From Cenarchaeum sp. (GTDB lineage: Archaea; Thermoproteota; Nitrososphaeria; Nitrososphaerales; Nitrosopumilaceae), in assembly GCA_965242695.1 (NCBI GenBank), contig CBDESU010000002.1, forward strand, positions 160,001 through 224,000: a stretch of 64,000 bases of DNA. The letters run 5' to 3'. The position numbers were made by a program, and so were the translations under genes. Under the pieces are notes generated by a model. It was given only the letters and a program-made list of their open reading frames with translations, made no database searches and had not been told where the DNA came from. Each line of letters begins with the position of its first letter. Positions within the stretch are counted from its first letter, which is position 1. Shown here in pieces: positions 1 through 64,000 of the stretch.

Positions 1-1811
1 GCCGTGCCGGGGCCGGGCTGCGCCTCCTCGGCCGTGCCGGGGCCGGGCTGCGCCTCCTCGGCCGCCTTGCGGTACGCCTCGGCCGAGACCTCGCTGACCA
101 GGGCCTTGAGGGCATCGAGCTTTGGCTTGAGGGAGGCAGAGTCGCCAGAGAGCGCCTCGCGGACCTCGCGTATGGCGTCGGTCACCTTGATGCCCTGCTC
201 CTGCGTGATCTTGCCCTTTAGCGTGTCGTTGACCATCTTTTCGGCGCTGTACACAAAGCCCTCCGCCTCGTTCTTGACCTCGACGGCCTCCCTCTTGGCC
301 TTGTCCTCGTCGGCGAACTTTTCGGCGTCCTCCTTGAGGCGGCTGATCTCGTCGTCGGACAGCTTTGTGCTCGACTCGATCGTAATCTTGGCCTCCTTTT
401 GCGTCCCCAGGTCCTTTGCCGTCACGTTGATGATCCCGTTGGCGTCGATGTCGAACTTTACCTCGATCTGGGGCGTGCCGCGCGGCGCCGGCGGCAGGTC
501 GGTGAGGTTGAAGCTGCCGAGCGAGACGTTGTCGGCCGCCATGGGCCTCTCGCCCTGCACCACGTGGATCGTCACGGCCGTCTGGTTGTCGGCCGCAGTC
601 GTAAACGTCTTGCTCTTCGACGTCGGGATGGTCGTGTTGCGCTCTATGAGCGGCTCGCGTATGTTGCCGAGCGTCTCGATCCCGAGCGTGAGCGGCGTCA
701 CGTCGAGCAGGACGATGTCGCTTGCCACGTCGCCGGCGATGATGCCCGCCTGTATCGCGGCCCCCATCGAGACGGCCTCCATGGGGTCGACGCCCGACTC
801 GGCGTCGCGGCCGACGACGCCGCTCACGAACCGCCGGACGGACGGCATCCTCGTCGGGCCGCCGACCATGACGATCTTTGCAACGTCCGACGACTGGAGG
901 GACGCGTCGGCAAGCGCCTTTTCGATCGACGCGCGGCACCTGTCGATTATGGGGCCGACCAGGTCCTCGAGCCTTGCCCGCGTCAGGCGCAGCTCCAGGT
1001 TCTTGGCGCCCGACGGGCCGCTTGCGATGAACGGCAGGTTTACGTCCGTCTCCATTACCGTCGACAGCTCGATCTTTGCCTTTTCAGCCGCCTCGCGCAC
1101 GCGCATCATCGCGGTGTGGTCTAGCGACAGGTCGATGCCCTCCTTCTTCCTAAACTCGTCGACCACGTGGTCGATGAGCGCCTTGTCCATGTCGGCGCCG
1201 CCGAGCTGCGTGTCGCCCGACGTGCTGAGGACCTCGAACACGCCGCCGCCCATCTCCATGATGGTCACGTCGAGCGTGCCGCCCCCAAAGTCGAACACGA
1301 GTATCTTCATGTCCTCGCTGGCCTTGTCGAGTCCGAATGCTAGCGACGCGGCGGTCGGCTCGTTGATTATGCGCACCACGTCGAGGCCGGCTATCGTCCC
1401 GGCGTCCTTTGTCGCCTGGCGCTGGTTGTCGTCAAAGTAGGCAGGTACGGTAATGACGGCCTTTTCGATCGGCTCGCCGACGAACGCCTCGGCGTCCTTC
1501 TTGATCTTTTGGAGTATGAACGAGGATATCTGCTGCGGCTTGTACTCCTTGCCCTGTATGCTGAACGCATAGTCCTGGCCCATCTTGCGCTTGGCCTCGC
1601 GGACCGTGTTGTCGGGGTTTGTGACGGCCTGGCGCCTGGCCGGCTCGCCGACGAGCAGCTCGCCGTCCTTTGAGAATGCGACGACCGACGGGAACGCCTT
1701 GCCGCCGACGGTTGCGCCCTCGGCCGCCGGTATGATGGTCGGCTTGCCGCCCATCATCACCGCCGCCGCCGAGTTGCTCGTCCCCAAGTCTATACCTACT
1801 ACTTTGGCCAT
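1..1811 (-). CDS. dnaK: Molecular chaperone DnaK (Hsp70); 3' end runs off the window
   Basis: Minus strand from ATG at 1811 reads [14 protein letters not shown], followed by [26 protein letters not shown] and DFGGGTLDV Hsp70 motifs. It is missing from the ORF track because its stop lies outside the window. Confidence 0.97.
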
Positions 1812-2573
1812 CTACACACCTGCCTCCTTCGTCGCGGGCCTTTTCGAAATGACGACCCGCGAGGGCCTAATAATCCTTTCATCGAGCGAGTACCCGCGGG
1901 CGGCCTCGGCGGTGATCGTCCCCTCGTCCAGCGCCCCGTCCTCCACCGTCGCGACGGCCTCGTGCCTGTGGGGGTCGAATATCTCGCCGATCGCCTCGAT
2001 CGGCTCGACGCCGTGCTTTGAGAGCGCCGAGTCCATGCCCCTCAGTACGGTATCGAGGCCGGCCGAGACCGCCTCGGTGCCCGCGGTGCCGGCGCCGGCT
2101 GCCTTTGCGGCCCGCTCAAAGTCGTCGCGCACGGAGACCATGTCGGCGGCGAACCTGGCGACGCGCTCGCGCACGGCGGCGTCGACGTCCCCCCGGGCGC
2201 GGCGCTCAAGGTTGCGGTAGTCGGCCAGGGCGCGGCGCAGCTGCGCTTCCAGCCCGGCCGCCCGGTCCTCGGCATCATGCAGCCTAGAGCGCAGATCGCC
2301 GCCGTCCTGGGGCGGCGCCTCTCCATTCGCCTCTTCCTCCTCCCCTTCGCCGGCGCCGCCAGGGGGAGCCGAACCTGGGGCGGCCGCATCGCCGGCGCCG
2401 CCAGGGGGAGCCGAACCTGGGGCGGCCGCATCGCCGGCGCCAGCCCCGGAGGGGGCTGCCGGGGCGGCCGCATCGGCGCGGCGATCCGAGCCTCCCGGCG
2501 CGGCGGCGGGCCCGCCCCCCGCCTCCCCGCCCCCAATGTCGACGGGAACCGAGTCGTCGCTGTCGCCGGCCAA
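1812..2573 (-). CDS. grpE: Nucleotide exchange factor GrpE
   Basis: RALADYRNLERR, FDPHRHEAV and GYSLDERIIRPSRVVI motifs; abuts dnaK. Start assigned to TTG at 2573, downstream of an ATTATAAT TATA-like box at ~2598-2605. Low-complexity N-terminus with a 42-bp duplication. Confidence 0.93.
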   Translation of the reverse strand: MAGDSDDSVPVDIGGGEAGGGPAAAPGGSDRRADAAAPAAPSGAGAGDAAAPGSAPPGGAGDAAAPGSAPPGGAGEGEEEEANGEAPPQDGGDLRSRLHDAEDRAAGLEAQLRRALADYRNLERRARGDVDAAVRERVARFAADMVSVRDDFERAAKAAGAGTAGTEAVSAGLDTVLRGMDSALSKHGVEPIEAIGEIFDPHRHEAVATVEDGALDEGTITAEAARGYSLDERIIRPSRVVISKRPATKEAGV

Positions 2574-2607
2574 CCCGGCGCGGCGCGGCGGCGTCCGATT
2601 ATAATTG

Positions 2608-4023
2608 CTAGCGCTCTGCGGCTTCCTTGGGCCTCTGGCGCGACTTGGGCTTGGCGGGAGGCCTGCGGCCTGCGGCAGGTGCGGCGGCCGCGCCGATCCG
2701 CCTCTCGCCCTCCTGCCCGGCATGCGGCGCCGACAGCATGTCGATTGCCTCGCATGCGGCGTTGGCCTTTACTATTATCATGTCGCGATCCTCGCCGTGC
2801 TCCAGCGCCTCGTCGAGGTCCGCCTCGGTGCACGCCACGAGTATGATCGTCTTGTCGCTCCTGTACACGCTGCCGACGCCGCCGCCGGCGTGCGCGGCGG
2901 GCGGCAGCGCCGCGTCCGCGTCGAACCAGTTGTGCATCTCGACGTCGGTGATGTGATCGTGCAGCATCTCGACGAGCATCCCGGCGGCCTTTGCCTTGTC
3001 GGTTCGCATCGTGCGCGGATCATACCGCCACGAGACGACGACCCGCGTCTTGCTCGGCCTGAGATCGCCGGCCTTGAGGATGTGGCGGACCGTGTCGACG
3101 ACGTGCTTCTTGTAGTTGACGACCGCCTTGGCCGACGAGTTGATCTGCGAGAGCACGGCGCTGCTGTTCTCCAGCGTGCCGTGGACCATCATAAGGTCGT
3201 ACATGCCCGAGACCATGTCGTCGACGAACACCGAGTCGTACTCGGCGGAAAGCGGCGCGCCGCCGCCCCTGCCCGAGCCCGACGCCCTGCCGCGCGCCAG
3301 CCTGTACACCTCCAGCATCGAGTGCACCGACAAAAAGTGCGACAGGACGCGGATGGCGTGCACCGACTCGGCCGACTTTAGGGGGACGAACTCGCGCTCC
3401 CGGCCGTCGGCGGCGGACAGCAGGGATGCGAGCACCTCGTCGGCGGCGCCTGGCGGCGCCACGGTGCCGGCCGGGACGGCGGCCGAGCCGACCACGCCCG
3501 GCGGCCCCCCGGGGCCCCCAAGCGGGTAGTAGTAGTAGGACACCCCCGCGCCCGCATCGTACCCCGTCGTGTGCTCGACCAGCGTCACATGGTCGGCGCT
3601 GTCGCCGAGCCCCACGGGCAGGCAGTAGACTACGGCAGAGTTCTTGGGCAGCTTTGCGGCGGCATCCTTCAGCTTTAGGCCCAGCTCGGCGCCGTGGTCG
3701 TCGCGGCCGGCCCGCAGGCGGGGCGCAAAGAACAGGTACTGCGCCCTCGCGACCGCCGTGCCTATGGGCACGAGCGAGAGCAGCGGCTCGTCGGTCCTCA
3801 GCGAGTGCACGTCGGGGTACGTCCTGGCCACCTCGGGCTTTAGCTCGATCGCCGACGGAGTCGACTCGTCGACTATCCACACATCGGCCCCGGCCACGGC
3901 CATGGGCTTGGCCAGGCCGTACCCCTCGGTGCTGAGGCCGTACACCACCACGCGGGCCCCCACTGCGGGGGATGCCGGTTCCCGCCCCGATCGGGCCGGA
4001 GATGCGCCGGATCCCGCTGCCAT
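2608..4023 (-). CDS. Conserved hypothetical protein resembling a degenerate nucleotide-sugar dehydrogenase (Rossmann-like N-terminus)
   Basis: Begins with VVVYGLSTEGYGLA...VWIVDE, a Rossmann-like pattern. Overall layout resembles UDP-sugar dehydrogenases but catalytic motifs are not evident. Confidence 0.55.
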   Translation of the reverse strand: MAAGSGASPARSGREPASPAVGARVVVYGLSTEGYGLAKPMAVAGADVWIVDESTPSAIELKPEVARTYPDVHSLRTDEPLLSLVPIGTAVARAQYLFFAPRLRAGRDDHGAELGLKLKDAAAKLPKNSAVVYCLPVGLGDSADHVTLVEHTTGYDAGAGVSYYYYPLGGPGGPPGVVGSAAVPAGTVAPPGAADEVLASLLSAADGREREFVPLKSAESVHAIRVLSHFLSVHSMLEVYRLARGRASGSGRGGGAPLSAEYDSVFVDDMVSGMYDLMMVHGTLENSSAVLSQINSSAKAVVNYKKHVVDTVRHILKAGDLRPSKTRVVVSWRYDPRTMRTDKAKAAGMLVEMLHDHITDVEMHNWFDADAALPPAAHAGGGVGSVYRSDKTIILVACTEADLDEALEHGEDRDMIIVKANAACEAIDMLSAPHAGQEGERRIGAAAAPAAGRRPPAKPKSRQRPKEAAER

Positions 4024-4134
4024 GGCGCCGTTGGGCGCGGGGCGGTAATAAGGGCGGCGCCGCGGCCGGGCGCCGGGGCCCGCGCCGCGGCCGGGCGCAA
4101 AGCCAAAATTAGGGGGCGTCCCGCCCCCGTCCGA

Positions 4135-4207
4135 AGCCCGATAGTGTAGCGGTCAAGCACGGGGGCCTTTGAAGCCCTTGGCCCCAGTTCGAATCTGGGT
4201 CGGGCTA
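4135..4207 (+). tRNA. tRNA-Gln (anticodon TTG)
   Basis: AGCCCGA/TCGGGCT acceptor stem, D-arm TAGTGTAGCGGTCAAGCAC, anticodon loop CT-TTG-AA, T-loop GTTCGAATC; no encoded CCA. Confidence 0.95.
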
Positions 4208-4251
4208 TCCAACCGCCGCCTCCGCCGCCGCCGCCGCAGCCCGCGCGGCGC

Positions 4252-5016
4252 CTAAAAGTCGAGGCGCGTGAGCATCTTTATCGCGACCGCGAACAGGCCG
4301 GCGGCAAGGCACACCAGCACGGCCATCTCGACGAGCACGAACCCGGCCGGGCCGGCCCCGAACATGCCGGCCCGGACCACGTCGACGAGGTACGTGAGCG
4401 GGTTGAGGTAGAACGCGGTGGCGAGCGGCTCGGGCGCCCCCTCGGCGGGGTAGAAGGCCGTGCTGACGAACGCAAAGAAGAGGAACACGGTGTTGATTAT
4501 GACGTTGAAGCCCTCGCTGGAGCGCAGCCGGGTCGATATTATCGACGCCGTCGAGCCGAACAGTATCGACCCCGACACGGCGGCAAAGACGATCAGCGGC
4601 ACGGTGTACAGCCCGAACTCGGCCTGGCCGTGGTACACGGCGACGCCGAGCACCGCTATGAGGGCCGCGCTGGCGAGCCCCACTATCCCCTGCGTGATGA
4701 CGTTGCCGAGGATGTAGTGGGCCCGCGTGAACGGGCCGGACATGATCTGCTCGAACATGCCGTGCCGGCGGTCGTTCCATATTATGATGCCCGTCACGAG
4801 CGTGCTGTTCATGATGTTGAACGCGATCATGCCGGTCGCAAGGTACGCCGGATAGTCTAGCTGGCGCCCCCCGAACGGGACCACGTCTATGAGCGACGTG
4901 TACGCAAACCCGGCGACGAAGACGTAGATGAGCGGGAATATGACCTGCCATATGAGGAACCCCGGGTTGAGCGATATCGTCAGGTTGCGGCTGACGAGCC
5001 TAGCTACGGGGTGCAT
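4252..5016 (-). CDS. ABC-2 type transporter permease
   Basis: About six hydrophobic segments, FVSTAFYP and LNPLTYLVD ABC-2 motifs; overlaps the ATPase gene. Confidence 0.9.
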   Translation of the reverse strand: MHPVARLVSRNLTISLNPGFLIWQVIFPLIYVFVAGFAYTSLIDVVPFGGRQLDYPAYLATGMIAFNIMNSTLVTGIIIWNDRRHGMFEQIMSGPFTRAHYILGNVITQGIVGLASAALIAVLGVAVYHGQAEFGLYTVPLIVFAAVSGSILFGSTASIISTRLRSSEGFNVIINTVFLFFAFVSTAFYPAEGAPEPLATAFYLNPLTYLVDVVRAGMFGAGPAGFVLVEMAVLVCLAAGLFAVAIKMLTRLDF

Positions 5017-5935
5017 CGGACTCCCCCACCACCCTCAGGAACGCCTCCTCGAGGTTCGTCGGCACGGCCGAGAGGCTCTCGATGCGCGTGCCGGCGGCGG
5101 CGAGCACCTCGAGGGCGCGCGCCAGCTGGGCGCCGCCCGACTCGGGCGACCGGACCGTGACCGTCCCGTCGCCGACGGTGCACCCCCCGATGGCGCGCAG
5201 CCGCGCCGCAGCCGCGCCGCCGACCGATGAGACGCCGATCCTCACGGTCCGCTCGACGCCGAACCGCGCCTTCAGGTCGTCGGGCGAGCCGACGGCCACG
5301 ATGCGCCCCCTGTTGATTATGGCGATCTCGTCGCACAGGTACTCTGCCTCGGTCAGCACGTGCGTCGTGTAGAATATCGTCAGGCCGGCGCGGGCCCTTG
5401 CGCGCAGGCGGTCGAGCAGGATGCGGCGCGCGGCCGGATCGAGGCCCACTGTCGGCTCGTCAAGGAAGAGCAGGTCCATGTCGTGCATGAACTCGCGGGC
5501 GACCTGCACGCGGCGCCTCTGCCCTATCGACAGGTCGTCGTTGCGCTTGCCGCGTATGTCGGCAAGGTCGAAGTCGTCGAGCAGCGCGGCGGCGCGCTCG
5601 GACCGCTCGGCGCGCGGGACGTCCCACATCATTCCGTACTTTTCGAGGGACTGCTGGACGGTCAGCGTCGGCTCGTAGCTGTGCTGCTGGAGGACGACGC
5701 CGATCCTGCGGCGCACCTCGAGCGGCGAGGCGACCGCATCGATGCCCAGGACGGCCAGGCTTCCCGCGTCGGGGCGGACGAGCGTCGTGAGCATCTTGAT
5801 CGTCGTCGACTTGCCGGCGCCGTTCGGGCCCAGAAACCCAAAGACGGCCCCTGCGCCCACCGACAGGTCGATTCCGTCGACGGCCGGTGCGCCCTTGTAC
5901 GACTTTGACAGCGACTTTGCCTCGATGGACAGCAC
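5000..5935 (-). CDS. ABC transporter ATP-binding protein (DrrA-like)
   Basis: Walker A GPNGAGKST, signature LSIGQRRR, Walker B LFLDEPT, TTH switch, C-terminal NLEEAF. Confidence 0.95.
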   Translation of the reverse strand: MLSIEAKSLSKSYKGAPAVDGIDLSVGAGAVFGFLGPNGAGKSTTIKMLTTLVRPDAGSLAVLGIDAVASPLEVRRRIGVVLQQHSYEPTLTVQQSLEKYGMMWDVPRAERSERAAALLDDFDLADIRGKRNDDLSIGQRRRVQVAREFMHDMDLLFLDEPTVGLDPAARRILLDRLRARARAGLTIFYTTHVLTEAEYLCDEIAIINRGRIVAVGSPDDLKARFGVERTVRIGVSSVGGAAAARLRAIGGCTVGDGTVTVRSPESGGAQLARALEVLAAAGTRIESLSAVPTNLEEAFLRVVGESDAPRS

Positions 5936-6140
5936 GGCGGCGCGGGGGCGCGGGCGGGTAATTTAGCTAGCGGATATGGGCGGCGCACGGGGGAGGCGGG
6001 GCGCTTCATGCGGCGGCGCGTGGGGCAGAGGCTGGGGCGGGGGGCTGGGCAAGAGGGGGGGCTAGAATGGCTGGGACCGAGCGGAAGCGGGCGGGGCAGC
6101 GGGGGCGGGCAGCGCGACGGAGGGGCGGCGGGGGCGGCGC

Positions 6141-6269
6141 CTAGCGGCGCACGTACAGCATTGGCTGCTCGTCGGGGCCGTCGTCAAACTCGCGTATGAT
6201 GCGGGGGTAAAAGGCGGCAGGCCTAGGCGCTGCCCCCTCGCCGTCCCGCACGGCACGGTGCATGCTCAT
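6141..6269 (-). CDS. Putative 42-aa small protein divergent from the DUF6293 regulator
   Basis: ATG at 6269 to TAG at 6141 gives MSMHRAVRDGEGAAPRPAAFYPRIIREFDDGPDEQPMLYVRR. It has protein-like composition and shares the AT-rich 6290-6330 promoter region. Confidence 0.35.
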   Translation of the reverse strand: MSMHRAVRDGEGAAPRPAAFYPRIIREFDDGPDEQPMLYVRR

Positions 6270-6333
6270 GCCGCAAGCGGGCGGCGTGAAAGTATTATAT
6301 ACCATCTAGATACTATCCATAGCGTAGATACCG

Positions 6334-7158
6334 ATGAAGATGCTCGAGGGGATGAGGGTCCACATTGCGCCGGTCGGGTTCGAGGTCGACAGGATCGTAC
6401 TGCCCGCCAAGATGCGCAAGGCCGACAGGGTGTGGCTGCTAGTGCACAACAACGCGTCGGCCGACAAGGCGAACCAGTTCATAGCAGAGATCAAGAAAAA
6501 GCTCGCCAAGATGGGGATCGAGTCCCTAGACAGGTCAGTCGACAGAACCGACCTGTTCGACATCATGCGCGAGGTCCGCGGGATCATCAAGGCCGAGAGG
6601 GACGCCGGCAACGTCGTGTTCGTCAACGTCGCATCCGGCTCGAAGATACAGGCGATCGGCTGCATGATGGCATGCATGACGATGCGCGACATAGGCGGCG
6701 TCGTGCCGTTCTACCCAGAGGCCAAGGAGTACGTGGGGTACGAGGACGGGCAGCAGCGGGCGGGCGGCGGCGGCGGCGCCACCAGGCAGCAGTCGGTCGG
6801 CGTCAAGAACATAGTGCAGCTGCCGATGTACGGGGTGCAGGTGCCCGACGGCCGGCTGGTCAAGGCGCTGAGCCTGATCAAGGACAACGGGGGGACCATG
6901 ACAAAGAAGGAGCTTGCCGTGGTGGCCGAGGAAAGGGGCATCATCAGCGTCAACGCGCGCAGGGAAGAGCACCGCTCCATGGTCAGGTATACCACCCTAG
7001 ACAAGGCCATCATACAGCCGCTCAAGGACAAGTGGAAGCTCATTGACGTCGAAAAGATCGGCAGAAACCACCATGTCAGGATAAACGAGGACGGGCTGCA
7101 CGTAGTCCAGTTCCTCTTGCCCCCCGCAGAGCCCGATGCGGCCGGCGCGGAGGGGTAG
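6334..7158 (+). CDS. HFX_2341/DUF6293-family transcriptional regulator (CARF-like Rossmann domain plus wHTH)
   Basis: [30 protein letters not shown] and C-terminal wHTH (MTKKELA...[25 protein letters not shown]). Confidence 0.8.
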
Positions 7159-7200
7159 CGGCGGGGCGGCGGGGGAGAGGGGCGCCCGGTCGGCAGGCGT

Positions 7201-7314
7201 CGATGCCGATGCCGATGCCGATGCCGATGCCGATGCCGATGCCGATGCCGATGCCGATGCCGATGCCGATGCCGATGCCGATGCCGATGCCGATGCCGAT
7301 GCCGATGCCGATGC
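7201..7314. repeat. Perfect hexanucleotide microsatellite (CGATGC)x19
   Basis: Directly visible; intergenic. Confidence 0.97.
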
Positions 7315-7724
7315 GGCGGGTCGCGCGGGCAGGGCAAAACGGGCCGTGCGGGCACGAGAAGGGGCGGCGGCCGGGCTGTCCCGGCCCCATGCCTGGCGCA
7401 GTGCGCCGGATGGGGAAGGGGCGCGCCGCGGCAGATGCCACGTCACGGACGCGCTTTGAAGCATGCCGGGCCGGGTAGGCCGAAGGCCGCCCGCGGGGCA
7501 GCAGGGAGGGCGCCGGCGGAGGAGGGGCGCGGCCGCGGGAGGGGAGGCCGCAGGGAGGGCGCCGGCGGAGGAGGGGCGCGGCCGCAGGCCGGCGCTGCGC
7601 CGCGGACGGGCCGTGCAGCAGGTCTGGGAGGGTGCCGGCGGAGGAAGTTGAACGCGGACATGAGGGGCGCGCCAGACGCCAGACGGGCTCCCGGGAGATC
7701 ACCCCTGCCGGGCTCCGCCGCAGC

Positions 7725-7895
7725 AGCCGGGAGGGGAGGCGGCCGCGCCCCCGCCCGTCCGCGTGTAATACAGCCTGCGGAGCCCCCCGCAGCGGCCGGG
7801 AGGGGAGGCGGCCGCGCCCCCGCCCGTCCGCGTGTAATACAGCCTGCGGAGCCCCCCGCAGCGGCCGGGAGGGGAGGCGGCCGCGCCCCCGCCCG
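7725..7895. repeat. 69-bp tandem repeat, about 2.5 copies, upstream of RPA
   Basis: GCGTGTAATACAGCCTGCGGAGCCCCCCGCAGCGGCCGGGAGGGGAGGCGGCCGCGCCCCCGCCCG recurs at a period of 69 (7761 and 7830). Confidence 0.85.
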
Positions 7896-7932
7896 CACGC
7901 TAGGGCTCGGATCGCCGCCATGAATCCTTATA

Positions 7933-9363
7933 ATGCCGCCCAATTGGGTAGGGCCGTTGTCAGAATCCGAGTTCGAGCAGCTGATGGGCAAGCTCCTCAA
8001 GGAGAGGCCCGAGCTCAACCGCAGCGAGATCGAGCAGGGAATCAAGGACAAGAAGCAAAAGATCGGCGCCGGCTACCTGACCGACCAGGGCGCGCTGTTC
8101 CTGATAGCGTCCGACCTGAACATCTCGCTTGCCGACCCGCTCAAGTCCGAGGTGGGCCTCAAGGACATCCTGCCCGGCGCCAAGGAGGTCACCGTCACGG
8201 CAAAGGTCATGAGCATGTCGGCGGCCAAGCAGTTTCCCCGCAAGGACGGGACGATGTTCTTCCTGCGCACGATGGTCGTGTACGACTCGGACACGGCGAG
8301 GACCGTCAAGATGTGGGACGAAAAGGCCAACCTGCCCGGGGTGGGCGACCTCAAGCCCGGCGACCTCGTGCGGCTCGTGAGGGTGTACGTCAAGGCGGAC
8401 CTCGACGGGTCGCCGACGATCAACGTCGGGTCCGGCTCGGAGGTCGAGATGCCCGACGAGAAGAGCGACATACCGCCGGTCGAGAGCATGACGGTCGACG
8501 TCGGCACGCTATCCGAGGAAAAGATCAACATTGCCGTCTCGGGGCTCGTGGACGGGAGCATCAGCACGATGCAGTACACGAGCCAGCGCGGCAGGGCCGG
8601 CAAGGCCCTCCGCATGCAGCTCAAGGGCGAGGATGGAAGTGCCGTCAGGGTCGTCGTGTGGGGAAAGGACGAAAAGGACCTGCCGGCCGTAATAGTGAAC
8701 GGGTCAAAGGCAAGGCTCTACGGCGTGAAGTCGAAGCAGGCCAACCAGGGGATCGAGGTGCACGGCAGCGAGGCGACGACGATAGTGGTGGACGGGGCCA
8801 AGGAGGCGACCGCCGTAAAGCTGCGGATACTTTCGTCGGCCAGGTCAGACCCCGGGCCGAGCATGGTCTTCGGCGTCGACGCCGACCGCAACACGCTGCG
8901 CGTGCTCGACACGGCCGGCATTACGAACGGGTACGGCCCGGGCGACACGATAGAGTGCATGCCGATCAAGGCGCACGGCAACGTGATCACGCTAGACGGC
9001 GAAAACTCGTACGCGATAAAGACCGAGGGCGAGTTCCCCTCGCTCGACGACGTGATCACAAAGGTGGGCAGCATCAAGGCCGGCGACGAGGGGCGCTGCA
9101 TCAAGGTCATCGTCCTGAACATATCGGACAAGCGCGATATACAGACAAAGAGCGGCGAGCAGGTGGCCCTCGGCGAGATGCTCGTCGAGGACCAGACCGG
9201 CCAGATTACGGTAAAGGGGTGGAGGAACCAGGCGCGGCTCGTCGACACCTGCGCCCTCGGCGAGATCATACAGATTACGGACCTCAACGCCAGGGCCGGC
9301 CTCGAGGGGCGCACCGACCTCGTCCTCGGCGCGTACTCTGTAATCACAAAGGCCGACTCGTAG
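7933..9363 (+). CDS. rpa: Replication protein A / multi-OB-fold single-stranded DNA-binding protein
   Basis: N-terminal helical domain (KKQKIGAGYLTDQGALFLIASDL) plus several OB folds (FPRKDG, VKMWDEKA, VEDQTGQITVKGW). True start may be TTG at ~7957. Confidence 0.85.
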   Translation: MPPNWVGPLSESEFEQLMGKLLKERPELNRSEIEQGIKDKKQKIGAGYLTDQGALFLIASDLNISLADPLKSEVGLKDILPGAKEVTVTAKVMSMSAAKQFPRKDGTMFFLRTMVVYDSDTARTVKMWDEKANLPGVGDLKPGDLVRLVRVYVKADLDGSPTINVGSGSEVEMPDEKSDIPPVESMTVDVGTLSEEKINIAVSGLVDGSISTMQYTSQRGRAGKALRMQLKGEDGSAVRVVVWGKDEKDLPAVIVNGSKARLYGVKSKQANQGIEVHGSEATTIVVDGAKEATAVKLRILSSARSDPGPSMVFGVDADRNTLRVLDTAGITNGYGPGDTIECMPIKAHGNVITLDGENSYAIKTEGEFPSLDDVITKVGSIKAGDEGRCIKVIVLNISDKRDIQTKSGEQVALGEMLVEDQTGQITVKGWRNQARLVDTCALGEIIQITDLNARAGLEGRTDLVLGAYSVITKADS

Positions 9364-9376
9364 CCCCTCGCGGCCG

Positions 9377-12331
9377 CTACGAGTCCCAGAACCCGCGCGT
9401 GAGCACGTACCGCCGCTCGGCCTCGTATATCTGCCGGTACAGCCCGTCGCCGTCGTCCGCCATGTCGCGCAGTATGCGGGCGGCCGTGTCGGCCCCGATG
9501 CCGTACCCCGACAGCACGACCACGGCGGTGCGCCCGAACCCCTCGATCAGCGACGACGTCTTCCACGCCCGCGCCAGGCGGCGGCGCTCGTCGGCCGACA
9601 GGCGGCCGCCCCTGTGCCGCTTGCGGACAAGCCCCGGCAGGTCCAGGTCGGCCGGAAACGTCACGGCGATCTGCCTGCCGCGGCAGTGCGGGCATGCGAG
9701 GCGCTCGGGCACCTCGCTCGTCTTGCAGGCGAGCTGCCACCTGCCGCACCTTGCGCAGACGAGGCGGTGGCCGGTCCCGGCCAGCCGCTTCTTGATCATG
9801 TCCATGACCCCCTTGTCGATGCCGGCCGGCGAGGCGTGGTACCCCGAGGTGTGGTCGAGGATCGGCGCGGCCAGCCTCGAGAAGCGCCCCTCGACGTCGG
9901 CCCACTCGAGGATGGTCCGGCCGGCGCGGACGGAGTCGAGCACGCGGCCGGCGCCCTCCAGGTCGTACTTGTCGTGGAACAGCTCGCGGAGCGCCTCGGC
10001 GACTATGGGCGTGCCCGCGTACCGCTCGTGCAGGAACCGCGCAGCGCGCTGCTCGTAGACGGCCTGCCTGCCTACGATTCCAAACCTCTTGCACACGCAC
10101 CACACGCGCCAGTTGACGTTGTGCGTGCCGGCCAGCGAGGCCGAGACCGCATCGGCAAGGTCGTACGTGTCGGAGAGGACGGCGAGCAGGCGGCCGCGCG
10201 TCATCCTCGCCTGCGATACGAGCGCGATGCGGTACGCGTCAGAGCGCGCCTCGACCGCCTGGCCCAGCGTGGCCGACAGCATCGACGAGAGGAGGGCCGC
10301 GAGCGTGGAGTTGATCCTCGTGCCGAGGCAGGCGTGGAGGACGACGGCGCCGTCGGCGCGCGACGACTCTGCAAGTATCGCATCGGGGGGAGGGGATGGC
10401 CCCCCGCCGCCCGGCTCGGGGGCGGCATCCGCGGCGGGAGGGGGATCCGAGGGGAGGGGGGCGCCGGCATCGGCGGGGGAGGGGTCGGGCGCCGGCAGGG
10501 CCACTGCGCCGCCCGATGCCATCTCGATCTCGCCGGCCCTCGCGCGCCGCCGGAGCCGGGCGACGCGGCGGGCCGTCTCGTAGTCTACCGGGATGCTCTC
10601 GCCCTCCCAGTAGGGCACGGTCACGCCGCCGGCGCGGAAGGGCTCCACGTTGACCGCAAGCGACTTTTCGTCCACGTTGACGATGCGCCAGTGCGAGCCC
10701 CTCAGGACAAAGACGCTCCCCTGCTCGCCGTGCTCGCCGACGAACCGCTGGTCCAGCGTCCCGATGAACCTGCGCCCCGCCGTGTCTATGACGCGGAACC
10801 GAAGTATGTCGGGTATGGTCGACAGGTTCTCGTAGTAGTACCGCAGCGACCGCGGCGCCGCCGAGAACGAGCCGGCCGCAGGGTCGAGGCGCACCAGCGA
10901 GGAGCGTGCGAGCAGGCCGAGCACTGCGAGCAGCTCGTCCCGGGTCGTCGAGCGGAACGGAAAGGCCGCGCGGGCCAGGCGCAGCGCCTCGTCGACGCCG
11001 ACGGCGCGGCCGAGCTGCAGCGCAAGCCCGACCATGTGGTGCGCCAGGACGTCCAGGACCCCGTCGTGGACGCGCTGCTCCTCGATCGAGCCGGCCGCGA
11101 CCCTGCCCATTATCGCCCTCGCCTCGTACTCGTCGTCGGCGCTGTTCGTAATGACCAGGCCGCGCGCCGACAGGCGGCGGGCGTGCCGGCTGCGTCCTAT
11201 GCGCTGCACCAGCTTTGAGACCTGCCGCGGCGAGCCGTAGTGCACGACGAGCTCGACCGAGCCGATGTCGAGCCCGAGCTCGAGCGAGGACGTGCAGACG
11301 ACGATGCCGCGCCGGCCCGCCTTGAGCGACTCCTCGGTCTCCTCGCGCACGCCGCGCGAGAGCGAGCCGTGGTGCATCTCTATGGGCAGGCCTGACCGGT
11401 CCCGGAGGGCCGACGCCATGAACTCGGCCTCGCCCCTGCTGTTGGCAAACAGTAGGACGGGCGAGTCCAGGCGCATCGCCTCGACGCGCGATGCGATCTC
11501 CGAGGCCACGTCCGCGGCCGACCCCTGCACGTACCTGATCTCGACGTCGTACCTGCGCACCGACCGGTCGCGGACCACGCGGCACTTCCTGCGCGCGCCG
11601 GCGACGAACTTTGCCGCGTCCACCGTGTTGCCGACCGTCGCCGACAGCCCGATGCGCGCGATGTCGCGGCCGGACGCGAGGGCGAGCCGCTCGAGGCTCA
11701 CGGACAGCTGCGCGCCGCGCTCGCTTGCGAGCAGCTCGTGGACCTCGTCGATGACGACCCACTCCAGGGCCGCAAAGGCTGCTAGCATGCGCTCCTGCAC
11801 GAGCATGACGACGAGCGACTCGGGCGTTGTAATCAGCACGTCGGGCGGCCGCTCCGCTATGCGGCGGCGGAGCCGCTGCGGGGTGTCGCCGTGCCTCACC
11901 TCGACGGAAAGGCCGGCGGCGGCGGCGTACGCCGTGACGCGGCGCAGCACGTCGCGGTTCAGGGCCCGAAGCGGCGTGACGTACAGGGCGCCGACGGTTC
12001 GGGCCGCGCCGGCGGATCGGGCGCGGCCGGCGCGCGCCCTTCCCAGGCGCTCAAAGATGGGCACCACGGCGCACTCGGTCTTGCCCGAGCCCGTCGGGGC
12101 CACGACGAGAACGTCCCGCTTCTGGTGTATGGCCGGCGAGGCGCGGCGCTGTATCTCGGTCAGCTCGGAAAAGCCGAGCGACGCAAAGGCGGCCGCCAGG
12201 CGGCCGTCAGGCGCGCGCCCTTTTCCTGCCGCGCCTGCCGCTCCCCTTGCCACCGGGGCCACCGTCCCTGCCGCCCCTGCCGGCTTCCTGGTCCGCCTCG
12301 CGGCCGGCCGAGCCCGGGGCGGCGCCCGCAT
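9377..12331 (-). CDS. lhr: Lhr-like ATP-dependent DEAD/DEAH helicase
   Basis: APTGSGKT, DEVH, GLSAT, HHGSLS, SSLELGLDIG and QRIGRS motifs, C-terminal CxxC-CxxC. Start may be GTG at ~12253. Confidence 0.93.
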   Translation of the reverse strand: MRAPPRARPAARRTRKPAGAAGTVAPVARGAAGAAGKGRAPDGRLAAAFASLGFSELTEIQRRASPAIHQKRDVLVVAPTGSGKTECAVVPIFERLGRARAGRARSAGAARTVGALYVTPLRALNRDVLRRVTAYAAAAGLSVEVRHGDTPQRLRRRIAERPPDVLITTPESLVVMLVQERMLAAFAALEWVVIDEVHELLASERGAQLSVSLERLALASGRDIARIGLSATVGNTVDAAKFVAGARRKCRVVRDRSVRRYDVEIRYVQGSAADVASEIASRVEAMRLDSPVLLFANSRGEAEFMASALRDRSGLPIEMHHGSLSRGVREETEESLKAGRRGIVVCTSSLELGLDIGSVELVVHYGSPRQVSKLVQRIGRSRHARRLSARGLVITNSADDEYEARAIMGRVAAGSIEEQRVHDGVLDVLAHHMVGLALQLGRAVGVDEALRLARAAFPFRSTTRDELLAVLGLLARSSLVRLDPAAGSFSAAPRSLRYYYENLSTIPDILRFRVIDTAGRRFIGTLDQRFVGEHGEQGSVFVLRGSHWRIVNVDEKSLAVNVEPFRAGGVTVPYWEGESIPVDYETARRVARLRRRARAGEIEMASGGAVALPAPDPSPADAGAPLPSDPPPAADAAPEPGGGGPSPPPDAILAESSRADGAVVLHACLGTRINSTLAALLSSMLSATLGQAVEARSDAYRIALVSQARMTRGRLLAVLSDTYDLADAVSASLAGTHNVNWRVWCVCKRFGIVGRQAVYEQRAARFLHERYAGTPIVAEALRELFHDKYDLEGAGRVLDSVRAGRTILEWADVEGRFSRLAAPILDHTSGYHASPAGIDKGVMDMIKKRLAGTGHRLVCARCGRWQLACKTSEVPERLACPHCRGRQIAVTFPADLDLPGLVRKRHRGGRLSADERRRLARAWKTSSLIEGFGRTAVVVLSGYGIGADTAARILRDMADDGDGLYRQIYEAERRYVLTRGFWDS

Positions 12332-12470
12332 CGTCGGCCTCGGCGGCGGCAGGCCCCTCTTCCTGCTGGGCCGCGCGGGCCCTTGACCGCTCGTACACCA
12401 TTATGCCGACGAGCCCCACCGCAAAGAGCGTCACCGCTATAGCCGGTATGGAGTCGAATATGCCAGCCAC
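12207..12470 (-). CDS. Small single-pass membrane protein
   Basis: GTG start after a TTTAA box; reads AGIFDSIPAIAVTLFAVGLVGIMVYERSR with one TM helix and a charged tail. Confidence 0.55.
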   Translation of the reverse strand: MAGIFDSIPAIAVTLFAVGLVGIMVYERSRARAAQQEEGPAAAEADDAGAAPGSAGREADQEAGRGGRDGGPGGKGSGRRGRKRARA

Positions 12471-12505
12471 GTTGCGCGGCCCGCGCCGGCCGTTAAATAG
12501 ATTGG

Positions 12506-13378
12506 TCACGGCGGGGATGGGGGCCGGGCGGATGTCGCGGCATGCGGCAGGCGGGCCGCGGGCCCCGCGCCGCCCGGCGGCCCCGCCCCAGGCTCCCGGC
12601 CGCCCCCCTCGCAGAGGACGGGCGGCAGGGAGGGATCCCGCTCCTCCAGCCCCGTGTCCGTGATCCGAAAGGCGAACCGCGACAGGGCTCCGAGGGTTGC
12701 AAGCGAGCCCGACGTCCAGCCCGAGTCGGGGCCCGCGCCCGGATCGAGCCGCATCCGCGCGTGCGCGAGCAGCGAGACGGCGGCGCCGAGGCTCTCGACC
12801 CACCTTTCTGTGCCGTCGCCCGCCGAGCGCACCGAGTTGGTCGCCAGCACTGCCGCCCCCTCCCTTGACGCCGCGGCAGACAGGCCCCTTGCATACGCGG
12901 AAAACTGCCGGTGCCGGGCGGCGCCTCGGCGGCGGGCGGGCGGGCGCCTCTGCTCGCGCAGGTCGAACTCGAACGTAAAAAGATCGGTGAGGCCGTCGAC
13001 TATGGCCAGGTCGAAGCCTGCCATGCGGTCGACGGCCTGCATCTGCTCTGCCGTGCCCGCGACGCGGAATACGGCTATCCGATCCAGCAGCCTGCCCGGC
13101 CCGGCGGCCCCGGCTGCTCCCAGCCCCCTGGCCATCTCGAGCACCCGCTCGGGCCGGAACTCGCCCTTTGCGTCCACGAACAGCACGCGCCGTCCGGCCG
13201 ACGCGGCGCTAGCGCATGCCCTGTACGCCAGCTGCGTCTTGCCCGACGCGGGCGGGCCGTACACGTCTGCCACGATGCCGCGCCGGAGGCCGCCGCCGAG
13301 CGGGCCGTCGATCCCCCCAATGCCGAACTGCGCGACCGCCTCTTCGCCGCCGCTGCCCGCTTCCACGTGCACGGCCAT
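12506..13378 (-). CDS. RadB/Rad51-like RecA-family ATPase
   Basis: GIDGPLGGGLRRGIVADVYGPPASGKTQL, VLFVDAKGEFRPERV, LAIVDGLT and VLATN motifs; start set at ATG 13378. Confidence 0.85.
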   Translation of the reverse strand: MAVHVEAGSGGEEAVAQFGIGGIDGPLGGGLRRGIVADVYGPPASGKTQLAYRACASAASAGRRVLFVDAKGEFRPERVLEMARGLGAAGAAGPGRLLDRIAVFRVAGTAEQMQAVDRMAGFDLAIVDGLTDLFTFEFDLREQRRPPARRRGAARHRQFSAYARGLSAAASREGAAVLATNSVRSAGDGTERWVESLGAAVSLLAHARMRLDPGAGPDSGWTSGSLATLGALSRFAFRITDTGLEERDPSLPPVLCEGGGREPGAGPPGGAGPAARLPHAATSARPPSPP

Positions 13379-13436
13379 GCGCGGCGCCTTATCGCCGTTG
13401 CGGGTTGCGCTACGGGCAGGACGGCAGGCAGGCGCG

Positions 13437-13703
13437 GCAGAGGCCGTGCGGCTGGCAGCTGGAACCCGCCCGGCCGATGCCCCGGTGCTCGCAGGCGGCA
13501 CGGGCGCGGCAGAGGCCGTGCGGCTGGCAGCTGGAACCTGCTCAAGGCACAGCCACGCGCAGAACGGGCACCGGGTGCAGCAGAGGCCGTACGGCTGGCA
13601 GCTGGAACCTGCCCGGCCGATGCATGCCAAGCCGGAGTGCGGCATGATGCTTGGGGGACACGCCCTCCGGTAGCAGGAGCCTGCCCGGCCGATGCATGCC
13701 AAG
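13437..13703. repeat. 30-bp repeat at a period of ~72 bp (3 clear copies, 1 degenerate)
   Basis: GCAGAGGCCGTRCGGCTGGCAGCTGGAACC at 13437, 13509 and 13580, separated by 41-42 bp of partly unique sequence. Confidence 0.8.
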
Positions 13704-13894
13704 GAGGCTGGTGCGGGGCGGCCCGCATCCATCATGGCTCCCTAGAACGGCGATCGGACAGTCACGCCTCGCACCGCAGGGGCCGCCCGCATCGGATCCT
13801 GGCAAGCCCGGCGGAGGTGGCGAGGCACGCATGCAGCCACCGCGCGGCGGGGCGCCTGTCTGCGCCCGCACCCGCGCGCATGCGGGGCGTTCGG

Positions 13895-14271
13895 GCAGGT
13901 AGCCGCCCCTAGCCGGCAGGGGCAGGGGCCGCGGAACGGCGCAGGTAGCCGCGAGCGGCATGGACTCGGGCAAGGGCGGCATCGGGCTCAGGGGCAGGGG
14001 CCGCGGAACGGCGCAGGTAGCCGCCCCTAGCCGGCAGGGGCAGGGGCAGGGGCCGCGGAACGGCGCAGGTAGCCGCCCCTAGCCGGCAGGGGCAGGGGCA
14101 GGGGCCGCGGAACGGCGCAGGTAGCCGCCCCTAGCCGGCAGGGGCAGGGGCAGGGGCCGCGGAACGGCGCAGGTAGCCGCCCCTAGCCGGCAGGGGCAGG
14201 GGCAGGGGCCGCGGAACGGCGCAGGTAGCCGCCCCTAGCCGGCAGGGGCAGGGGCCGCGGAACGGCGCAGG
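13895..14271. repeat. G-rich 52-bp (46-bp variant) tandem repeat, about 7 copies
   Basis: Unit GCAGGTAGCCGCCCCTAGCCG-GCAGGG(x2-3)-GCCGCGGAACGGC starts at 13895, 13941, 14013, 14065, 14117, 14169 and 14221. Confidence 0.93.
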
Positions 14272-14307
14272 CAAGCCTTTTAAAGCGGGCGGCTCGGCGC
14301 CGGCCGG

Positions 14308-14559
14308 GTGAACGACGAGACTAGATCGCGCGCCGAGAGGCCGCTGACGACCCTGCAGCGAAGCACCGACAAGAGGGTGACGGTGTGCCTCAAGAACGAG
14401 GTCGAGTACAGGGGCAGGATCGCCAGCGTCGACTCGTACATGAACCTGATCATGGCGGACGCCGAAGAGATCGTAGAGGGAAAGACGGTCGCCAGCTACG
14501 GCAGGGCCATACTGCGCGGCAACAACGTGCTGTTCATACGGCTCGAGAACGAGCTGTGA
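14308..14559 (+). CDS. Sm-like (LSm/SmAP) RNA-binding protein
   Basis: [26 protein letters not shown] (Sm1) and ILRGNNV (Sm2); TTTTTAAA box about 25 bp upstream. Confidence 0.95.
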
Positions 14560-14587
14560 GCGGGGGCAACGACGGCGGCGGTACGCG

Positions 14588-15751
14588 ATGCCACGCACAT
14601 ACCTGTTTACGTCAGAGTCGGTAACCGAGGGGCACCCCGACAAGCTGTGCGACCTCGTGTCCGACTCGCTCCTTGACGAGTACATCAGGCGGGATCCCGA
14701 CTCGCGCGTCGCGATCGAGTCGATGGCCACCACGGGCCACATCATGGTCGCCGGCGAGGTCTCGTCAAAGGCCGAGTTTGGCAGGAGCGCGCAGGAAGAG
14801 ACGGTCCGCGCCGCCATACGGAAGGTCGGGTACGACGACCCCGCCCTCATGTTCGACGCCGGCTCGTGCACGGCCGACCTGCGCATACACGCGCAGAGCC
14901 CCGACATCAGCCGCGGCGTCGCGCCGGCGGGCCCCGACGACAAGCAGGGGGCAGGCGACCAGGGCCTCATGTTCGGCTACGCCTGCGACGAGACGGAGCA
15001 GATGATGCCGCTGCCGATACAGCTCGCCCATGCGCTGACGAGGAGGCTCGCCGACGAGCGCAAGTCCGGCGGCCTGCCGTGGGCCAGGCCGGACGGCAAG
15101 GCGCAGGCGTCGGTCCTGTACAGGGACGGCAGGCCCGAATCGGTCAAGACCGTCGTCGTCTCGACGCAGCACGCCCCGGATGCGTCAAACGAGCGGATAC
15201 GCAGGGACGTAATCGACCGGGTCGTCAGGCCCGCGTGCGGCGACCTGTGGAGCGACGAGATTGCCATACACGTCAACCCGACGGGCCGCTTCGAGATCGG
15301 CGGGCCGCACGGCGACACGGGGCTGACCGGCCGCAAGATCATCGTCGACACGTACGGGGGGTTTGGGCGGCACGGCGGCGGGGCGTTCTCGGGAAAGGAC
15401 CCCTCAAAGGTCGACCGCTCGGCGTGCTACATGTGCAGGTACGTCGCCAAGAATATCGTCGCCGCCGGCCTGGCGCGCCGCTGCGAGGTGCAGGTAGCGT
15501 ACGCCATCGGCGTGCCCAAGCCGGTCTCGCTCATGGTCGACGCGTTCGGCACCGGGGCCGTCCCCGAGGAGCGCATCGAGGAGATCGTGCGCGGGCAGTT
15601 CGACATGACCCCGTCGGGGATAATAGCGCAGCTCGACCTCAAGAGGCCCGTGTACGCCGAGACGGCCGCGTACGGGCACTTTGGCCGCGAGGGCTTTTCG
15701 TGGGAGCGGACCGACCGCGCCGCATCCCTCCGTGAGGCGGCCGGCCCCTAG
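14588..15751 (+). CDS. metK: S-adenosylmethionine synthetase, bacterial/eukaryotic type
   Basis: [41 protein letters not shown] and TAAYGHFG motifs. Confidence 0.98.
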
Positions 15752-16658
15752 CGGCGGCGCGCGGCCCCTCCAGCACGTCGCGGAACGGCGGCAGGCCCGA
15801 GAGGCGGCGCAGCCTCGCATGGTCGCCCGTAAAGCCGCCGACGAGAATATTCAGGTCGTCGGGGCCGTACGCGTACGACGGGTCGGTGACGGCGGCTCGG
15901 TACGCGTCGGCGAGCGGAACGGTCCGCAGCGCGGCGCCCGGAGGGGCGAGCCGGCCGGCCAGGCGCCGGTAGGACGCGATGCGGGGCCCGACAAGGTCCG
16001 CCGTGCGGCCGGCAAGCCGGCTGCCCGACAGGGCAGACAGGACGGCAGCACAGGCGTCGGCTATGTGGACGGGCTGCGTCGCGTGGGGGCCCGACCCCGG
16101 CACGAGGACGGCGCCGTGCCGGCGCGCCTGGCCCGCCAGGCCTCGCGAGAGGGGGTCGGACGGGCATCCGGCGCCCACGGTTCCGACTATGAACGACGGG
16201 CGCAGGACGGTGCATCTGGCAACCTGCGATGCCAGGGCCCGCTCGGCGGCGTACTTTGATGCAAAGTAGGGCGTTGTTGCCCGGGCCGACGCGCCAAGGC
16301 CGCTCAGGTACACGGCGTGCCCGACGCCGGCCTTGCGGCACGCGGCGGCAACGCGCCGCGCGATCCCCTCGTTCGACTCCGAGTACGGCGCGGCGCCGGC
16401 GGCTGCGGGGGCGAGCCGCCCGGCGCCGGCCAGGTGCACCAGTGCCGAGCATCCCTCGAGGGCGCCGGCAAGATCGCCCGTGTCGTAGCCGCCAGCCGCG
16501 AATGCAGTCTCGGAGGGCAGCATGGTACGAAGGGGGCGGCGCGAGACGCACAGGGCGCGGATGCCGGCGCGGCCGAGCACAGTTCGCAGGCTGCGCGCCA
16601 CGTAGCCGCTAGCGCCGGTGACGGCCACGGTGCCCATGTTTGGGCGGCTGCGGGCCAT
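15639..16658 (-). CDS. NAD-dependent epimerase/dehydratase (SDR family)
   Basis: [26 protein letters not shown] (YxxxK) and LRPSFIVG motifs; 3' end overlaps the end of metK. Confidence 0.85.
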
Positions 16659-17137
16659 GGCGCCGCCGCGCAGGGGCGCCCTAAAGCGCTTGCGAGGCGG
16701 ATGGGACGGCGGATTTTGGCACGGTACAAATGAGGCCCACGACGGTGCCGTGGCATTGAAGCATGCGATACTGGCCCGCAAAAAATTTATCAAGGCGGGC
16801 TCGTTGCCGCATGCATTGAAATCCGGCCATTCCCACACGGGACGCGGCACTACAGTCCTGCGCCGGCGTGTGCCGGCATGCCGATCGCACCATACAGGGG
16901 CGCGCGTTCATGAGTATCCATGCCGCCATGCGGGACCAACACAGGCTGGGCTTGTCGCGCCGGGCATGCATAGACGTAGGTCTCGCATTGAAGCCAAGCT
17001 ACGGCGCCGCTTGCCACAACTTTGTACGGTTAGAGACGAGGATCGTTGCCAGCGCCTGCACTCCCACACCCATGAGCATGCGGCTACGGCACTAGAATCT
17101 ACTCTGAGCGCCAGTCAACGGGGAGGAAGATCATAGA

Positions 17138-18130
17138 TTGGACGCCGGCGACAACACAAATGCGCCCGAAGGGTTCTCGTGTGCCAGTTGCGGGTCCAGT
17201 TCAAAGCCGTACATGTCCGAAGTGGAGGGCACGGGAACTGGCGGGCAGAAGGCGCCTACCGGCATGAGGGTTGGCATGTGCCCCGACTGCGGTAACGTAA
17301 CGATCTGGGACGAAAACAGGCAGGTGTATCCAGCCCGCCGCCCCCCGCTCAGGTCGTATGCGATACCCGTAGACAAGGTCAAGGACGGAGTGCAGCTGTG
17401 CGGCGTCAAGGTGGCGCACCTGCTACAAGATACAGAGATGCTGTGTCATGCAGGAGGGCACGAGGCCACGGCCATCTTCCTTTACACAGTCGCCTTGGAA
17501 GAGTTCGGCAAGGCACTGCTTCTCAGGGATCTGCTTGGCAAGGAATCGGCGGACTCGACCATCCGCGTGCCGGGAGGATATTTTGCCGGCCCGTCAGCGC
17601 ACAGGAAAAAAATCGACAGGGCAATGCACCACCTGCCGCCCGAATGCATCCAGTTTATGGAGTTTGACATGGTAGGCGGCAATGGCGGCAGTCCTATAGC
17701 TGCATCCATTGCAGGGGAGTGTAGTGCGGCGATACGCCAGATCGAGAGATCGTCTAGAAGGATACTAGCATCAGGCGGGCAGGCGAAGGGGTACAGCGTT
17801 GAGGAAAACGCGCACATAATGGCCGCCGAAGGTGATCAAGTGGGCAGCGTGTCAGGGGCCCGCACGCGCGGGCAGGCTCGCTACGACGAACGGACTCGGT
17901 ACAGCAGAATGTACATCAATTGGAGCGACAAGGGCAGGTACTGGAATGTCCGTGACACGATCGGCCCTCTCCGCATCACCGTGTGCGATGACGACGCTGC
18001 GTTCGGTGTAAAAGTCGACAGGGGGGGACAAGTGGGGTACCCGAGGGGACTGATCGAGGCAATCCGGGTATTCAGGAAGCATCTTGACAAATCGGGCATT
18101 CTGGAGCCGGTGCCGCCAGAAGAAACGTAG
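17138..18130 (+). CDS. AbiV-family (HEPN-like) protein with an N-terminal Zn ribbon
   Basis: CASC...CPDC Zn ribbon, then TAIFLYTVALEEFGKALLL and SAHRKK, which match the AbiV EExGK / HxxK pattern; lower GC than the core genes. Confidence 0.7.
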   Translation: MDAGDNTNAPEGFSCASCGSSSKPYMSEVEGTGTGGQKAPTGMRVGMCPDCGNVTIWDENRQVYPARRPPLRSYAIPVDKVKDGVQLCGVKVAHLLQDTEMLCHAGGHEATAIFLYTVALEEFGKALLLRDLLGKESADSTIRVPGGYFAGPSAHRKKIDRAMHHLPPECIQFMEFDMVGGNGGSPIAASIAGECSAAIRQIERSSRRILASGGQAKGYSVEENAHIMAAEGDQVGSVSGARTRGQARYDERTRYSRMYINWSDKGRYWNVRDTIGPLRITVCDDDAAFGVKVDRGGQVGYPRGLIEAIRVFRKHLDKSGILEPVPPEET

Positions 18131-18175
18131 AAGCACAGAATTAGGGCCAATGGAAGGCCGTCCGCGCATCGCGAA

Positions 18176-19156
18176 TCATGCATGCAACAAGCAGCACACG
18201 GAATCGGCGTTCTTCACAACGCCGCCAGCCTTGTGGGTTGCTGAAAAATGAAGGCTCTTTTCGCCGCCCCGCCATGTCTCGTTCACTGTGACTAGATCGT
18301 CGCACACAAGCCCGAACGATGCTCCTCGTACAAACATTACGCTGCGAGCCGCTTGCGACTCCGCGGCATATGCACCAGGTGGTCGCGCGGCAAAGGATGG
18401 CCTGGCAACTAGCAGAATTCCGTCGTACTCCCTGATACAGCCCGACGTCGCCTCTTGGGATTCGCCAGTCTCTCCTCCAAATTCAGGGTCTGTGGCAAGA
18501 TCACGCAGTGCTTTTGCGGTAGTGTAACAGACGAGCCTGCCGTCATCGAACCCATGGCTGGCCATCATAGACTTGGCGGCGCGGAGTCCCTTGCATGTCA
18601 GGCCGGAGGCCGGATGGCGCGGCGGATCCTCGATTCCGCAACCTGTGGCGCCGTCGATCCAGTGCGGTGCTTGCCGCCCGCCAGCAGTAGAGTCGGCCTT
18701 CGCACCGCCGCCGCAAGCGATCCCAAGCAGCACCTCCGCCTCGTCCTCAAGCGATCGCTGTAGGTACGCGTAGACCATCCTGTCGCTAAGCTCGGAGTGA
18801 TCCCGCGGCGGATCTTTTACCACGAGGTGGGGGAGGCTACGCGATTCGGCATATCCGCTCCTAGTGACAAATGTGGCTGTCGGGATGGGATCGCCGCCGC
18901 CTTCATCAAGCGGGACGAACTCCAGCCCATCAATCGAGTAGAACGTGGACTTGTCTTCATCGGGTTCCAAGAATCGGGTCTCGCTGAACTGACGTATCGG
19001 AACCACAGCGTTCCGACAGCCTAGTGCCTCCCCAAACGAGTCTGCTACCGGCACGCTCGCGACGCTGAAGCCGCGCCATGATCGCCTGAGCGCGGCCGGG
19101 CTGTGCCTGATGTACGAGGCCTTCTTGTACTGCTCGGAGACCGCCATCGCAATCAC
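18176..19156 (-). CDS. Putative HK97-fold major capsid-like protein (orphan)
   Basis: About 325 aa with a capsid-like order of motifs: SGLTCKGLRAAKSMM, LVCYTTAKALRDLATDPEF, GCIREYDGILLV, RSVMFVRGASFGL, and terminal strands HFSATHKAGGVVKNADSVC. TATA-like ATATATA about 25 bp upstream. Confidence 0.55.
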   Translation of the reverse strand: MIAMAVSEQYKKASYIRHSPAALRRSWRGFSVASVPVADSFGEALGCRNAVVPIRQFSETRFLEPDEDKSTFYSIDGLEFVPLDEGGGDPIPTATFVTRSGYAESRSLPHLVVKDPPRDHSELSDRMVYAYLQRSLEDEAEVLLGIACGGGAKADSTAGGRQAPHWIDGATGCGIEDPPRHPASGLTCKGLRAAKSMMASHGFDDGRLVCYTTAKALRDLATDPEFGGETGESQEATSGCIREYDGILLVARPSFAARPPGAYAAESQAARSVMFVRGASFGLVCDDLVTVNETWRGGEKSLHFSATHKAGGVVKNADSVCCLLHA

Positions 19157-19508
19157 CGCTCGGCGCCGTCCTGTCAGATATATATTGTACGCACGCAGCT
19201 ATTCCAGTCCGCGCCGCATGAGCTCAGGTCCCCCATCAGTGTGACGCCTAGCCCGGCGCAGACCCACCGGCATCTTGGCGGCGTACCGCATGGCATGCGT
19301 TCCGCCTAGGACGGCAGGCATCGCCGTGCGATCGCCGAGTGGTTTGCAGGGAAGTGGTGGAGGGGCCGGATGCGGACGCGCTGCCGGCGGGCATGGGCCG
19401 GCTACGCCGCACGGCGCTAGCCTAAGCGCCGTTCTGCGCCAGCATGATGCTTGATAGAGGCCGCTTGGCAGGGGAAGCAACGGCTAGGAATGGGCATTTG
19501 GTGATCGG

Positions 19509-21977
19509 TCAAACCCCAGTCGGGGACGGGTCGTGGACCACCGTCCCCTGGTACTGCGGCCGGCCTAGCCGCGTCGTATTGGCGCCATGAACCCGGACTT
19601 CCGGGTCATCGGACTTGGAGGAGGGCGGCACGGACGGCTTGATCGGCACGTGCCAGTTGCCAGGCCTTCGCCTCCGCCTCTGCGGGGGGCCGCGCCGCCG
19701 CATGCTCGGCGGCAGAGGCTTCGGAGGGCGCCGCAGCCTGGCGGGTGCAGGACGCGGCGCACGCCGCAGTCGCGGCATCGACCGGCGGCTGCCGGCGCGG
19801 AGGGGAATCAATGGCGCAGTCTGGGACGGAGCGGCCTTGCTCCGGCGGGCTTGCGATGCAGTTCGTGGCATCGCCCGAGGGGCCTGCGGGGACTGCCGGG
19901 CATGCAGTGCGATTGCAACGGCCACGGCCTCTCGGATCCTCGCCTCCGCGGCCGCGGACTCCGCGGCCCTGGCCGCCTCCGCGGCCTCCCGGATACTCGC
20001 CGCCTCCGCGGCCTCCCGGATACTCGCCGCCTCCGCGGCCGCCGCCTCTACGGCCCTGGCCGCCTCCGCGGCATCCCTGATGCCCGCCTCAGCGGCCGCC
20101 CTGTCTGCGCCTCCGCGGCCGCGGCCTCGACGGCCCTGGCCGCCTCCGCGGCATCCCTGATGCCCGCCTCCGCGGCCGCGGCATCCGCGGCCGCCCCTTT
20201 ACTCCCGCCGCCGCCGCCAGCCCGGGCCGCGATGCACTCGGGCGGCATCGGGCCGTCGAGGGGGCCCTTCCGGGCCTTGCCGGCTTCCCGACGCCGCCCC
20301 ACCGGGTCGGCGCGACCTGCCCGACCTTGAATATGTCGGCCGGGTCGGCGCCGCGGGCGAGCGCGACGAACGCCTCGTCTAGCGGAATGCCCTGCTTGTC
20401 GCACGTGAGTATGAACGAGAGTATGACCGAGAACACCCTTGCCCCCTCGACGGTGCGGAGCTGGTAGCGCACGTTGCGCTGCGAGACGGGCACGCGCCGC
20501 ACGTCGCTCTCGCCGGGGTTGTTCGTCGGCGGCATGTCCTTGAACATCAGGAACGTGACCAGGTTCTTGGCCGCGTTTTCTATCTCGACGCGCGACGGGT
20601 GGCCCTCTGGCAGGCGCCCCGCTATGTCCAGCGCCCTCTGGACTATGGAGTCGCGCTCCTCGGGCGCCGTGTCCATCCCGCTTACGCGCTCGTACAGGGA
20701 GCAGAACTCGTGGTACGCCAGCTTGACGGCGGGATCGTCGCTCACGATGGCGGCCTTCTTGAAGTTGTTGATGACGTGGCGCCAGCACCGCTGGATCTCG
20801 CCGAGGATGATCTCGTACACCTTGTGCCGTCGACGACGCCTGCCAGCTGGCGCGCGAACGCAAACTCCTCGTCGAATATGCCCTTGCCGCGCGAGGGGCG
20901 CGCCACGACCATGGCCGCGCACGCCACCGTGAGCAGCCACAGGTAGCCCTGCCTGCCGAACATGCGCATCGTCGTCTCGTCAAAGTGGCCCCATCCCGTG
21001 GACGTGAGCAGCCTCTCAAGGTGCTTCATGAACGGCTCGAGGATGCGCGCGGCCGCCCTGCGCCCGTTCCACAGCGCCGAGGCGCACGCCGACGTCCCGA
21101 GCAGGCTCTCCAGGTAGCGCGACAGCTTGCGGTCCGTCGCGGCAAGCGCGTACAGGACGAGCATCTTTGAGAGCATGACGGGGCCGAACCAGGTGCCCTT
21201 CAGGTCCGGCGCGTCCGGCGCGCGCGACCACTCGTGGCACTTTGAGCACCACAGCCTGCAGACGATCAGCTGCCACACGTGGACGCGCCCGTCGTCCTCG
21301 CCGATCTCGACGAACGTCTTCGACTTGGGCTGCTTGGCCTGGCGGGCGTACGTGGCGCGGCCGCAGTGCAGGCACTCGAAGATGGGGTAGCGGACGACCT
21401 TTTCGGGCTTTAGGCGGTGCGAGGTGCCGGGGTGGCCCATGGGAGGGCCCAGCGCCGCATCGGGCTTGGGGCGCCCGCACGACTCTGCCTGCTCCTTGTC
21501 GAACGCCTTGGCCAGCGGGTTGTACAGGGACGGCATGCCGCGCCGGCTGTTGGGCGTCTCGTAGTACTCGAGCCTCTTCTTGAGCTTGCGCACCAGCGCC
21601 TCCAGCTTGGCCAGCTTGGCGAGGTCCTTGGGGTTGTGGTTGCCCTTTATGGCGTCGATCTGCCACTTGATCGCGTCGAGATCCCGCGACATGTCGTCCG
21701 CCGTGCGCAGGTGCCCGGCGCCGGCCTTCGAGATCTCGACGGCCATCTCCATGAACCTGCCTGCATCTTCCGTCCTGGCAATGTCCGCCCGGACCTTGTA
21801 GTCCTCAAACTCTGCCTTGAGCCTGTGGACCAGGCGGATCAGACTTGCGATCTCGGCGCGCAGCAGGGCCTTTTCCCTCCCATGCGCATCCGGCTCGAGC
21901 CGTATCCGGGTGACGGCAGGGCAGCAGGCGCACATGACGTCTATGCTCCTCCCGCCGTCCTTGTCGACATGTGGCAC
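19509..21977 (-). mobile_element. IS66-family transposase, frameshifted, with an Ala/Glu-rich C-terminal extension
   Basis: Coiled coil with PNSRRGMPS, GHPGTS, CxxC...CxxC, HFDET, then DG-(frameshift at ~20825)-KVYE, QRCWRH and PPTNNPGE, all IS66 TnpC motifs. Element ends not identified. Confidence 0.85.
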
Positions 21978-22380
21978 GCCCTACTCTTCCCCCTCTCGTC
22001 CCGTCCGGCCGCGCTCCGCTTATCAGCTGCCGTGTAAACAATTCTTAACAATCGTGTAAAAAACGTGTGACTTGCCCTCCCGGGAGGCGCCGCCGAGGGG
22101 GGCCGCGCGCGGCCGCACGGCCGCCGCCGCGCGCAGCTCCTGCCGGTAGCAGCGGCAGCAGGCTCAAGAACGCCGGCTCGGGGGCCGCGCGGCCGCATGG
22201 CCGCCGTCACGCGGCCTCAGGATGCCGGCGGAACGGGCCATGCCCTGGCATGCGCACTAGGCAGAGGGGCGGCGGCACGCCTAGGGAGGGGCATGCGGAT
22301 GGAGGGGACCTGAGCTCATGCGCCCGGATGCGCGGCCTGCGGCATGCACACTTTAATACCCAACCTGAGGCGCGGCACAC

Positions 22381-22962
22381 GTGTCGAGGAGCAACAAGGA
22401 GTGGGTGCCCGGAGTCAAATCGGTCATGGTCAACAACGTGGGCCTGTTATGCCTGATCATAGACGGGAGCGACGGAAAGGCGGCAAGAGGAAGGGTTCGC
22501 TTGCAAAGGGTGGCCTATTTTTGTCAGTACTTGGGGTGGTCGCTTCGGGACTACCGGCTGCACCACTACCAGCCATTCTCGCAAACGCTAGCGGACACAG
22601 TTGCAGACGCCGAGTCGGGAGGTGTGATCATTGGGGACAGCGATGAGCCCCGTGTACTCCACCTCACTGACTATGGCAAAGAGATCACCGGCCTGTTCGT
22701 TGAAAACGTATGCGATCGGGACAAGGTCGACAAGACGCGCCGGCTTGCGCAGCGGCTATCCTGCTGGTCGTCCGAGGATCTTGAGCTGGCGGCTACCATT
22801 GACTATGTGGCAAACGGATCGCGCATGACAAAAAGCGCATTGTTGGACAAGGTGTGCGCAATTAGGCCCGCCCACACAAGGGACAAAATCGAGCAGGTTC
22901 ACTCCAAGTGGAAGCGGCTTGTTCGCGATGAAGGCCTGCCGATCAAGTCGGTGCGCTGGTAG
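22381..22962 (+). CDS. YwgA/SocA(Panacea, DUF4065)-like protein
   Basis: GRVRLQRVAYFCQYLG, YRLHHYQPFSQTL and LELAATIDY resemble the LQKxxY / YGPYS / LELxAT pattern. Confidence 0.65.
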   Translation: MSRSNKEWVPGVKSVMVNNVGLLCLIIDGSDGKAARGRVRLQRVAYFCQYLGWSLRDYRLHHYQPFSQTLADTVADAESGGVIIGDSDEPRVLHLTDYGKEITGLFVENVCDRDKVDKTRRLAQRLSCWSSEDLELAATIDYVANGSRMTKSALLDKVCAIRPAHTRDKIEQVHSKWKRLVRDEGLPIKSVRW

Positions 22963-23041
22963 AACAGGCCTCGGGTCATTCTGCTAGGCAGGGCGTGCAC
23001 CGCCCCGTTTGTCCCAATCTAGGCCCAGGGATCACCGGCCA

Positions 23042-23130
23042 CTACGCGCGTGCGCTTCCGGCTAGTACTCGCCGGACAAGCCCGGCGACGCTGTCGGGGC
23101 AGAATATCCACGACTCGCGCGTCAGCCTTG
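23042..23130 (-). pseudogene. Detached C-terminal ~29 codons of the HD phosphohydrolase gene, cut off by IS630
   Basis: Removing the IS and one TA restores the frame SGIVDAT-TRLTRESWIFCPDSVAGLVRRVLAGSARA*. Confidence 0.8.
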
Positions 23131-23132
23131 TA

Positions 23133-24759
23133 TACATAATCCACGAGGGGTTGTGGAAAAAAGCTGACCTCGTGTGAAAGATTGTTGACAACGTGGGTCA
23201 ACACCCCCGTCGGCGCATGCGGGTCATGCCAAGGAAAGCAGAGGCACCAAAGGGCGGGGCGTTCCTTCCGGAGACAAGCGCCGAGGAGCTGCTCACCATG
23301 TCAAAGAGTGCCACAAACGGGATCGATGCGATAAGGTACATGGCCATGCACATGAGGAAGATCGGCTGGGAGATCGACCAGATTGCCGAGGGCTTGGGGC
23401 GCAGCCCCGAGACGATCAGGAGATGGCTCACGCGGGCGCACAGGGAGGGCATCGGCGGTGTGCCCCACGTCAAGAAGGGGACGCTCTGCCGGCTGTCCGT
23501 CGAGGAGCGCGGCGAGCTGGCCTGCGACATCGCGACAACGCGCCCGATCGACCACGGCCTTGTGGGCACCGCATGGGACTACAAGACCGTCCAGATCCAC
23601 ATCAAGAACAAGTTCAAGAGGGAGTACACGTACAACGGCACGCACCGGCTTCTCCAGAGGATGGGCATCCGCCCGATGGCGCCCCGCCCCGTCCATCCCG
23701 ACGGCCTCGGCGAGGAGGAGCAGTACGAGTACAAGCGCGCAATGCGGGCCCGCGCCCAGTCGCTCCACAGGCAGGGCTTCAAGGCGCAGGGCGGCGCCGA
23801 CGAGGTGCACATCGCCGTCGACGAGCGGCCCACCAAAGGGCTCGGGATGAAGGGAGGCCGCCCCGTGTCCGTGCCGTCGTCGGTGGCAATGGGCCGCCTT
23901 ACGTGCTTTGTGGCCCTCTTTGACGGCGCCCTGTACATAATGCGGGCCAAAAAGAACGCCAACACCGACGAGTTCATAAGGTTCTGCAACATGCTGTTGG
24001 AGATCGAGGGCATGGTGCTGCTCTGGGTCGACAACGTAAGGTACCACAAGTCAAAGCGCTTTGAAAAGTACCTCGAGGACAACCGCGACCGCCTGCGCGT
24101 GTTCTACCTGCCCGAGTACACGTCGCCCCTGGCCGTCGCCGAGACCGAGATGGGCCCCATCAAAAAGGCCGCCGCCAAGAGGTCGCCAAAGGACAGGGAA
24201 GATGTGTGGAAGGCCCTGTGCGAGGCGGCCGCTGCGGATGACCTGCCCGTCAAGCAGCTGTACGGATGGATGCGCATCTACGACCCCGATCCCGGTCCGA
24301 CGGCGATGGCCCCCAAGTACGAGTACGACGGCGACCTGCTCATCGTCAGGTCGGACGCGCCGCCCGAACCGGCGCCCAAGCGGGGCAGGATCAAGTCGGC
24401 GTCTGGCGACGACGGCATCCTGACGTTCGAAGAGTTCAAAAAGATCCCGAAAAGCGTGTTTGACTCCGACGGCAACATGCTCAAGCCCTTCCTGATGCTT
24501 CCAACAGGAGCGCTGCGCAACATGGCGCCTGGCCTCTACACCCCGTAACGCGCGACGGCCAATCAAGAATGCGCGCTGCCGGATGCCTGCCGCCGGCAGC
24601 GTTCCCTGTTCCGCAATTGAGCCGTCCGTATGTGCACAACAAAGGTGCGGCAGGACATATCGCTTCCAACATGAGTCGCATTTCTGGACTTGATATTTTT
24701 ACCCCCTTTCCCATTTTCCACCAATAAAGAAATACCCACATTGGCTCATGGATTACGTA
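23133..24759 (+). mobile_element. IS630/Tc1-family insertion sequence with 15-bp imperfect TIRs and TA target duplication
   Basis: Left end TACATAATCCACGAG (23133-23147) and right end CTCATGGATTACGTA (24745-24759) match 13/15 as an inverted repeat; flanked by TA at 23131-32 and 24760-61. Confidence 0.9.
23193..24548 (+). CDS. IS630-family transposase
   Basis: HTH (IAEGLGRSPETIRRW), winged HTH (WDYKTVQIHIKNKF) and DDE residues in GADE, VDNVRYHKS and LPEYTSPLAVAE. Confidence 0.92.
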   Translation: MGQHPRRRMRVMPRKAEAPKGGAFLPETSAEELLTMSKSATNGIDAIRYMAMHMRKIGWEIDQIAEGLGRSPETIRRWLTRAHREGIGGVPHVKKGTLCRLSVEERGELACDIATTRPIDHGLVGTAWDYKTVQIHIKNKFKREYTYNGTHRLLQRMGIRPMAPRPVHPDGLGEEEQYEYKRAMRARAQSLHRQGFKAQGGADEVHIAVDERPTKGLGMKGGRPVSVPSSVAMGRLTCFVALFDGALYIMRAKKNANTDEFIRFCNMLLEIEGMVLLWVDNVRYHKSKRFEKYLEDNRDRLRVFYLPEYTSPLAVAETEMGPIKKAAAKRSPKDREDVWKALCEAAAADDLPVKQLYGWMRIYDPDPGPTAMAPKYEYDGDLLIVRSDAPPEPAPKRGRIKSASGDDGILTFEEFKKIPKSVFDSDGNMLKPFLMLPTGALRNMAPGLYTP

Positions 24760-26118
24760 TAGTAGCATCAACAATGCCGGACATTCGGGAGATCTCCTCA
24801 AGTCCACCGGTTCTGTCAGATACTAAGATGTGATTAGATATGGCGCCCTTGTCTCCCGAACTGGTCGCGGTGTACGGCCGATAACCTGCCGGAACCGGAT
24901 CATCGTATATGAAGTAATAGTCTGTGTCCAAGGCGTGCTCGCTGAACGCCTTTACGACTCTCGTATGAGATCTTAGGAGGTTATCAATGCATCCAACAGG
25001 ATTGATGTCGGTGACGGTTTTGAAAAGGTTGCGCCGGAGCAGGCGGCGCGAGAGGTCGTTCAGAACCGGATCCTCAGACGCGGTCCACCCTCGGAGCATG
25101 CCGTGACATGCATGGTCATCCAGCGATAGTAGGACGTCGGGAGTCACTTTCCCCGATATGCCTAGAATGGACGATCGGATCCGGGGCAGTTTTGCGGCTC
25201 GCTCAAACGTCTTTGCCAGCATCGCCTCCGCGCAGCGTATAGTCTTGTGCTGGTAGACCCCCTTGTACATAAAATAGCGCGCCAAGATGTAGTTCGCCAC
25301 GGGCTCGACGCCCTTTGCATCCACCACCACCGTCCTCCCCACCTCCGACCGATCCCCATCCCAGAGCTTCATTGTGCTTGCGATCCTGTGCATGTCGATT
25401 CTTCCGTATTGTACCCCGGTGAATAGCGAGTCGCGCATGAGGTAGTCCATACGGTCTGCATCTAGCTGGCTGCTGAGAAGCTGTGACACGAAAAGCAGGT
25501 CGGCGGGTGGTTCACCCCTTAGAAGATCAATTATGAGGCCTGGGTCGATGCCATTGCGCCTAAGCACTCCCGCTACGGGCGAAGTCCTAACGATGTCTCG
25601 CGTCATACGCTCGTGGTTAAACCTTCCATCCTCCAGAAACCGCTCCGAGGCATGGGACAGCGGGCCGTGCCCTATGTCATGAAGCAGGGCGGCGACGGCG
25701 CCCACGGGCCTGATCTGTCTCACCATCTTGGCGGTCAAGCTGGACTGCTTGACGACTGAATCGAAAAGCGTCAGAAACACGTGCATTACCCCTATGCTGT
25801 GCGCAAAGCGGTATGGGTAGCGCTGGGGTACACGACGGACGCCAGCCCTAGCTGCTGCAGTGACTTGAGGCGCTGGAAATGGGGCGTGCCGATCAACTGC
25901 AGAACGACGGGGTACTCGGACACGTCGATAAAGTTGTGCACCGGGTCCATTATGCGGACGGCCTTGTCGCGCCTCCCTCTTGCAGGGACGTCGCCGATCT
26001 CGTACCCCTCGAGCTCTCTTCTGCGCTTCCTCACAAACGGAGGCTGGCGGGGGGGTTGATAAGGGGTTTGAGCGCCGGCTGTTGTGGCCTGCGCAGGTGC
26101 AGTGACTCGGGTTGCCAC
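24760..26118 (-). pseudogene. HD-domain phosphohydrolase (YwfO/SAMHD1-like dNTPase family), frameshifted and IS-truncated
   Basis: IMDPVHNFI, FQRLKSLQQLG, YPSATHT-(1-nt frameshift at ~25810)-RFAHSIG, LLHDIGHGPLSH, LDADRMDYLMRD and YQHKT motifs. Confidence 0.88.
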
Positions 26119-26475
26119 GTGCAGGCCCCTGATTCATGTCCCTTCCCGACGCCGACGAATGCCTTGCGCGGCCTGCGCCCAAACATTGCCTACCGCCTCG
26201 TGCCCCTGCGCATCAAGGTTCGTTCAGGGCCGATCGCTCAGCCTCCGCCGGCAGGCCGCCAGCAAGTCCACCTGCTTCGTATCCGCATTCTAGCGCCGCG
26301 CCTAGGCCCAAAAATGCTGGCAGTGCCCGCCCAATTGCCTCCCGGCAGTCGAAGGCGTCGGCAGGCGCTGCGGTGCGCGCAGTAACTGCGGCGCACAGGC
26401 ACGGGCCGGCATGCCAAGATCCGGCGCGGGCACTCGCCCGGCAACCGATAATACCGCCTGCCTCGCACGGGCGGC

Positions 26476-27645
26476 ATGGAGAAGGGAGGCGGCAGGACGG
26501 GCTTTACGACGGGTGCCTGCGCCGCGGCCGCCGCCAAGGCGGCCGCTGCGCGCATCGTAGGGGGCTCGCCGCTCGAGTCCGTGTCGGTGCGCCTGCCCAA
26601 GGGCGGCGGCCGGGCCGAGTTTGCAGTGGACCGGTGCGAGTGCGACAGTACCGCCCGCACTGCAACCTGCTTCGTCGTAAAGGACGCCGGCGACGACCCC
26701 GACGTCACGCACGGAGCCAAGATCGTCGCCACCGTGTCCGTCGACCCGGACGGGCCGGCCGGTGCAGTCGCGGTCGAGGGCGGCGAGGGGGTCGGCACCG
26801 TCACAAAGCCCGGCCTAGGCCTGGAAGTCGGCGTGCCGGCGATAAACCCCGTCCCCCGCTCCATGATCACCGCCGAGGTCGAGGAGGCTGCCGCGCCCCT
26901 GCTCGCCGGAGGCGCGTCGATCAAGGTGGTCGTGTCCGTCCCCGCCGGAAGGGAGCTTGCTTCCAGGACGGACAATCCGCGCCTCGGCATCGTCGGCGGC
27001 ATATCCATACTCGGAACGCGCGGCATCGTCGTGCCGTTCTCGACGGCCGCGTTCGCCGCGTCCATACGGCAGAGCATCGACGTGGCAGTGGCCATGGGCG
27101 ACCGGCGGATCGTGCTGTCCACGGGGGGGCGCAGCGAGGAGTTCGCCCGCGCCCTGACCGGCCTTGCCGACCACTGCTACGTGCAGATGGGCGACTTTGC
27201 CGGGTACGCCGTCGAGCAGTGCGCCAAAAAGGGAATCGAGGAGGCGGTCATCGCGGGGTTCATCGGCAAGCTTGCAAAGATGGCCGCCGGCGCGTCGCAG
27301 ACGCATGTCAAGGGCTCAAAGGTCGACACCGCGTTCCTTGCGCGCCTTGCATCCGAGGCCGGAGCTCCCGGCGGCGAGGCGTCGCTCGTCAGGGGCGCCA
27401 ACACGGCCCGGCACGTCCTCGAGATCGTATCGGAGAGGAGCTGGGCCGGCGCGTTCCTCGAGGGCGTGTGCGGGCAGGTCTACTCGCACATGCGGCGCAG
27501 GGCGGGGGAGAGCCTGCGGCTGGAGGTCGTCATGTTCGGCTTTGACGGGGAAGTGCTTGCAAGGAATCCCGCCTGCGCTGGCAAGGGTTCCACTGATCAA
27601 AGCAAAAGAAAGGCAAAGACGCCACAGCCGCCTAAGAGCCAATAG
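26476..27645 (+). CDS. cbiD: Cobalt-precorrin-5B C1-methyltransferase
   Basis: RTGFTTGACAAAA, KDAGDDPDVTHGA, PAINPVPR and NPRLGIVGGISILGTRGIV motifs. Confidence 0.96.
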   Translation: MEKGGGRTGFTTGACAAAAAKAAAARIVGGSPLESVSVRLPKGGGRAEFAVDRCECDSTARTATCFVVKDAGDDPDVTHGAKIVATVSVDPDGPAGAVAVEGGEGVGTVTKPGLGLEVGVPAINPVPRSMITAEVEEAAAPLLAGGASIKVVVSVPAGRELASRTDNPRLGIVGGISILGTRGIVVPFSTAAFAASIRQSIDVAVAMGDRRIVLSTGGRSEEFARALTGLADHCYVQMGDFAGYAVEQCAKKGIEEAVIAGFIGKLAKMAAGASQTHVKGSKVDTAFLARLASEAGAPGGEASLVRGANTARHVLEIVSERSWAGAFLEGVCGQVYSHMRRRAGESLRLEVVMFGFDGEVLARNPACAGKGSTDQSKRKAKTPQPPKSQ

Positions 27646-27862
27646 GCGTGCGCACTCCTGCCCTAGCCGCTACCCCGACGGCAGGCAGCGTGTGCTGTCA
27701 CGAATCCGTCCAGATCGCCCTCCGGGTGGTGCCGCCTGGTCAGGCACACCGTATGGTGGCCTCCTCCCCGGCCGCAAATGTCACAATGCTGTACGGAGTC
27801 TGGCATCCCCGCCGCCCCCCCCCCTCCCAAGGCATTTTATCGGGCCACCAGCGCCCCGCGCC

Positions 27863-28966
27863 GTGGAAAAGGTCGCAATCCTGGCCATCACCAGGGGAGG
27901 GCTCGGCACGGCCCGCCGCCTGCTCGCCGCGTTCCCGGCGTGGACGGCGCACGCGCCGGCAAAGCTCTCCGACGGCGGGGCCGACATTGAGTGGTTCGGC
28001 GAGCCCACGTCGGCCAGACTCGGCTCCCTGTTCAGGGGCAGCGATGCGCTCGTCTGCCTGTTCTCGCTCGGCGCCGTCATCCGCCTTGCCGCCCCGCACA
28101 TGCGCGACAAGAAGACGGACCCCGCCGTCGTCGTAGTCGACGAGGCGGCCCGCTACGCGATCAGCGCCCTGTCGGGGCACCTGGGCGGGGCCAACGAGCT
28201 GGCATCGGGCATCGCCGGCGCCATAGGCGCCGAGCCGGTCATTACGACGGCAGCCGACGTCAAGAACACCATACCCGTCGACATGGTCGGGCGGCGGTTC
28301 GGGTGGTCCATAGAGGACGACTCGGACGTGACCCGGGCGAGCGCCTGCATGGTCAACGGCGAAAGGGTGGGGCTGTACCAGGACGCGGGCCGGACGGACT
28401 GGTGGGAGGGCCGCGCAGGGCCCCTGCCGGCCAACGTCGCAACGTACGAGTCCCTTGCCGATCTCGATGCGTCCGGCCCTGCCGCCGTCCTTGCCATAAC
28501 CGACCGCATCGTCGGCATCGGCCCGTCCGGCGGCGACGCGGCCAGGCCGGCCGTCGTCGTGTACCGGCCCGGGACGCTGGCAGTCGGCGTCGGGCTGCAC
28601 CGCGGCACCACGTCGAGCACCGTACTCGGCGGCATCCGCGACTGCCTCGCGTCCCACGCGCTCAGCCTGCGGTCCGTAGCCTGCCTGGCCTCAATGAGGA
28701 GGGACGTCCGGCCGGCCGGCCTAGAGGAGGCGGCGGCCGAGCTGGCCGTGCCCGTCGCATACGTCGAGCCCGGCGAGCTCGCCGGCGTCAAGGTGCCGAA
28801 CCCGTCCGAGACGGTGCGCGCGTTCGAGGGGACGCCGAGCGTCTCCGAGGCGGCGGCCCTGACGGCGGCATCGGGGCTGGAGGGGGCCGCCGGCGCGCGC
28901 CTTGCCGTTGAAAAGCAGAAATACCCGCCCGACCTGACCGTGGCCGTAGCGAGGTCCTACTGGTGA
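27863..28966 (+). CDS. cbiG: Cobalt-precorrin-5A hydrolase CbiG
   Basis: GTG start (EKVAILAITRGG); DKKTDPAVVVVDE, LSGHLGGANEL, VITTAAD and SVSEAAAL motifs. Confidence 0.95.
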   Translation: MEKVAILAITRGGLGTARRLLAAFPAWTAHAPAKLSDGGADIEWFGEPTSARLGSLFRGSDALVCLFSLGAVIRLAAPHMRDKKTDPAVVVVDEAARYAISALSGHLGGANELASGIAGAIGAEPVITTAADVKNTIPVDMVGRRFGWSIEDDSDVTRASACMVNGERVGLYQDAGRTDWWEGRAGPLPANVATYESLADLDASGPAAVLAITDRIVGIGPSGGDAARPAVVVYRPGTLAVGVGLHRGTTSSTVLGGIRDCLASHALSLRSVACLASMRRDVRPAGLEEAAAELAVPVAYVEPGELAGVKVPNPSETVRAFEGTPSVSEAAALTAASGLEGAAGARLAVEKQKYPPDLTVAVARSYW

Positions 28967-29736
28967 GTACAAAGCGCAGCCTGCTGGTGATCGACAGGGG
29001 CTCGAGGGAGCCCGAGGCGCGCGGCGAGCTGGACGCGATCTGCGCCGGCGCGATGCGCAGGGGCGGCTACGACCACGCCTCGTACTGCTTTTTGGAGGTC
29101 GAGCCGCCGTACATCGAGGAGGGCATCGACGGGGCCCTGGCCGGCTCGCCCGGCACGCTCACCATCGTCCCGTACTTTCTGTACCCCGGCCGCAAGTCAA
29201 AGGCGGCCGTGACCGACGCGATGAGGAGGCAGGCGGCATCGCCCGGCACTAGGTTCGTCGTGTCGCGGGCCATGAGCATGCACCCGACGATGGTCGATAT
29301 CGTGCGCAGCCGCGTCTCGGCCGCGCTTGAGGAGGGCGGCGAGGGCGGGACGCCGGCCGGCGAGGTGGACGTGCTCGTCGTGTGCCACGGCAGCAAGGAT
29401 CCCAACGCAAAGCGATCCGTGCGGTACGTCGTCGACGCGCTCGCCCCCGACTACCGCAGCGTGGACCACTGCTTTCTGGAGATCGAAAAGCCGGACATAC
29501 GCGACGGCATACGGGCCGCCGAGCGGCGCCGGCCGCGCGTGCTCGTCGTCGTGTTCTACTTTCTGCACGAGGGGGCGCACGTAAAGCGCGACATCTACGA
29601 GGACCTCAACCCCGCCCTCAAGGAGGCCGCGGGGCTCGGCAGGGTCCTCGTCACGAGGCACATCGGGACGGACGAGCGCATGATCGACCTGATCGTGAGC
29701 AGGGCAAGGGAGGCCGAGGCGGCTGCCGCCGCCTGA
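28963..29736 (+). CDS. cbiX: Sirohydrochlorin cobaltochelatase (two-domain CbiX)
   Basis: DRGSRE, CFLEVEPP, VPYFLYPG, and second repeat HGSKD, CFLEIEKP, FLHEGAHVKRDI. Confidence 0.9.
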   Translation: MSTKRSLLVIDRGSREPEARGELDAICAGAMRRGGYDHASYCFLEVEPPYIEEGIDGALAGSPGTLTIVPYFLYPGRKSKAAVTDAMRRQAASPGTRFVVSRAMSMHPTMVDIVRSRVSAALEEGGEGGTPAGEVDVLVVCHGSKDPNAKRSVRYVVDALAPDYRSVDHCFLEIEKPDIRDGIRAAERRRPRVLVVVFYFLHEGAHVKRDIYEDLNPALKEAAGLGRVLVTRHIGTDERMIDLIVSRAREAEAAAAA

Positions 29737-29779
29737 CGGCGCCGGGCCGGGCGCCGGCCTGGGGCCGAGCCGGGCCGGC

Positions 29780-30385
29780 ATGTCCATAGAGGAGGCCAGC
29801 ATGGCCGTCATCGAAAGGGAGATCGGCGAGCACCCGTACAAGGGCGGCGAGTGGCATATAGTGCGCCGCATAATACACTCGACGGCCGACTTTGACTTTG
29901 CCGGCTCCAACGCGGTGCGGTTCAGCGCGGGGGCAGTCGAGTCGGGCCTGCGCGCGCTGCGCGGGGGCAGGCCCATCGTGGCCGACGTCAGCGGCGTGGC
30001 CGGCCTGATCAGCCGGCAGGGCCCCGCAAGGCACGGCAATGCCGTCGTCTGCCGCATATCCGATGGGGCCGTCGCCGAGAGGGCCGAGAGGGACGGGACG
30101 ACGCGGGCGCGGGCGGCCATGAGGGAGTCGGCCGCGGACATCGACGGCGGCATCGTCGTCGTCGGCAACGCGCCGACGGCCCTGCTCGAGGTCCTCGCCA
30201 TGTCAAGGGAGGGCGCGGCGCGGCCGGCCCTCGTCGTCGGCCTCCCGGTCGGGTTCATCTCGGCGGCCGAGTCCAAGGAGGAACTCGCAGGGCGGGCAGA
30301 CCTAGAGTTCATCACGAACGGGGGCAGGAAGGGCGGCAGCGCGGCCGCCGCGGCAGTAGTCAACGCGCTGTTCAGGATGCTGTAG
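29780..30385 (+). CDS. cbiC: Precorrin-8X methylmutase
   Basis: SIEEASMAVI, RRIIHSTADF, VGNAPTALL, PVGFISAAESK and GRKGGS motifs. Confidence 0.96.
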   Translation: MSIEEASMAVIEREIGEHPYKGGEWHIVRRIIHSTADFDFAGSNAVRFSAGAVESGLRALRGGRPIVADVSGVAGLISRQGPARHGNAVVCRISDGAVAERAERDGTTRARAAMRESAADIDGGIVVVGNAPTALLEVLAMSREGAARPALVVGLPVGFISAAESKEELAGRADLEFITNGGRKGGSAAAAAVVNALFRML

Positions 30386-30619
30386 GGCGGGCGCTAGAAG
30401 GGGGAGGGGCACGACTCGTAGCGCTGTACGCAGGAGGATGTGCAGGCGCCGCCACGCCTGGCTAGCGCCGCCGCTAGAGCCGGCCGGTTCGCCGTGTCCC
30501 CATTCCAATCGCGCACGCATCACCCCCAAAGCGTGCGCAGGCTCTCGGCTGACGACGGATGCGCCAAGTACGCAGCTGCGCCACGCCGTTATTATGGGAC
30601 GGCTTTTGGCCGCCCGCGC

Positions 30620-31432
30620 ATGAGGCTCTGCGCAGTAATGGACTACGGCCCGATTGTCCCCGACATGGAGGTGACGTCATGCCCAAGGCGCATGGCCGCC
30701 AACGACGGGCGCGACTATGTAGTAAAAATGTACGGCGACGACAGCCTCAAGTCGCGCTTCAACGAGTATGTTGCGACAAGGATTGCGCAGGAGGCGGGGT
30801 TGTCCGTGGCCGAGCCCGCCGTAGTCTATATTGACGCTGAATTCATAGGGCGGACATTGGGCCTCCAGAAAACTAAGACGCGGCCAGGCCCACACTTTGC
30901 AACACTGTTCTACGACAAGGCGTACGACATGCGCGGCAGGGTGCATCCCAGACCTAGACAACCACAGATCGCAAACCTAGAGGAAGTCCCAGCCTTTGTG
31001 GCATTTGACGTCTTTGCGCACAGCACTGACCGCAACGACGGCAACACCCTCTTGGTTCCGTCAAACGGCGGGCGCGCCGGCTACCGCTACCTGCTCATAG
31101 ACCACGGGCACTGCTTTGGCGGGCCGGGATGGGACTCGGACACCGCGGCCAGCCTTCCGTACAAGACTGCAGACATGCCGTGGCAAACAGACGCAATATC
31201 CGGCGAATCCTCATTTCGCGGCCCTGTCGACAAGATGACGCAGACTAGTCGGGCAGACATGGACAGGGCCAAGGACAGAATGCCCAGCGAGTGGGGCATA
31301 CCCGACGACGAGTATGACATCCTAAAAACCGCAATGTCGTCAAGAGATCCGAAGAAAATAATGGACGCCACAAGGTCCGACAAGAGGCACTTTCCAGGGT
31401 GGGCGAGCGGCCTAGACAGGTGGAGTTCCTAA
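30620..31432 (+). CDS. HipA-like (HipA_2) kinase
   Basis: YVVK, FNEYVATRIA, FDVFAHSTDRNDGNTLL and LIDHGHCF are PI3K/HipA-like kinase motifs. Confidence 0.85.
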   Translation: MRLCAVMDYGPIVPDMEVTSCPRRMAANDGRDYVVKMYGDDSLKSRFNEYVATRIAQEAGLSVAEPAVVYIDAEFIGRTLGLQKTKTRPGPHFATLFYDKAYDMRGRVHPRPRQPQIANLEEVPAFVAFDVFAHSTDRNDGNTLLVPSNGGRAGYRYLLIDHGHCFGGPGWDSDTAASLPYKTADMPWQTDAISGESSFRGPVDKMTQTSRADMDRAKDRMPSEWGIPDDEYDILKTAMSSRDPKKIMDATRSDKRHFPGWASGLDRWSS

Positions 31433-32253
31433 TGGGCGCGTACAGCTACTCCGTCTCTAGGTTCGTGCCGGACCCGATAAAAAACGAGCCTGTCAACATC
31501 GGGGTGATAGTTGTCGATCCGGAGACGGGCAAGGCGGCTCACAGATTTCTGCATAGCCTGCGCAGCCTAAGCCCGCGATGCCCCGGGGCGGATCTAAAAT
31601 CCCTCGAGGGGATCGTAAATTCCATCCAAGTCACAGATATGCCAGGCGGCGTCGACGACCTCGAGGATCTTGCGCAGGGGTACACCAACCTTTTGCAATT
31701 CACACCGCCGCGCGCGGTGGTCGCTTCGTCCCTAGAAGACTCGCTACAGCGCGCGTTCGAAACATACATAGGCAGGGACGTGGTGCGGGCCGGATCAGGC
31801 CGCGTAAAAAGCCCAAAGGAAATCCTGCTCATGGAAATCGACGCTGCGCTGTCAAACGACGGTAATTTTATGGGAGGAGTGGTGGCGAAGCGGCATGCGT
31901 TTGCCGGTCGGCGTGGCCGCTTTGTCCCGGATCGCAGCGTCTCCTCCCGCGACTGGATATTTGCGCTACATGCGATTTCGTTTAACGTGAAGGCAGGGGC
32001 GAAAATTCAGTCGGTGCTAAATGATGCCAAGGCGTTTGCAGTCGATTTTGAAGATGCAAGGGAGAAAAATGAAGGGCTGGAGTGCACCGTAGTGATGGAA
32101 CCGGCGGCGGCCGGCGAGTGCGAGGGGGCAGAGTCATGCGCCCAAGCAATCGGTCACCTAAAAGACAGAGACTGCAAGGTAATCCGGCGGAACGGCATAA
32201 AACCGTGCGCCCAACAACTGGGGCGGCGCCTGGGGGCATCCGGCCTGCCATAA
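31432..32253 (+). CDS. DUF3037 protein (partner of the HipA-like kinase)
   Basis: YSYSVSRFVPDPIKNEPVNIGVIV and LQFTPPR motifs; TAATG translational coupling to the kinase. Confidence 0.85.
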   Translation: MGAYSYSVSRFVPDPIKNEPVNIGVIVVDPETGKAAHRFLHSLRSLSPRCPGADLKSLEGIVNSIQVTDMPGGVDDLEDLAQGYTNLLQFTPPRAVVASSLEDSLQRAFETYIGRDVVRAGSGRVKSPKEILLMEIDAALSNDGNFMGGVVAKRHAFAGRRGRFVPDRSVSSRDWIFALHAISFNVKAGAKIQSVLNDAKAFAVDFEDAREKNEGLECTVVMEPAAAGECEGAESCAQAIGHLKDRDCKVIRRNGIKPCAQQLGRRLGASGLP

Positions 32254-32514
32254 TGTCCGCCACATCAAACCTCACGGCCGCGGGCCTAGCGCTACGCAAC
32301 CGGCGCAGGGCTGCCGGGATCCGCAGGACAGTAAATTCCATAGAAAGCCTTATCTGCCTACTCGGCGGCCGCTCTCCGAAGTGAGGCATCACAACGACAA
32401 CAGTGCCGGTCCATTCCAGATCCCCTGCCTGCAGGCAGGCAAGGACGATGACACGCTGCGCGGGGAAGCACGCGGGCGGCGCAGTGAAGCGCGTCAACAG
32501 AGACTAGAAGGACG

Positions 32515-33066
32515 GTGGATCACGTGACAGACTCAAGTCAGAAAGGGCTCGTCATAGTGTACACGGGCGGCGGCAAGGGAAAGACCACCGCCGCCCTCGG
32601 CCTCGCGCTGCGGGCGTCGGGGTACGGGCGCCGCATCTGCATGGTCCAGTTCATAAAGGGATCGTGGCACTACGGCGAGATGGACTCGGCAGAGATGCTC
32701 GGGCCCCGGTTCGAGCTCGTCCCGGCCGGCAAGGGGTTCGTCGGAATCATAGACGACAAGAGCCCGCGCTCCGAGCACGAGGCCGCCGCGCGGGCGGCCC
32801 TCGCCGAGGCAAAGAGACGCATCGACTCGGACGCGTACGACCTGGTCATACTCGACGAGGTCAACTACGCCGTAGGACTCGGCCTGGTCGGCATCGGGGA
32901 CGTGCTCGACATAGTCCGCGGCAGGCCCGCGCGCCTGGATGTGGTGCTGACCGGCAACGGGGCGCGCGAGGAGCTGATCGGCGAGGCCGACCTGGTCACG
33001 GAGATGAGAGAGATCAAGCACCCGTACAAGTCGGGCATCAAGGCCAAGAAGGGAATCGACTTTTGA
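32515..33066 (+). CDS. cobO: Cob(I)yrinic acid a,c-diamide adenosyltransferase
   Basis: VYTGGGKGKTTAALG, VQFIKG, LVILDEVN, VLTG and EIKHPY...GIDF motifs. Confidence 0.96.
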   Translation: MDHVTDSSQKGLVIVYTGGGKGKTTAALGLALRASGYGRRICMVQFIKGSWHYGEMDSAEMLGPRFELVPAGKGFVGIIDDKSPRSEHEAAARAALAEAKRRIDSDAYDLVILDEVNYAVGLGLVGIGDVLDIVRGRPARLDVVLTGNGAREELIGEADLVTEMREIKHPYKSGIKAKKGIDF

Positions 33067-33134
33067 GCGCCCGCGGGCGGCGGCACGACGCGGCCGCTTG
33101 GCGGCCTTTAGGAGAAATGGGGGGCCGGGCAGGC

Positions 33135-33356
33135 CTAGAAACCCTGCCAAGCGCCCGGCGCGGATGCGCCCTGCCTGTTCTTGAACGGGCAGGTGCCTCC
33201 TTCCCCGTCGTACTCGCCGTCGTGTGCACCGTCGGCGCCCGTCGGCTCGGCCTGCCCGCCTGGTGCCGCGTACGCGTACCCGATCGGGGCGACCGCAATC
33301 GAAAGGATCGCCGTCACTGCAACGGCCGCAAGCACGGCCGTCGTTGCCTTGTTCAT
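33135..33356 (-). CDS. Small secreted hypothetical protein
   Basis: Signal-peptide-like N-terminus ending in AYA; acidic body and CPFK motif; TTAA box upstream. Confidence 0.6.
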   Translation of the reverse strand: MNKATTAVLAAVAVTAILSIAVAPIGYAYAAPGGQAEPTGADGAHDGEYDGEGGTCPFKNRQGASAPGAWQGF

Positions 33357-33689
33357 GCCCCGCCCCGCAGGCGGCCCTACTTAACAGTTGGGCAAGCGGC
33401 CCGCGGCGGCCCGCGGCGGCCCCGCACGGCGCAGGGGCAGCGCCGGACGCTGCCGGCAAGAGGCCCGAACAGCCCGGCCTGCCCGCTGCGCGCGGCCCCC
33501 GCCCGGGCTCCCCCATGCCAGGGCGCCAAGGGAATGCCGCGCGCCGCCGGACCGCTACGCAGGGACGGCGCGCGGCACGGGACTGCGCGCAGCCCGCATC
33601 GCAGCCCTGGCCCGGCGCCCGCGCCCGCCGTGCGCGCCCCAGCCACGGCTCGCGCCGCCCGTCCCGCATCCTCGGGATCGCACTGGCTC

Positions 33690-34349
33690 CTACTCCCGCC
33701 GAACATGCCTTACGACGTCCTCTGGCCCGTCCACTAGGACAGCCCCGTGCCCGACCAGCCCTCCCGCCCAAGAGGCTGCGGGGCCCGACACGACCGACCG
33801 GTGCAGGAACAGCGGCCTGCCGAGCCTGATCGCATCCAGGGCGTGGTGCCTTGTCCCGCTAGAGCTGCCCGTCGCGCTCGCAACCACGGTTGCATCCGAC
33901 AGCAGGGCCATCGTAGTGTTGCGCCTGACAAAGTTCGACCGCGATACCGGGCTGCCCTCCTCAAACTGCGAGACGGCCAGGTGGCCGCGCACGATCTCTT
34001 CCTGTAGGCCGGCGTTTGACGCGGGGTACGACCTTTCAAGGGGCGTGCCGATCACCGCGATTGTGCGTCCTCCCGAGTCGATGGCCTCGCGGTGCGCCGC
34101 CGCGTCCACTCCCGCGGCCAGCCCGCTGACGACCACGGCACCGGCCCCCGACAGGGCCCTCGAGACGGCGCGGGCCGCGGCCAGGCCAGAGTCGGGGGCG
34201 TTCCTCGACCCTATTACCGAGACCCTCGGCCCGGGCAGGGGAATCTCCATGGGGCCCGCCGCATGCAGCGCGCGCGGGGCGCACTTTGCCTCCGCTGCGG
34301 CGAGCCGGCGGCCAAGCAGGTCCTCCATGCCGACCGTCCGAACCGCCAT
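33690..34349 (-). CDS. dprA: DprA/Smf (SLOG-family) DNA-processing protein
   Basis: VSVIGSRNA, VVSGLAAGVDAAAH, TIAVIGTPL, YPASN, FVRRN and SGT motifs. Confidence 0.9.
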   Translation of the reverse strand: MAVRTVGMEDLLGRRLAAAEAKCAPRALHAAGPMEIPLPGPRVSVIGSRNAPDSGLAAARAVSRALSGAGAVVVSGLAAGVDAAAHREAIDSGGRTIAVIGTPLERSYPASNAGLQEEIVRGHLAVSQFEEGSPVSRSNFVRRNTTMALLSDATVVASATGSSSGTRHHALDAIRLGRPLFLHRSVVSGPAASWAGGLVGHGAVLVDGPEDVVRHVRRE

Positions 34350-34659
34350 TCCCGCCCGGCCTCTTGGCCGGGCCCCGGTCACCACGACCCCGCGCCCCCG
34401 GCGGGCGGCCCCGGCGCCATCGGCCCGCCCCGCGGCGCTGGAGCCAGGCGGCGCCCCACCCAGCGGCAGCTGCTCCTGCACGGCCAACGGCGGCGGCCGG
34501 CGGCGCCCGCCTAAATGCATTCGCCGGCCGAGGCGCCCGAAGTTCGGACGGGAGGAACGGCGCCGCATGCTCCGCGCCGGCGCAGGCTAGGGCCAGGCCG
34601 CGTCACGCGGAAAGGAGAACCCTGCCGCGCGGCCGCCGCGGATGCTGCGGGGCCGAGTG

Positions 34660-35121
34660 CTACGGGGCGTACGTTCCCGTCAGGACGGCCCGCTCGATCA
34701 CGTGCCCCTTCACGGCCCCCTCGAGCGCGGCGCGATCCGAGCCGGCGGCAAGCCCGATCCTTGCATCCAGTGCGTACAGCGTGAAGACGTACGTGTGCCG
34801 GCCGTCGGGCGGGGCCGGCCCGCCGTAGCCCGTGCTACCAAAGTCCGTGAGGCCCTCTGCGGCCCCCTCGGGCAGCGGGCCCGTCCCCCCGCCTAGCCGC
34901 CCCGCCTCCGGCGGAATGTCCCACACCGTCCAGTGCACCCACACCCTGCCGGCCGGCTTCATTGCGTCCGGGTCGTCGACCACCAACGCAAGCGAGCGGC
35001 ACCCGTCCGGCACGCCGGAAAACTCGAGCGGCGGCGTGGCGTTGCCGTTCTTGTAGCCGTGCCTGCGCGGAATCTCCGCGCCGTCCGCGAACGCGGGGCT
35101 CGACAAGCGCAGTGCCGCCAT
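34660..35121 (-). CDS. YbhB/YbcL (PEBP / Raf kinase inhibitor-like) protein
   Basis: LSSPAF, LVVDDPDA, WVHW, YGGPAPP and HTYVFTLYALD motifs. Confidence 0.93.
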   Translation of the reverse strand: MAALRLSSPAFADGAEIPRRHGYKNGNATPPLEFSGVPDGCRSLALVVDDPDAMKPAGRVWVHWTVWDIPPEAGRLGGGTGPLPEGAAEGLTDFGSTGYGGPAPPDGRHTYVFTLYALDARIGLAAGSDRAALEGAVKGHVIERAVLTGTYAP

Positions 35122-35200
35122 GCGGCGCGGCGCCGCTGGCTTGCAATTAACCCTTCCGGGGGCGCGCCGCGGGGCGCGATCGGCGCCCGCTCCAGCGCAG

Positions 35201-36274
35201 TCATCGGCCGGCCCCGGCCCCCGCCGCCGCACCGCCGGCGCCCCGGCCGCGCATCCACGAGATCACCTCGTCCAGGCTCTCGCCGAGGGACACCTCGGCC
35301 TCGAACCCGAGGACGCGCCTGGCCTTTCCCACGTCCGGCACGCGCCGCTGCACGTCGTGCTCGTACGGCGGGTCGGATACGAGCCTGAGCGGCCGCCCCG
35401 GGTTGATCCTCTCCCACACCATCCGGGCAAGCTCGGATACCGTCGTCCCCCTCGCCGACGACAGGTTGAAGTCTTCGTTTGCGGCATCGGGCGACTCCAT
35501 GGCCATCCGCAGCCCCCTCGCCACGTCCCTCCCGTTCGTGTAGTGCCGCACCTGCGCGCCCGACCCGAGGATGCGCAGGGGGTCCTGGCCGGCCAGGCAC
35601 TTTGCGGCCAGGTCGGGCACCACGTGCGACATGAGGAGCCTGACGTTGCCCGACATCACCTCTTCCTCGCCGAGCGCCCTGTCCTCGCCGACTCCGACGC
35701 AGTTGAACGGCCTCACTATCGTGTATGGCAGGCCGTACTGCTCGCGCGCGCCGTACGCAAAGTACTCGGACGCGAGCTTTTGAAAGCCGTACGTCGACGA
35801 CGGCGGCGGGCACGCGGCCTCGTGCCCCTCGGGCGTCGGCCATACGGACGCATTCTCAAAGACCATGCTCGAGCTGACGACGACGATGCGGCGGAGGCGT
35901 CCCCTCGAGTGCCGGTCCACCGCGATATCGAACGTGTTGGCCAGTATGCGTTCGTTGGCTGCGAGCAGGTCGTACGCCCGCCTGTGAAAGTACGATATGC
36001 CCCCGATCATGGCCGCGCCGGCCACGATGTAGTCGAACTCGGTGCCGGCCTCCTCCCCCTCTACCAGGCTGCGGCGGAACGCCTCGCCGGCGCAGTCGGC
36101 CCTGACAAGGCGGAACGACGGGTGCGAGTCGTGCGGGCGCACGAGCGGGCCGTACTTTGAGTAGTCGTCGACGCCGACGACCGAGTACCCGCGGCCGAGC
36201 AGCTCGGCGCACACGTACGAGCCGATGAACCCCTGCGATCCGGTGACGAGCACCGTCCCCCTCTCCGCCGCCAA
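35201..36274 (-). CDS. NAD-dependent nucleotide-sugar epimerase/dehydratase
   Basis: VLVTGSQGFIG, YGFQK (YxxxK), IVRPFNCVG and DVQRRVPD motifs. Confidence 0.92.
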   Translation of the reverse strand: MAAERGTVLVTGSQGFIGSYVCAELLGRGYSVVGVDDYSKYGPLVRPHDSHPSFRLVRADCAGEAFRRSLVEGEEAGTEFDYIVAGAAMIGGISYFHRRAYDLLAANERILANTFDIAVDRHSRGRLRRIVVVSSSMVFENASVWPTPEGHEAACPPPSSTYGFQKLASEYFAYGAREQYGLPYTIVRPFNCVGVGEDRALGEEEVMSGNVRLLMSHVVPDLAAKCLAGQDPLRILGSGAQVRHYTNGRDVARGLRMAMESPDAANEDFNLSSARGTTVSELARMVWERINPGRPLRLVSDPPYEHDVQRRVPDVGKARRVLGFEAEVSLGESLDEVISWMRGRGAGGAAAGAGAGR

Positions 36275-36392
36275 CGGAGCGGCGGGCGCGGCCGAGCGTA
36301 ATAAGCGGTCGGGAGGGGGGCGCAGGAGGGGGGGGCGGAGGCTCCCGCATGCCGCGCAAAACCCTCAAAAGCCGCCCCGGTGCGGCCCCTGC

Positions 36393-36923
36393 ATGAAATG
36401 GAAGATGAGGTGCCTCGTGTGCGGCGGGCAGTTCGCCGTCGATGCCATAGAGGCGCACCTGCCCGAGTGCCTAGAGAAGGCAGGTGCAAAGGGAGGCCCC
36501 CGGTGCAAGGAGGAAACGTTCGTCGTGACGGCCAAGTGGAAGGGCCAGCGCCTGATAGTCAGGGTGGCCGCCTCCGCCAGCCTGTACGACCTGGAGCATC
36601 TCGTCCGGTACGAGTGGTTCCACTGGGACCACCTGAGCGCCTTTGTCATCGAGGGCGCCGAGTACGCGTGGAACGAGGATGATGCGAGCATGCGCGGCGT
36701 CCCGACGATGGAGGAGACGAAGGTCGGCGACGTGTTGCGCGGCGTGTCCCGCTTCAAGTACGAGTACGACTTTGGATCCACCAAGCGGGTGTACCTCGCG
36801 TCGAGCCCCGTGCCGGCCGGCGCCGCCGCAATGAAGGAAGAGATCGACGTGGTCGCCGAGCGCGTCGAGGAGGAAAAGGAGCCTGCCGCAGAGCGGAAGG
36901 ACATGGCCTTGGAGGATTTTTAG
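36393..36923 (+). CDS. pRiA4b ORF3-like (IS1096 passenger TnpR-like) protein with an N-terminal CxxC...H...C finger
   Basis: VAASASLYDLEHLV, DHLSAF and FKYEYDFGS family motifs. Confidence 0.75.
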   Translation: MKWKMRCLVCGGQFAVDAIEAHLPECLEKAGAKGGPRCKEETFVVTAKWKGQRLIVRVAASASLYDLEHLVRYEWFHWDHLSAFVIEGAEYAWNEDDASMRGVPTMEETKVGDVLRGVSRFKYEYDFGSTKRVYLASSPVPAGAAAMKEEIDVVAERVEEEKEPAAERKDMALEDF

Positions 36924-37282
36924 TAAGAATAGGACGCGGGCCCAGAGGCGGCCGCCATGCGCACGGTCGCCGGCCCACCCCTTCTGCCAGAGCCTGGGCA
37001 GGCGGACGGCATACGGCTTTGCCTCGAACCGCATGCTAGGCACGCCCCGCGGAAAGTCCCTAGTGGCCCTGCGGGACACATGCGCCGGGGAACACTTTCC
37101 GGTAGTGTGGATAGAGGCGGCGCTTGTGGGTCAAGAGAAGCAGATTAATAGCCCATGCCCGGACTGCGCACGATTGCCATGCTGGTGAAAAAGTTGGGCC
37201 CCGCGGGCGTCGGGGGCACGGGCCCCGCGGGCGTCGGGCTCGTCCAGCTCAACTCGCGGATTGAAACCTACGGTGATGAGAT

Positions 37283-38413
37283 ATGACAGACGGTGACAGT
37301 CTCCCAAGAGTGCAAAGCAAAAAAGAGTTTCATGAATGCCTTGAAAGCTGGATATCTCCACCCAAGCGCGAAAACGACGAAGAGTTGGGAGGACGCCTCG
37401 GGGAGCTCAAGTCATACGTGCTAGAGACAAATGGCGGTTGTAAAAAAGAAGGAACGGAGGGCGGCATGGCGTGGTCTGTGACTGACACAGGGGTGAACAA
37501 GTTGAAAATCTTACAGGTGAGATGCGACGGGGTTGTATACGAAGCATTTATGGACACGTCCGATAGTCGCTTCTACGTCCTACATACTAACGAGAGATCG
37601 GAAATCGCCACCAAAATTGTGGATATGTTTACAGACGGTTGGTCACACTCGTTTGACAGGACATGGATGTACCACGGTATACTTAAAGCAATAGCTAAAA
37701 AAACCGGAAATTCGTTCAAGGGATTCGGTGCCAGGTATTCTGATGAACTCCGCCGCAAAGCAAACGAGGACGGTAGCACATCAGAGATTGAAGACATAAA
37801 CCTGACTATCAATGGGTCAATGGCCCACAAAATAGAACAAATTATGCATAACGCAGAAGGCCTTGAAGACACAATTGCATACAACAAGCTTCGCATCATG
37901 CGTGGCGAAGGCACCAACCCCGACGAATATGCTTCTGACGATGTCAGAAATACGGGGTATTTTGCTATGAAACATGGGAAATCTGTACTCGATCACCTAG
38001 ATCTAGTGAGGATATCAAAAGATGTGTACTCAAACACGGTCATCGGTATTGAAGGCCATAGACTAGGAACACGGCAGGTCGACGGTAGGCACATTATAAA
38101 AGGCAAGACTCTAGATTTCACTTTCAAGAAGCCCATAGCAGACTTAAGGCTATTCATAAGCAGAGTGTTCGGATCTAGCAGACCTTTCAATCTCTGGGGG
38201 CTCGAGTCCGAGCTGGAAGATGGCTATTTTGACGTCCTAGGAATCGACCTGCATACGGGCGATTCCATGAACTTTGAGATTGCGAAGGATTTCATGCGAG
38301 TCTACCTCTCGGAAGGAAGCTGTGGTAACTCGGTGCTTCGCCTGCTCACCAACCTGCAGATGTACTACGGTCGAGGGGTAATCTGTGAACGAGTTGATCA
38401 ACTTGTACGCTAA
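37283..38413 (+). CDS. Hypothetical protein, family 'A' of the repeated two-gene module (divergent copy, low GC)
   Basis: 376 aa. The C-terminal GIDLHTGDSMNFEI...MRVYL...SVLRLLTNL aligns by eye with LVDHMDGSSFEIW...ITIVP...SLSRLIAHI of 44690-45823. Confidence 0.75.
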   Translation: MTDGDSLPRVQSKKEFHECLESWISPPKRENDEELGGRLGELKSYVLETNGGCKKEGTEGGMAWSVTDTGVNKLKILQVRCDGVVYEAFMDTSDSRFYVLHTNERSEIATKIVDMFTDGWSHSFDRTWMYHGILKAIAKKTGNSFKGFGARYSDELRRKANEDGSTSEIEDINLTINGSMAHKIEQIMHNAEGLEDTIAYNKLRIMRGEGTNPDEYASDDVRNTGYFAMKHGKSVLDHLDLVRISKDVYSNTVIGIEGHRLGTRQVDGRHIIKGKTLDFTFKKPIADLRLFISRVFGSSRPFNLWGLESELEDGYFDVLGIDLHTGDSMNFEIAKDFMRVYLSEGSCGNSVLRLLTNLQMYYGRGVICERVDQLVR

Positions 38414-39220
38414 TAAGCACACAAGACTTGTGAATAAATTTATCGGGCTGTGCGCCGGAGCCGTGGGCTGGCCTTTGCCGCTTGGACCATAGGATATGAG
38501 GTGCAATTGATCGAAGTAGTCGTAATTTTAGACTCGGCCCGTCGAGTCGTCCCCGATCTGATCGCCTGCTCGCAAACCCTCGATCATGCTATTGTGGCAG
38601 AGTGAAAGGGCGGGTCGTCTCTAGATATTGCGCAGGACGAAAAGTACAAAGAGATGACTGCCGCAAACATAACCAGCGTGGTGACAGTTGATAATGGGAT
38701 CAATTGACGCATATCGTGGCATATGTGGTCGATTCTGACAAATACAGTCAGCTTTACGCCAACACGTCGTCTCCTTTATAGTATTCGGCGACGATTGTGT
38801 AGGGGGCGGGGAGATTTTAAATTGGAAAAGCTTAACAACGCTCTGCAAAAAGTGGAATTTCATGGTACGCGACTATAGTCCACCAAATACTGCTCTTTTT
38901 CACACGACGATGCAACTGGCGTGATCGTCTCGTATGCGATTAATGCGGTAATGCAGTGTATCAAAAAACATCCCAAATTTAAATTTGATCCAAGCGATGA
39001 GGATAGCATTACGGCAATACTAAAATGAACGCATGCATGTTATGACCTGATTTCAAGCAAACATCAAAGAGTCCTGCGGAGGAAAATCAGAGAAATGTTA
39101 AAGCAAATAAAGCAAGCCAATCCATATTTCACAAGGCAGATTACCAAGATACGGATGAAAGGGCACAGTATTGCCGTCATTCGTGAGCTTAATATAATAT
39201 GTAAAAGAATAATCAGCGAC
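38403..39220 (+). pseudogene. PD-(D/E)xK nuclease pseudogene ('B' partner); 3' end approximate
   Basis: TTG start overlaps the end of A: YANKHTRLVNKFIGLC, frameshift, then IGYEVQLIE...VVPDLIACS...HAIVAE*KGG...QDEKY (TGA at 38603), followed by further frameshifts and stops; very AT-rich. Confidence 0.7.
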
Positions 39221-39499
39221 TATGTAGTCCAACAACGCCTAGATTGACACGACCAAGCAAGGTCGTCCATGTCGACTACGTCGCAGGGCTGAGCCCTCTT
39301 TTGCAGGACAGCGGCGGGGGCAGAGATGTCGCGGCCGGGCCGCCCCGCTCGCCGGCGGCGACGGGGGCAGCTGGGGCAGGGCGCGGCGCCGGGCATCCCG
39401 GGGGCGCCGCCCGGGCCCGCGTCGGCGCGGCAGGGCCCGCCGCCCCGCAGTCCCGCATCTTCGAAAAGCCGCAGGACTGTCCTTGCCCTGACTGCGACG

Positions 39500-39770
39500 G
39501 GGGCCCGCATCCCGCCCTCCCCCTTGTAGTCCCGGCGCTCGAACGGCAGGCGCCGCCGGCGCCACCGCTCGACCGGGCCCTTAAAGTCGACGACCCTTGT
39601 GCCCTCTACGAGCCGCTCGCCCTCGAGCCTTCGCAGCAGCTTGTAGGTCCGCGCGTGCCCGACGCCCACCAGCCTGGCCGCGCACTGCCTTGAAGGGTCT
39701 CCGCGCGGCTAGTTGAGCGGCGCCCCGGTGATCCCGCCCTTGAAGCAGGTTCAGTACTCGGTCTTCACGG
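39500..39770 (-). pseudogene. Remnant of a wHTH protein (possibly AbiEi-antitoxin-like N-terminus)
   Basis: AARLVGVGHARTYKLLRRLEGERLVEGTRVVD...W is HTH-like; interrupted upstream and degenerate downstream. Confidence 0.4.
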
Positions 39771-40051
39771 CAAGCCACGCGCGCGGCACTACAAAAAATA
39801 TGATGTTTTTTGCCCTGTGGCGGCCTAAAAACGACATATGTGCTTTTGAGGGGTGTGGGAAAAGGCGGCAGCCGAGCAGCCGCAGGCATCAGATCACGCG
39901 CGCGGGCAGGAGCAGACGAGGAAAGCGATGGCATTCGCATCCCTCTGTGCCGTGCGTTGCGGGCGCGCGCCTAGCCCATGCGGCCTCCGCTCGGCGCCGG
40001 ATCGTCCTCCTGCTCAGGGTTTAATTGGCACGCATGCGGCGGCGCGCCGTC

Positions 40052-40855
40052 ATGCCGCCCGATCCGCCCCCCGAGCTGCCCGAAGAGGGCGACATCGTAA
40101 TCGGCACCGTCGTCGAGATCATCGACCACGGCGCGTACGTCTCGCTCGACGAGTTCGACGGCATGCGCGGCTTCCTGCACATTGGCGAGATAGCCCCAGG
40201 CTGGATACGGTCCATACGGCGCCACCTCAAGGACGGCGAGAAAAAGGTCCTCCGCGTAAAGCGCGTCGACCCGCGCAGGTCCGACGTGTTCCTGTCGCTC
40301 AAGCAGGTCTCTGCCGAGCAGCGCAAGATGAAGATGCACGAGGCCAAAAAGTACGAAAAGGGTCGGACCCTGCTCGACAGCGTCCGCGAGCGCGCCGGCC
40401 TCACCGACGAGGAGACGGCAAGGATAGAGGCGGCCCTCGACGCCAAGTTCAACACCGTCCACGACGCCTTCCTGGAGATAGCCCGCGCCGGCGGCCCCGA
40501 CGGGCTCCTCAAGGGGCTTCGCCTGCCCCCAAAGGCCGCAAAGGCCATAGCCGAGGTCAGCTCCAAGATACGCCTCCCGTCCGTCGAGATCAGGGGGATA
40601 ATGGAGATTACGAGCGCCAGGCCCGACGGCGTAGAGGTGATCAAAAAGGCCCTGTCCGGCGCGCTCGGCATGCCCGGCGTCGAGGTCACGTACCTCGGGG
40701 CCCCAAAGTACCGCATCGCCGTGACCGCAAAGGACTTCAAGTCGGCCGAGAGGGAGCTAAAGCCGATCGTCGACGGCGTCCAGCGCGCCGTCGAGAAGAA
40801 AAAGGGCTCGTTCGCGTTCTCGCGCGAAGAGTCCAGGAAGACCAGGGAGGGCTGA
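40052..40855 (+). CDS. eif2a: Archaeal translation initiation factor 2 alpha subunit
   Basis: LPEEGDIVIGTV, GAYVSLDEF, FLHIGEIAPGWI (S1 domain), DGVEVIKKAL and YLGAPKYRI motifs. Confidence 0.96.
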   Translation: MPPDPPPELPEEGDIVIGTVVEIIDHGAYVSLDEFDGMRGFLHIGEIAPGWIRSIRRHLKDGEKKVLRVKRVDPRRSDVFLSLKQVSAEQRKMKMHEAKKYEKGRTLLDSVRERAGLTDEETARIEAALDAKFNTVHDAFLEIARAGGPDGLLKGLRLPPKAAKAIAEVSSKIRLPSVEIRGIMEITSARPDGVEVIKKALSGALGMPGVEVTYLGAPKYRIAVTAKDFKSAERELKPIVDGVQRAVEKKKGSFAFSREESRKTREG

Positions 40856-40860
40856 CAAAA

Positions 40861-41121
40861 CTGGCAAAGCCGCTGATGCGCAGGTGCCCCGCATGCGGCC
40901 GCTACACGCTGAAGCGCGAGTGCGGTGAGTGCGGTGAGGATACGGCCGGCGCCCACCCCGCCAGGTACTCGCCCGACGACAAGTACGCAAGGTACAGGCT
41001 AGCCGAGAGGTACGCCGAGGCCGGCGGGCAGGGGCCGGGCGAAGAGGCGGGCCCTGGGCCCGCCGCAGGCGAAGAGGCCAAGGAGGGCGCGGCGGGCGCC
41101 CCGGCGGTGCCCGGGGCGTGA
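40861..41121 (+). CDS. nop10: H/ACA RNP protein Nop10
   Basis: MRRCPACGRYTLK...CGECG...AHPARYSPDDKYARYR; conserved position after aIF2a. Start could be ATG at 40876. Confidence 0.93.
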   Translation: MAKPLMRRCPACGRYTLKRECGECGEDTAGAHPARYSPDDKYARYRLAERYAEAGGQGPGEEAGPGPAAGEEAKEGAAGAPAVPGA

Positions 41122-42134
41122 GCGCGCACCTGCCGGCCGACCCGCACATGCTGTACGCGGCCGCCGCGGCCGCGGCCGCCGCATTCGGCGTAGTGTACCT
41201 GGCGACCCCGCCCCTGATCAAATGGCTCGAGGCGCGCGGCATGGGCGTGCCGGACATACACAAGCCCGGCCGCCCCACGGTCGTCCGGCCCGGCGGCATA
41301 TCCATAGCGGCCGGGCTGCTAGCCGGCATGGCCGCGCTGTACGCCGCAGCCCCGTCGAACGCGGTAGCCGCAGTGGCGGCCGTGGCGGCCGCCGCCTTTG
41401 CCGTCGGCATCGTCGACGACCTGCGCGTCATGGGCGGCTGGTTCAAGCCCGTCTGCCTTGCGGCATGCTCGGCGCCCATACTCGCCCTCGGCGCGTACGA
41501 CACCTCGATGGCGTTCCCGCCGTTTGGCGACGTGCGCATACCCATCCTGTACCTGGCCGTCGTGCCCGTGATGGTCTCGACCATGGGCAACACGGCCAAC
41601 TCGATAGACGTCGGCAATGGCATACTGAGCGGGGCGATGGCCATGGCCGGGGCGGCCCTGGCGGCCGCGCTGGCCATGGACGGGAGCCTCGCCATGGCCG
41701 GCGCGGCCGCTGCCCTGTCTGCCGCCTCGCTTGCCTTCTACAGGTTCCACCGCCTGCCGAGCCGCATATTCCCGGGCGACTCTGGGGCCCTCGTCCTCGG
41801 CGCCTCGTACGGCGCGATCGCCGTCGCAGGCGGCGCCGAGATCGTCGCCGTGATCGCCGTCCTGCCGGCCGTCTTCAACTCGTTCCTGTACCTGGCAAGC
41901 GTGAGGCGCATCGTCGAGCACAGGCAGCTAGAGGGCGGCAGCGGCGTCGACATACTGCCGGACTGCAGGCTGGCGGCATCGCCGCGGCCGAACGCGCCCC
42001 TCTCGCTCGTGCGGCTCCTCGTCTCGGACGGCCCGCTGACCGAGGGGCAGATGTGCGCGGCCATACTGCGGCTCGTCGCGTTCACGAGCTGCCTGGCCGT
42101 GGCGACGGCCGCCGCGGGGGCGCTGGTGCAGTGA
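41118..42134 (+). CDS. MraY/GPT-family UDP-GlcNAc:dolichyl-phosphate GlcNAc-1-phosphotransferase (AglH-like)
   Basis: DIHK, GIVDD, NTANSIDVGNG and IFPGDSG motifs; multiple TM helices. Confidence 0.88.
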   Translation: MSAHLPADPHMLYAAAAAAAAAFGVVYLATPPLIKWLEARGMGVPDIHKPGRPTVVRPGGISIAAGLLAGMAALYAAAPSNAVAAVAAVAAAAFAVGIVDDLRVMGGWFKPVCLAACSAPILALGAYDTSMAFPPFGDVRIPILYLAVVPVMVSTMGNTANSIDVGNGILSGAMAMAGAALAAALAMDGSLAMAGAAAALSAASLAFYRFHRLPSRIFPGDSGALVLGASYGAIAVAGGAEIVAVIAVLPAVFNSFLYLASVRRIVEHRQLEGGSGVDILPDCRLAASPRPNAPLSLVRLLVSDGPLTEGQMCAAILRLVAFTSCLAVATAAAGALVQ

Positions 42135-42400
42135 CGGCCCGCGCCGCGACGCGGCTGTACGCGTTCATGGCCGTCATGTGGGGCATGCTGCTCGGCGGCG
42201 GCGGGCTGTTCGTCCTCGTCCTCGGCCCCCTCTCCGTGTCGGGGCTCGGGCAGTACGACGCGGCGGCCTCGTCGGCCCTCAAGGCTGCGGTCGCCGCGGG
42301 GTTTGTCGCCGCGTGGGTGATCGCGCTCGCAAGGGCGAACAGCTGGATGTTCCGGCGCGGGGAGAATGTAAGGGAAGAGGACACGAAGGGGAGGGCGTAA
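42131..42400 (+). CDS. Small two-TM membrane protein
   Basis: GTGA overlap with the upstream gene; two hydrophobic helices. Confidence 0.65.
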   Translation: MTARAATRLYAFMAVMWGMLLGGGGLFVLVLGPLSVSGLGQYDAAASSALKAAVAAGFVAAWVIALARANSWMFRRGENVREEDTKGRA

Positions 42401-42947
42401 AGACATACAGCCCGGCGGGCGCCTGCGCCCCCAGTGCGCCCGCGAGCCGCGGTCGGGACTCCCGTTACATTCGCTGCATGCAGTGAGGGGGCACAAAGGG
42501 CTGCACTTGGCGGCAGCGCCGGGCGTCGGCTCTGCACGGCGGCGCCCCTCGACGCCTCGGGGACAAGCATCCGTACGCCGCTGCAACCAAAGGCCATGTC
42601 GTCTAGCTTCTAGAATCAGATTTTCCATGTGTTGATCGCGAAGGGCATGCATGCGACTACCAAGGAACCGAAGGTTGGGAATCACACGTCTAATCCAGTA
42701 GAAATACGGCGAAAGCCCACCGAAGAGACGGTGCAGCTCCGCCTGCCATCCGCCGGCCGTCCGGCGCCACGGCGCGATCGGCGGCGCAGTCCGCAACGCG
42801 CAGCCCGGCGGCGCGATCGCCCCAAGTGGACACAAAGTACCCGACTGTGAGTGCAAGGCCGTGGGGGCAAGGCACCGCGGGCGGTGCGGCGAACCGCCTC
42901 AATAACCTGCGACCAAGTGCTATATCGCCCACCGGATCGCTGCGGCC

Positions 42948-44087
42948 ATGGCAAGGCAGTCCATGGCGGGGGCAGAGCGGCGCCACAGTGCAGGAGCGTT
43001 GCCCCCGTACCTTCAGCAGCTTGGAGGCTGGGACCAGTGCGCAGAGGCCATAGAGGACATGCTCGGAGGCGATCCGAACAGCCAGATCAGCATGCTCCTG
43101 CTCGTATCGGATGAGGACGTCATCAAGGCAATCCAGAGAGCGGCGCCCAAGATAGGGATCGCGAGGAGTGCCGGCGCCGCGCCGAAGACGGCGGTTTCGC
43201 TGTCGGTCAGAGGGAGCTCGAAGGCCAGGCCGGGACGCCTCCTCGTGCTGCAAACCGGCGTCCCCATGGTCTACCTGGCAATCACGCACGAGAGGCCCGC
43301 CTTCGTCCGCGCCATGCAGTCCGTCCTCGAAGAGGTGTGCCCACGCGCCTTCGTCCCGCGCTTCAGCTCAGGCGAGATGCGGTCCGTGCTAGAGCTGCTC
43401 GAGTCAGAGACCGGCCTGATGCTGACGGCGATGCGCATCACGTCCCACAGCCGGGCCGGCAAAAAGGCGACATGCCGGCGAAGCGAGAAAAAAGTGAGGG
43501 CGGGCGGCGGCCGCAGCGGGTCCGAAATCATCCACGTCGGCGTTCCCTACGGGGGCGCGATCGAGTCGTCGCTAGAAAACGGCCAGTGGATCGGCGATGC
43601 CCAGTTCATCCTCTTGGAGGGCGGCGACGTTCGCTTGGAGGGGTACTTTTCTCGGGGAGGCCTGTTCAAGTTCCGCCATTCGTTCCTAGTTTTCAAGAGG
43701 CACGTCCTGCCGCACATACTCGACATGGCCAGGAGAAGGTTCGAGCTCTACTCAAACCGCTCAAGGGAGGACAACGGCGGCGACGACGCCTCGCCGCTAG
43801 TCATAAAGCTCCAGACGGACACGTTCGACGACCCCGAGCAGAGCCGCAGGTTCATCGAGGCCGTACAGGGAATGAAGCACGCCTCGGGCAGCGTCTACCG
43901 CGCCAGCCCCTACGTGAACATGTCGGTCGTCGACCTCGAGGACGGGTCTGCGTTCAAGATATGGATCATGTCGCCGGACGAGATCACGATCGTCCCCCAG
44001 GCGAGGGCCACCCAGGCGTCGTTTTCCCGACTGATCAGCCACATCTTTGAAAGGTTCCAAGAGGGCGACGTCCGTGAGTACGAGTAG
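42948..44087 (+). CDS. Hypothetical protein, family 'A' (GC-rich tandem copy 1)
   Basis: 379 aa, colinear with and highly similar to 44690-45823 (e.g. LESETGL, LENGQWI, LEGYxSRGGLFKFRHSFL, YSNRSREDN, HIFExFQEGDV). Confidence 0.85.
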   Translation: MARQSMAGAERRHSAGALPPYLQQLGGWDQCAEAIEDMLGGDPNSQISMLLLVSDEDVIKAIQRAAPKIGIARSAGAAPKTAVSLSVRGSSKARPGRLLVLQTGVPMVYLAITHERPAFVRAMQSVLEEVCPRAFVPRFSSGEMRSVLELLESETGLMLTAMRITSHSRAGKKATCRRSEKKVRAGGGRSGSEIIHVGVPYGGAIESSLENGQWIGDAQFILLEGGDVRLEGYFSRGGLFKFRHSFLVFKRHVLPHILDMARRRFELYSNRSREDNGGDDASPLVIKLQTDTFDDPEQSRRFIEAVQGMKHASGSVYRASPYVNMSVVDLEDGSAFKIWIMSPDEITIVPQARATQASFSRLISHIFERFQEGDVREYE

Positions 44088-44093
44088 CGCGCG

Positions 44094-44565
44094 GCAGAGG
44101 ATGCGATCCTGGACGACATAGACAGCTACACGCAGACCCAGGAATCCATGTGCGCGTTCGCTCGGGTGCTGGAAAAGCACTACGGCGCAGAGTCGAGAAT
44201 CGCCCCCGCGATGCGCCCGGGCCGCCGCGGCGGGAGCCTGGCGGGCGGCGCCGTCACGCCCGACATACTGTCACAGGGAAGGGGCATCGATCTTGTCATC
44301 GAAGTCAAGCGATCGCTGCCAGGCGGCGGGGCCGGCAGGGCCGCCGCCCTTGGCCAGCTTGGAAGGTACGACGACGATCTTGACGGCTGGAGGCGCAGTC
44401 CCCCGACGCACGACATAGTGCCGATGACGCACATGTCCAAGAGCGCCCAGTGGGCAGACTTTCTCAAGGACGCGCTGAAAAGGAAAAAGGCCTCGTTCAA
44501 CAGGAAGGTCTCCATCGTCGAATGCGTGCGCGACTCGGAGCGCGCCACCTACATGATCTTGAAGG
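44094..44565 (+). pseudogene. Truncated PD-(D/E)xK nuclease ('B' copy 1)
   Basis: AEDAILDDIDSY...VTPDILSQGRGIDLVIEVKRSL...QLGRYDDD. Similarity to 45804-46796 ends at RDSERATY, and the start is frameshifted. Confidence 0.8.
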
Positions 44566-44689
44566 GCAGCATGCGGCGGCAACGCCTAGCGCCGGCTCCG
44601 TGCGGCGCGCCCCTCTCGGCGCCCCAGGCACAAGCGTCCGTGCGACGCCAACGGCCAAGGGTTATAACATCTACCGTGCCGAAGTGGGC

Positions 44690-45823
44690 ATGGCAAGGCA
44701 ATCCATGACGACGGAGGATCAACCCGGCTCGGAGGTGCAGCCGCGATACCTGCGGTCGCTAGGAGGCCCAGGGCAGTGTGCCAGAGCTTTGGAAGACATG
44801 CTCAACGGCGATTCCAGCAGCCAGATCAGTATATTCCTGCTCGCAGCGGACGGGGACATCGTCAAGACGATTCAGAGGGCTGGACCCGGAGTAAAAATCG
44901 AGAAAGAAGGCAGGGCGGGACAGAGCACAGCGGTCGCCCTGAGGATAGAAGGGAGTTCCGAAGACAGGTCGGGTCGGCTGCTTGTCGTGCAGACCGACAT
45001 TCCCCAGATTTACCTTGCAGTCACCCATGGAAAGCCCCTCTTCGTCAACACCCTCCCATCGGTACTTGAAAAAATGCATCCATATGCCTATGTGCCGCAC
45101 TTCACCTCCAGTGAAATACTGGGCATGCTTGGGATGCTCGAATCAGAGACCGGACTCACGCTGACGACAAAGCGGATCACTGGACACAGACGAATTGGCA
45201 AAAAAATGACACATGTGAGAAAGTCGAAAAAGCTGAAGTCGAGTGCAGACCACAGAGAATCCGCGATCACGTATACCGGCGTCCCCTACAGAGAGTCGAT
45301 CAGATTGGCGCTAGAGAATGGCCAGTGGATCGACAAGGCACAATTTGTCCTGGCGGAGGGCAGCGACGTGCTCCTAGAGGGATACCTTTCGCGCGGCGGG
45401 CTGTTCAAATTCCGGCATTCGTTCCTGGCTTTCAAGGAGCGTGTTCTGCCGCACGTCCTCAGTCTGGCCATGAACAAGTTCAACCTCTATTCAAATCGCT
45501 CAAGAGAGGATAACGATGGCGAAGTTTCGCCGCTAGTCATAAAGCTCGAAACAGACACCTTCGATGACCGCAAACAGAACCGCAGGTTTATCGATGCCAT
45601 CCAGAGCATGAAATACACTTCAGCCTGCACCTACCATGCAAATCCCTACATAAACATGTCTCTCGTCGACCACATGGACGGATCGTCGTTCGAGATATGG
45701 GTGATGTCATCAGACAAAATCACGATCGTGCCTCAGCTGAGGACAACCCAGGCATCGCTATCTCGCCTGATTGCACACATTTTTGAAAAGTTTCAAGAGG
45801 GGGATGTTGTCGAGTACAAATGA
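44690..45823 (+). CDS. Hypothetical protein, family 'A' (lower-GC tandem copy 2)
   Basis: ATG about 25 bp after GTTATAA; starts MARQSM like copy 1; 377 aa. Confidence 0.88.
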   Translation: MARQSMTTEDQPGSEVQPRYLRSLGGPGQCARALEDMLNGDSSSQISIFLLAADGDIVKTIQRAGPGVKIEKEGRAGQSTAVALRIEGSSEDRSGRLLVVQTDIPQIYLAVTHGKPLFVNTLPSVLEKMHPYAYVPHFTSSEILGMLGMLESETGLTLTTKRITGHRRIGKKMTHVRKSKKLKSSADHRESAITYTGVPYRESIRLALENGQWIDKAQFVLAEGSDVLLEGYLSRGGLFKFRHSFLAFKERVLPHVLSLAMNKFNLYSNRSREDNDGEVSPLVIKLETDTFDDRKQNRRFIDAIQSMKYTSACTYHANPYINMSLVDHMDGSSFEIWVMSSDKITIVPQLRTTQASLSRLIAHIFEKFQEGDVVEYK

Positions 45824-46796
45824 AAGCCGGACGGCCGAAGACAGGACGCTAGACAGCATAGACAACTACAAGACGACCCTAGGAGCCATGTGTGCGCTTG
45901 CGCACGTACTAGAAAGGCACTACGGGGCAGAATCACGCATTGCGCCCGTAATGCACCCCAGCCCCCGTAACAGGATCCAGGCGACCGACCCCGTTACACC
46001 AGACATGGTATCGGAAGGAAAGGATGTCGATCTCGTTGTCGAAGTCAAGCGGTCGCTGCCAAATAACAAAAGCGGCCAAATCGACGCTCTCAACCAGATT
46101 AGAAAATACGATGACGATTTCGCCGGCTGGAAGCGCAATACTACAGCACACGATATAATGTTGATGGTGCACACATCCAAGAGCTCCCGGTGGGTCGTCT
46201 TTCTTGGCAAGAAACAAAGCGAAAAAAAGGCCTCGTTTGATAGAAAAGTAACAATTGTAGAGTACATGCGAAGTTCTGAGCGCGAAACCTATTTTCAATT
46301 GAAGAGGGTATGGGGCAAGACAAGCAACGCCGTGCTAAATCGGCACCTATACAATGGCATAATAGTAAAATCCGAACAGATCATAAAAATGATCAGCGTT
46401 GCCAAGTTTTGCGACAGCAAGCCAGATATAGCATATACCATGAGCATCCTCTGGAATTATATTTTTTCATCACTGATCGCTAAAGATAAACATTTGAGCA
46501 CCAAGGGGCGGAAAGCGGTAGATCATATGTTTGATCTGAAAGAAATAATGGACAAACTCAGAGATGCAGAAGGCCCGTTCTCCTATCCGCCAAAGCAAGC
46601 GTGGATTAGCGAAGCACTAAACGCGTTTGTCATATTGAAAATGGCTGAAAGGCACTCTGGAGATCGCTTTTTGGTGCACTACAAGTCCATCCGCGGCGAC
46701 TTGGTGGAGTTTTTTGTTAAAAAGCTTGCAAAATCCGCCGTGCGCAAGAGGCAGGATCGCAATAAGCAGGATCGGATGGGAGATATTCGAGACTAA
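45804..46796 (+). CDS. PD-(D/E)xK nuclease-like protein 'B', intact, with a possible C-terminal wHTH
   Basis: VTPDMV...DLVVEVKRS...NQIRKY gives the PD / ExK / QxxxY pattern; the C-terminus (LKEIMDKL...WISEALNAFVILKMAE) is wHTH-like; overlaps A by 20 bp. Confidence 0.8.
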   Translation: MLSSTNESRTAEDRTLDSIDNYKTTLGAMCALAHVLERHYGAESRIAPVMHPSPRNRIQATDPVTPDMVSEGKDVDLVVEVKRSLPNNKSGQIDALNQIRKYDDDFAGWKRNTTAHDIMLMVHTSKSSRWVVFLGKKQSEKKASFDRKVTIVEYMRSSERETYFQLKRVWGKTSNAVLNRHLYNGIIVKSEQIIKMISVAKFCDSKPDIAYTMSILWNYIFSSLIAKDKHLSTKGRKAVDHMFDLKEIMDKLRDAEGPFSYPPKQAWISEALNAFVILKMAERHSGDRFLVHYKSIRGDLVEFFVKKLAKSAVRKRQDRNKQDRMGDIRD

Positions 46797-47104
46797 TTCC
46801 AAAAAGACAAATCAAGCAGGAAACCCACGACGTAAGCGCATTCAGACCAGTGCCACAATCCATGCGGCAAAAATCCTCCCCTGCCGTCCTGTGCACTGCC
46901 TAACGGCAGCCGCAGATCAGTCCCGCGGCGGATAAAAGCCGTGTCAGCCGGCGAGTGTCGTCCGGCACAGCACATACGGCCTGCCACAGGTTACGGCGTA
47001 TCTGTACATACCATTCCGCGGTCGTAGCGGCAACCCAGAGCATGCGAGTCGTGGGTCATAGCTTCCACCCTGCTAGGGCCACGTCGTTAAACAGGCAGGC
47101 TTCC

Positions 47105-48040
47105 CTACTCCAGGTCCAAATACACCGGCGCCCCGTTCCGGCTCGAGAGCAGGGCCGCCTCGGCCACGCGCGTGACGCGCACGGCGTCGGCAGGGGCCAC
47201 GAGCGGGGCAGGGCCGCCCTCGGCGGCGGCGATGAACGCCTCGATCTCGGCGAGCAGCGGCTCGGACCACGCCGCCCTCGGCGAGCGCGTCTCCTCGCCC
47301 GTCTCTATCCGCACGGTCTGCGCGATAAAGTCGCCCGAGACGACGGCCCCCGTAAACACGGCGCTGAACGTGCGCGACCTAGTCGGCGTCACCCAGTTCG
47401 ACGATATGACGGCGGCCCTGTCCCCGCCGAACCCGAGCATTATGGTCGCAAAGTCCTCGTGCTCGTGCCGTATGCTGCCGGCCCTCGCGAAGACGACCTC
47501 GGGTGCCGCGCCGAACAGCCACATGGCCGTGTCGATGTCGTGCACGGCCGTGTCGTATATGACGCCGACATCGCGTATGTGCGGCGGCATCCGCCCCTCC
47601 CTGTGGAACTCGGCCATTACCAGGCCGCCGTGCTCGCCCGATGCGACCATCCCGCGCACCGACGACACGCACGGGTTGTACCGCTCGATGTACCCGCACG
47701 TGAGCACGACCGAGCGGCGGGCGGCCATTGCCGCCAGCGCCTCGCCGTCGCCGGGGTCGTACGTCATCGGCTTCTCGACCATCACGTGCTTGCCGGCGCC
47801 GATCAGCTCGGACGCGACCTCTACGTGCGTCGACGTCGGGGTGCACACGATGGCCGCCCCGAACCGCTCGGCAGACAGGGCGTCCGAGACGGACATATAG
47901 TGCGGGACGCCGTGGCGCCTGCCGTACTCGGCGGCCCTCTCCTCGTCGGCGTCGCACACGGCCGCCAGCGCCCCCTTTTGCGCGAGTATCCTGGCGTGGT
48001 TGTGGCCCCAGCCGCCCGTGCCGACCTGGAGGACCCTCAC
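47105..48040 (-). CDS. Gfo/Idh/MocA-family oxidoreductase (probable sugar-nucleotide dehydrogenase)
   Basis: VGTGGWGHNH, TPTSTH, HVMVEKP and DTAVHDID motifs. Confidence 0.92.
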   Translation of the reverse strand: MRVLQVGTGGWGHNHARILAQKGALAAVCDADEERAAEYGRRHGVPHYMSVSDALSAERFGAAIVCTPTSTHVEVASELIGAGKHVMVEKPMTYDPGDGEALAAMAARRSVVLTCGYIERYNPCVSSVRGMVASGEHGGLVMAEFHREGRMPPHIRDVGVIYDTAVHDIDTAMWLFGAAPEVVFARAGSIRHEHEDFATIMLGFGGDRAAVISSNWVTPTRSRTFSAVFTGAVVSGDFIAQTVRIETGEETRSPRAAWSEPLLAEIEAFIAAAEGGPAPLVAPADAVRVTRVAEAALLSSRNGAPVYLDLE

Positions 48041-48068
48041 CGTTCACCGCCCCCGGCGCGGCGCGTGC

Positions 48069-48620
48069 CTAGCACGCGATCAACTCCTCGCACGACGGGA
48101 GGCAGTCCGCAAAATGAACCCTACTGGCCCATCCAAGCCCCGTCACCATGTCGCGCATGCGGGAGCTCGCATCCCTGTCCCTGCTTGCGAATATGATTTG
48201 ACGGTCGGACCATGCGCGGGTGCGCCCTACGGCCGACAAGAGGGCAAAGAACGGCCTGTCGAAGCGGTCGCCCTTCCATCGGCCTGCATCCGCGTCGTCC
48301 GTTTTTACCGGCTGCACCGCGAAGAGAAGCCGTCGGGGGCGGCTGACTGCCCTAGTAATCTTTATCCTTCGCAAGCTGTGCCAGTAGGAGCTGGGGGCGG
48401 CCAGGCCGGCCCGGCCGAGTCGGGCCCCATAGTCGCGGTACACCCCCGCCGAGACGAACACGGTGATGGATCTGCCGCGCGGGGGCGGGTTGATCCTGCC
48501 CACGACGCCGGCGGCCCACTCGAACATAGCGTCATGCAGTGTCTTCTCGGGGCGGTCGGACAGGACATCAAGGACGATGCCCGTGTCCATGATCAGCCCC
48601 AAGCTGTGGCTAGGGAGCAT
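48069..48620 (-). CDS. Putative PIN-domain protein
   Basis: LIMDTGIVLD (first Asp), DRFDRPFFAL and IIFASRD match the PIN acidic-residue layout; overlaps the ATPase gene. Confidence 0.55.
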   Translation of the reverse strand: MLPSHSLGLIMDTGIVLDVLSDRPEKTLHDAMFEWAAGVVGRINPPPRGRSITVFVSAGVYRDYGARLGRAGLAAPSSYWHSLRRIKITRAVSRPRRLLFAVQPVKTDDADAGRWKGDRFDRPFFALLSAVGRTRAWSDRQIIFASRDRDASSRMRDMVTGLGWASRVHFADCLPSCEELIAC

Positions 48621-49698
48621 TTGGCACCACACTCCCGTACGCCAAGGCGTCGATCGCCTCGTCGAACAGCTCTTGCTCAGCCTCGCCGGCCCCGTTGACG
48701 CGTATTCTTTCGACGTCCGTGTACGATCCCCGCCTGCGCCGAAAGTAGTACATGCCAAGGTCCTCGGGCCCCACGGCGCCGCTGCCGACCAGCCCCAAAA
48801 CCGCATGCGCCACAAAGGGGCTGTGCGTCGTGACCACCATGTTGATGCCGCGCGCCGATGCGGCCTTGACCATTTCGCCGACGAGCTTTATCTGCCTTAT
48901 CGGCTCTATATGCTCCTCGGGATCCTCGACGACGAGCATCCCGGCCGGATCGAGGTGGTTCAGGGCCACCATGATTGGGAATGCGGACGCGACGCCAGAT
49001 GCGGCCGAGCCGATCCCGGCCTCGAAGCCGAGCGGGTCGGCGTAGGCATTCGCCCGGATGCCGGGCGCGCCGGGCGCCTTGATCGAGCCTCGAAACACCC
49101 TCGAGAACATCTCCTGCGCCCGCCCGTCGAGCCCGCCAGAGAGCGCCTCGAGTGCAATGCGGCAGAACTGCGCGAGGTGCCCGGGCATCCGGTGGCAGAC
49201 ATCGAGCGGCGCGGGGGCTTCGAGGCGCAGGGCCGAACTTGAGGGGCCGCCCCCTGCCGGCACCAGTGCGAGGAGCGACTGGATCATCGCCGCCCTCCCG
49301 GCGGGGACGTACACGCTGCGCTCGCCGGCGCCGTCCGCCCCGGCCTCGGCCGGCGCCGGCGGCACGGGCCGCATCCCGCCCTGCGGTCCGCCCCGTCCAA
49401 AGTCGAGCACCGCGCCGCCTCCGGAGCCGGCGCCCACCAGCTCGATGCGGCCCGACGGCATCGAGTGTGTGACCGCATCGGATCCCTCTATTCCGGCGCC
49501 CCGGAGCACGGCGCCGGCGAGCGCGCCGGCGCCGGCGCCGTCGGGGAGGAGTCCGAGCCGGCGGGCCGCGTGCAGGAGCCGCGCCGCGATGGACTTGCCC
49601 GAGCAGTTCGGGCCGACGAACACGGTCAGCCTGTGATCCCCGATCGCCGCGCGCCTTATCGGCCCTATGTTTTCAAGCCGGGCCTCGCTGAACATCAT
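48610..49698 (-). CDS. AAA_15/AAA_21 (AbiEii/OLD-like) ABC-type ATPase
   Basis: LENIGPI, TVFVGPNCSGKS, VYVPAGR, SAASG, VVEDPEEHIEP and VTTHSPF motifs. Confidence 0.88.
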   Translation of the reverse strand: MMFSEARLENIGPIRRAAIGDHRLTVFVGPNCSGKSIAARLLHAARRLGLLPDGAGAGALAGAVLRGAGIEGSDAVTHSMPSGRIELVGAGSGGGAVLDFGRGGPQGGMRPVPPAPAEAGADGAGERSVYVPAGRAAMIQSLLALVPAGGGPSSSALRLEAPAPLDVCHRMPGHLAQFCRIALEALSGGLDGRAQEMFSRVFRGSIKAPGAPGIRANAYADPLGFEAGIGSAASGVASAFPIMVALNHLDPAGMLVVEDPEEHIEPIRQIKLVGEMVKAASARGINMVVTTHSPFVAHAVLGLVGSGAVGPEDLGMYYFRRRRGSYTDVERIRVNGAGEAEQELFDEAIDALAYGSVVPNAP

Positions 49699-50451
49699 GC
49701 CCGCCGCGCGCCCTGCGCCGCCCATATTAGGCGTTTCCATGGAGGCTGCCGAGCGCGTTGCATGCGCCGCCCGCCGCCGCGGCCCTGCGTCGCGCCGCAT
49801 TCCAGCCGCGCCCCTCCGCGGCAGCGCATCGCGGGCGGACGGCCCGCGGCGCGCCGCCGCGCCGTCCCGCCATGCCGATCACGATCCCCGCCGCACATGC
49901 ATCGCCCGCCGCCACAGACGCCGAGCACACGCAGGACAATCTCCGCCCTAGCCGGCTGCGCGCCAAGGCCCTGCTTGACAAGTGCGAGATCGAGGCAGTG
50001 CGGCGGCGGGCCTGCCTCTTCCGCCAGCGGACCGCGGCTGGCGTCCGTGGGAGGGCCGCCCGCGCGCCAGCGGCGCCTCTGCAAACCCCGCATCACACCG
50101 GCAGGCGGCCTTCGGCCGCCGCGTTCCGCAGCAACCCGCGCAGGCTTGGCCGCAGGCCTGCGCCCGTCCCAGATCCCCCAATCCCGATGCAGGGAGCCCG
50201 CGCAGGCGGGCTGCAGCCCCGCGCCGCAGGCGCCAAGAGGGGGCGAAGGGCGGCCTCGTAGCGGCCCGTTGCAACCAATATAGCCCAGTGCATGCGTGCG
50301 GCGACATGGAGGCGGGCGCAATTCCACCGCATGCCGCAGGCATGCACGCCCGCGCGCTCGCACTGTGCCGCGCCGTCGCCCCCGGCCCGCAGGCACGGGC
50401 GCACCCCGCCCACTTCCCGCTTAGGCCCGCGCGCGCCGGAGGCCCGCGCCG

Positions 50452-52278
50452 TTGACCCTCCTCATGGCCTCGCAGGCGGACGACGGCGCCGCGGCCGTCT
50501 CCGACCGCAAGGAAGGCCGCCCCGACAAGGAGGTCACAAAATGCCACATGGTCGATAGCGGCCGGTTCTACATCGCCCTTGCCGGCGACGGGAGGGCCGC
50601 AAGAGGGCGGCTCCGGAGAGTCGCGGAGGGCAGGACGGTCCAGGCCACCGTCATAGAAAAAAGGATATGTGATCTTGCCGCGTCCATCTACGACCAAGGC
50701 AGGCGCATGTCAAAGTCGATGGGCGCAAGGCGTGCGGGTTCGGCCTTGTGGTCTTCGGGCGGGGCGGGGCAGAGCTGCACGAGCGATGCACTGCCGAGAT
50801 GGGCACGCTGGAGATACTCTTCCGCATCGGCCCGGCAGCCGGGCAGGCCGGCACAGGCAAGGAATGGGGGCAGGCGCATGGATGACCGCATCGCGGACCG
50901 CATCAAGGCCCTGGCCGGCGAAAAGGATCCGCGCTACTTTGCAGAGAACTCCCTTGGCGACCTGCTCGGGGAGGCCGGAATCGGGCGGGATGCGGCCGAT
51001 ATCGGCGAGGCGACCCGAATGCTTGCCGAATGCGACGTGTATGCGTTTGTCGGGGCCGTATCGAGCGGCCTGCGGGAGACGGCCACCGACTGCGGCGAGT
51101 TCGCCAGGCTGGTCAGCTGCATAGCCGACAAGGTCCGGTACGACCTGGCGCAGGGCCCCGTCGTTCGTGCGCTCATCAAGATCGGCAAGGCCGATCCGCG
51201 CACCGGCGCGGCCCTTGCGTCGCGCCTCGTCGGACTCGGCGATGCGGACTATGCGGCCTTTCTGGCCGGCGGGGCCCGGGCGGGGGCCCCGCGCGAGTGC
51301 GACGATCTCGCCGAATCCCTCCTGTCGTCCGACGATCCCCAGCACGTTGCGGCAGGCCTGCGCCTGCTGCGCGTGGCCCGCGCGGAGCACGGAGAGCCGG
51401 GGGCGGATGCCGTGCTCGACGCGGTCCAGGCGGCGCTCCGCCGCGCCGGCGGCGACGAGCGCGTCGACTGCGAAGCCATCGATTCCCTCCTAGTCGCCTA
51501 CGGCGAGAGCCCGGAAAGGACGGGCCCCATGATCGAGGACCTGGCGCTGAGGCGGCCGGCCTGCCGGCCCGTCCTGACGAGCCGCATCGCCGGCCGGTCG
51601 CCGTTTGGCGGCGACGTGGGCCTGCGCTACCTCGACATATGCGCCAGCGGCCTTGACGAGAAGAGCGCGGACGGCGACGTTCACGACGTCTGCCGCGCCC
51701 TTGCCGGGCTGGCCGGCAGGCAGCCCGAGGGGGTCGCCAGGTCAATCCTCGCCATGGCGGGGAGCGGGGCGTACGCCGACAGGCACGGCGGCCGAGTGCT
51801 GGAGGAGCTGGGCCGCGCGCACGCGTCGGCCGCGTCCGGGGCCATTCTGAAGGTGCTGAGCGGGCCTCACGGGCCGGCGGTGAGCCGCCACCTGCCGTCC
51901 ATGATGCGGCGCCTGGGCACGCACGCGGACATGCGGGAGGCGGCTGGGCCGTTTCTTGGCGCGCTCGACTCGGTGCCCGCGGCTGCACGCCACTGCCTGA
52001 CGGCCCTCTATGCGCTGGCAGTGTGCAACCATCTTGGAAGGCGGGGCGGCGGCGCGGCGGCGGCAATTCTTGGCCGCCTGCGGGATCATGCCGCCAACGC
52101 AGGAGTCCCAGTGCAGGCACGGTACGCATCCGCGGTGGATCCCTGCGCAGAGCTGTGCAGCCTGATCGACGACCTGCGGCGCCCAGGCGCTGCGGCAAGG
52201 AGTGACATGGAGGCTGCCACAGGGTACGTCTTCTTCAAGCTACCATGCGTAAGCACTTCCCGAGCAAGAGCGGCATAG
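50452..52278 (+). CDS. Hypothetical protein: N-terminal Ntn-hydrolase-like fragment in frame with an alpha-helical solenoid protein (probable separate start at 50878)
   Basis: MTLLMASQADDGAAAVSDRK...TK...YIALAGD resembles a proteasome-beta start. The sequence from MDDRIADRIK (50878) on is Leu/Ala-rich and helical. Confidence 0.5.
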   Translation: MTLLMASQADDGAAAVSDRKEGRPDKEVTKCHMVDSGRFYIALAGDGRAARGRLRRVAEGRTVQATVIEKRICDLAASIYDQGRRMSKSMGARRAGSALWSSGGAGQSCTSDALPRWARWRYSSASARQPGRPAQARNGGRRMDDRIADRIKALAGEKDPRYFAENSLGDLLGEAGIGRDAADIGEATRMLAECDVYAFVGAVSSGLRETATDCGEFARLVSCIADKVRYDLAQGPVVRALIKIGKADPRTGAALASRLVGLGDADYAAFLAGGARAGAPRECDDLAESLLSSDDPQHVAAGLRLLRVARAEHGEPGADAVLDAVQAALRRAGGDERVDCEAIDSLLVAYGESPERTGPMIEDLALRRPACRPVLTSRIAGRSPFGGDVGLRYLDICASGLDEKSADGDVHDVCRALAGLAGRQPEGVARSILAMAGSGAYADRHGGRVLEELGRAHASAASGAILKVLSGPHGPAVSRHLPSMMRRLGTHADMREAAGPFLGALDSVPAAARHCLTALYALAVCNHLGRRGGGAAAAILGRLRDHAANAGVPVQARYASAVDPCAELCSLIDDLRRPGAAARSDMEAATGYVFFKLPCVSTSRARAA

Positions 52279-52415
52279 CAAGGGTCGACAGGCGGCCAAT
52301 CCGACCCTGCGGCCGCATCCGTACCGCTAGTGACTAGGTGCGCCCTCGCCTTGCCCCGGAACGGCGGATCGCCTGGCAGCCTAGTCATCTTTCAGCCGAA
52401 GATGGGATCTACGCC

Positions 52416-52950
52416 ATGATCGATGCCACCCCGGCTCCCGTATCTGAGGGATCTGTACTTGCCGCCTTTGATCTGATCGGCGTATGGGCGCTGCCGGACT
52501 CGGCCGCCCTGCATTCCGGCAGGCTCTCGTACGATAAAAACGACATGATACTCACCATTATGGAGCTTGCCAATATCTAGACCGCCTTCCAGAAAATTCC
52601 AGACCGGGCTTCTGAGAAGGCAGACACCATACGCGGGGTTATAGAAACGGGCGAACATGTGCTCCTTGACAGGTGCTTTGGCTTCAAGAGCCAGTTCATG
52701 ATGAACCAATCAGAGCCATGGGCAGACCACGAAGGCAATAAAATTCCAGGAGGCGTCTACACCGTAAGAAGGGCAACGTACAGGGCAAAAGCCATGTACG
52801 TGTCAAAGGCGCCCGTACCCGACAGGCCAGCGTCTGCCATGGTGTCCGTCTCGTACACCAGCCTGTTCACATGGCTGAACAACTATGCCATAAACACAAA
52901 CATCAACAAGGAGTCCGCGCCGATCACGTTTGTGACCCAAGGCGGCGCGG
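52416..52950 (+). pseudogene. ApeA-like N-terminal domain remnant (HEPN part missing); 3' end approximate
   Basis: GVWALP...SGRLSYD...LTI, in-frame TAG at 52578, then TIRGVIETGEHVLLDRC...YRA...LFTWL, matching the ApeA NTD pattern. Confidence 0.55.
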
Positions 52951-53101
52951 CGCCTAAACGGCGGTTCCGAGGTCCGGCGCCGGCTCCATCCACCTGGGAG
53001 TGCGCGCCAAGGGCAGTGTCCAACAAGGATAGGCACGATACTAGGGCAGATGCGCAGTCAAAACGCCCACCCTTCCTCCTAAACATGGCCAGCGTGCTGC
53101 G

Positions 53102-53547
53102 CTAGTCGATGCCGTATTCTCGTGCGATGTGGGGAATCCTTATCTCGCGCACTTGGCTCTCTTCCGTCACTATGACAGGCGCGGGGCCGCCGTCGACGCC
53201 CTCCCTTATGGAGAGTGCAAGCGCGATCAGGTGCGGATCCGCGCGGTCGCGCCCGCTCCTGCGGCCGCCAAGGGACGGGTGGTCGCGCGCCACCCCCGCC
53301 GCTCGCGCGTCCGTCGCACCGGTGCGGGGCACAAAGGCGCTTCTGTGCTTGTCCGCCCACATCACAAGCTCGTCGTTGTCCATGCGAATCTCGTCAAGGA
53401 CGGTGCGGTGCAGTGCAGTGCGAGAGCATCCGCCGATCTGATCATCTCCTCGCAGCGGAGCGCCAAGCTTGGAAACACGCTGGCGGGATAAACCTTGTTC
53501 AGATGTATCCATGTGCTGGTGCCCACGACGTACACCGGACTTTGCAA
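53102..53547 (-). pseudogene. DUF4411 (PIN-like) protein, frameshifted
   Basis: YVVGTSTWI (usual DTS is GTS), YPASVFPSL, frameshift at ~53430, then VLDEI, ADPHLIALA, IVTEE and IPHIA. Confidence 0.8.
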
Positions 53548-53548
53548 T

Positions 53549-54778
53549 TCAGCCGCCCCACACCCTTGCCCGCAGGCCGTCAAAGTGCCTTGCCTTGAGA
53601 TTTAGGTACATGGCCATGTCGCACTCTGTGATAAGGCCGTCCTCTTCCGAGTCTGATACCAGCTGGACGTATCGCCGCCCGCGCCTGTTCAGGCATGCCA
53701 CGTCTGGCGGGACATGCCCGCCGCCCGCCGAGTCCCCAGGCTCCGGCGGGGGCCCCATCTCCCTGTAGCGGCCCAGGTAGGCCCTTTTGGCCGGCCCCTC
53801 GCTCAGGCCAATGGCGCGGACAAGCACCGTACGCCTGCTCAGGAGGAACCTTTGCGACAGCGCGTTCAGGACTCCGCCCACGGCGCGGCCGCCCTCCTCG
53901 TCTAGCGCGGCAAGGAACTCCTTCCTGGGCATGAGAACCGACGAGGCAAACGAGTCGCACCATCCCTCGACCGCCTTTCCGCTGCCAAAGCCGTCGGTCT
54001 CGAGGCTTTCGGGGGCCGGGCGGCACAGGCTCCCGCCGGCGAGCATCACATGCGCGTACTCGTGGAGAAGCGTGAATATGCGGGATCCGACCGCATCGGC
54101 CGAGTTGACCACAATGACGGGCGGCCCCTCGCCCACCACGGCAAGGCCCTTTGCCTCCCCCACGGGAAAGTCCGCCTGCGCGACAAACACGCCGCGCGAC
54201 TCGACCGCGTCCCGCAGAGCGGCGTAGAGTAGCTGGGTCCTGCCGTGCCGGTCAAGCCCGGCCGGGCCGCTCCCGGCCGCGCCTCCGGACACCCCCATGC
54301 GGGCCGACTCGCCGGCTGCGACGAGCTCGGGATCGTCCGTGCACTTCGCCGCCGCCGCCGCCGCCGCGGCCGCCAAGCCGCCTTTGGGGGGCGCAGGATC
54401 GCCCGTGGCGTACTCCCACAGCTCTCGCGCGTTGTGCTGGATTTCGCGCGCCATCTTCACGGCCGAGCACAGCTGCTTGGACGGCGGCGCTTCCGGCGAG
54501 TCGGGTCCGAGCCGAAAGCCGGCCACCGGCGCCTCGCGCGGGGGCTCGGCGGCCATGAAGGCCGACAGGGGCCACTTGATACTCCGGGCAATCCTTCTCA
54601 GGTCGCCCATGCGGATCTCGGACTCGCGCAGCCGCCACTGCCTGATCAAACTGACGCTGATCCCGGTCCTCGATGCCAGCTCGCCGTCCCGCCATCCCGC
54701 GCTGTCCAGGACCCATCGCATCACATGGGGGCTGACCTTTAGTGCGAATCCCTTGCCGCTGGCACTCCCGCCGGTCAT
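53549..54778 (-). CDS. XRE-HTH plus ImmA/IrrE (Peptidase_M78) metallopeptidase
   Basis: N-terminal HTH (VMRW...ELASRTG...IRQW), RIFTLLHEYAHV (HExxH) and EGWCDSFASSVLMP; canonical neighbour of DUF4411. Confidence 0.9.
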   Translation of the reverse strand: MTGGSASGKGFALKVSPHVMRWVLDSAGWRDGELASRTGISVSLIRQWRLRESEIRMGDLRRIARSIKWPLSAFMAAEPPREAPVAGFRLGPDSPEAPPSKQLCSAVKMAREIQHNARELWEYATGDPAPPKGGLAAAAAAAAAKCTDDPELVAAGESARMGVSGGAAGSGPAGLDRHGRTQLLYAALRDAVESRGVFVAQADFPVGEAKGLAVVGEGPPVIVVNSADAVGSRIFTLLHEYAHVMLAGGSLCRPAPESLETDGFGSGKAVEGWCDSFASSVLMPRKEFLAALDEEGGRAVGGVLNALSQRFLLSRRTVLVRAIGLSEGPAKRAYLGRYREMGPPPEPGDSAGGGHVPPDVACLNRRGRRYVQLVSDSEEDGLITECDMAMYLNLKARHFDGLRARVWGG

Positions 54779-54947
54779 GCCCCCGCACCCTCCCGCCCGT
54801 GCGCGGCGCGCTCGGGGCGGGGCGCGGCGCGGCGCGCGATGCGGCGCGGAGTCACGCCCCCGCATCCCGTCCGCGGCATCATGTGCGCCGTTGCCAGCAC
54901 CCCTATATGCCCTGCGATCATGCACTGCGGTCCGCCGGTCCGCGCCG

Positions 54948-55142
54948 CTACTCGCCGTCTGCCAGCACGGCGTCCAGGTGCTCCAAGTACTCCTTGGCGC
55001 TCGGATAGACGGTCGTCTCGATCCTCCCCGACCGTATGTCGTCGATCGTGCGCCGCAGGCTCTCGCTGGGCATCTCGCCGCAGTCCTCCCCCTGCCGTTC
55101 CGTGCACTCTTCCGCCCCGCTGCCGGGCGCCGATCCGTCCAT
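54948..55142 (-). CDS. 64-aa acidic protein, antitoxin-C-terminus-like (copy 1)
   Basis: MDGSAP...PSESLRRTIDDIRSGRIETTVYPSAKEYLEHL; conserved in a second copy together with its upstream TATA-like box. Confidence 0.6.
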   Translation of the reverse strand: MDGSAPGSGAEECTERQGEDCGEMPSESLRRTIDDIRSGRIETTVYPSAKEYLEHLDAVLADGE

Positions 55143-55454
55143 GCGGCCGGCCGCCCCGCGCGGCCATATAGCCGATGCGGGCAGCGGGCCGCCTCCTCCG
55201 CCGCCGGGCCGAACGCCGAGCCTCGTGGCAGCGGCGCGGGTGCGGCTCGGCCAGTCCGTCAAAGGGCTTTGTCGGGCCGGGCATCTGCGCCCTTGCGCCC
55301 GCTGCGCACCTTCGGCAGGCATGCAGTAGCCCCGCGCGGCAGGCGCCGGGGCGGCGCGGTGCCGCGCGCTGGGCGCCTGCGCGGCCAAGGGCCGCCTTTG
55401 CAAAGCCTGCAAGTCGTACCCAAAGGTTATATACACACCGCTGGCCGGCCCGGC

Positions 55455-57230
55455 GTGGGAAGGCGAAGAATCCGGGCGCGATCGGTCGCAAAGCTGCCCC
55501 GCATCGGGCTGGAAGGCGCCGTCTTCAGGCTGTTCCGGCTACTCCCGCTGCTTGCAAGCGCCGACCCCGACATACGCAACCTGGTCGTCATCAGGCTCGC
55601 GACGGTGATCGAGGAGGTGTGCAGGCGCCTGCTGGAGGTGTACCTGGACTCCAACCCCGACGACGACTCGATGGAGCTGATCATGCGGCGCGCCCCCTTT
55701 GATTCCGCCCGGCGCGGAGGATGGGGAGGCGCCGTCGCGGCCAGCCTGAACGTCTCGACCATCGACGGCGTCCGCTCCATCCTCGACAAGTGCGGAGCGG
55801 GCGCCGCGCTGAAGGGGGGCGTGGCAGAGATCCTGATAGACGTCATGAGCCAGCGCAACATGGTGGTCCACGGGGAGGGCGATGCGACCCTAGACGTGGC
55901 AAAGGCCCACCGCGGCGTAGAGGAGTTCGCCCGGGGCGCGTTCAGGGACAGCCCGCCGGTCCAGGTCATGATCGACTCTGCAAAGGCCCACGCGATGGCG
56001 CGGCTGCCCGGCCGCTCCCGGATCGCGCGCGAGCTGCACGAGTCCGTCATCCGCCGGTGCAGGGCGGCCGGCGCGGAGCCGCCCACGCCCGCAATGCTCG
56101 TCTACATGGGGATCTCGTGCGCAGCGCTCGGGCGGAACGCGGAGGCGCTCGGGGCATACGATGATGCCATTGAGATCGACGGAGGAAATGCGGCGGCGCA
56201 TGCCGGGCGCGGCGATGCGCTCGCAGCCGCCGGCCGGCACGGGGAGGCGCTTGCGGCGTACGATGATGCAGTCGGGATCGACGTAGGGAGCGCCGCGGCG
56301 CATGCCGGGCGCGGCAGATCCCTTGCGGCGCTCGGGCGGCACGGCGATGCGCTTGCGGCGTACGATGCGGCCGTCGGGATCGACGGAGGGAGCGCCGCGG
56401 CGCATGCCGGGCGCGGCAGATCCTTGGCCGCCCTAGGCCGGCACGGCGATGCGCTTGCGGCGTACGATGCGGCCGTCGGGATCGACGTAGGGAGCGCCGC
56501 GGCGCATGCCGGGCGCGGCGATGCGCTTGCGGCGCTCGGGCGGCACGGCGATGCGCTTGCGGCGTACGATGCGGCCGTCGGGATCGACGGAGGAAATGCG
56601 GCGGCGCATGCCGGGCGCGGCAGATCCTTGGCCGCCCTAGGCCGGCACGGCGATGCGCTTGCGGCGTACGATGCGGCCGTCGGGATCGACGGAGGAAATG
56701 CGGCGGCGCATGCCGGGCGCGGCAGATCCTTGGCCGCCCTAGGCCGGCACGGCGATGCGCTTGCGGCGTACGATGCGGCCGTCGGGATCGACGGAGGAAA
56801 TGCGGCGGCGCATGCCGGGCGCGGCGATGCGCTTGCGGCGCTCGGGCGGCACGGGGAGGCGCTTGCGGCGTACGATGCGGCCGTTGGGATCGACGGAGGA
56901 AATGCGGCGGCGCATGCCGGGCGCGGCAGATCCTTGGCCGCCCTAGGCCGGCACGGCAATGCGCTTGCGGCGTACGATGCGGCCGTCGGGATCGACGGAG
57001 GAAATGCGGCGGCGCATGCCGGGCGCGGCAGATCCTTGGCCGCCCTAGGCCGGCACGGCGATGCGCTTGCGGCGTACGATGCGGCCGTCGGGATCGACGG
57101 AGGAAATGCGGCGGCGCATGCCGGGCGCGGCGATGCGCTTGCGGCGCTCGGGCGGCACGGCGATGCGCTTGCGGCGTACGATGCGGCTAGGCGCCTTGTC
57201 CGCGGCCCTGATCGCGCCCGGCGCGCCTAG
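55455..57230 (+). CDS. HEPN-domain protein with a C-terminal array of 11 TPR repeats
   Basis: GTG about 25 bp after GTTATATA; VVIRLATVIEE and RNMVVH (RxxxxH) HEPN motifs; 34-aa TPR units such as AAAHAGRGxxLAALGRHGDALAAYDAAVGIDGGN. Confidence 0.8.
   Translation: MGRRRIRARSVAKLPRIGLEGAVFRLFRLLPLLASADPDIRNLVVIRLATVIEEVCRRLLEVYLDSNPDDDSMELIMRRAPFDSARRGGWGGAVAASLNVSTIDGVRSILDKCGAGAALKGGVAEILIDVMSQRNMVVHGEGDATLDVAKAHRGVEEFARGAFRDSPPVQVMIDSAKAHAMARLPGRSRIARELHESVIRRCRAAGAEPPTPAMLVYMGISCAALGRNAEALGAYDDAIEIDGGNAAAHAGRGDALAAAGRHGEALAAYDDAVGIDVGSAAAHAGRGRSLAALGRHGDALAAYDAAVGIDGGSAAAHAGRGRSLAALGRHGDALAAYDAAVGIDVGSAAAHAGRGDALAALGRHGDALAAYDAAVGIDGGNAAAHAGRGRSLAALGRHGDALAAYDAAVGIDGGNAAAHAGRGRSLAALGRHGDALAAYDAAVGIDGGNAAAHAGRGDALAALGRHGEALAAYDAAVGIDGGNAAAHAGRGRSLAALGRHGNALAAYDAAVGIDGGNAAAHAGRGRSLAALGRHGDALAAYDAAVGIDGGNAAAHAGRGDALAALGRHGDALAAYDAARRLVRGPDRARRA
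56190..57190 (+). repeat. 102-bp tandem repeat x10, encoding near-identical TPR units
   Basis: Directly visible at the DNA level with only a few alternating variant blocks. Confidence 0.95.
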
Positions 57231-57264
57231 GGAGACAGTCGCGGCCAGGGCTGCAGCCGCGGGC

Positions 57265-57816
57265 CTAGTCGTCGCAGCAGTCGCAGCGGCGCGAGTCCTG
57301 TCCTATGGCTAGCGCCGAGTCGCTGCAGCAGTCGCAGGCGCACGAGCCCTTTCTTATGATGCGCGCCTGGTCGCTCGTATGGAGTAGCTCCTCGGGAGTA
57401 ATCGGCGACGGCTTGACGCCGTTGCGGGCGTGCATCCCCGGAAGGTAGACGTCGCATGTAGTGCCCGCGTCGTACCATTCGACGTCGAGTATGGTGGTCT
57501 GGTCAGAGTCCTCGTCGACCTCTATCATGCGGTCACGGTTGTACTCTAGGCTGTACTTTCTGTTTTCCTCTAGCTGCGCCTCTAGCTGCGCCTCTAGCTG
57601 CGCTTTTTGATGCGCCTTTTGATGCTCTATGGGGCCGCGCTTTGCCCAGTACGCCCTCTCCGCCTCTACGGCCGCGATCAGCTTGGCGTCCGCGACGTCC
57701 TCTTGCCGCTCCGCAGCCGCCTGCCGGCCCCGGCCGGCGCCCGCCACAGGAGCCGGCGCATCCTCCGGCGGCGTCCCGGCCTCTTGCAGCATGTTGCTCA
57801 CGCGCGGGCCTGCCAT
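57265..57816 (-). CDS. Hypothetical protein with QLEA repeats and a Cys-rich tail
   Basis: ATG at 57816 (or 57792) after a GATATATA box; 12-bp repeat x3; CACDCC and CDCC at the C-terminus. Confidence 0.55.
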   Translation of the reverse strand: MAGPRVSNMLQEAGTPPEDAPAPVAGAGRGRQAAAERQEDVADAKLIAAVEAERAYWAKRGPIEHQKAHQKAQLEAQLEAQLEENRKYSLEYNRDRMIEVDEDSDQTTILDVEWYDAGTTCDVYLPGMHARNGVKPSPITPEELLHTSDQARIIRKGSCACDCCSDSALAIGQDSRRCDCCDD

Positions 57817-57908
57817 AGGCCGGTATATATCATTTGTGCGCAGTGCGATCCCGCTGCCCCATCGCGATGCGGCCGTCGGGATCGACGGAGGGAGCGCCGC
57901 CTGGGCCG

Positions 57909-58103
57909 CTACTCGTCGCCGGCCAGCACGGCGTCGAGGTGCTCCAGATACTCCTTGGCGCTCGGATAGTCGGTCGTCTCTATCCTCCCCGACTCTATGT
58001 CGTCGATCATGCGCCGCAGGCTCTCGCTGGGCCACTCGCCGCAGTCCTCCCCCTGCCGTTCCGTGCACTCCCCCGCCCCGCCGCCGGGCGCCGATCCGTC
58101 CAT
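57909..58103 (-). CDS. 64-aa acidic protein, antitoxin-C-terminus-like (copy 2)
   Basis: Near-identical to 54948-55142. Confidence 0.6.
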   Translation of the reverse strand: MDGSAPGGGAGECTERQGEDCGEWPSESLRRMIDDIESGRIETTDYPSAKEYLEHLDAVLAGDE

Positions 58104-58240
58104 CGGCAGGGCCGCCGCGCGCGCCCATATAGCCGATGCGGTAGGCGGGCGGGGCGGCCGCGCCGTGCCGAAGCAAAGGGGCGCAGGAGGGCGGGGGCGG
58201 GGGGCGATCTTTTTTATGCCCGCCGCATTCCGATGCGGGC

Positions 58241-58720
58241 ATGGACAGGCTGACGATTGATCTCGGGCACATACTGCGGCAGCTTCCCGACCTGGACTTT
58301 AGCATGTCCGACTTTGAGCACCGCCTGCGCATCCAAAAATTCGTCTACCTCGTGCAGGCGTTCGACGTGTACCTCGGCTACGACTACTCGTGGTACCTGC
58401 ACGGGCCGTACTGCACCAGGCTTGCGACGGTCGGCCATGCGCTGACATCCATATACGACATGGTGCCATACGACAAGGACATGGTGTTTGTCAACCCCGC
58501 CGTGCAGGAGCGCTTCGGGCGCTTCAAGAAGTTTATCAGGGGGCGCGAGAACGACAGCGACTTTCTCGAGATCGCCGCGTCTCTGCACATACTCCACAAG
58601 GCATGCGGCATGGCGCGCGCCGACGCTGTCGAAAAAGTCGCCTCAAAGCGGGATCGCTTCAAGGGGGACAGGTGCAACCGGGTCTGGGAGGAGATGGCAG
58701 GATGCGGCCTGATGGCATGA
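58241..58720 (+). CDS. SocA/YwgA-like protein
   Basis: RLRIQKFVYLVQAFDVYLGYDYSWYLHGPYC and LEIAASL motifs. Confidence 0.72.
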   Translation: MDRLTIDLGHILRQLPDLDFSMSDFEHRLRIQKFVYLVQAFDVYLGYDYSWYLHGPYCTRLATVGHALTSIYDMVPYDKDMVFVNPAVQERFGRFKKFIRGRENDSDFLEIAASLHILHKACGMARADAVEKVASKRDRFKGDRCNRVWEEMAGCGLMA

Positions 58721-58968
58721 CGGCCGGCGCGGAGGCGCCCGGCCTGATCGCGCTCCGCGATCCCGACCGCCTGCGATCCGGCACGGGGGACGGGCCGCCC
58801 GACCCGGGGATCCGCCACCTCTTGGAGGATGCGGAGGAGTCCAAGGGGGAGATATTCAAAGTCGGCAGAAGCGCCCCCGGGCCGGGCGAGGGGCGCCCGC
58901 GCGCCGACGAGGTGATCATATTCAGCGCGGGCCTGGCGCTGGGCCTAAAGCGGCAGAGATGGGGCTAG
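58717..58968 (+). CDS. Small hypothetical protein coupled to the SocA/YwgA-like gene (possibly truncated)
   Basis: ATGA overlap; reads MTAGAEAPGLIALRDPDRL...VIIFSAGLALGL. Confidence 0.45.
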   Translation: MTAGAEAPGLIALRDPDRLRSGTGDGPPDPGIRHLLEDAEESKGEIFKVGRSAPGPGEGRPRADEVIIFSAGLALGLKRQRWG

Positions 58969-59087
58969 CGGCCCCGAGGAAGCGGCGCCCTGGAAGCCTA
59001 TGGCGCCCAAGGACAAGGCCCCGTACGGGAGGAGCGGGCCGCCATGCACGGCGGCGGGATCGCGGCGCTCGGCGCCGGGCGGGCCGC

Positions 59088-60230
59088 TCACCCGGACTGC
59101 TGCCGCCTCCCCGCGACCGACCGCACTATCCGGGCCGTCCTTTTGATATCCTCCTCGCCGACGCCCGGGTGCACCGGCAGCGAGAGCACCGTACGGGCCG
59201 CGCGGTACGTCGCCGCCAGCGGCCGCGCGGGCCGCCGCGTGGCCGTGTCGTAGAACGGCATGCGGTGCACGGGCACCGGATAGTACGCCGTCGCGCCGAT
59301 TCCGGCCGCGTTGAGCCTGCGGGCCAGCTCGTCGCGGATGCGGCCGCTCGCGGCCGAGACCGTGTACAGGTACCAGTTGACATCCTCGCCGGCGCGCGGC
59401 GAGGGCAGCCGCACGTTGGCGCCGGCGAGCAGCCCCGAGAGCATCTCGGCGTTGCGGCGGCGCGCCTTCAGGAACCGCGGCAGCTTTGCAAGCTGCGCCC
59501 TCCCCACGGCGGCGGCCACCTCGGGCATGCGCAGGTTCAGCCCTGGCATGCGCGCGTCGTGGCCGCGCAGCATCCCGTGGTTGCGCGCCATCCGCATGCG
59601 GTCGCGCAGGCGCGGCCTGTCCGTGGCCGCAAAGCCGCCCTCGCCCCCCGCCGTCATCACCTTTGCCGGGTACAGGCTGAAGCAGCCCGCATCGCCGAGC
59701 GTGCCCGCATGCCTCCCGTCGAGCCTCGAGCCTAGCGCCTGCGCGGCATCCTCTATGACGCGCGCGCCCCTCCTCCTTGCCGCCTCTCCAATCTCGTCCA
59801 TCCTGGCCACATGGCCGTACAGGTGCACCGGTATTACGGCCCTCGTCCTCGGCGTCATCCGCGCCTCCAGGTCCGACGGGTCCATCGTGTAAGAGTCCTC
59901 GTCAATGTCGACGAACACGGGCCTGGCGCCGACCGAGACGACCGCGTTGGCAGTCGCCACGAACGTAAACGAGGGGACCAAGACGTCGTCGCCGCGGCCC
60001 ACCCCGAGGGCCAAGAGGGCGGCCTGGAGGGCGGCGGTTCCCGAGTTTACCGCTACCGCGTACGAGGCGCCCGTGTACGAGGCGGCCTCGGACTCGAAGC
60101 CGCGCACCTGCTCGCCGCCCTCGTGCGATGCGGACGTGAGGGCGCCGGACCGCAGGACGGCCGCGGCCGCCGCTGCCTCCTCGCGGCCGGTCAGCGGGGC
60201 GTTCGGCGGGACGCGCTGCACGAGCCGCAC
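59088..60230 (-). CDS. DegT/DnrJ/EryC1/StrS PLP-dependent sugar aminotransferase
   Basis: VNSGTAAL, PSFTFVAT, PVHLYG, IEDAAQA, FSLYPAK and LSLPVHP motifs. Confidence 0.95.
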   Translation of the reverse strand: MRLVQRVPPNAPLTGREEAAAAAAVLRSGALTSASHEGGEQVRGFESEAASYTGASYAVAVNSGTAALQAALLALGVGRGDDVLVPSFTFVATANAVVSVGARPVFVDIDEDSYTMDPSDLEARMTPRTRAVIPVHLYGHVARMDEIGEAARRRGARVIEDAAQALGSRLDGRHAGTLGDAGCFSLYPAKVMTAGGEGGFAATDRPRLRDRMRMARNHGMLRGHDARMPGLNLRMPEVAAAVGRAQLAKLPRFLKARRRNAEMLSGLLAGANVRLPSPRAGEDVNWYLYTVSAASGRIRDELARRLNAAGIGATAYYPVPVHRMPFYDTATRRPARPLAATYRAARTVLSLPVHPGVGEEDIKRTARIVRSVAGRRQQSG

Positions 60231-60609
60231 CGCGGGGCGGCGGTAATAAACCGCGGCGGGATGGCCGCCGCCCGGGCGCGGAGGGGGCTGGAGGAGGAGG
60301 CGATCCCCGGGCGGTGCTGTACGGGCGCCGCCAGCGGGCGGGCCGAGGGATGGGGCGGCTGGCGGTCACGGGCCCGGGCGCCCAGGCACAATGCATCTGC
60401 CGGCTTGCGGAGTAGTGCGGCGGTTCAAGGCGCCCGCCTTCAAGCGGCCTCGCCCCGATCCCATCCCTTGCAAGCGTCTCGCAGTCTGCCAGGGCGTCGC
60501 GGCGGCCGGGTTCGCAAGCCCGCATCCCCGGCTTCCGAGGCGCGCCGCGCGCGCGATCCGCCCCTGCGCGGCAGCCGCGCCGCGCGCCATCCGGCAAGCC
60601 CCCTTCCCG

Positions 60610-61676
60610 TCACCACTCGTACTCGCCGATCTCGCCCTCGCAGAACGCCGACGCCAGGAACCCCGTGAGCCGCAGCAGCGACGCCTTGGTCGTCCTTACC
60701 TGCGGTATTATGGCCAGCGCATCGCCGCCGACGGACCTAAGGGCGATCGTAGAGTTGTCCAGCCTGTCCACCACGGACACGTAGAGGTGCGAGCCGCCGG
60801 CATGCACGACCACATAGTTGCAGCGCGGATAGCCGGCGATCAGCTCGCAGAACCTCCTCATGTCGCCGCCGCCGGCGAACACGGCCCTCCTGTACCTGAC
60901 CAGCAGGGGCCTCGGCTCCCTGTCGGGCCGCTCGCCCCGGCTGCGGCGCGAAAAGAGGGCGAGCCGCGCCATTCCGCGGTCCAGGATCGGCCGCAGTATG
61001 CCGTCGTAGACGCCCCCGATGCCTCCGCGGTGGACGGCCACCCGGCCCCTGCGGGAGACCGTGACGTCCAGGCCGCCGTCCCCGTCCGCAAACGCCCGCA
61101 GGCTGTCGATCACCAGGCCCCGCCTCTCGGCGTCCGCATAGGCGCTCCCGACCGTCCCATACCTGCGGCTCTTGGCGGCCCCGTCCCATCCAGGACGGTC
61201 CTGGGCATGGCGCCGGCGGTCCTCTTCTTCACCGACCTTTTGTGCCTCAGGGACACGCCTGCGCTCTCCTCAAGCCCCTCAAGGATGCCACGGATCGCCG
61301 CAGACTCGGTAAACGGCGCCATCACCCCCGGCTGCAGCCTCCTGACGGCGCGCAGCGCTATGTCAAAGAGCCTGCCCCCCTCGCCGAACAGGAGCACGCG
61401 GCCGCCCTGCTGCAGCGAGTGGAGCGTCCCGCTAGCGCCGTCGCGAGCCACTGAATACCCGCAGTGCACGAACGGGCCGCGCAGATCCCTAGAGATCATC
61501 TCCACCCTGGCGGCGGCCCCGCCCTCCGCGGCGACCGCGCTCGAAAAGTCCCCGTCCGACAAGAGGCACTGCGCCTTTAGCGGCCCGCGGCCCCCCCTGC
61601 AGGAATCGACCGCCGCGGCAACGTCCGGCGGCATGCGCGGGGAAGGGCTCACGGGGCCTGCGCCCGGGCCGCCCAT
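60610..61676 (-). pseudogene. Fourth, highly diverged and split copy of family 'A'
   Basis: Two overlapping ORFs (61110-61676 and 60610-61113) with APFTESAAIRGILEGLEESAGVSL, LFSRRSR, PLLV, VSVVDRLDNS and IIPQVRTTKASLLRL...FCEGEIGEYE, colinear with the A copies. Confidence 0.75.
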
Positions 61677-62502
61677 CTAAACCCTGCCGCCTGCCCTCTC
61701 CGCAGGGCCCTAGACTGCCGCGGCCTCATCCTCCCGAGGCCGGGGCGCGGGGAGGCGGGGAGGCGGGGCGCGGCGGCCGGCATGGCGGCGGAGGATACCC
61801 CCGAGCGCGCCCGCGCGCGCATCTAGGGATGCCGACGAGCCGGCCGAGTGCGGGAGGAGCAGCCACAGATCAAGGGGACGGCGGCGGGCTCGCCCGGAGG
61901 CGATCACGCCGGGGCATGCGACCGGCTTCCGCAACGGGCCGCACCGCTGCCCGCCTGGCCCGAATGGGCGCCGGCATCGCACGCCTGCGCTGCCGGGGCG
62001 GCGAGGCCCTGCGGCTGGCGGCGGACTGCACCAAGTGGCGGCGTACACGGGCGGCGTCCGCACGGCAGCGGCCAAGGCCGTCTAGCTTGCCACCGACTGT
62101 GCACTGCGGCATGAGGCTCGGGTGCGAATCCGCCCATGTGCCACGCTAGACAGGGGGCCGGCCACATGACCGCCCCCCTCCACACCGAACAGGCGCCCCG
62201 CGGCAGGGGCGGGCCATTCCGGCGCGAGTAGGGAAGCGGGACGGCCGGCAGGCGCGCGCCCATGCCGCGCCCCCGCGCCAGATCGCGGGCGGGCAGGTGG
62301 GCGGGGCAGCCTCTGGGCTGCGCGTGGCGCCCGTACGCCAGCTCAAAGATCGCAAGCGTTATAACAGACCCTTGTGCCTCCTCGGCCAATGAGCGCAGGG
62401 AGGACGGGGGCTTCAGGGCGGGCCGGCCACACGCGATGTTGGCGGGCCCTATGCATGCGACCTATAGCCCATCGAGCGGACAGCTAGCATGCCATGTGCG
62501 AC

Positions 62503-62976
62503 ATGGATCGTTACGAGCTTGCGGTCATCCTCAAGGATGTCGGCAACTTTAGCATGGACGACTTTGCGGGGCGGCTCACGCTGCAAAAGACGGTCCGCCT
62601 CCTCCAGGCGTTCGGCGTGGACCTGGGGTACCGATTTGGGTGGTACCTGCACGGGCCGTACTGCAAGGCGCTGTTCAGGGACGGCCAGGGGGCGCGCCGG
62701 GTCTTTGACACGCTGCCCGAGGTCAACGTGTCCTTTGACGAGGAAGAGACGCAGAGGCGCTATGAGCAGTTCAAGGAGTTCATGGAGGACAAGAAGCACG
62801 ATCCTGCCCTGCTCGAGATCGGCGCGTCAATCTGCCACCTTGCGGCCAGGGGGTTCGACAAGGACGTCGTGCTCGGGGCCGTCGAAGACAAAAAGCCCGA
62901 ATTTAGCCGAGGCCAGTGCGTGTCCATGTGGGACGAGCTCGAAAGGTACGGGGTGGTATGCGATGGAGCCGCATAG
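62503..62976 (+). CDS. SocA/YwgA-like protein (paralogue of 58241-58720)
   Basis: FSMDDFAGRLTLQKTVRLLQAFGVDLGYRFGWYLHGPYC and LEIGASI motifs. Confidence 0.72.
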   Translation: MDRYELAVILKDVGNFSMDDFAGRLTLQKTVRLLQAFGVDLGYRFGWYLHGPYCKALFRDGQGARRVFDTLPEVNVSFDEEETQRRYEQFKEFMEDKKHDPALLEIGASICHLAARGFDKDVVLGAVEDKKPEFSRGQCVSMWDELERYGVVCDGAA

Positions 62977-63496
62977 CGGAGTGGCGCTTCGAAGGATCGA
63001 GGATGACGACCTGGCTAGGTACATGCGCCTAGCCGGATCGAGGGGCGTCGTCGATGCGGCGCGGGTGGTTCATGATGACAACTGCTTCATTCTGCGCAAC
63101 GGGGACGGGCTGGTCGAGCACTTGGAGAAGCTTTCCCGCGCGGGCTCCAGCCGTTGCACCGTGCACGTGTCGATGTCATGCGAGGCGTCTGGCGGCGAGG
63201 GGGCGAAGCCTCCCCAGGCCGGCGGGTACAAGGTCATGTTTGTGCGGAGCCGCAAGGAAGGCGGCGAGGAGGCGAGGGGCGCAAGGCTGGCCAGCGAGAC
63301 AAGGGAGGGGCTGGCAAGGGCGCGTCCCGGGCGCCCGCTCCGAATGCTGAACCTCGGCCTCGGCGTAACCATCTTTGCCACCATGTCCGCCACATCCCTA
63401 GTGGCCATCTCCCCGCCGCTCAGCTACGTCTTTGCACTCGGCGCGCTGGCGCCTGCGGGCATCATGCTGGCCCGGGCGGCAAGGGGACATGTCTGA
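62963..63496 (+). CDS. Hypothetical protein with two C-terminal TM helices
   Basis: Overlaps the upstream gene; MEPHSGVALRR... ends in LGLGVTIFATM...YVFALGALAPAGIML. Confidence 0.6.
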   Translation: MEPHSGVALRRIEDDDLARYMRLAGSRGVVDAARVVHDDNCFILRNGDGLVEHLEKLSRAGSSRCTVHVSMSCEASGGEGAKPPQAGGYKVMFVRSRKEGGEEARGARLASETREGLARARPGRPLRMLNLGLGVTIFATMSATSLVAISPPLSYVFALGALAPAGIMLARAARGHV

Positions 63497-63761
63497 CCTG
63501 TGGGCGATCGGAAAAAACCCATGCGCTCTTTGCCGCGGCGTGGTGGCAATTGTGGCGCTGTCAGGATTTTCGATATTCAGCGATCATGGAGTGGCCAACT
63601 CGGATTTCTTCGGGCTGAGGCATTACGCGGGCGTCCACATCCCTCCCGCCGTGGACTCGTTCCTGACATTCCTGCTGGTAGCGGCCATATGGATCCTGTG
63701 CGAGCGGGTCATAGTCGCATACTTCATATGCAGGAAGCCCGCAAGGGGCGATGAGCCATAG
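63489..63761 (+). CDS. Small two-TM membrane protein
   Basis: ATG overlaps the previous stop; CALC motif and two hydrophobic segments. Confidence 0.55.
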   Translation: MSDLWAIGKNPCALCRGVVAIVALSGFSIFSDHGVANSDFFGLRHYAGVHIPPAVDSFLTFLLVAAIWILCERVIVAYFICRKPARGDEP

Positions 63762-63804
63762 CATCCAAACACATCTAGATGGGCCGGACGGCACCTAGCA
63801 TCGC

Positions 63805-63965
63805 CCCGCCCGCAGACGATCGGCCGCCGGCCGCCGGCGTATGCCGTGCTTCTTGATCTTTTCGATGAGATCATCCCGCCCGCAGACGATCGGCCGCCGG
63901 CGATTCCGCGGGCCGCCCGCCGTCCTGCATCGAGCCCGCCGCGCCCGCAGACGATCGGCCGCCGG
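63805..63965. repeat. Three copies of a ~25-27-bp repeat separated by unrelated ~40-43-bp stretches
   Basis: (CC)CGCCCGCAGACGATCGGCCGCCGG at 63805, 63875 and ~63942. Confidence 0.75.
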
Positions 63966-64000
63966 GCCGCCCTGCCTCCGCCTCTCCGAGGCCGGTCAAG

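Follow-up and report, generated by a model that had tools for sequence, protein, structure and literature searches.

Judged by its description rather than by sequence, the closest validated analogue of the module described here appears to be GAPS4, an anti-phage pair in which a PD-(D/E)xK subunit is joined by a non-enzymatic, ring-forming partner that encircles DNA (PMC13748975). According to that paper, both genes are needed for protection, the pair is widely spread by horizontal transfer, and the complex is a 2:2 assembly of 160.8 kDa, or ~80 kDa per a+b pair. A second point of reference is the RdgC/RexA fold, which binds DNA non-specifically: RdgC modulates recombination, while RexA is a phage-exclusion sensor, the DNA-binding component of the lambda RexA/RexB pair (PMC11077077). 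Two Pfam families, PF25924 (MJECL33) and PF27326 (MJECL32), are named after adjacent uncharacterised genes on the large plasmid of M. jannaschii; neither these names nor the accessions were mentioned in the literature we searched.

The Cenarchaeum sp. module is a two-gene unit in which a protein of ~375 aa (A) is followed by a putative nuclease (B). It resembles GAPS4 in combining a PD-(D/E)xK-type subunit with a partner and in mass (A, 42.2 kDa, and B, 37.9 kDa, sum to 80.1 kDa, against ~80 kDa per GAPS4 pair). However, the nuclease gene comes first in GAPS4 and second in the A-B pair; GAPS4a has a non-canonical HGxD-SxK motif, whereas B has PD...ExK...QxxxY; the 2:2 state of GAPS4 compares with a 1:1 model here; and the A-B module is also archaeal, while the GAPS4 homologue search described in PMC13748975 covered bacterial genomes only. 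With RexA and RdgC, the module shares the predicted RdgC/RexA/Iml3-Chl4 fold class of A. Yet RexB is a membrane protein, whereas the partner of A is a soluble protein with nuclease motifs (22 of 26 loci), A does not match the RdgC family of Pfam by sequence, and A (~375 aa, three modules) differs in size from the RexA chain (279 residues) and RdgC chains (~300). Compared with MJECL33/MJECL32, the first A gene of the window and its decayed neighbour belong to these families or are closely related to them, and the tandem A/B genes are a sister group in which the homologues of A do not carry PF25924.

Module genes in the window

In the window, meaning the whole 64-kb stretch of Cenarchaeum sp. 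DNA that was analysed, an earlier note made from the letters alone had placed A genes of 376-379 aa at 37283, 42948 and 44690, each followed by a gene with nuclease motifs. All three are intact open frames on the + strand: P0001, of the MJECL33 subtype with PF25924-type homologues, at 37283-38413 (376 aa); P0002, tandem copy 1, at 42948-44087 (379 aa); and P0003, tandem copy 2, at 44690-45823 (377 aa, low GC). P0002 and P0003 are 59% identical. The partner genes, also on the + strand, proved to be in three different states. That of P0001, of the MJECL32 subtype, is decayed at 38382-39244, where a profile search recovered four stop-interrupted pieces (38382-38489, 38438-38602, 38879-39025 and 39029-39244) matching positions 5-29, 35-72, 169-214 and 217-286 of the partner-gene profile; this AT-rich block is the remnant of the partner nuclease gene of P0001. 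The B gene of tandem copy 1 is truncated at 44088-44567, with the nuclease core kept (PD/ExK/Q..Y residues still readable) and the C-terminal half gone. It is 56% identical over 139 aa to the intact B gene of tandem copy 2 (B3), with homology stopping after about residue 179, and its first start codon is an internal Met at 44148. B3 itself lies at 45804-46796 (alternative start 45771), encodes 329-341 aa with PD-(D/E)xK-type motifs, and overlaps the end of P0003 by ~20 nt at its start. The earlier count of three is too low: a fourth A-family copy, frameshifted, lies in the window on the - strand at 60610-61676 (covering profile positions 103-166 in one frame and 190-365 in another, with visible stops and no adjoining B gene), and the genome holds 18 loci.

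The tandem arrangement occupies 42910-46796 (+) with a period of ~1740 nt, unit 1 being 42910-44651 and unit 2 beginning at 44652. Direct repeats D1, D2 and D6 recur within the array at a spacing of 1736-1742 nt, with 71-75% identity, and the repeat at 42910-42968 and 44652-44710 fixes the start of P0003. Terminal repeats were not found at the flanks of the window copies. The description of these loci as low-GC inserts applies to two blocks, at 37.0-39.5 kb (GC 0.45-0.59) and 45.0-47.0 kb (0.44-0.53), both set in flanks of 0.65-0.77, but hardly to the tandem unit at 42.9-44.6 kb, where GC is only slightly lowered (0.62-0.65). The GC3 of P0002, 0.84, is near host level.

Protein families and predicted fold

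The A genes belong to two subtypes. P0001 falls in Pfam PF25924 (MJECL33), which is carried by 36 of 36 of its database homologues, and matches the M. jannaschii plasmid gene by tblastn (E = 2e-26, 97% coverage). The tandem copies form a sister family of 723 cluster representatives at 50% identity, with PF25924 in 0 of 45 homologues. No similarity between P0001 and tandem A was detected by BLASTP (E = 0.77), and hhalign of tandem A against the PF25924 family gave 0.4%, 0.6% and 7.5% locally and 60.4% globally, always co-linear; by these comparisons, sequence homology between the A proteins of the two subtypes is not significant. The C-terminal D-x-x-x-G...FEI...LxRL pattern that had been noticed in both is indeed paired in the co-linear hhalign alignment, the order of secondary-structure elements runs parallel in the two A models, and the Atlas clusters nearest to tandem A carry PF25924 (score 0.96). 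With a Pfam copy that lacked the PF25924 model, no A protein had a match at E up to 1, the RdgC family included, and NCBIfam together with this copy yielded nothing meaningful for the module proteins of the window.

Across 26 B homologues drawn from a wide range of phyla, residues P65, D66, K81, Q97, D102, W108, D203 and P206 are invariant, and conservation of E79 and Y101 is 90% or more. These residues form the PD...ExK...QxxxY pattern, which corresponds to the catalytic residues of the PD-(D/E)xK superfamily. We take B to be a putative nuclease from these motifs, since it had no significant match in the Pfam copy used or to PDB sequences; one of the 26 members matched an AHJR-like Pfam family at E = 0.018, under the family cut-off. 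When B was compared by hhalign with MJECL32 and the B1 genes of this genome, the result was 94.5% locally (E = 8e-8) and 96.8% globally, with the PD, ExK and QxxxY motifs of B and the MJECL32-type profile aligned. One B gene in the Cenarchaeum sp. genome matches both the B and B1 profiles, and the nearest Atlas clusters for B, which point to MJECL32, score 0.94. These alignments indicate that the two subtypes have homologous nuclease-motif partners and that B genes are related to PF27326 (MJECL32). The remote similarity suggested in the earlier note between the pair at 37.3 kb and the tandem pair is thus upheld for the B partners and for the fold class of A, but profile support for the A sequences is weak.

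Structural comparison bears out the guess, also made beforehand, that A has an RdgC- or CENP-N/L-like fold. For the AF2 model of P0003 (pLDDT 86.1), the best PDB matches by Foldseek were Iml3 (E = 8e-5) and RdgC (E = 1e-4), both with probability 1.00, and the best viral matches were phage RdgC proteins; the model of P0001 (pLDDT 81.7) matched CENP-L with probability 0.85-0.91 and RexA with 0.47. Because TM-scores were only 0.22-0.32 and rmsd was 7-13 Å, these matches speak for a fold class and not for closer kinship: A is predicted to be a three-module alpha/beta protein of the RdgC/RexA/CENP-L fold class. The third module is the most conserved (0.52, vs 0.28 and 0.35 for the other two).

Gene linkage and predicted complex

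Most A homologues have a nuclease-motif neighbour: of 26 loci spread over archaea and many bacterial phyla, 22 carry B directly after A, and three of the four loci without B end at a contig edge. The intergenic gap is zero or negative in 19 of the 22 linked pairs, nine of which overlap by 4 nt, and five plasmids carry the two genes in the same arrangement. The pairwise identities of A co-vary strongly with those of B (r = 0.94, 26 pairs; 0 of 2000 permutations as high).

Modelling likewise favors the heteromer that had been proposed. Three 1:1 runs gave A:B ipSAE values of 0.85, 0.81 and 0.85 (best control 0.09), with contact agreement of at least 83% and partner pLDDT of at least 82. Among solved complexes 58 of 80 attained the mark used, as did 2 of 110 mismatched pairs, a calibration that holds only roughly because our alignments were own-built and unpaired. 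The predicted interface involves residues 272-353 of A, with invariant S324, D327, D330, G331, S332, P348 and Q349, and residues 189-235 of B, with invariant D203 and P206; it lies centrally on B and does not clearly cover D66/E79/K81.

In PADLOC 2.0.0 (2023), 15 module proteins matched no described system, Rst_3HP included, apart from one weak match to Csx23 (E = 0.028, 22 residues) among the five window proteins; 0 of 10 further members had a match. This agrees with the initial view of the pair as a candidate new system.

Copies, decay and distribution

The 18 module loci found by profile search in the Cenarchaeum sp. genome span lineages 16-30% identical to one another, and the six intact A-B pairs are 16-77% identical at the protein level. 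B is broken or missing in 10 of the 18 loci. An intact A stands beside a broken or absent B in eight loci, while the converse occurs in none: B decays preferentially, before A.

Beyond this genome, the A profile was matched in 3 of 31 related genomes and not found in the other 28, and among 301 phylum genomes the A1 profile, of the other subtype, was matched in 3 and not found in 298. The module is patchily spread across bacteria and archaea. Intact copies are low in GC, with a foreign base composition. Frequent neighbours of the pair include restriction-modification, Schlafen/AlbA_2, NACHT and SMC-like ATPase genes and transposases, though neighbourhoods are mixed and housekeeping genes flank the pair too.

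Possible functions

We lean, by a modest degree, towards A and B being two subunits of one nuclease complex for genome conflict, serving anti-virus or anti-plasmid defence of a suicide or DNA-degrading kind. Here DNA binding by A, DNA cleavage by B, the trigger and the role in the cell are all inferred, and the A:B interface is predicted. From N- to C-terminus, B would consist of a PD-(D/E)xK core with QxxxY, the region that docks A, and a helical part; the conserved third module of A would dock onto the middle of B, while the variable first two modules probably serve in DNA binding or sensing. Following the examples of GAPS4 and RexA, A may recognise abnormal invader DNA (such as ends, breaks or replication intermediates) and, once triggered, may bring B into place or set it free for DNA cleavage.

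Alternatively, the pair may be a toxin-antitoxin or addiction system, in which B is a DNA-cutting toxin and A a large antidote that binds it directly, with post-segregational killing as the main effect and defence secondary. The placement of A upstream of B in overlapping genes recalls type II pairs, the pair occurs on plasmids next to VapBC and MazF genes, and many diverged copies within one genome would also suit such a role, as would the predicted A:B binding. B is lost first in eight loci and A first in none, and P0002 has stayed intact long enough to reach a GC3 of 0.84 while its B is dead; intact A genes beside dead B genes suit an antidote no less than a sensor. However, A, at ~375 aa with three structured modules and a DNA-binding fold class, is far bigger than typical antitoxins, the predicted interface, central on B, does not clearly cover D66/E79/K81, and the GAPS4 authors argue that the analogous GAPS4 subunits do not work as a toxin-antitoxin module (PMC13748975). 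On balance we consider an addiction role unlikely, though it deserves serious weight.

The multicopy, patchy and low-GC occurrence of the module between core genes, the presence of two modules in tandem in the window and the transposase or integrase genes sometimes close by could also point to a selfish, mobile element with a nuclease, of a homing or restriction-like type, that propagates by cutting unoccupied sites and uses A as its DNA-targeting subunit. Yet the unit itself carries no integrase or transposase, the window copies lack flanking terminal repeats, and the insertion context varies from locus to locus. Moreover, the 16-77% identity of the six intact pairs argues that there has been no recent burst, and we regard this explanation as improbable. 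A housekeeping accessory of DNA repair or recombination, pairing an RdgC-like regulator with a resolvase-like nuclease, could draw on the recombination role of RdgC (PMC11077077) and the weak AHJR-like resolvase-type match of B, but is very hard to reconcile with the absence of profile matches from 28 of 31 related genomes and, for the other subtype, 298 of 301 phylum genomes, with the frequent loss of B (10 of 18 loci) and with the foreign base composition of intact copies.

Should the pair prove to function in defence or addiction, a widespread and so far uncharacterised module would join the known systems, with members in archaea, a domain from which few of them have been tested. As a defence complex, it would be a further case, after RexA and, via its ring-forming partner, GAPS4, of an RdgC-fold DNA binder combined with an effector, which suggests that DNA-clamp sensing is a recurrent immune strategy. 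The 18 loci, in several deeply diverged lineages and with the nuclease decaying first, make this expanded archaeal genome a natural test case for what such modules cost and how they turn over.

More speculatively, the MJECL33/MJECL32 superfamily might be an ancient bacterial-archaeal immune module in which an RdgC-fold clamp detects DNA that is aberrant or comes from an invader and then licenses the Cas4/RecB-like nuclease docked to it, GAPS4-like but of separate origin, with its archaeal members the nearest prokaryotic relatives of the CENP-L/CENP-N (Iml3/Chl4) fold of eukaryotic kinetochores; we hold this to be a long shot. The Iml3/CENP-L similarity nevertheless provides a concrete archaeal candidate to compare with kinetochore proteins, and if kinship with CENP-L/CENP-N were true, an origin of centromere proteins from archaeal conflict systems would become testable. 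P0001 and the M. jannaschii plasmid gene both match phrog_22469 (E = 2.6e-39 for P0001). On viral contigs the A1 type was found on none and the A type on only one, which tells against the genome-conflict reading.

Results

The earlier note had described a two-gene module in which a protein of 376-379 aa (A) is followed by an overlapping gene with PD-(D/E)xK nuclease motifs (B), and this pairing proved real. All three A genes that it counted in the window (GC 67%; host genome 3.89 Mb, two contigs) are open frames: A1 (376 aa) starts at 37283, A2 (379 aa) at 42948 and A3 (377 aa) at 44690. The count itself was too low, however: a fourth A-family copy, left off that list, lies at 60610-61676 (-), frameshifted into two frames, with no adjoining B gene and overlapped by a spurious + strand ORF of 429 aa. 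The partner of A3 (B3, 45804-46796) is intact. B2 (44088-44567) continues in frame directly after the A2 stop, and its first possible start is the internal Met at 44148; it retains the nuclease-core motifs, but its homology is gone past approximately residue 179, so the entire C-terminal half is missing. B1 (38382-39244) is in four pieces separated by stops, and the AT-rich "spacer" after A1 is the remnant of this decayed gene. The window also carries the archaeal aIF2-alpha gene (40025-40855).

A2 and A3 are 59% identical and belong to tandem units with a period of ~1740 nt, marked by direct repeats at 42910-42968/44652-44710, 43784-44081/45520-45817 and 44092-44321/45832-46061 (identities 71-75%). 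GC is much lower in the second unit; since GC3 of A3 (0.63) and B3 (0.57) falls far below that of A2 (0.84), the A3-B3 pair seems to have joined, at a later date, an older A2 copy that was already ameliorated.

The proposed link between A and a nuclease neighbour held up beyond this genome: the B profile matched the next same-strand gene after A in 22 of 26 loci from species-representative genomes (Nitrosopumilaceae, Micrarchaeota, Planctomycetota, Chloroflexota, Acidobacteriota, Bacteroidota, Nitrospirota, Omnitrophota, Verrucomicrobiota, Bacillota and others). The gap between the two genes was zero or negative in 19 of the 22 (a 4-nt overlap in nine). A contig edge terminates loci L012, L016 and L018; L031 has A without B, and in L035 both genes are fragmented. 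Five plasmid loci repeat this layout (Methanocaldococcus jannaschii, Haloarcula marismortui pHMA33, Halobacterium hubeiense, Lysinibacillus and Metabacillus), with no PD/ExK motif obvious by eye in the pHMA33 partner. Across 26 intact pairs, pairwise identities of A and B were strongly correlated (r = 0.94; 0 of 2000 label permutations as high), which shows joint inheritance without partner swapping rather than co-adaptation, since linked genes have a common history.

In an alignment of 26 B sequences, which span archaea and no fewer than ten phyla of bacteria, eight residues were invariant (P65, D66, K81, Q97, D102, W108, D203 and P206), and E79, Y101, W216 and W266 were conserved in at least 90%. 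Judged by these residues, B is a putative PD-(D/E)xK nuclease with a QxxxY motif, a motif typical of RecB/Cas4-type nucleases. The B profile matched nothing among PDB sequences, and AHJR-like was matched by one of the 26 members, below cut-off.

Two subtypes of the pair are present. P0001 (the A1 protein) belongs with PF25924, a family named MJECL33 in Atlas and found in 36/36 of its database homologues; it matches the corresponding gene of the Methanocaldococcus jannaschii large plasmid over 97% of its length (E = 2e-26). The overlapping next gene on that plasmid shows HT(K/R)L...TPDV...ExK...Q..KY, as do the partners of P0001-type genes in the Cenarchaeum genome. Homologues of the tandem A proteins (P0002 and P0003, from A2 and A3) carried a Pfam domain in 0 of 45 cases; their nearest language-model clusters were nonetheless PF25924 clusters (score 0.96, 225/256 features in common), and among the clusters nearest to B is one with PF27326 (MJECL32) on 30% of its members.

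The remote kinship proposed between the 37.3-kb pair and the tandem pair was confirmed for B and remains probable for A. Aligned by hhalign, the B profile (26 sequences) and an MJECL32-type set (8 sequences) gave a probability of 94.5% (E = 8e-8, 235 columns; 96.8% in global mode), with PD paired to PD, ExK to ExK and QxxxY to QxxxY. A bridging pair outside the window (positions 236706-238713 of the same contig) has a B gene (236706-237677) recognised by the B profile at 4.6e-40 and by the MJECL32-type profile at 1.7e-5, and at this profile level the homology of the B partners is demonstrated. P0001 and P0003 shared no BLASTP similarity, and profiles of the two A subtypes were co-linear end to end, although not significantly so (local probabilities 0.4%, 0.6% and 7.5%; global 60.4%). 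In their two AF2 models (pLDDT 81.7 for P0001 and 86.1 for P0003), helices and strands follow one another in almost the same succession through three modules. Homology of the A partners is thus probable, not proven, and we conclude that both pairs represent distantly related forms of a single two-gene system.

The earlier guess of an RdgC or CENP-N/L kind of fold for A was right. In Foldseek searches of the PDB, the tandem A model first retrieved Iml3/CENP-L (4je3_A, E = 8e-5), then RdgC (2owl and 2owy, ~1e-4), each with probability 1.00, and at lower ranks human CENP-L, CENP-N and TBP; against viral models, six of the ten top matches were annotated as recombination-associated or RdgC. The P0001 model gave weaker E-values (CENP-L probability 0.85-0.91, TBP 0.41, lambda RexA 0.47). 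Since TM-scores were low (0.22-0.32), these matches support a fold class alone. RexA, RdgC, Iml3 and Chl4 are described as sharing one DNA-binding fold (PMC11077077).

A heteromer of A and B, as had been suggested, was favored by complex prediction: ipSAE values of 0.85, 0.81 and 0.85 compare with 0.09 for the best control, the same mark being attained by 58/80 solved complexes and 2/110 mismatched pairs, rates that are approximate given custom-built alignments. Contact agreement between runs was at least 83% and partner pLDDT at least 82, and these models support binding of A to B. In the predicted interface, module 3 of A (272-353) contacts B at residues 189-235, 250-256 and 293-301, with family-invariant residues on both sides. 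This module is the most conserved part of A (median identity to P0003 0.42, versus 0.15 for module 1 and 0.22 for module 2).

Discussion

In this uncharacterised module, whose distribution is wide but patchy, a protein with the RdgC fold is paired with one carrying nuclease motifs. As the earlier note had supposed, it matched no system already described: an NCBIfam scan found nothing relevant, and PADLOC matched none of 15 module proteins except for one weak Csx23. That match and those to PolyA_pol_arg_C, AcrIIA4 and EppA, spread over five window proteins (Pfam, NCBIfam and PADLOC), were sub-threshold and set aside as chance. Our literature search found no account of an RdgC-fold (CENP-L/TBP) protein paired with a nuclease or serving as such a defence pair, and nothing relevant on PF25924, MJECL33, MJECL32, AF_0896, PF27326 or PF27341.

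We lean towards a role in defence, with the pair forming a nuclease complex that senses DNA. The closest validated analogue that we found is GAPS4, which combines a PD-(D/E)xK protein and a second subunit whose predicted form is a ring around DNA, in a 2:2 complex of 160.8 kDa (80.1 kDa per A + B pair here) that is triggered by DNA damage and leads to DNA degradation and cell death (PMC13748975). Neither its gene order nor its catalytic motif is that of the A/B pair. Seven of ten upstream same-strand genes encode conflict-system or DNA-helicase domains (two type IIG/Eco57I-like methylase-nucleases, an REase_MTES_1575 with helicase, a Schlafen AlbA_2, a UvrD/PIF1-like helicase, a NACHT and an SMC/AAA_13-like ATPase); one had no match and two are metabolic. 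The M. jannaschii plasmid pair adjoins an OLD-type ATP-dependent endonuclease, an EVE-domain gene and VapBC, and a scan of 103 neighbour proteins returned restriction-modification components, Schlafen domains and transposases as well as many housekeeping families. A fixed third gene was considered and dropped, as the immediate upstream gene varies by locus (restriction-modification, helicase, NACHT, SMC-like or metabolic).

The main rival to the defence reading, that the pair is a toxin with its antidote, strikes us as rather unlikely, though it meets the same pattern of decay. The genome holds 18 loci (14 of the tandem A/B type and four of the MJECL33/32 type): the A-type gene is open in one frame in 16 and the B-type gene in eight. 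A is intact with B broken (five) or absent (three) at eight loci, B is intact with A broken at none, and both are defective at two. Were A and B equally apt to be the first to break, the probability of B going first at all eight loci would be ~0.004 (~0.03 for the five B-remnant loci alone), assuming independent loci and similar target sizes. This preferential loss of B fits both the toxin-antidote and the defence readings.

That the pair is instead a mobile element seems improbable. A transposon was rejected: no terminal repeats were found, and the window's only tRNA gene (4135-4207) is far from the module. P0001 had no tblastn match in phage records, and scans of viral contigs, pattern-dependent and so weak evidence of absence, gave no A1-type locus and one A-type locus. 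As a separate observation, three of the five plasmid loci (M. jannaschii, pHMA33 and Lysinibacillus) have a DEAD/DEAH-box helicase gene no more than a few kb from the pair; the association may be loose or due to chance.

A housekeeping role is very improbable, and the little probability left beyond these readings goes to unlisted explanations. Of 31 related genomes searched, three matched the A profile and the remaining 28 gave no match; the three belong to one genus and are large (3.9 Mb with 18 matches, 3.7 Mb with 7 and 3.2 Mb with 5). Across the phylum, 3 of 301 genomes matched the A1 profile. Six A/B pairs of the Cenarchaeum genome are intact and represent at least four lineages at 16-30% mutual identity. 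Within the genus, the A family occurs in the large genomes (G000, G002 and G004) and in neither of the ~2-Mb genomes (G001 and G003).

Several other genes in the window deserve mention. A PRiA4_ORF3-like (plasmid pRiA4b ORF-3) gene (36225-36923, +) lies directly upstream of the low-GC A1 insert, and an AAA_21 (AbiEii-type) ATPase gene (48610-49800, -) lies 1.8 kb downstream of B3, beside a 608-aa ORF (50452-52278) with no Pfam match. A further possible foreign block at 16618-19156 consists of three ORFs (172, 330 and 326 aa) that lack Pfam matches and whose GC3 is low (0.61-0.70). An HD + HD_assoc_2 protein gene of low GC3 (0.62; 24746-26182, -) sits amid cobalamin-synthesis genes. Finally, at 30440-32253 (+) a gene for a HipA_2-like kinase (E = 6e-12) overlaps one for a DUF3037 protein (E = 2e-8); with GC3 (0.71 and 0.66) below that of their neighbours, the two look like a further small toxin- or defence-type insert.
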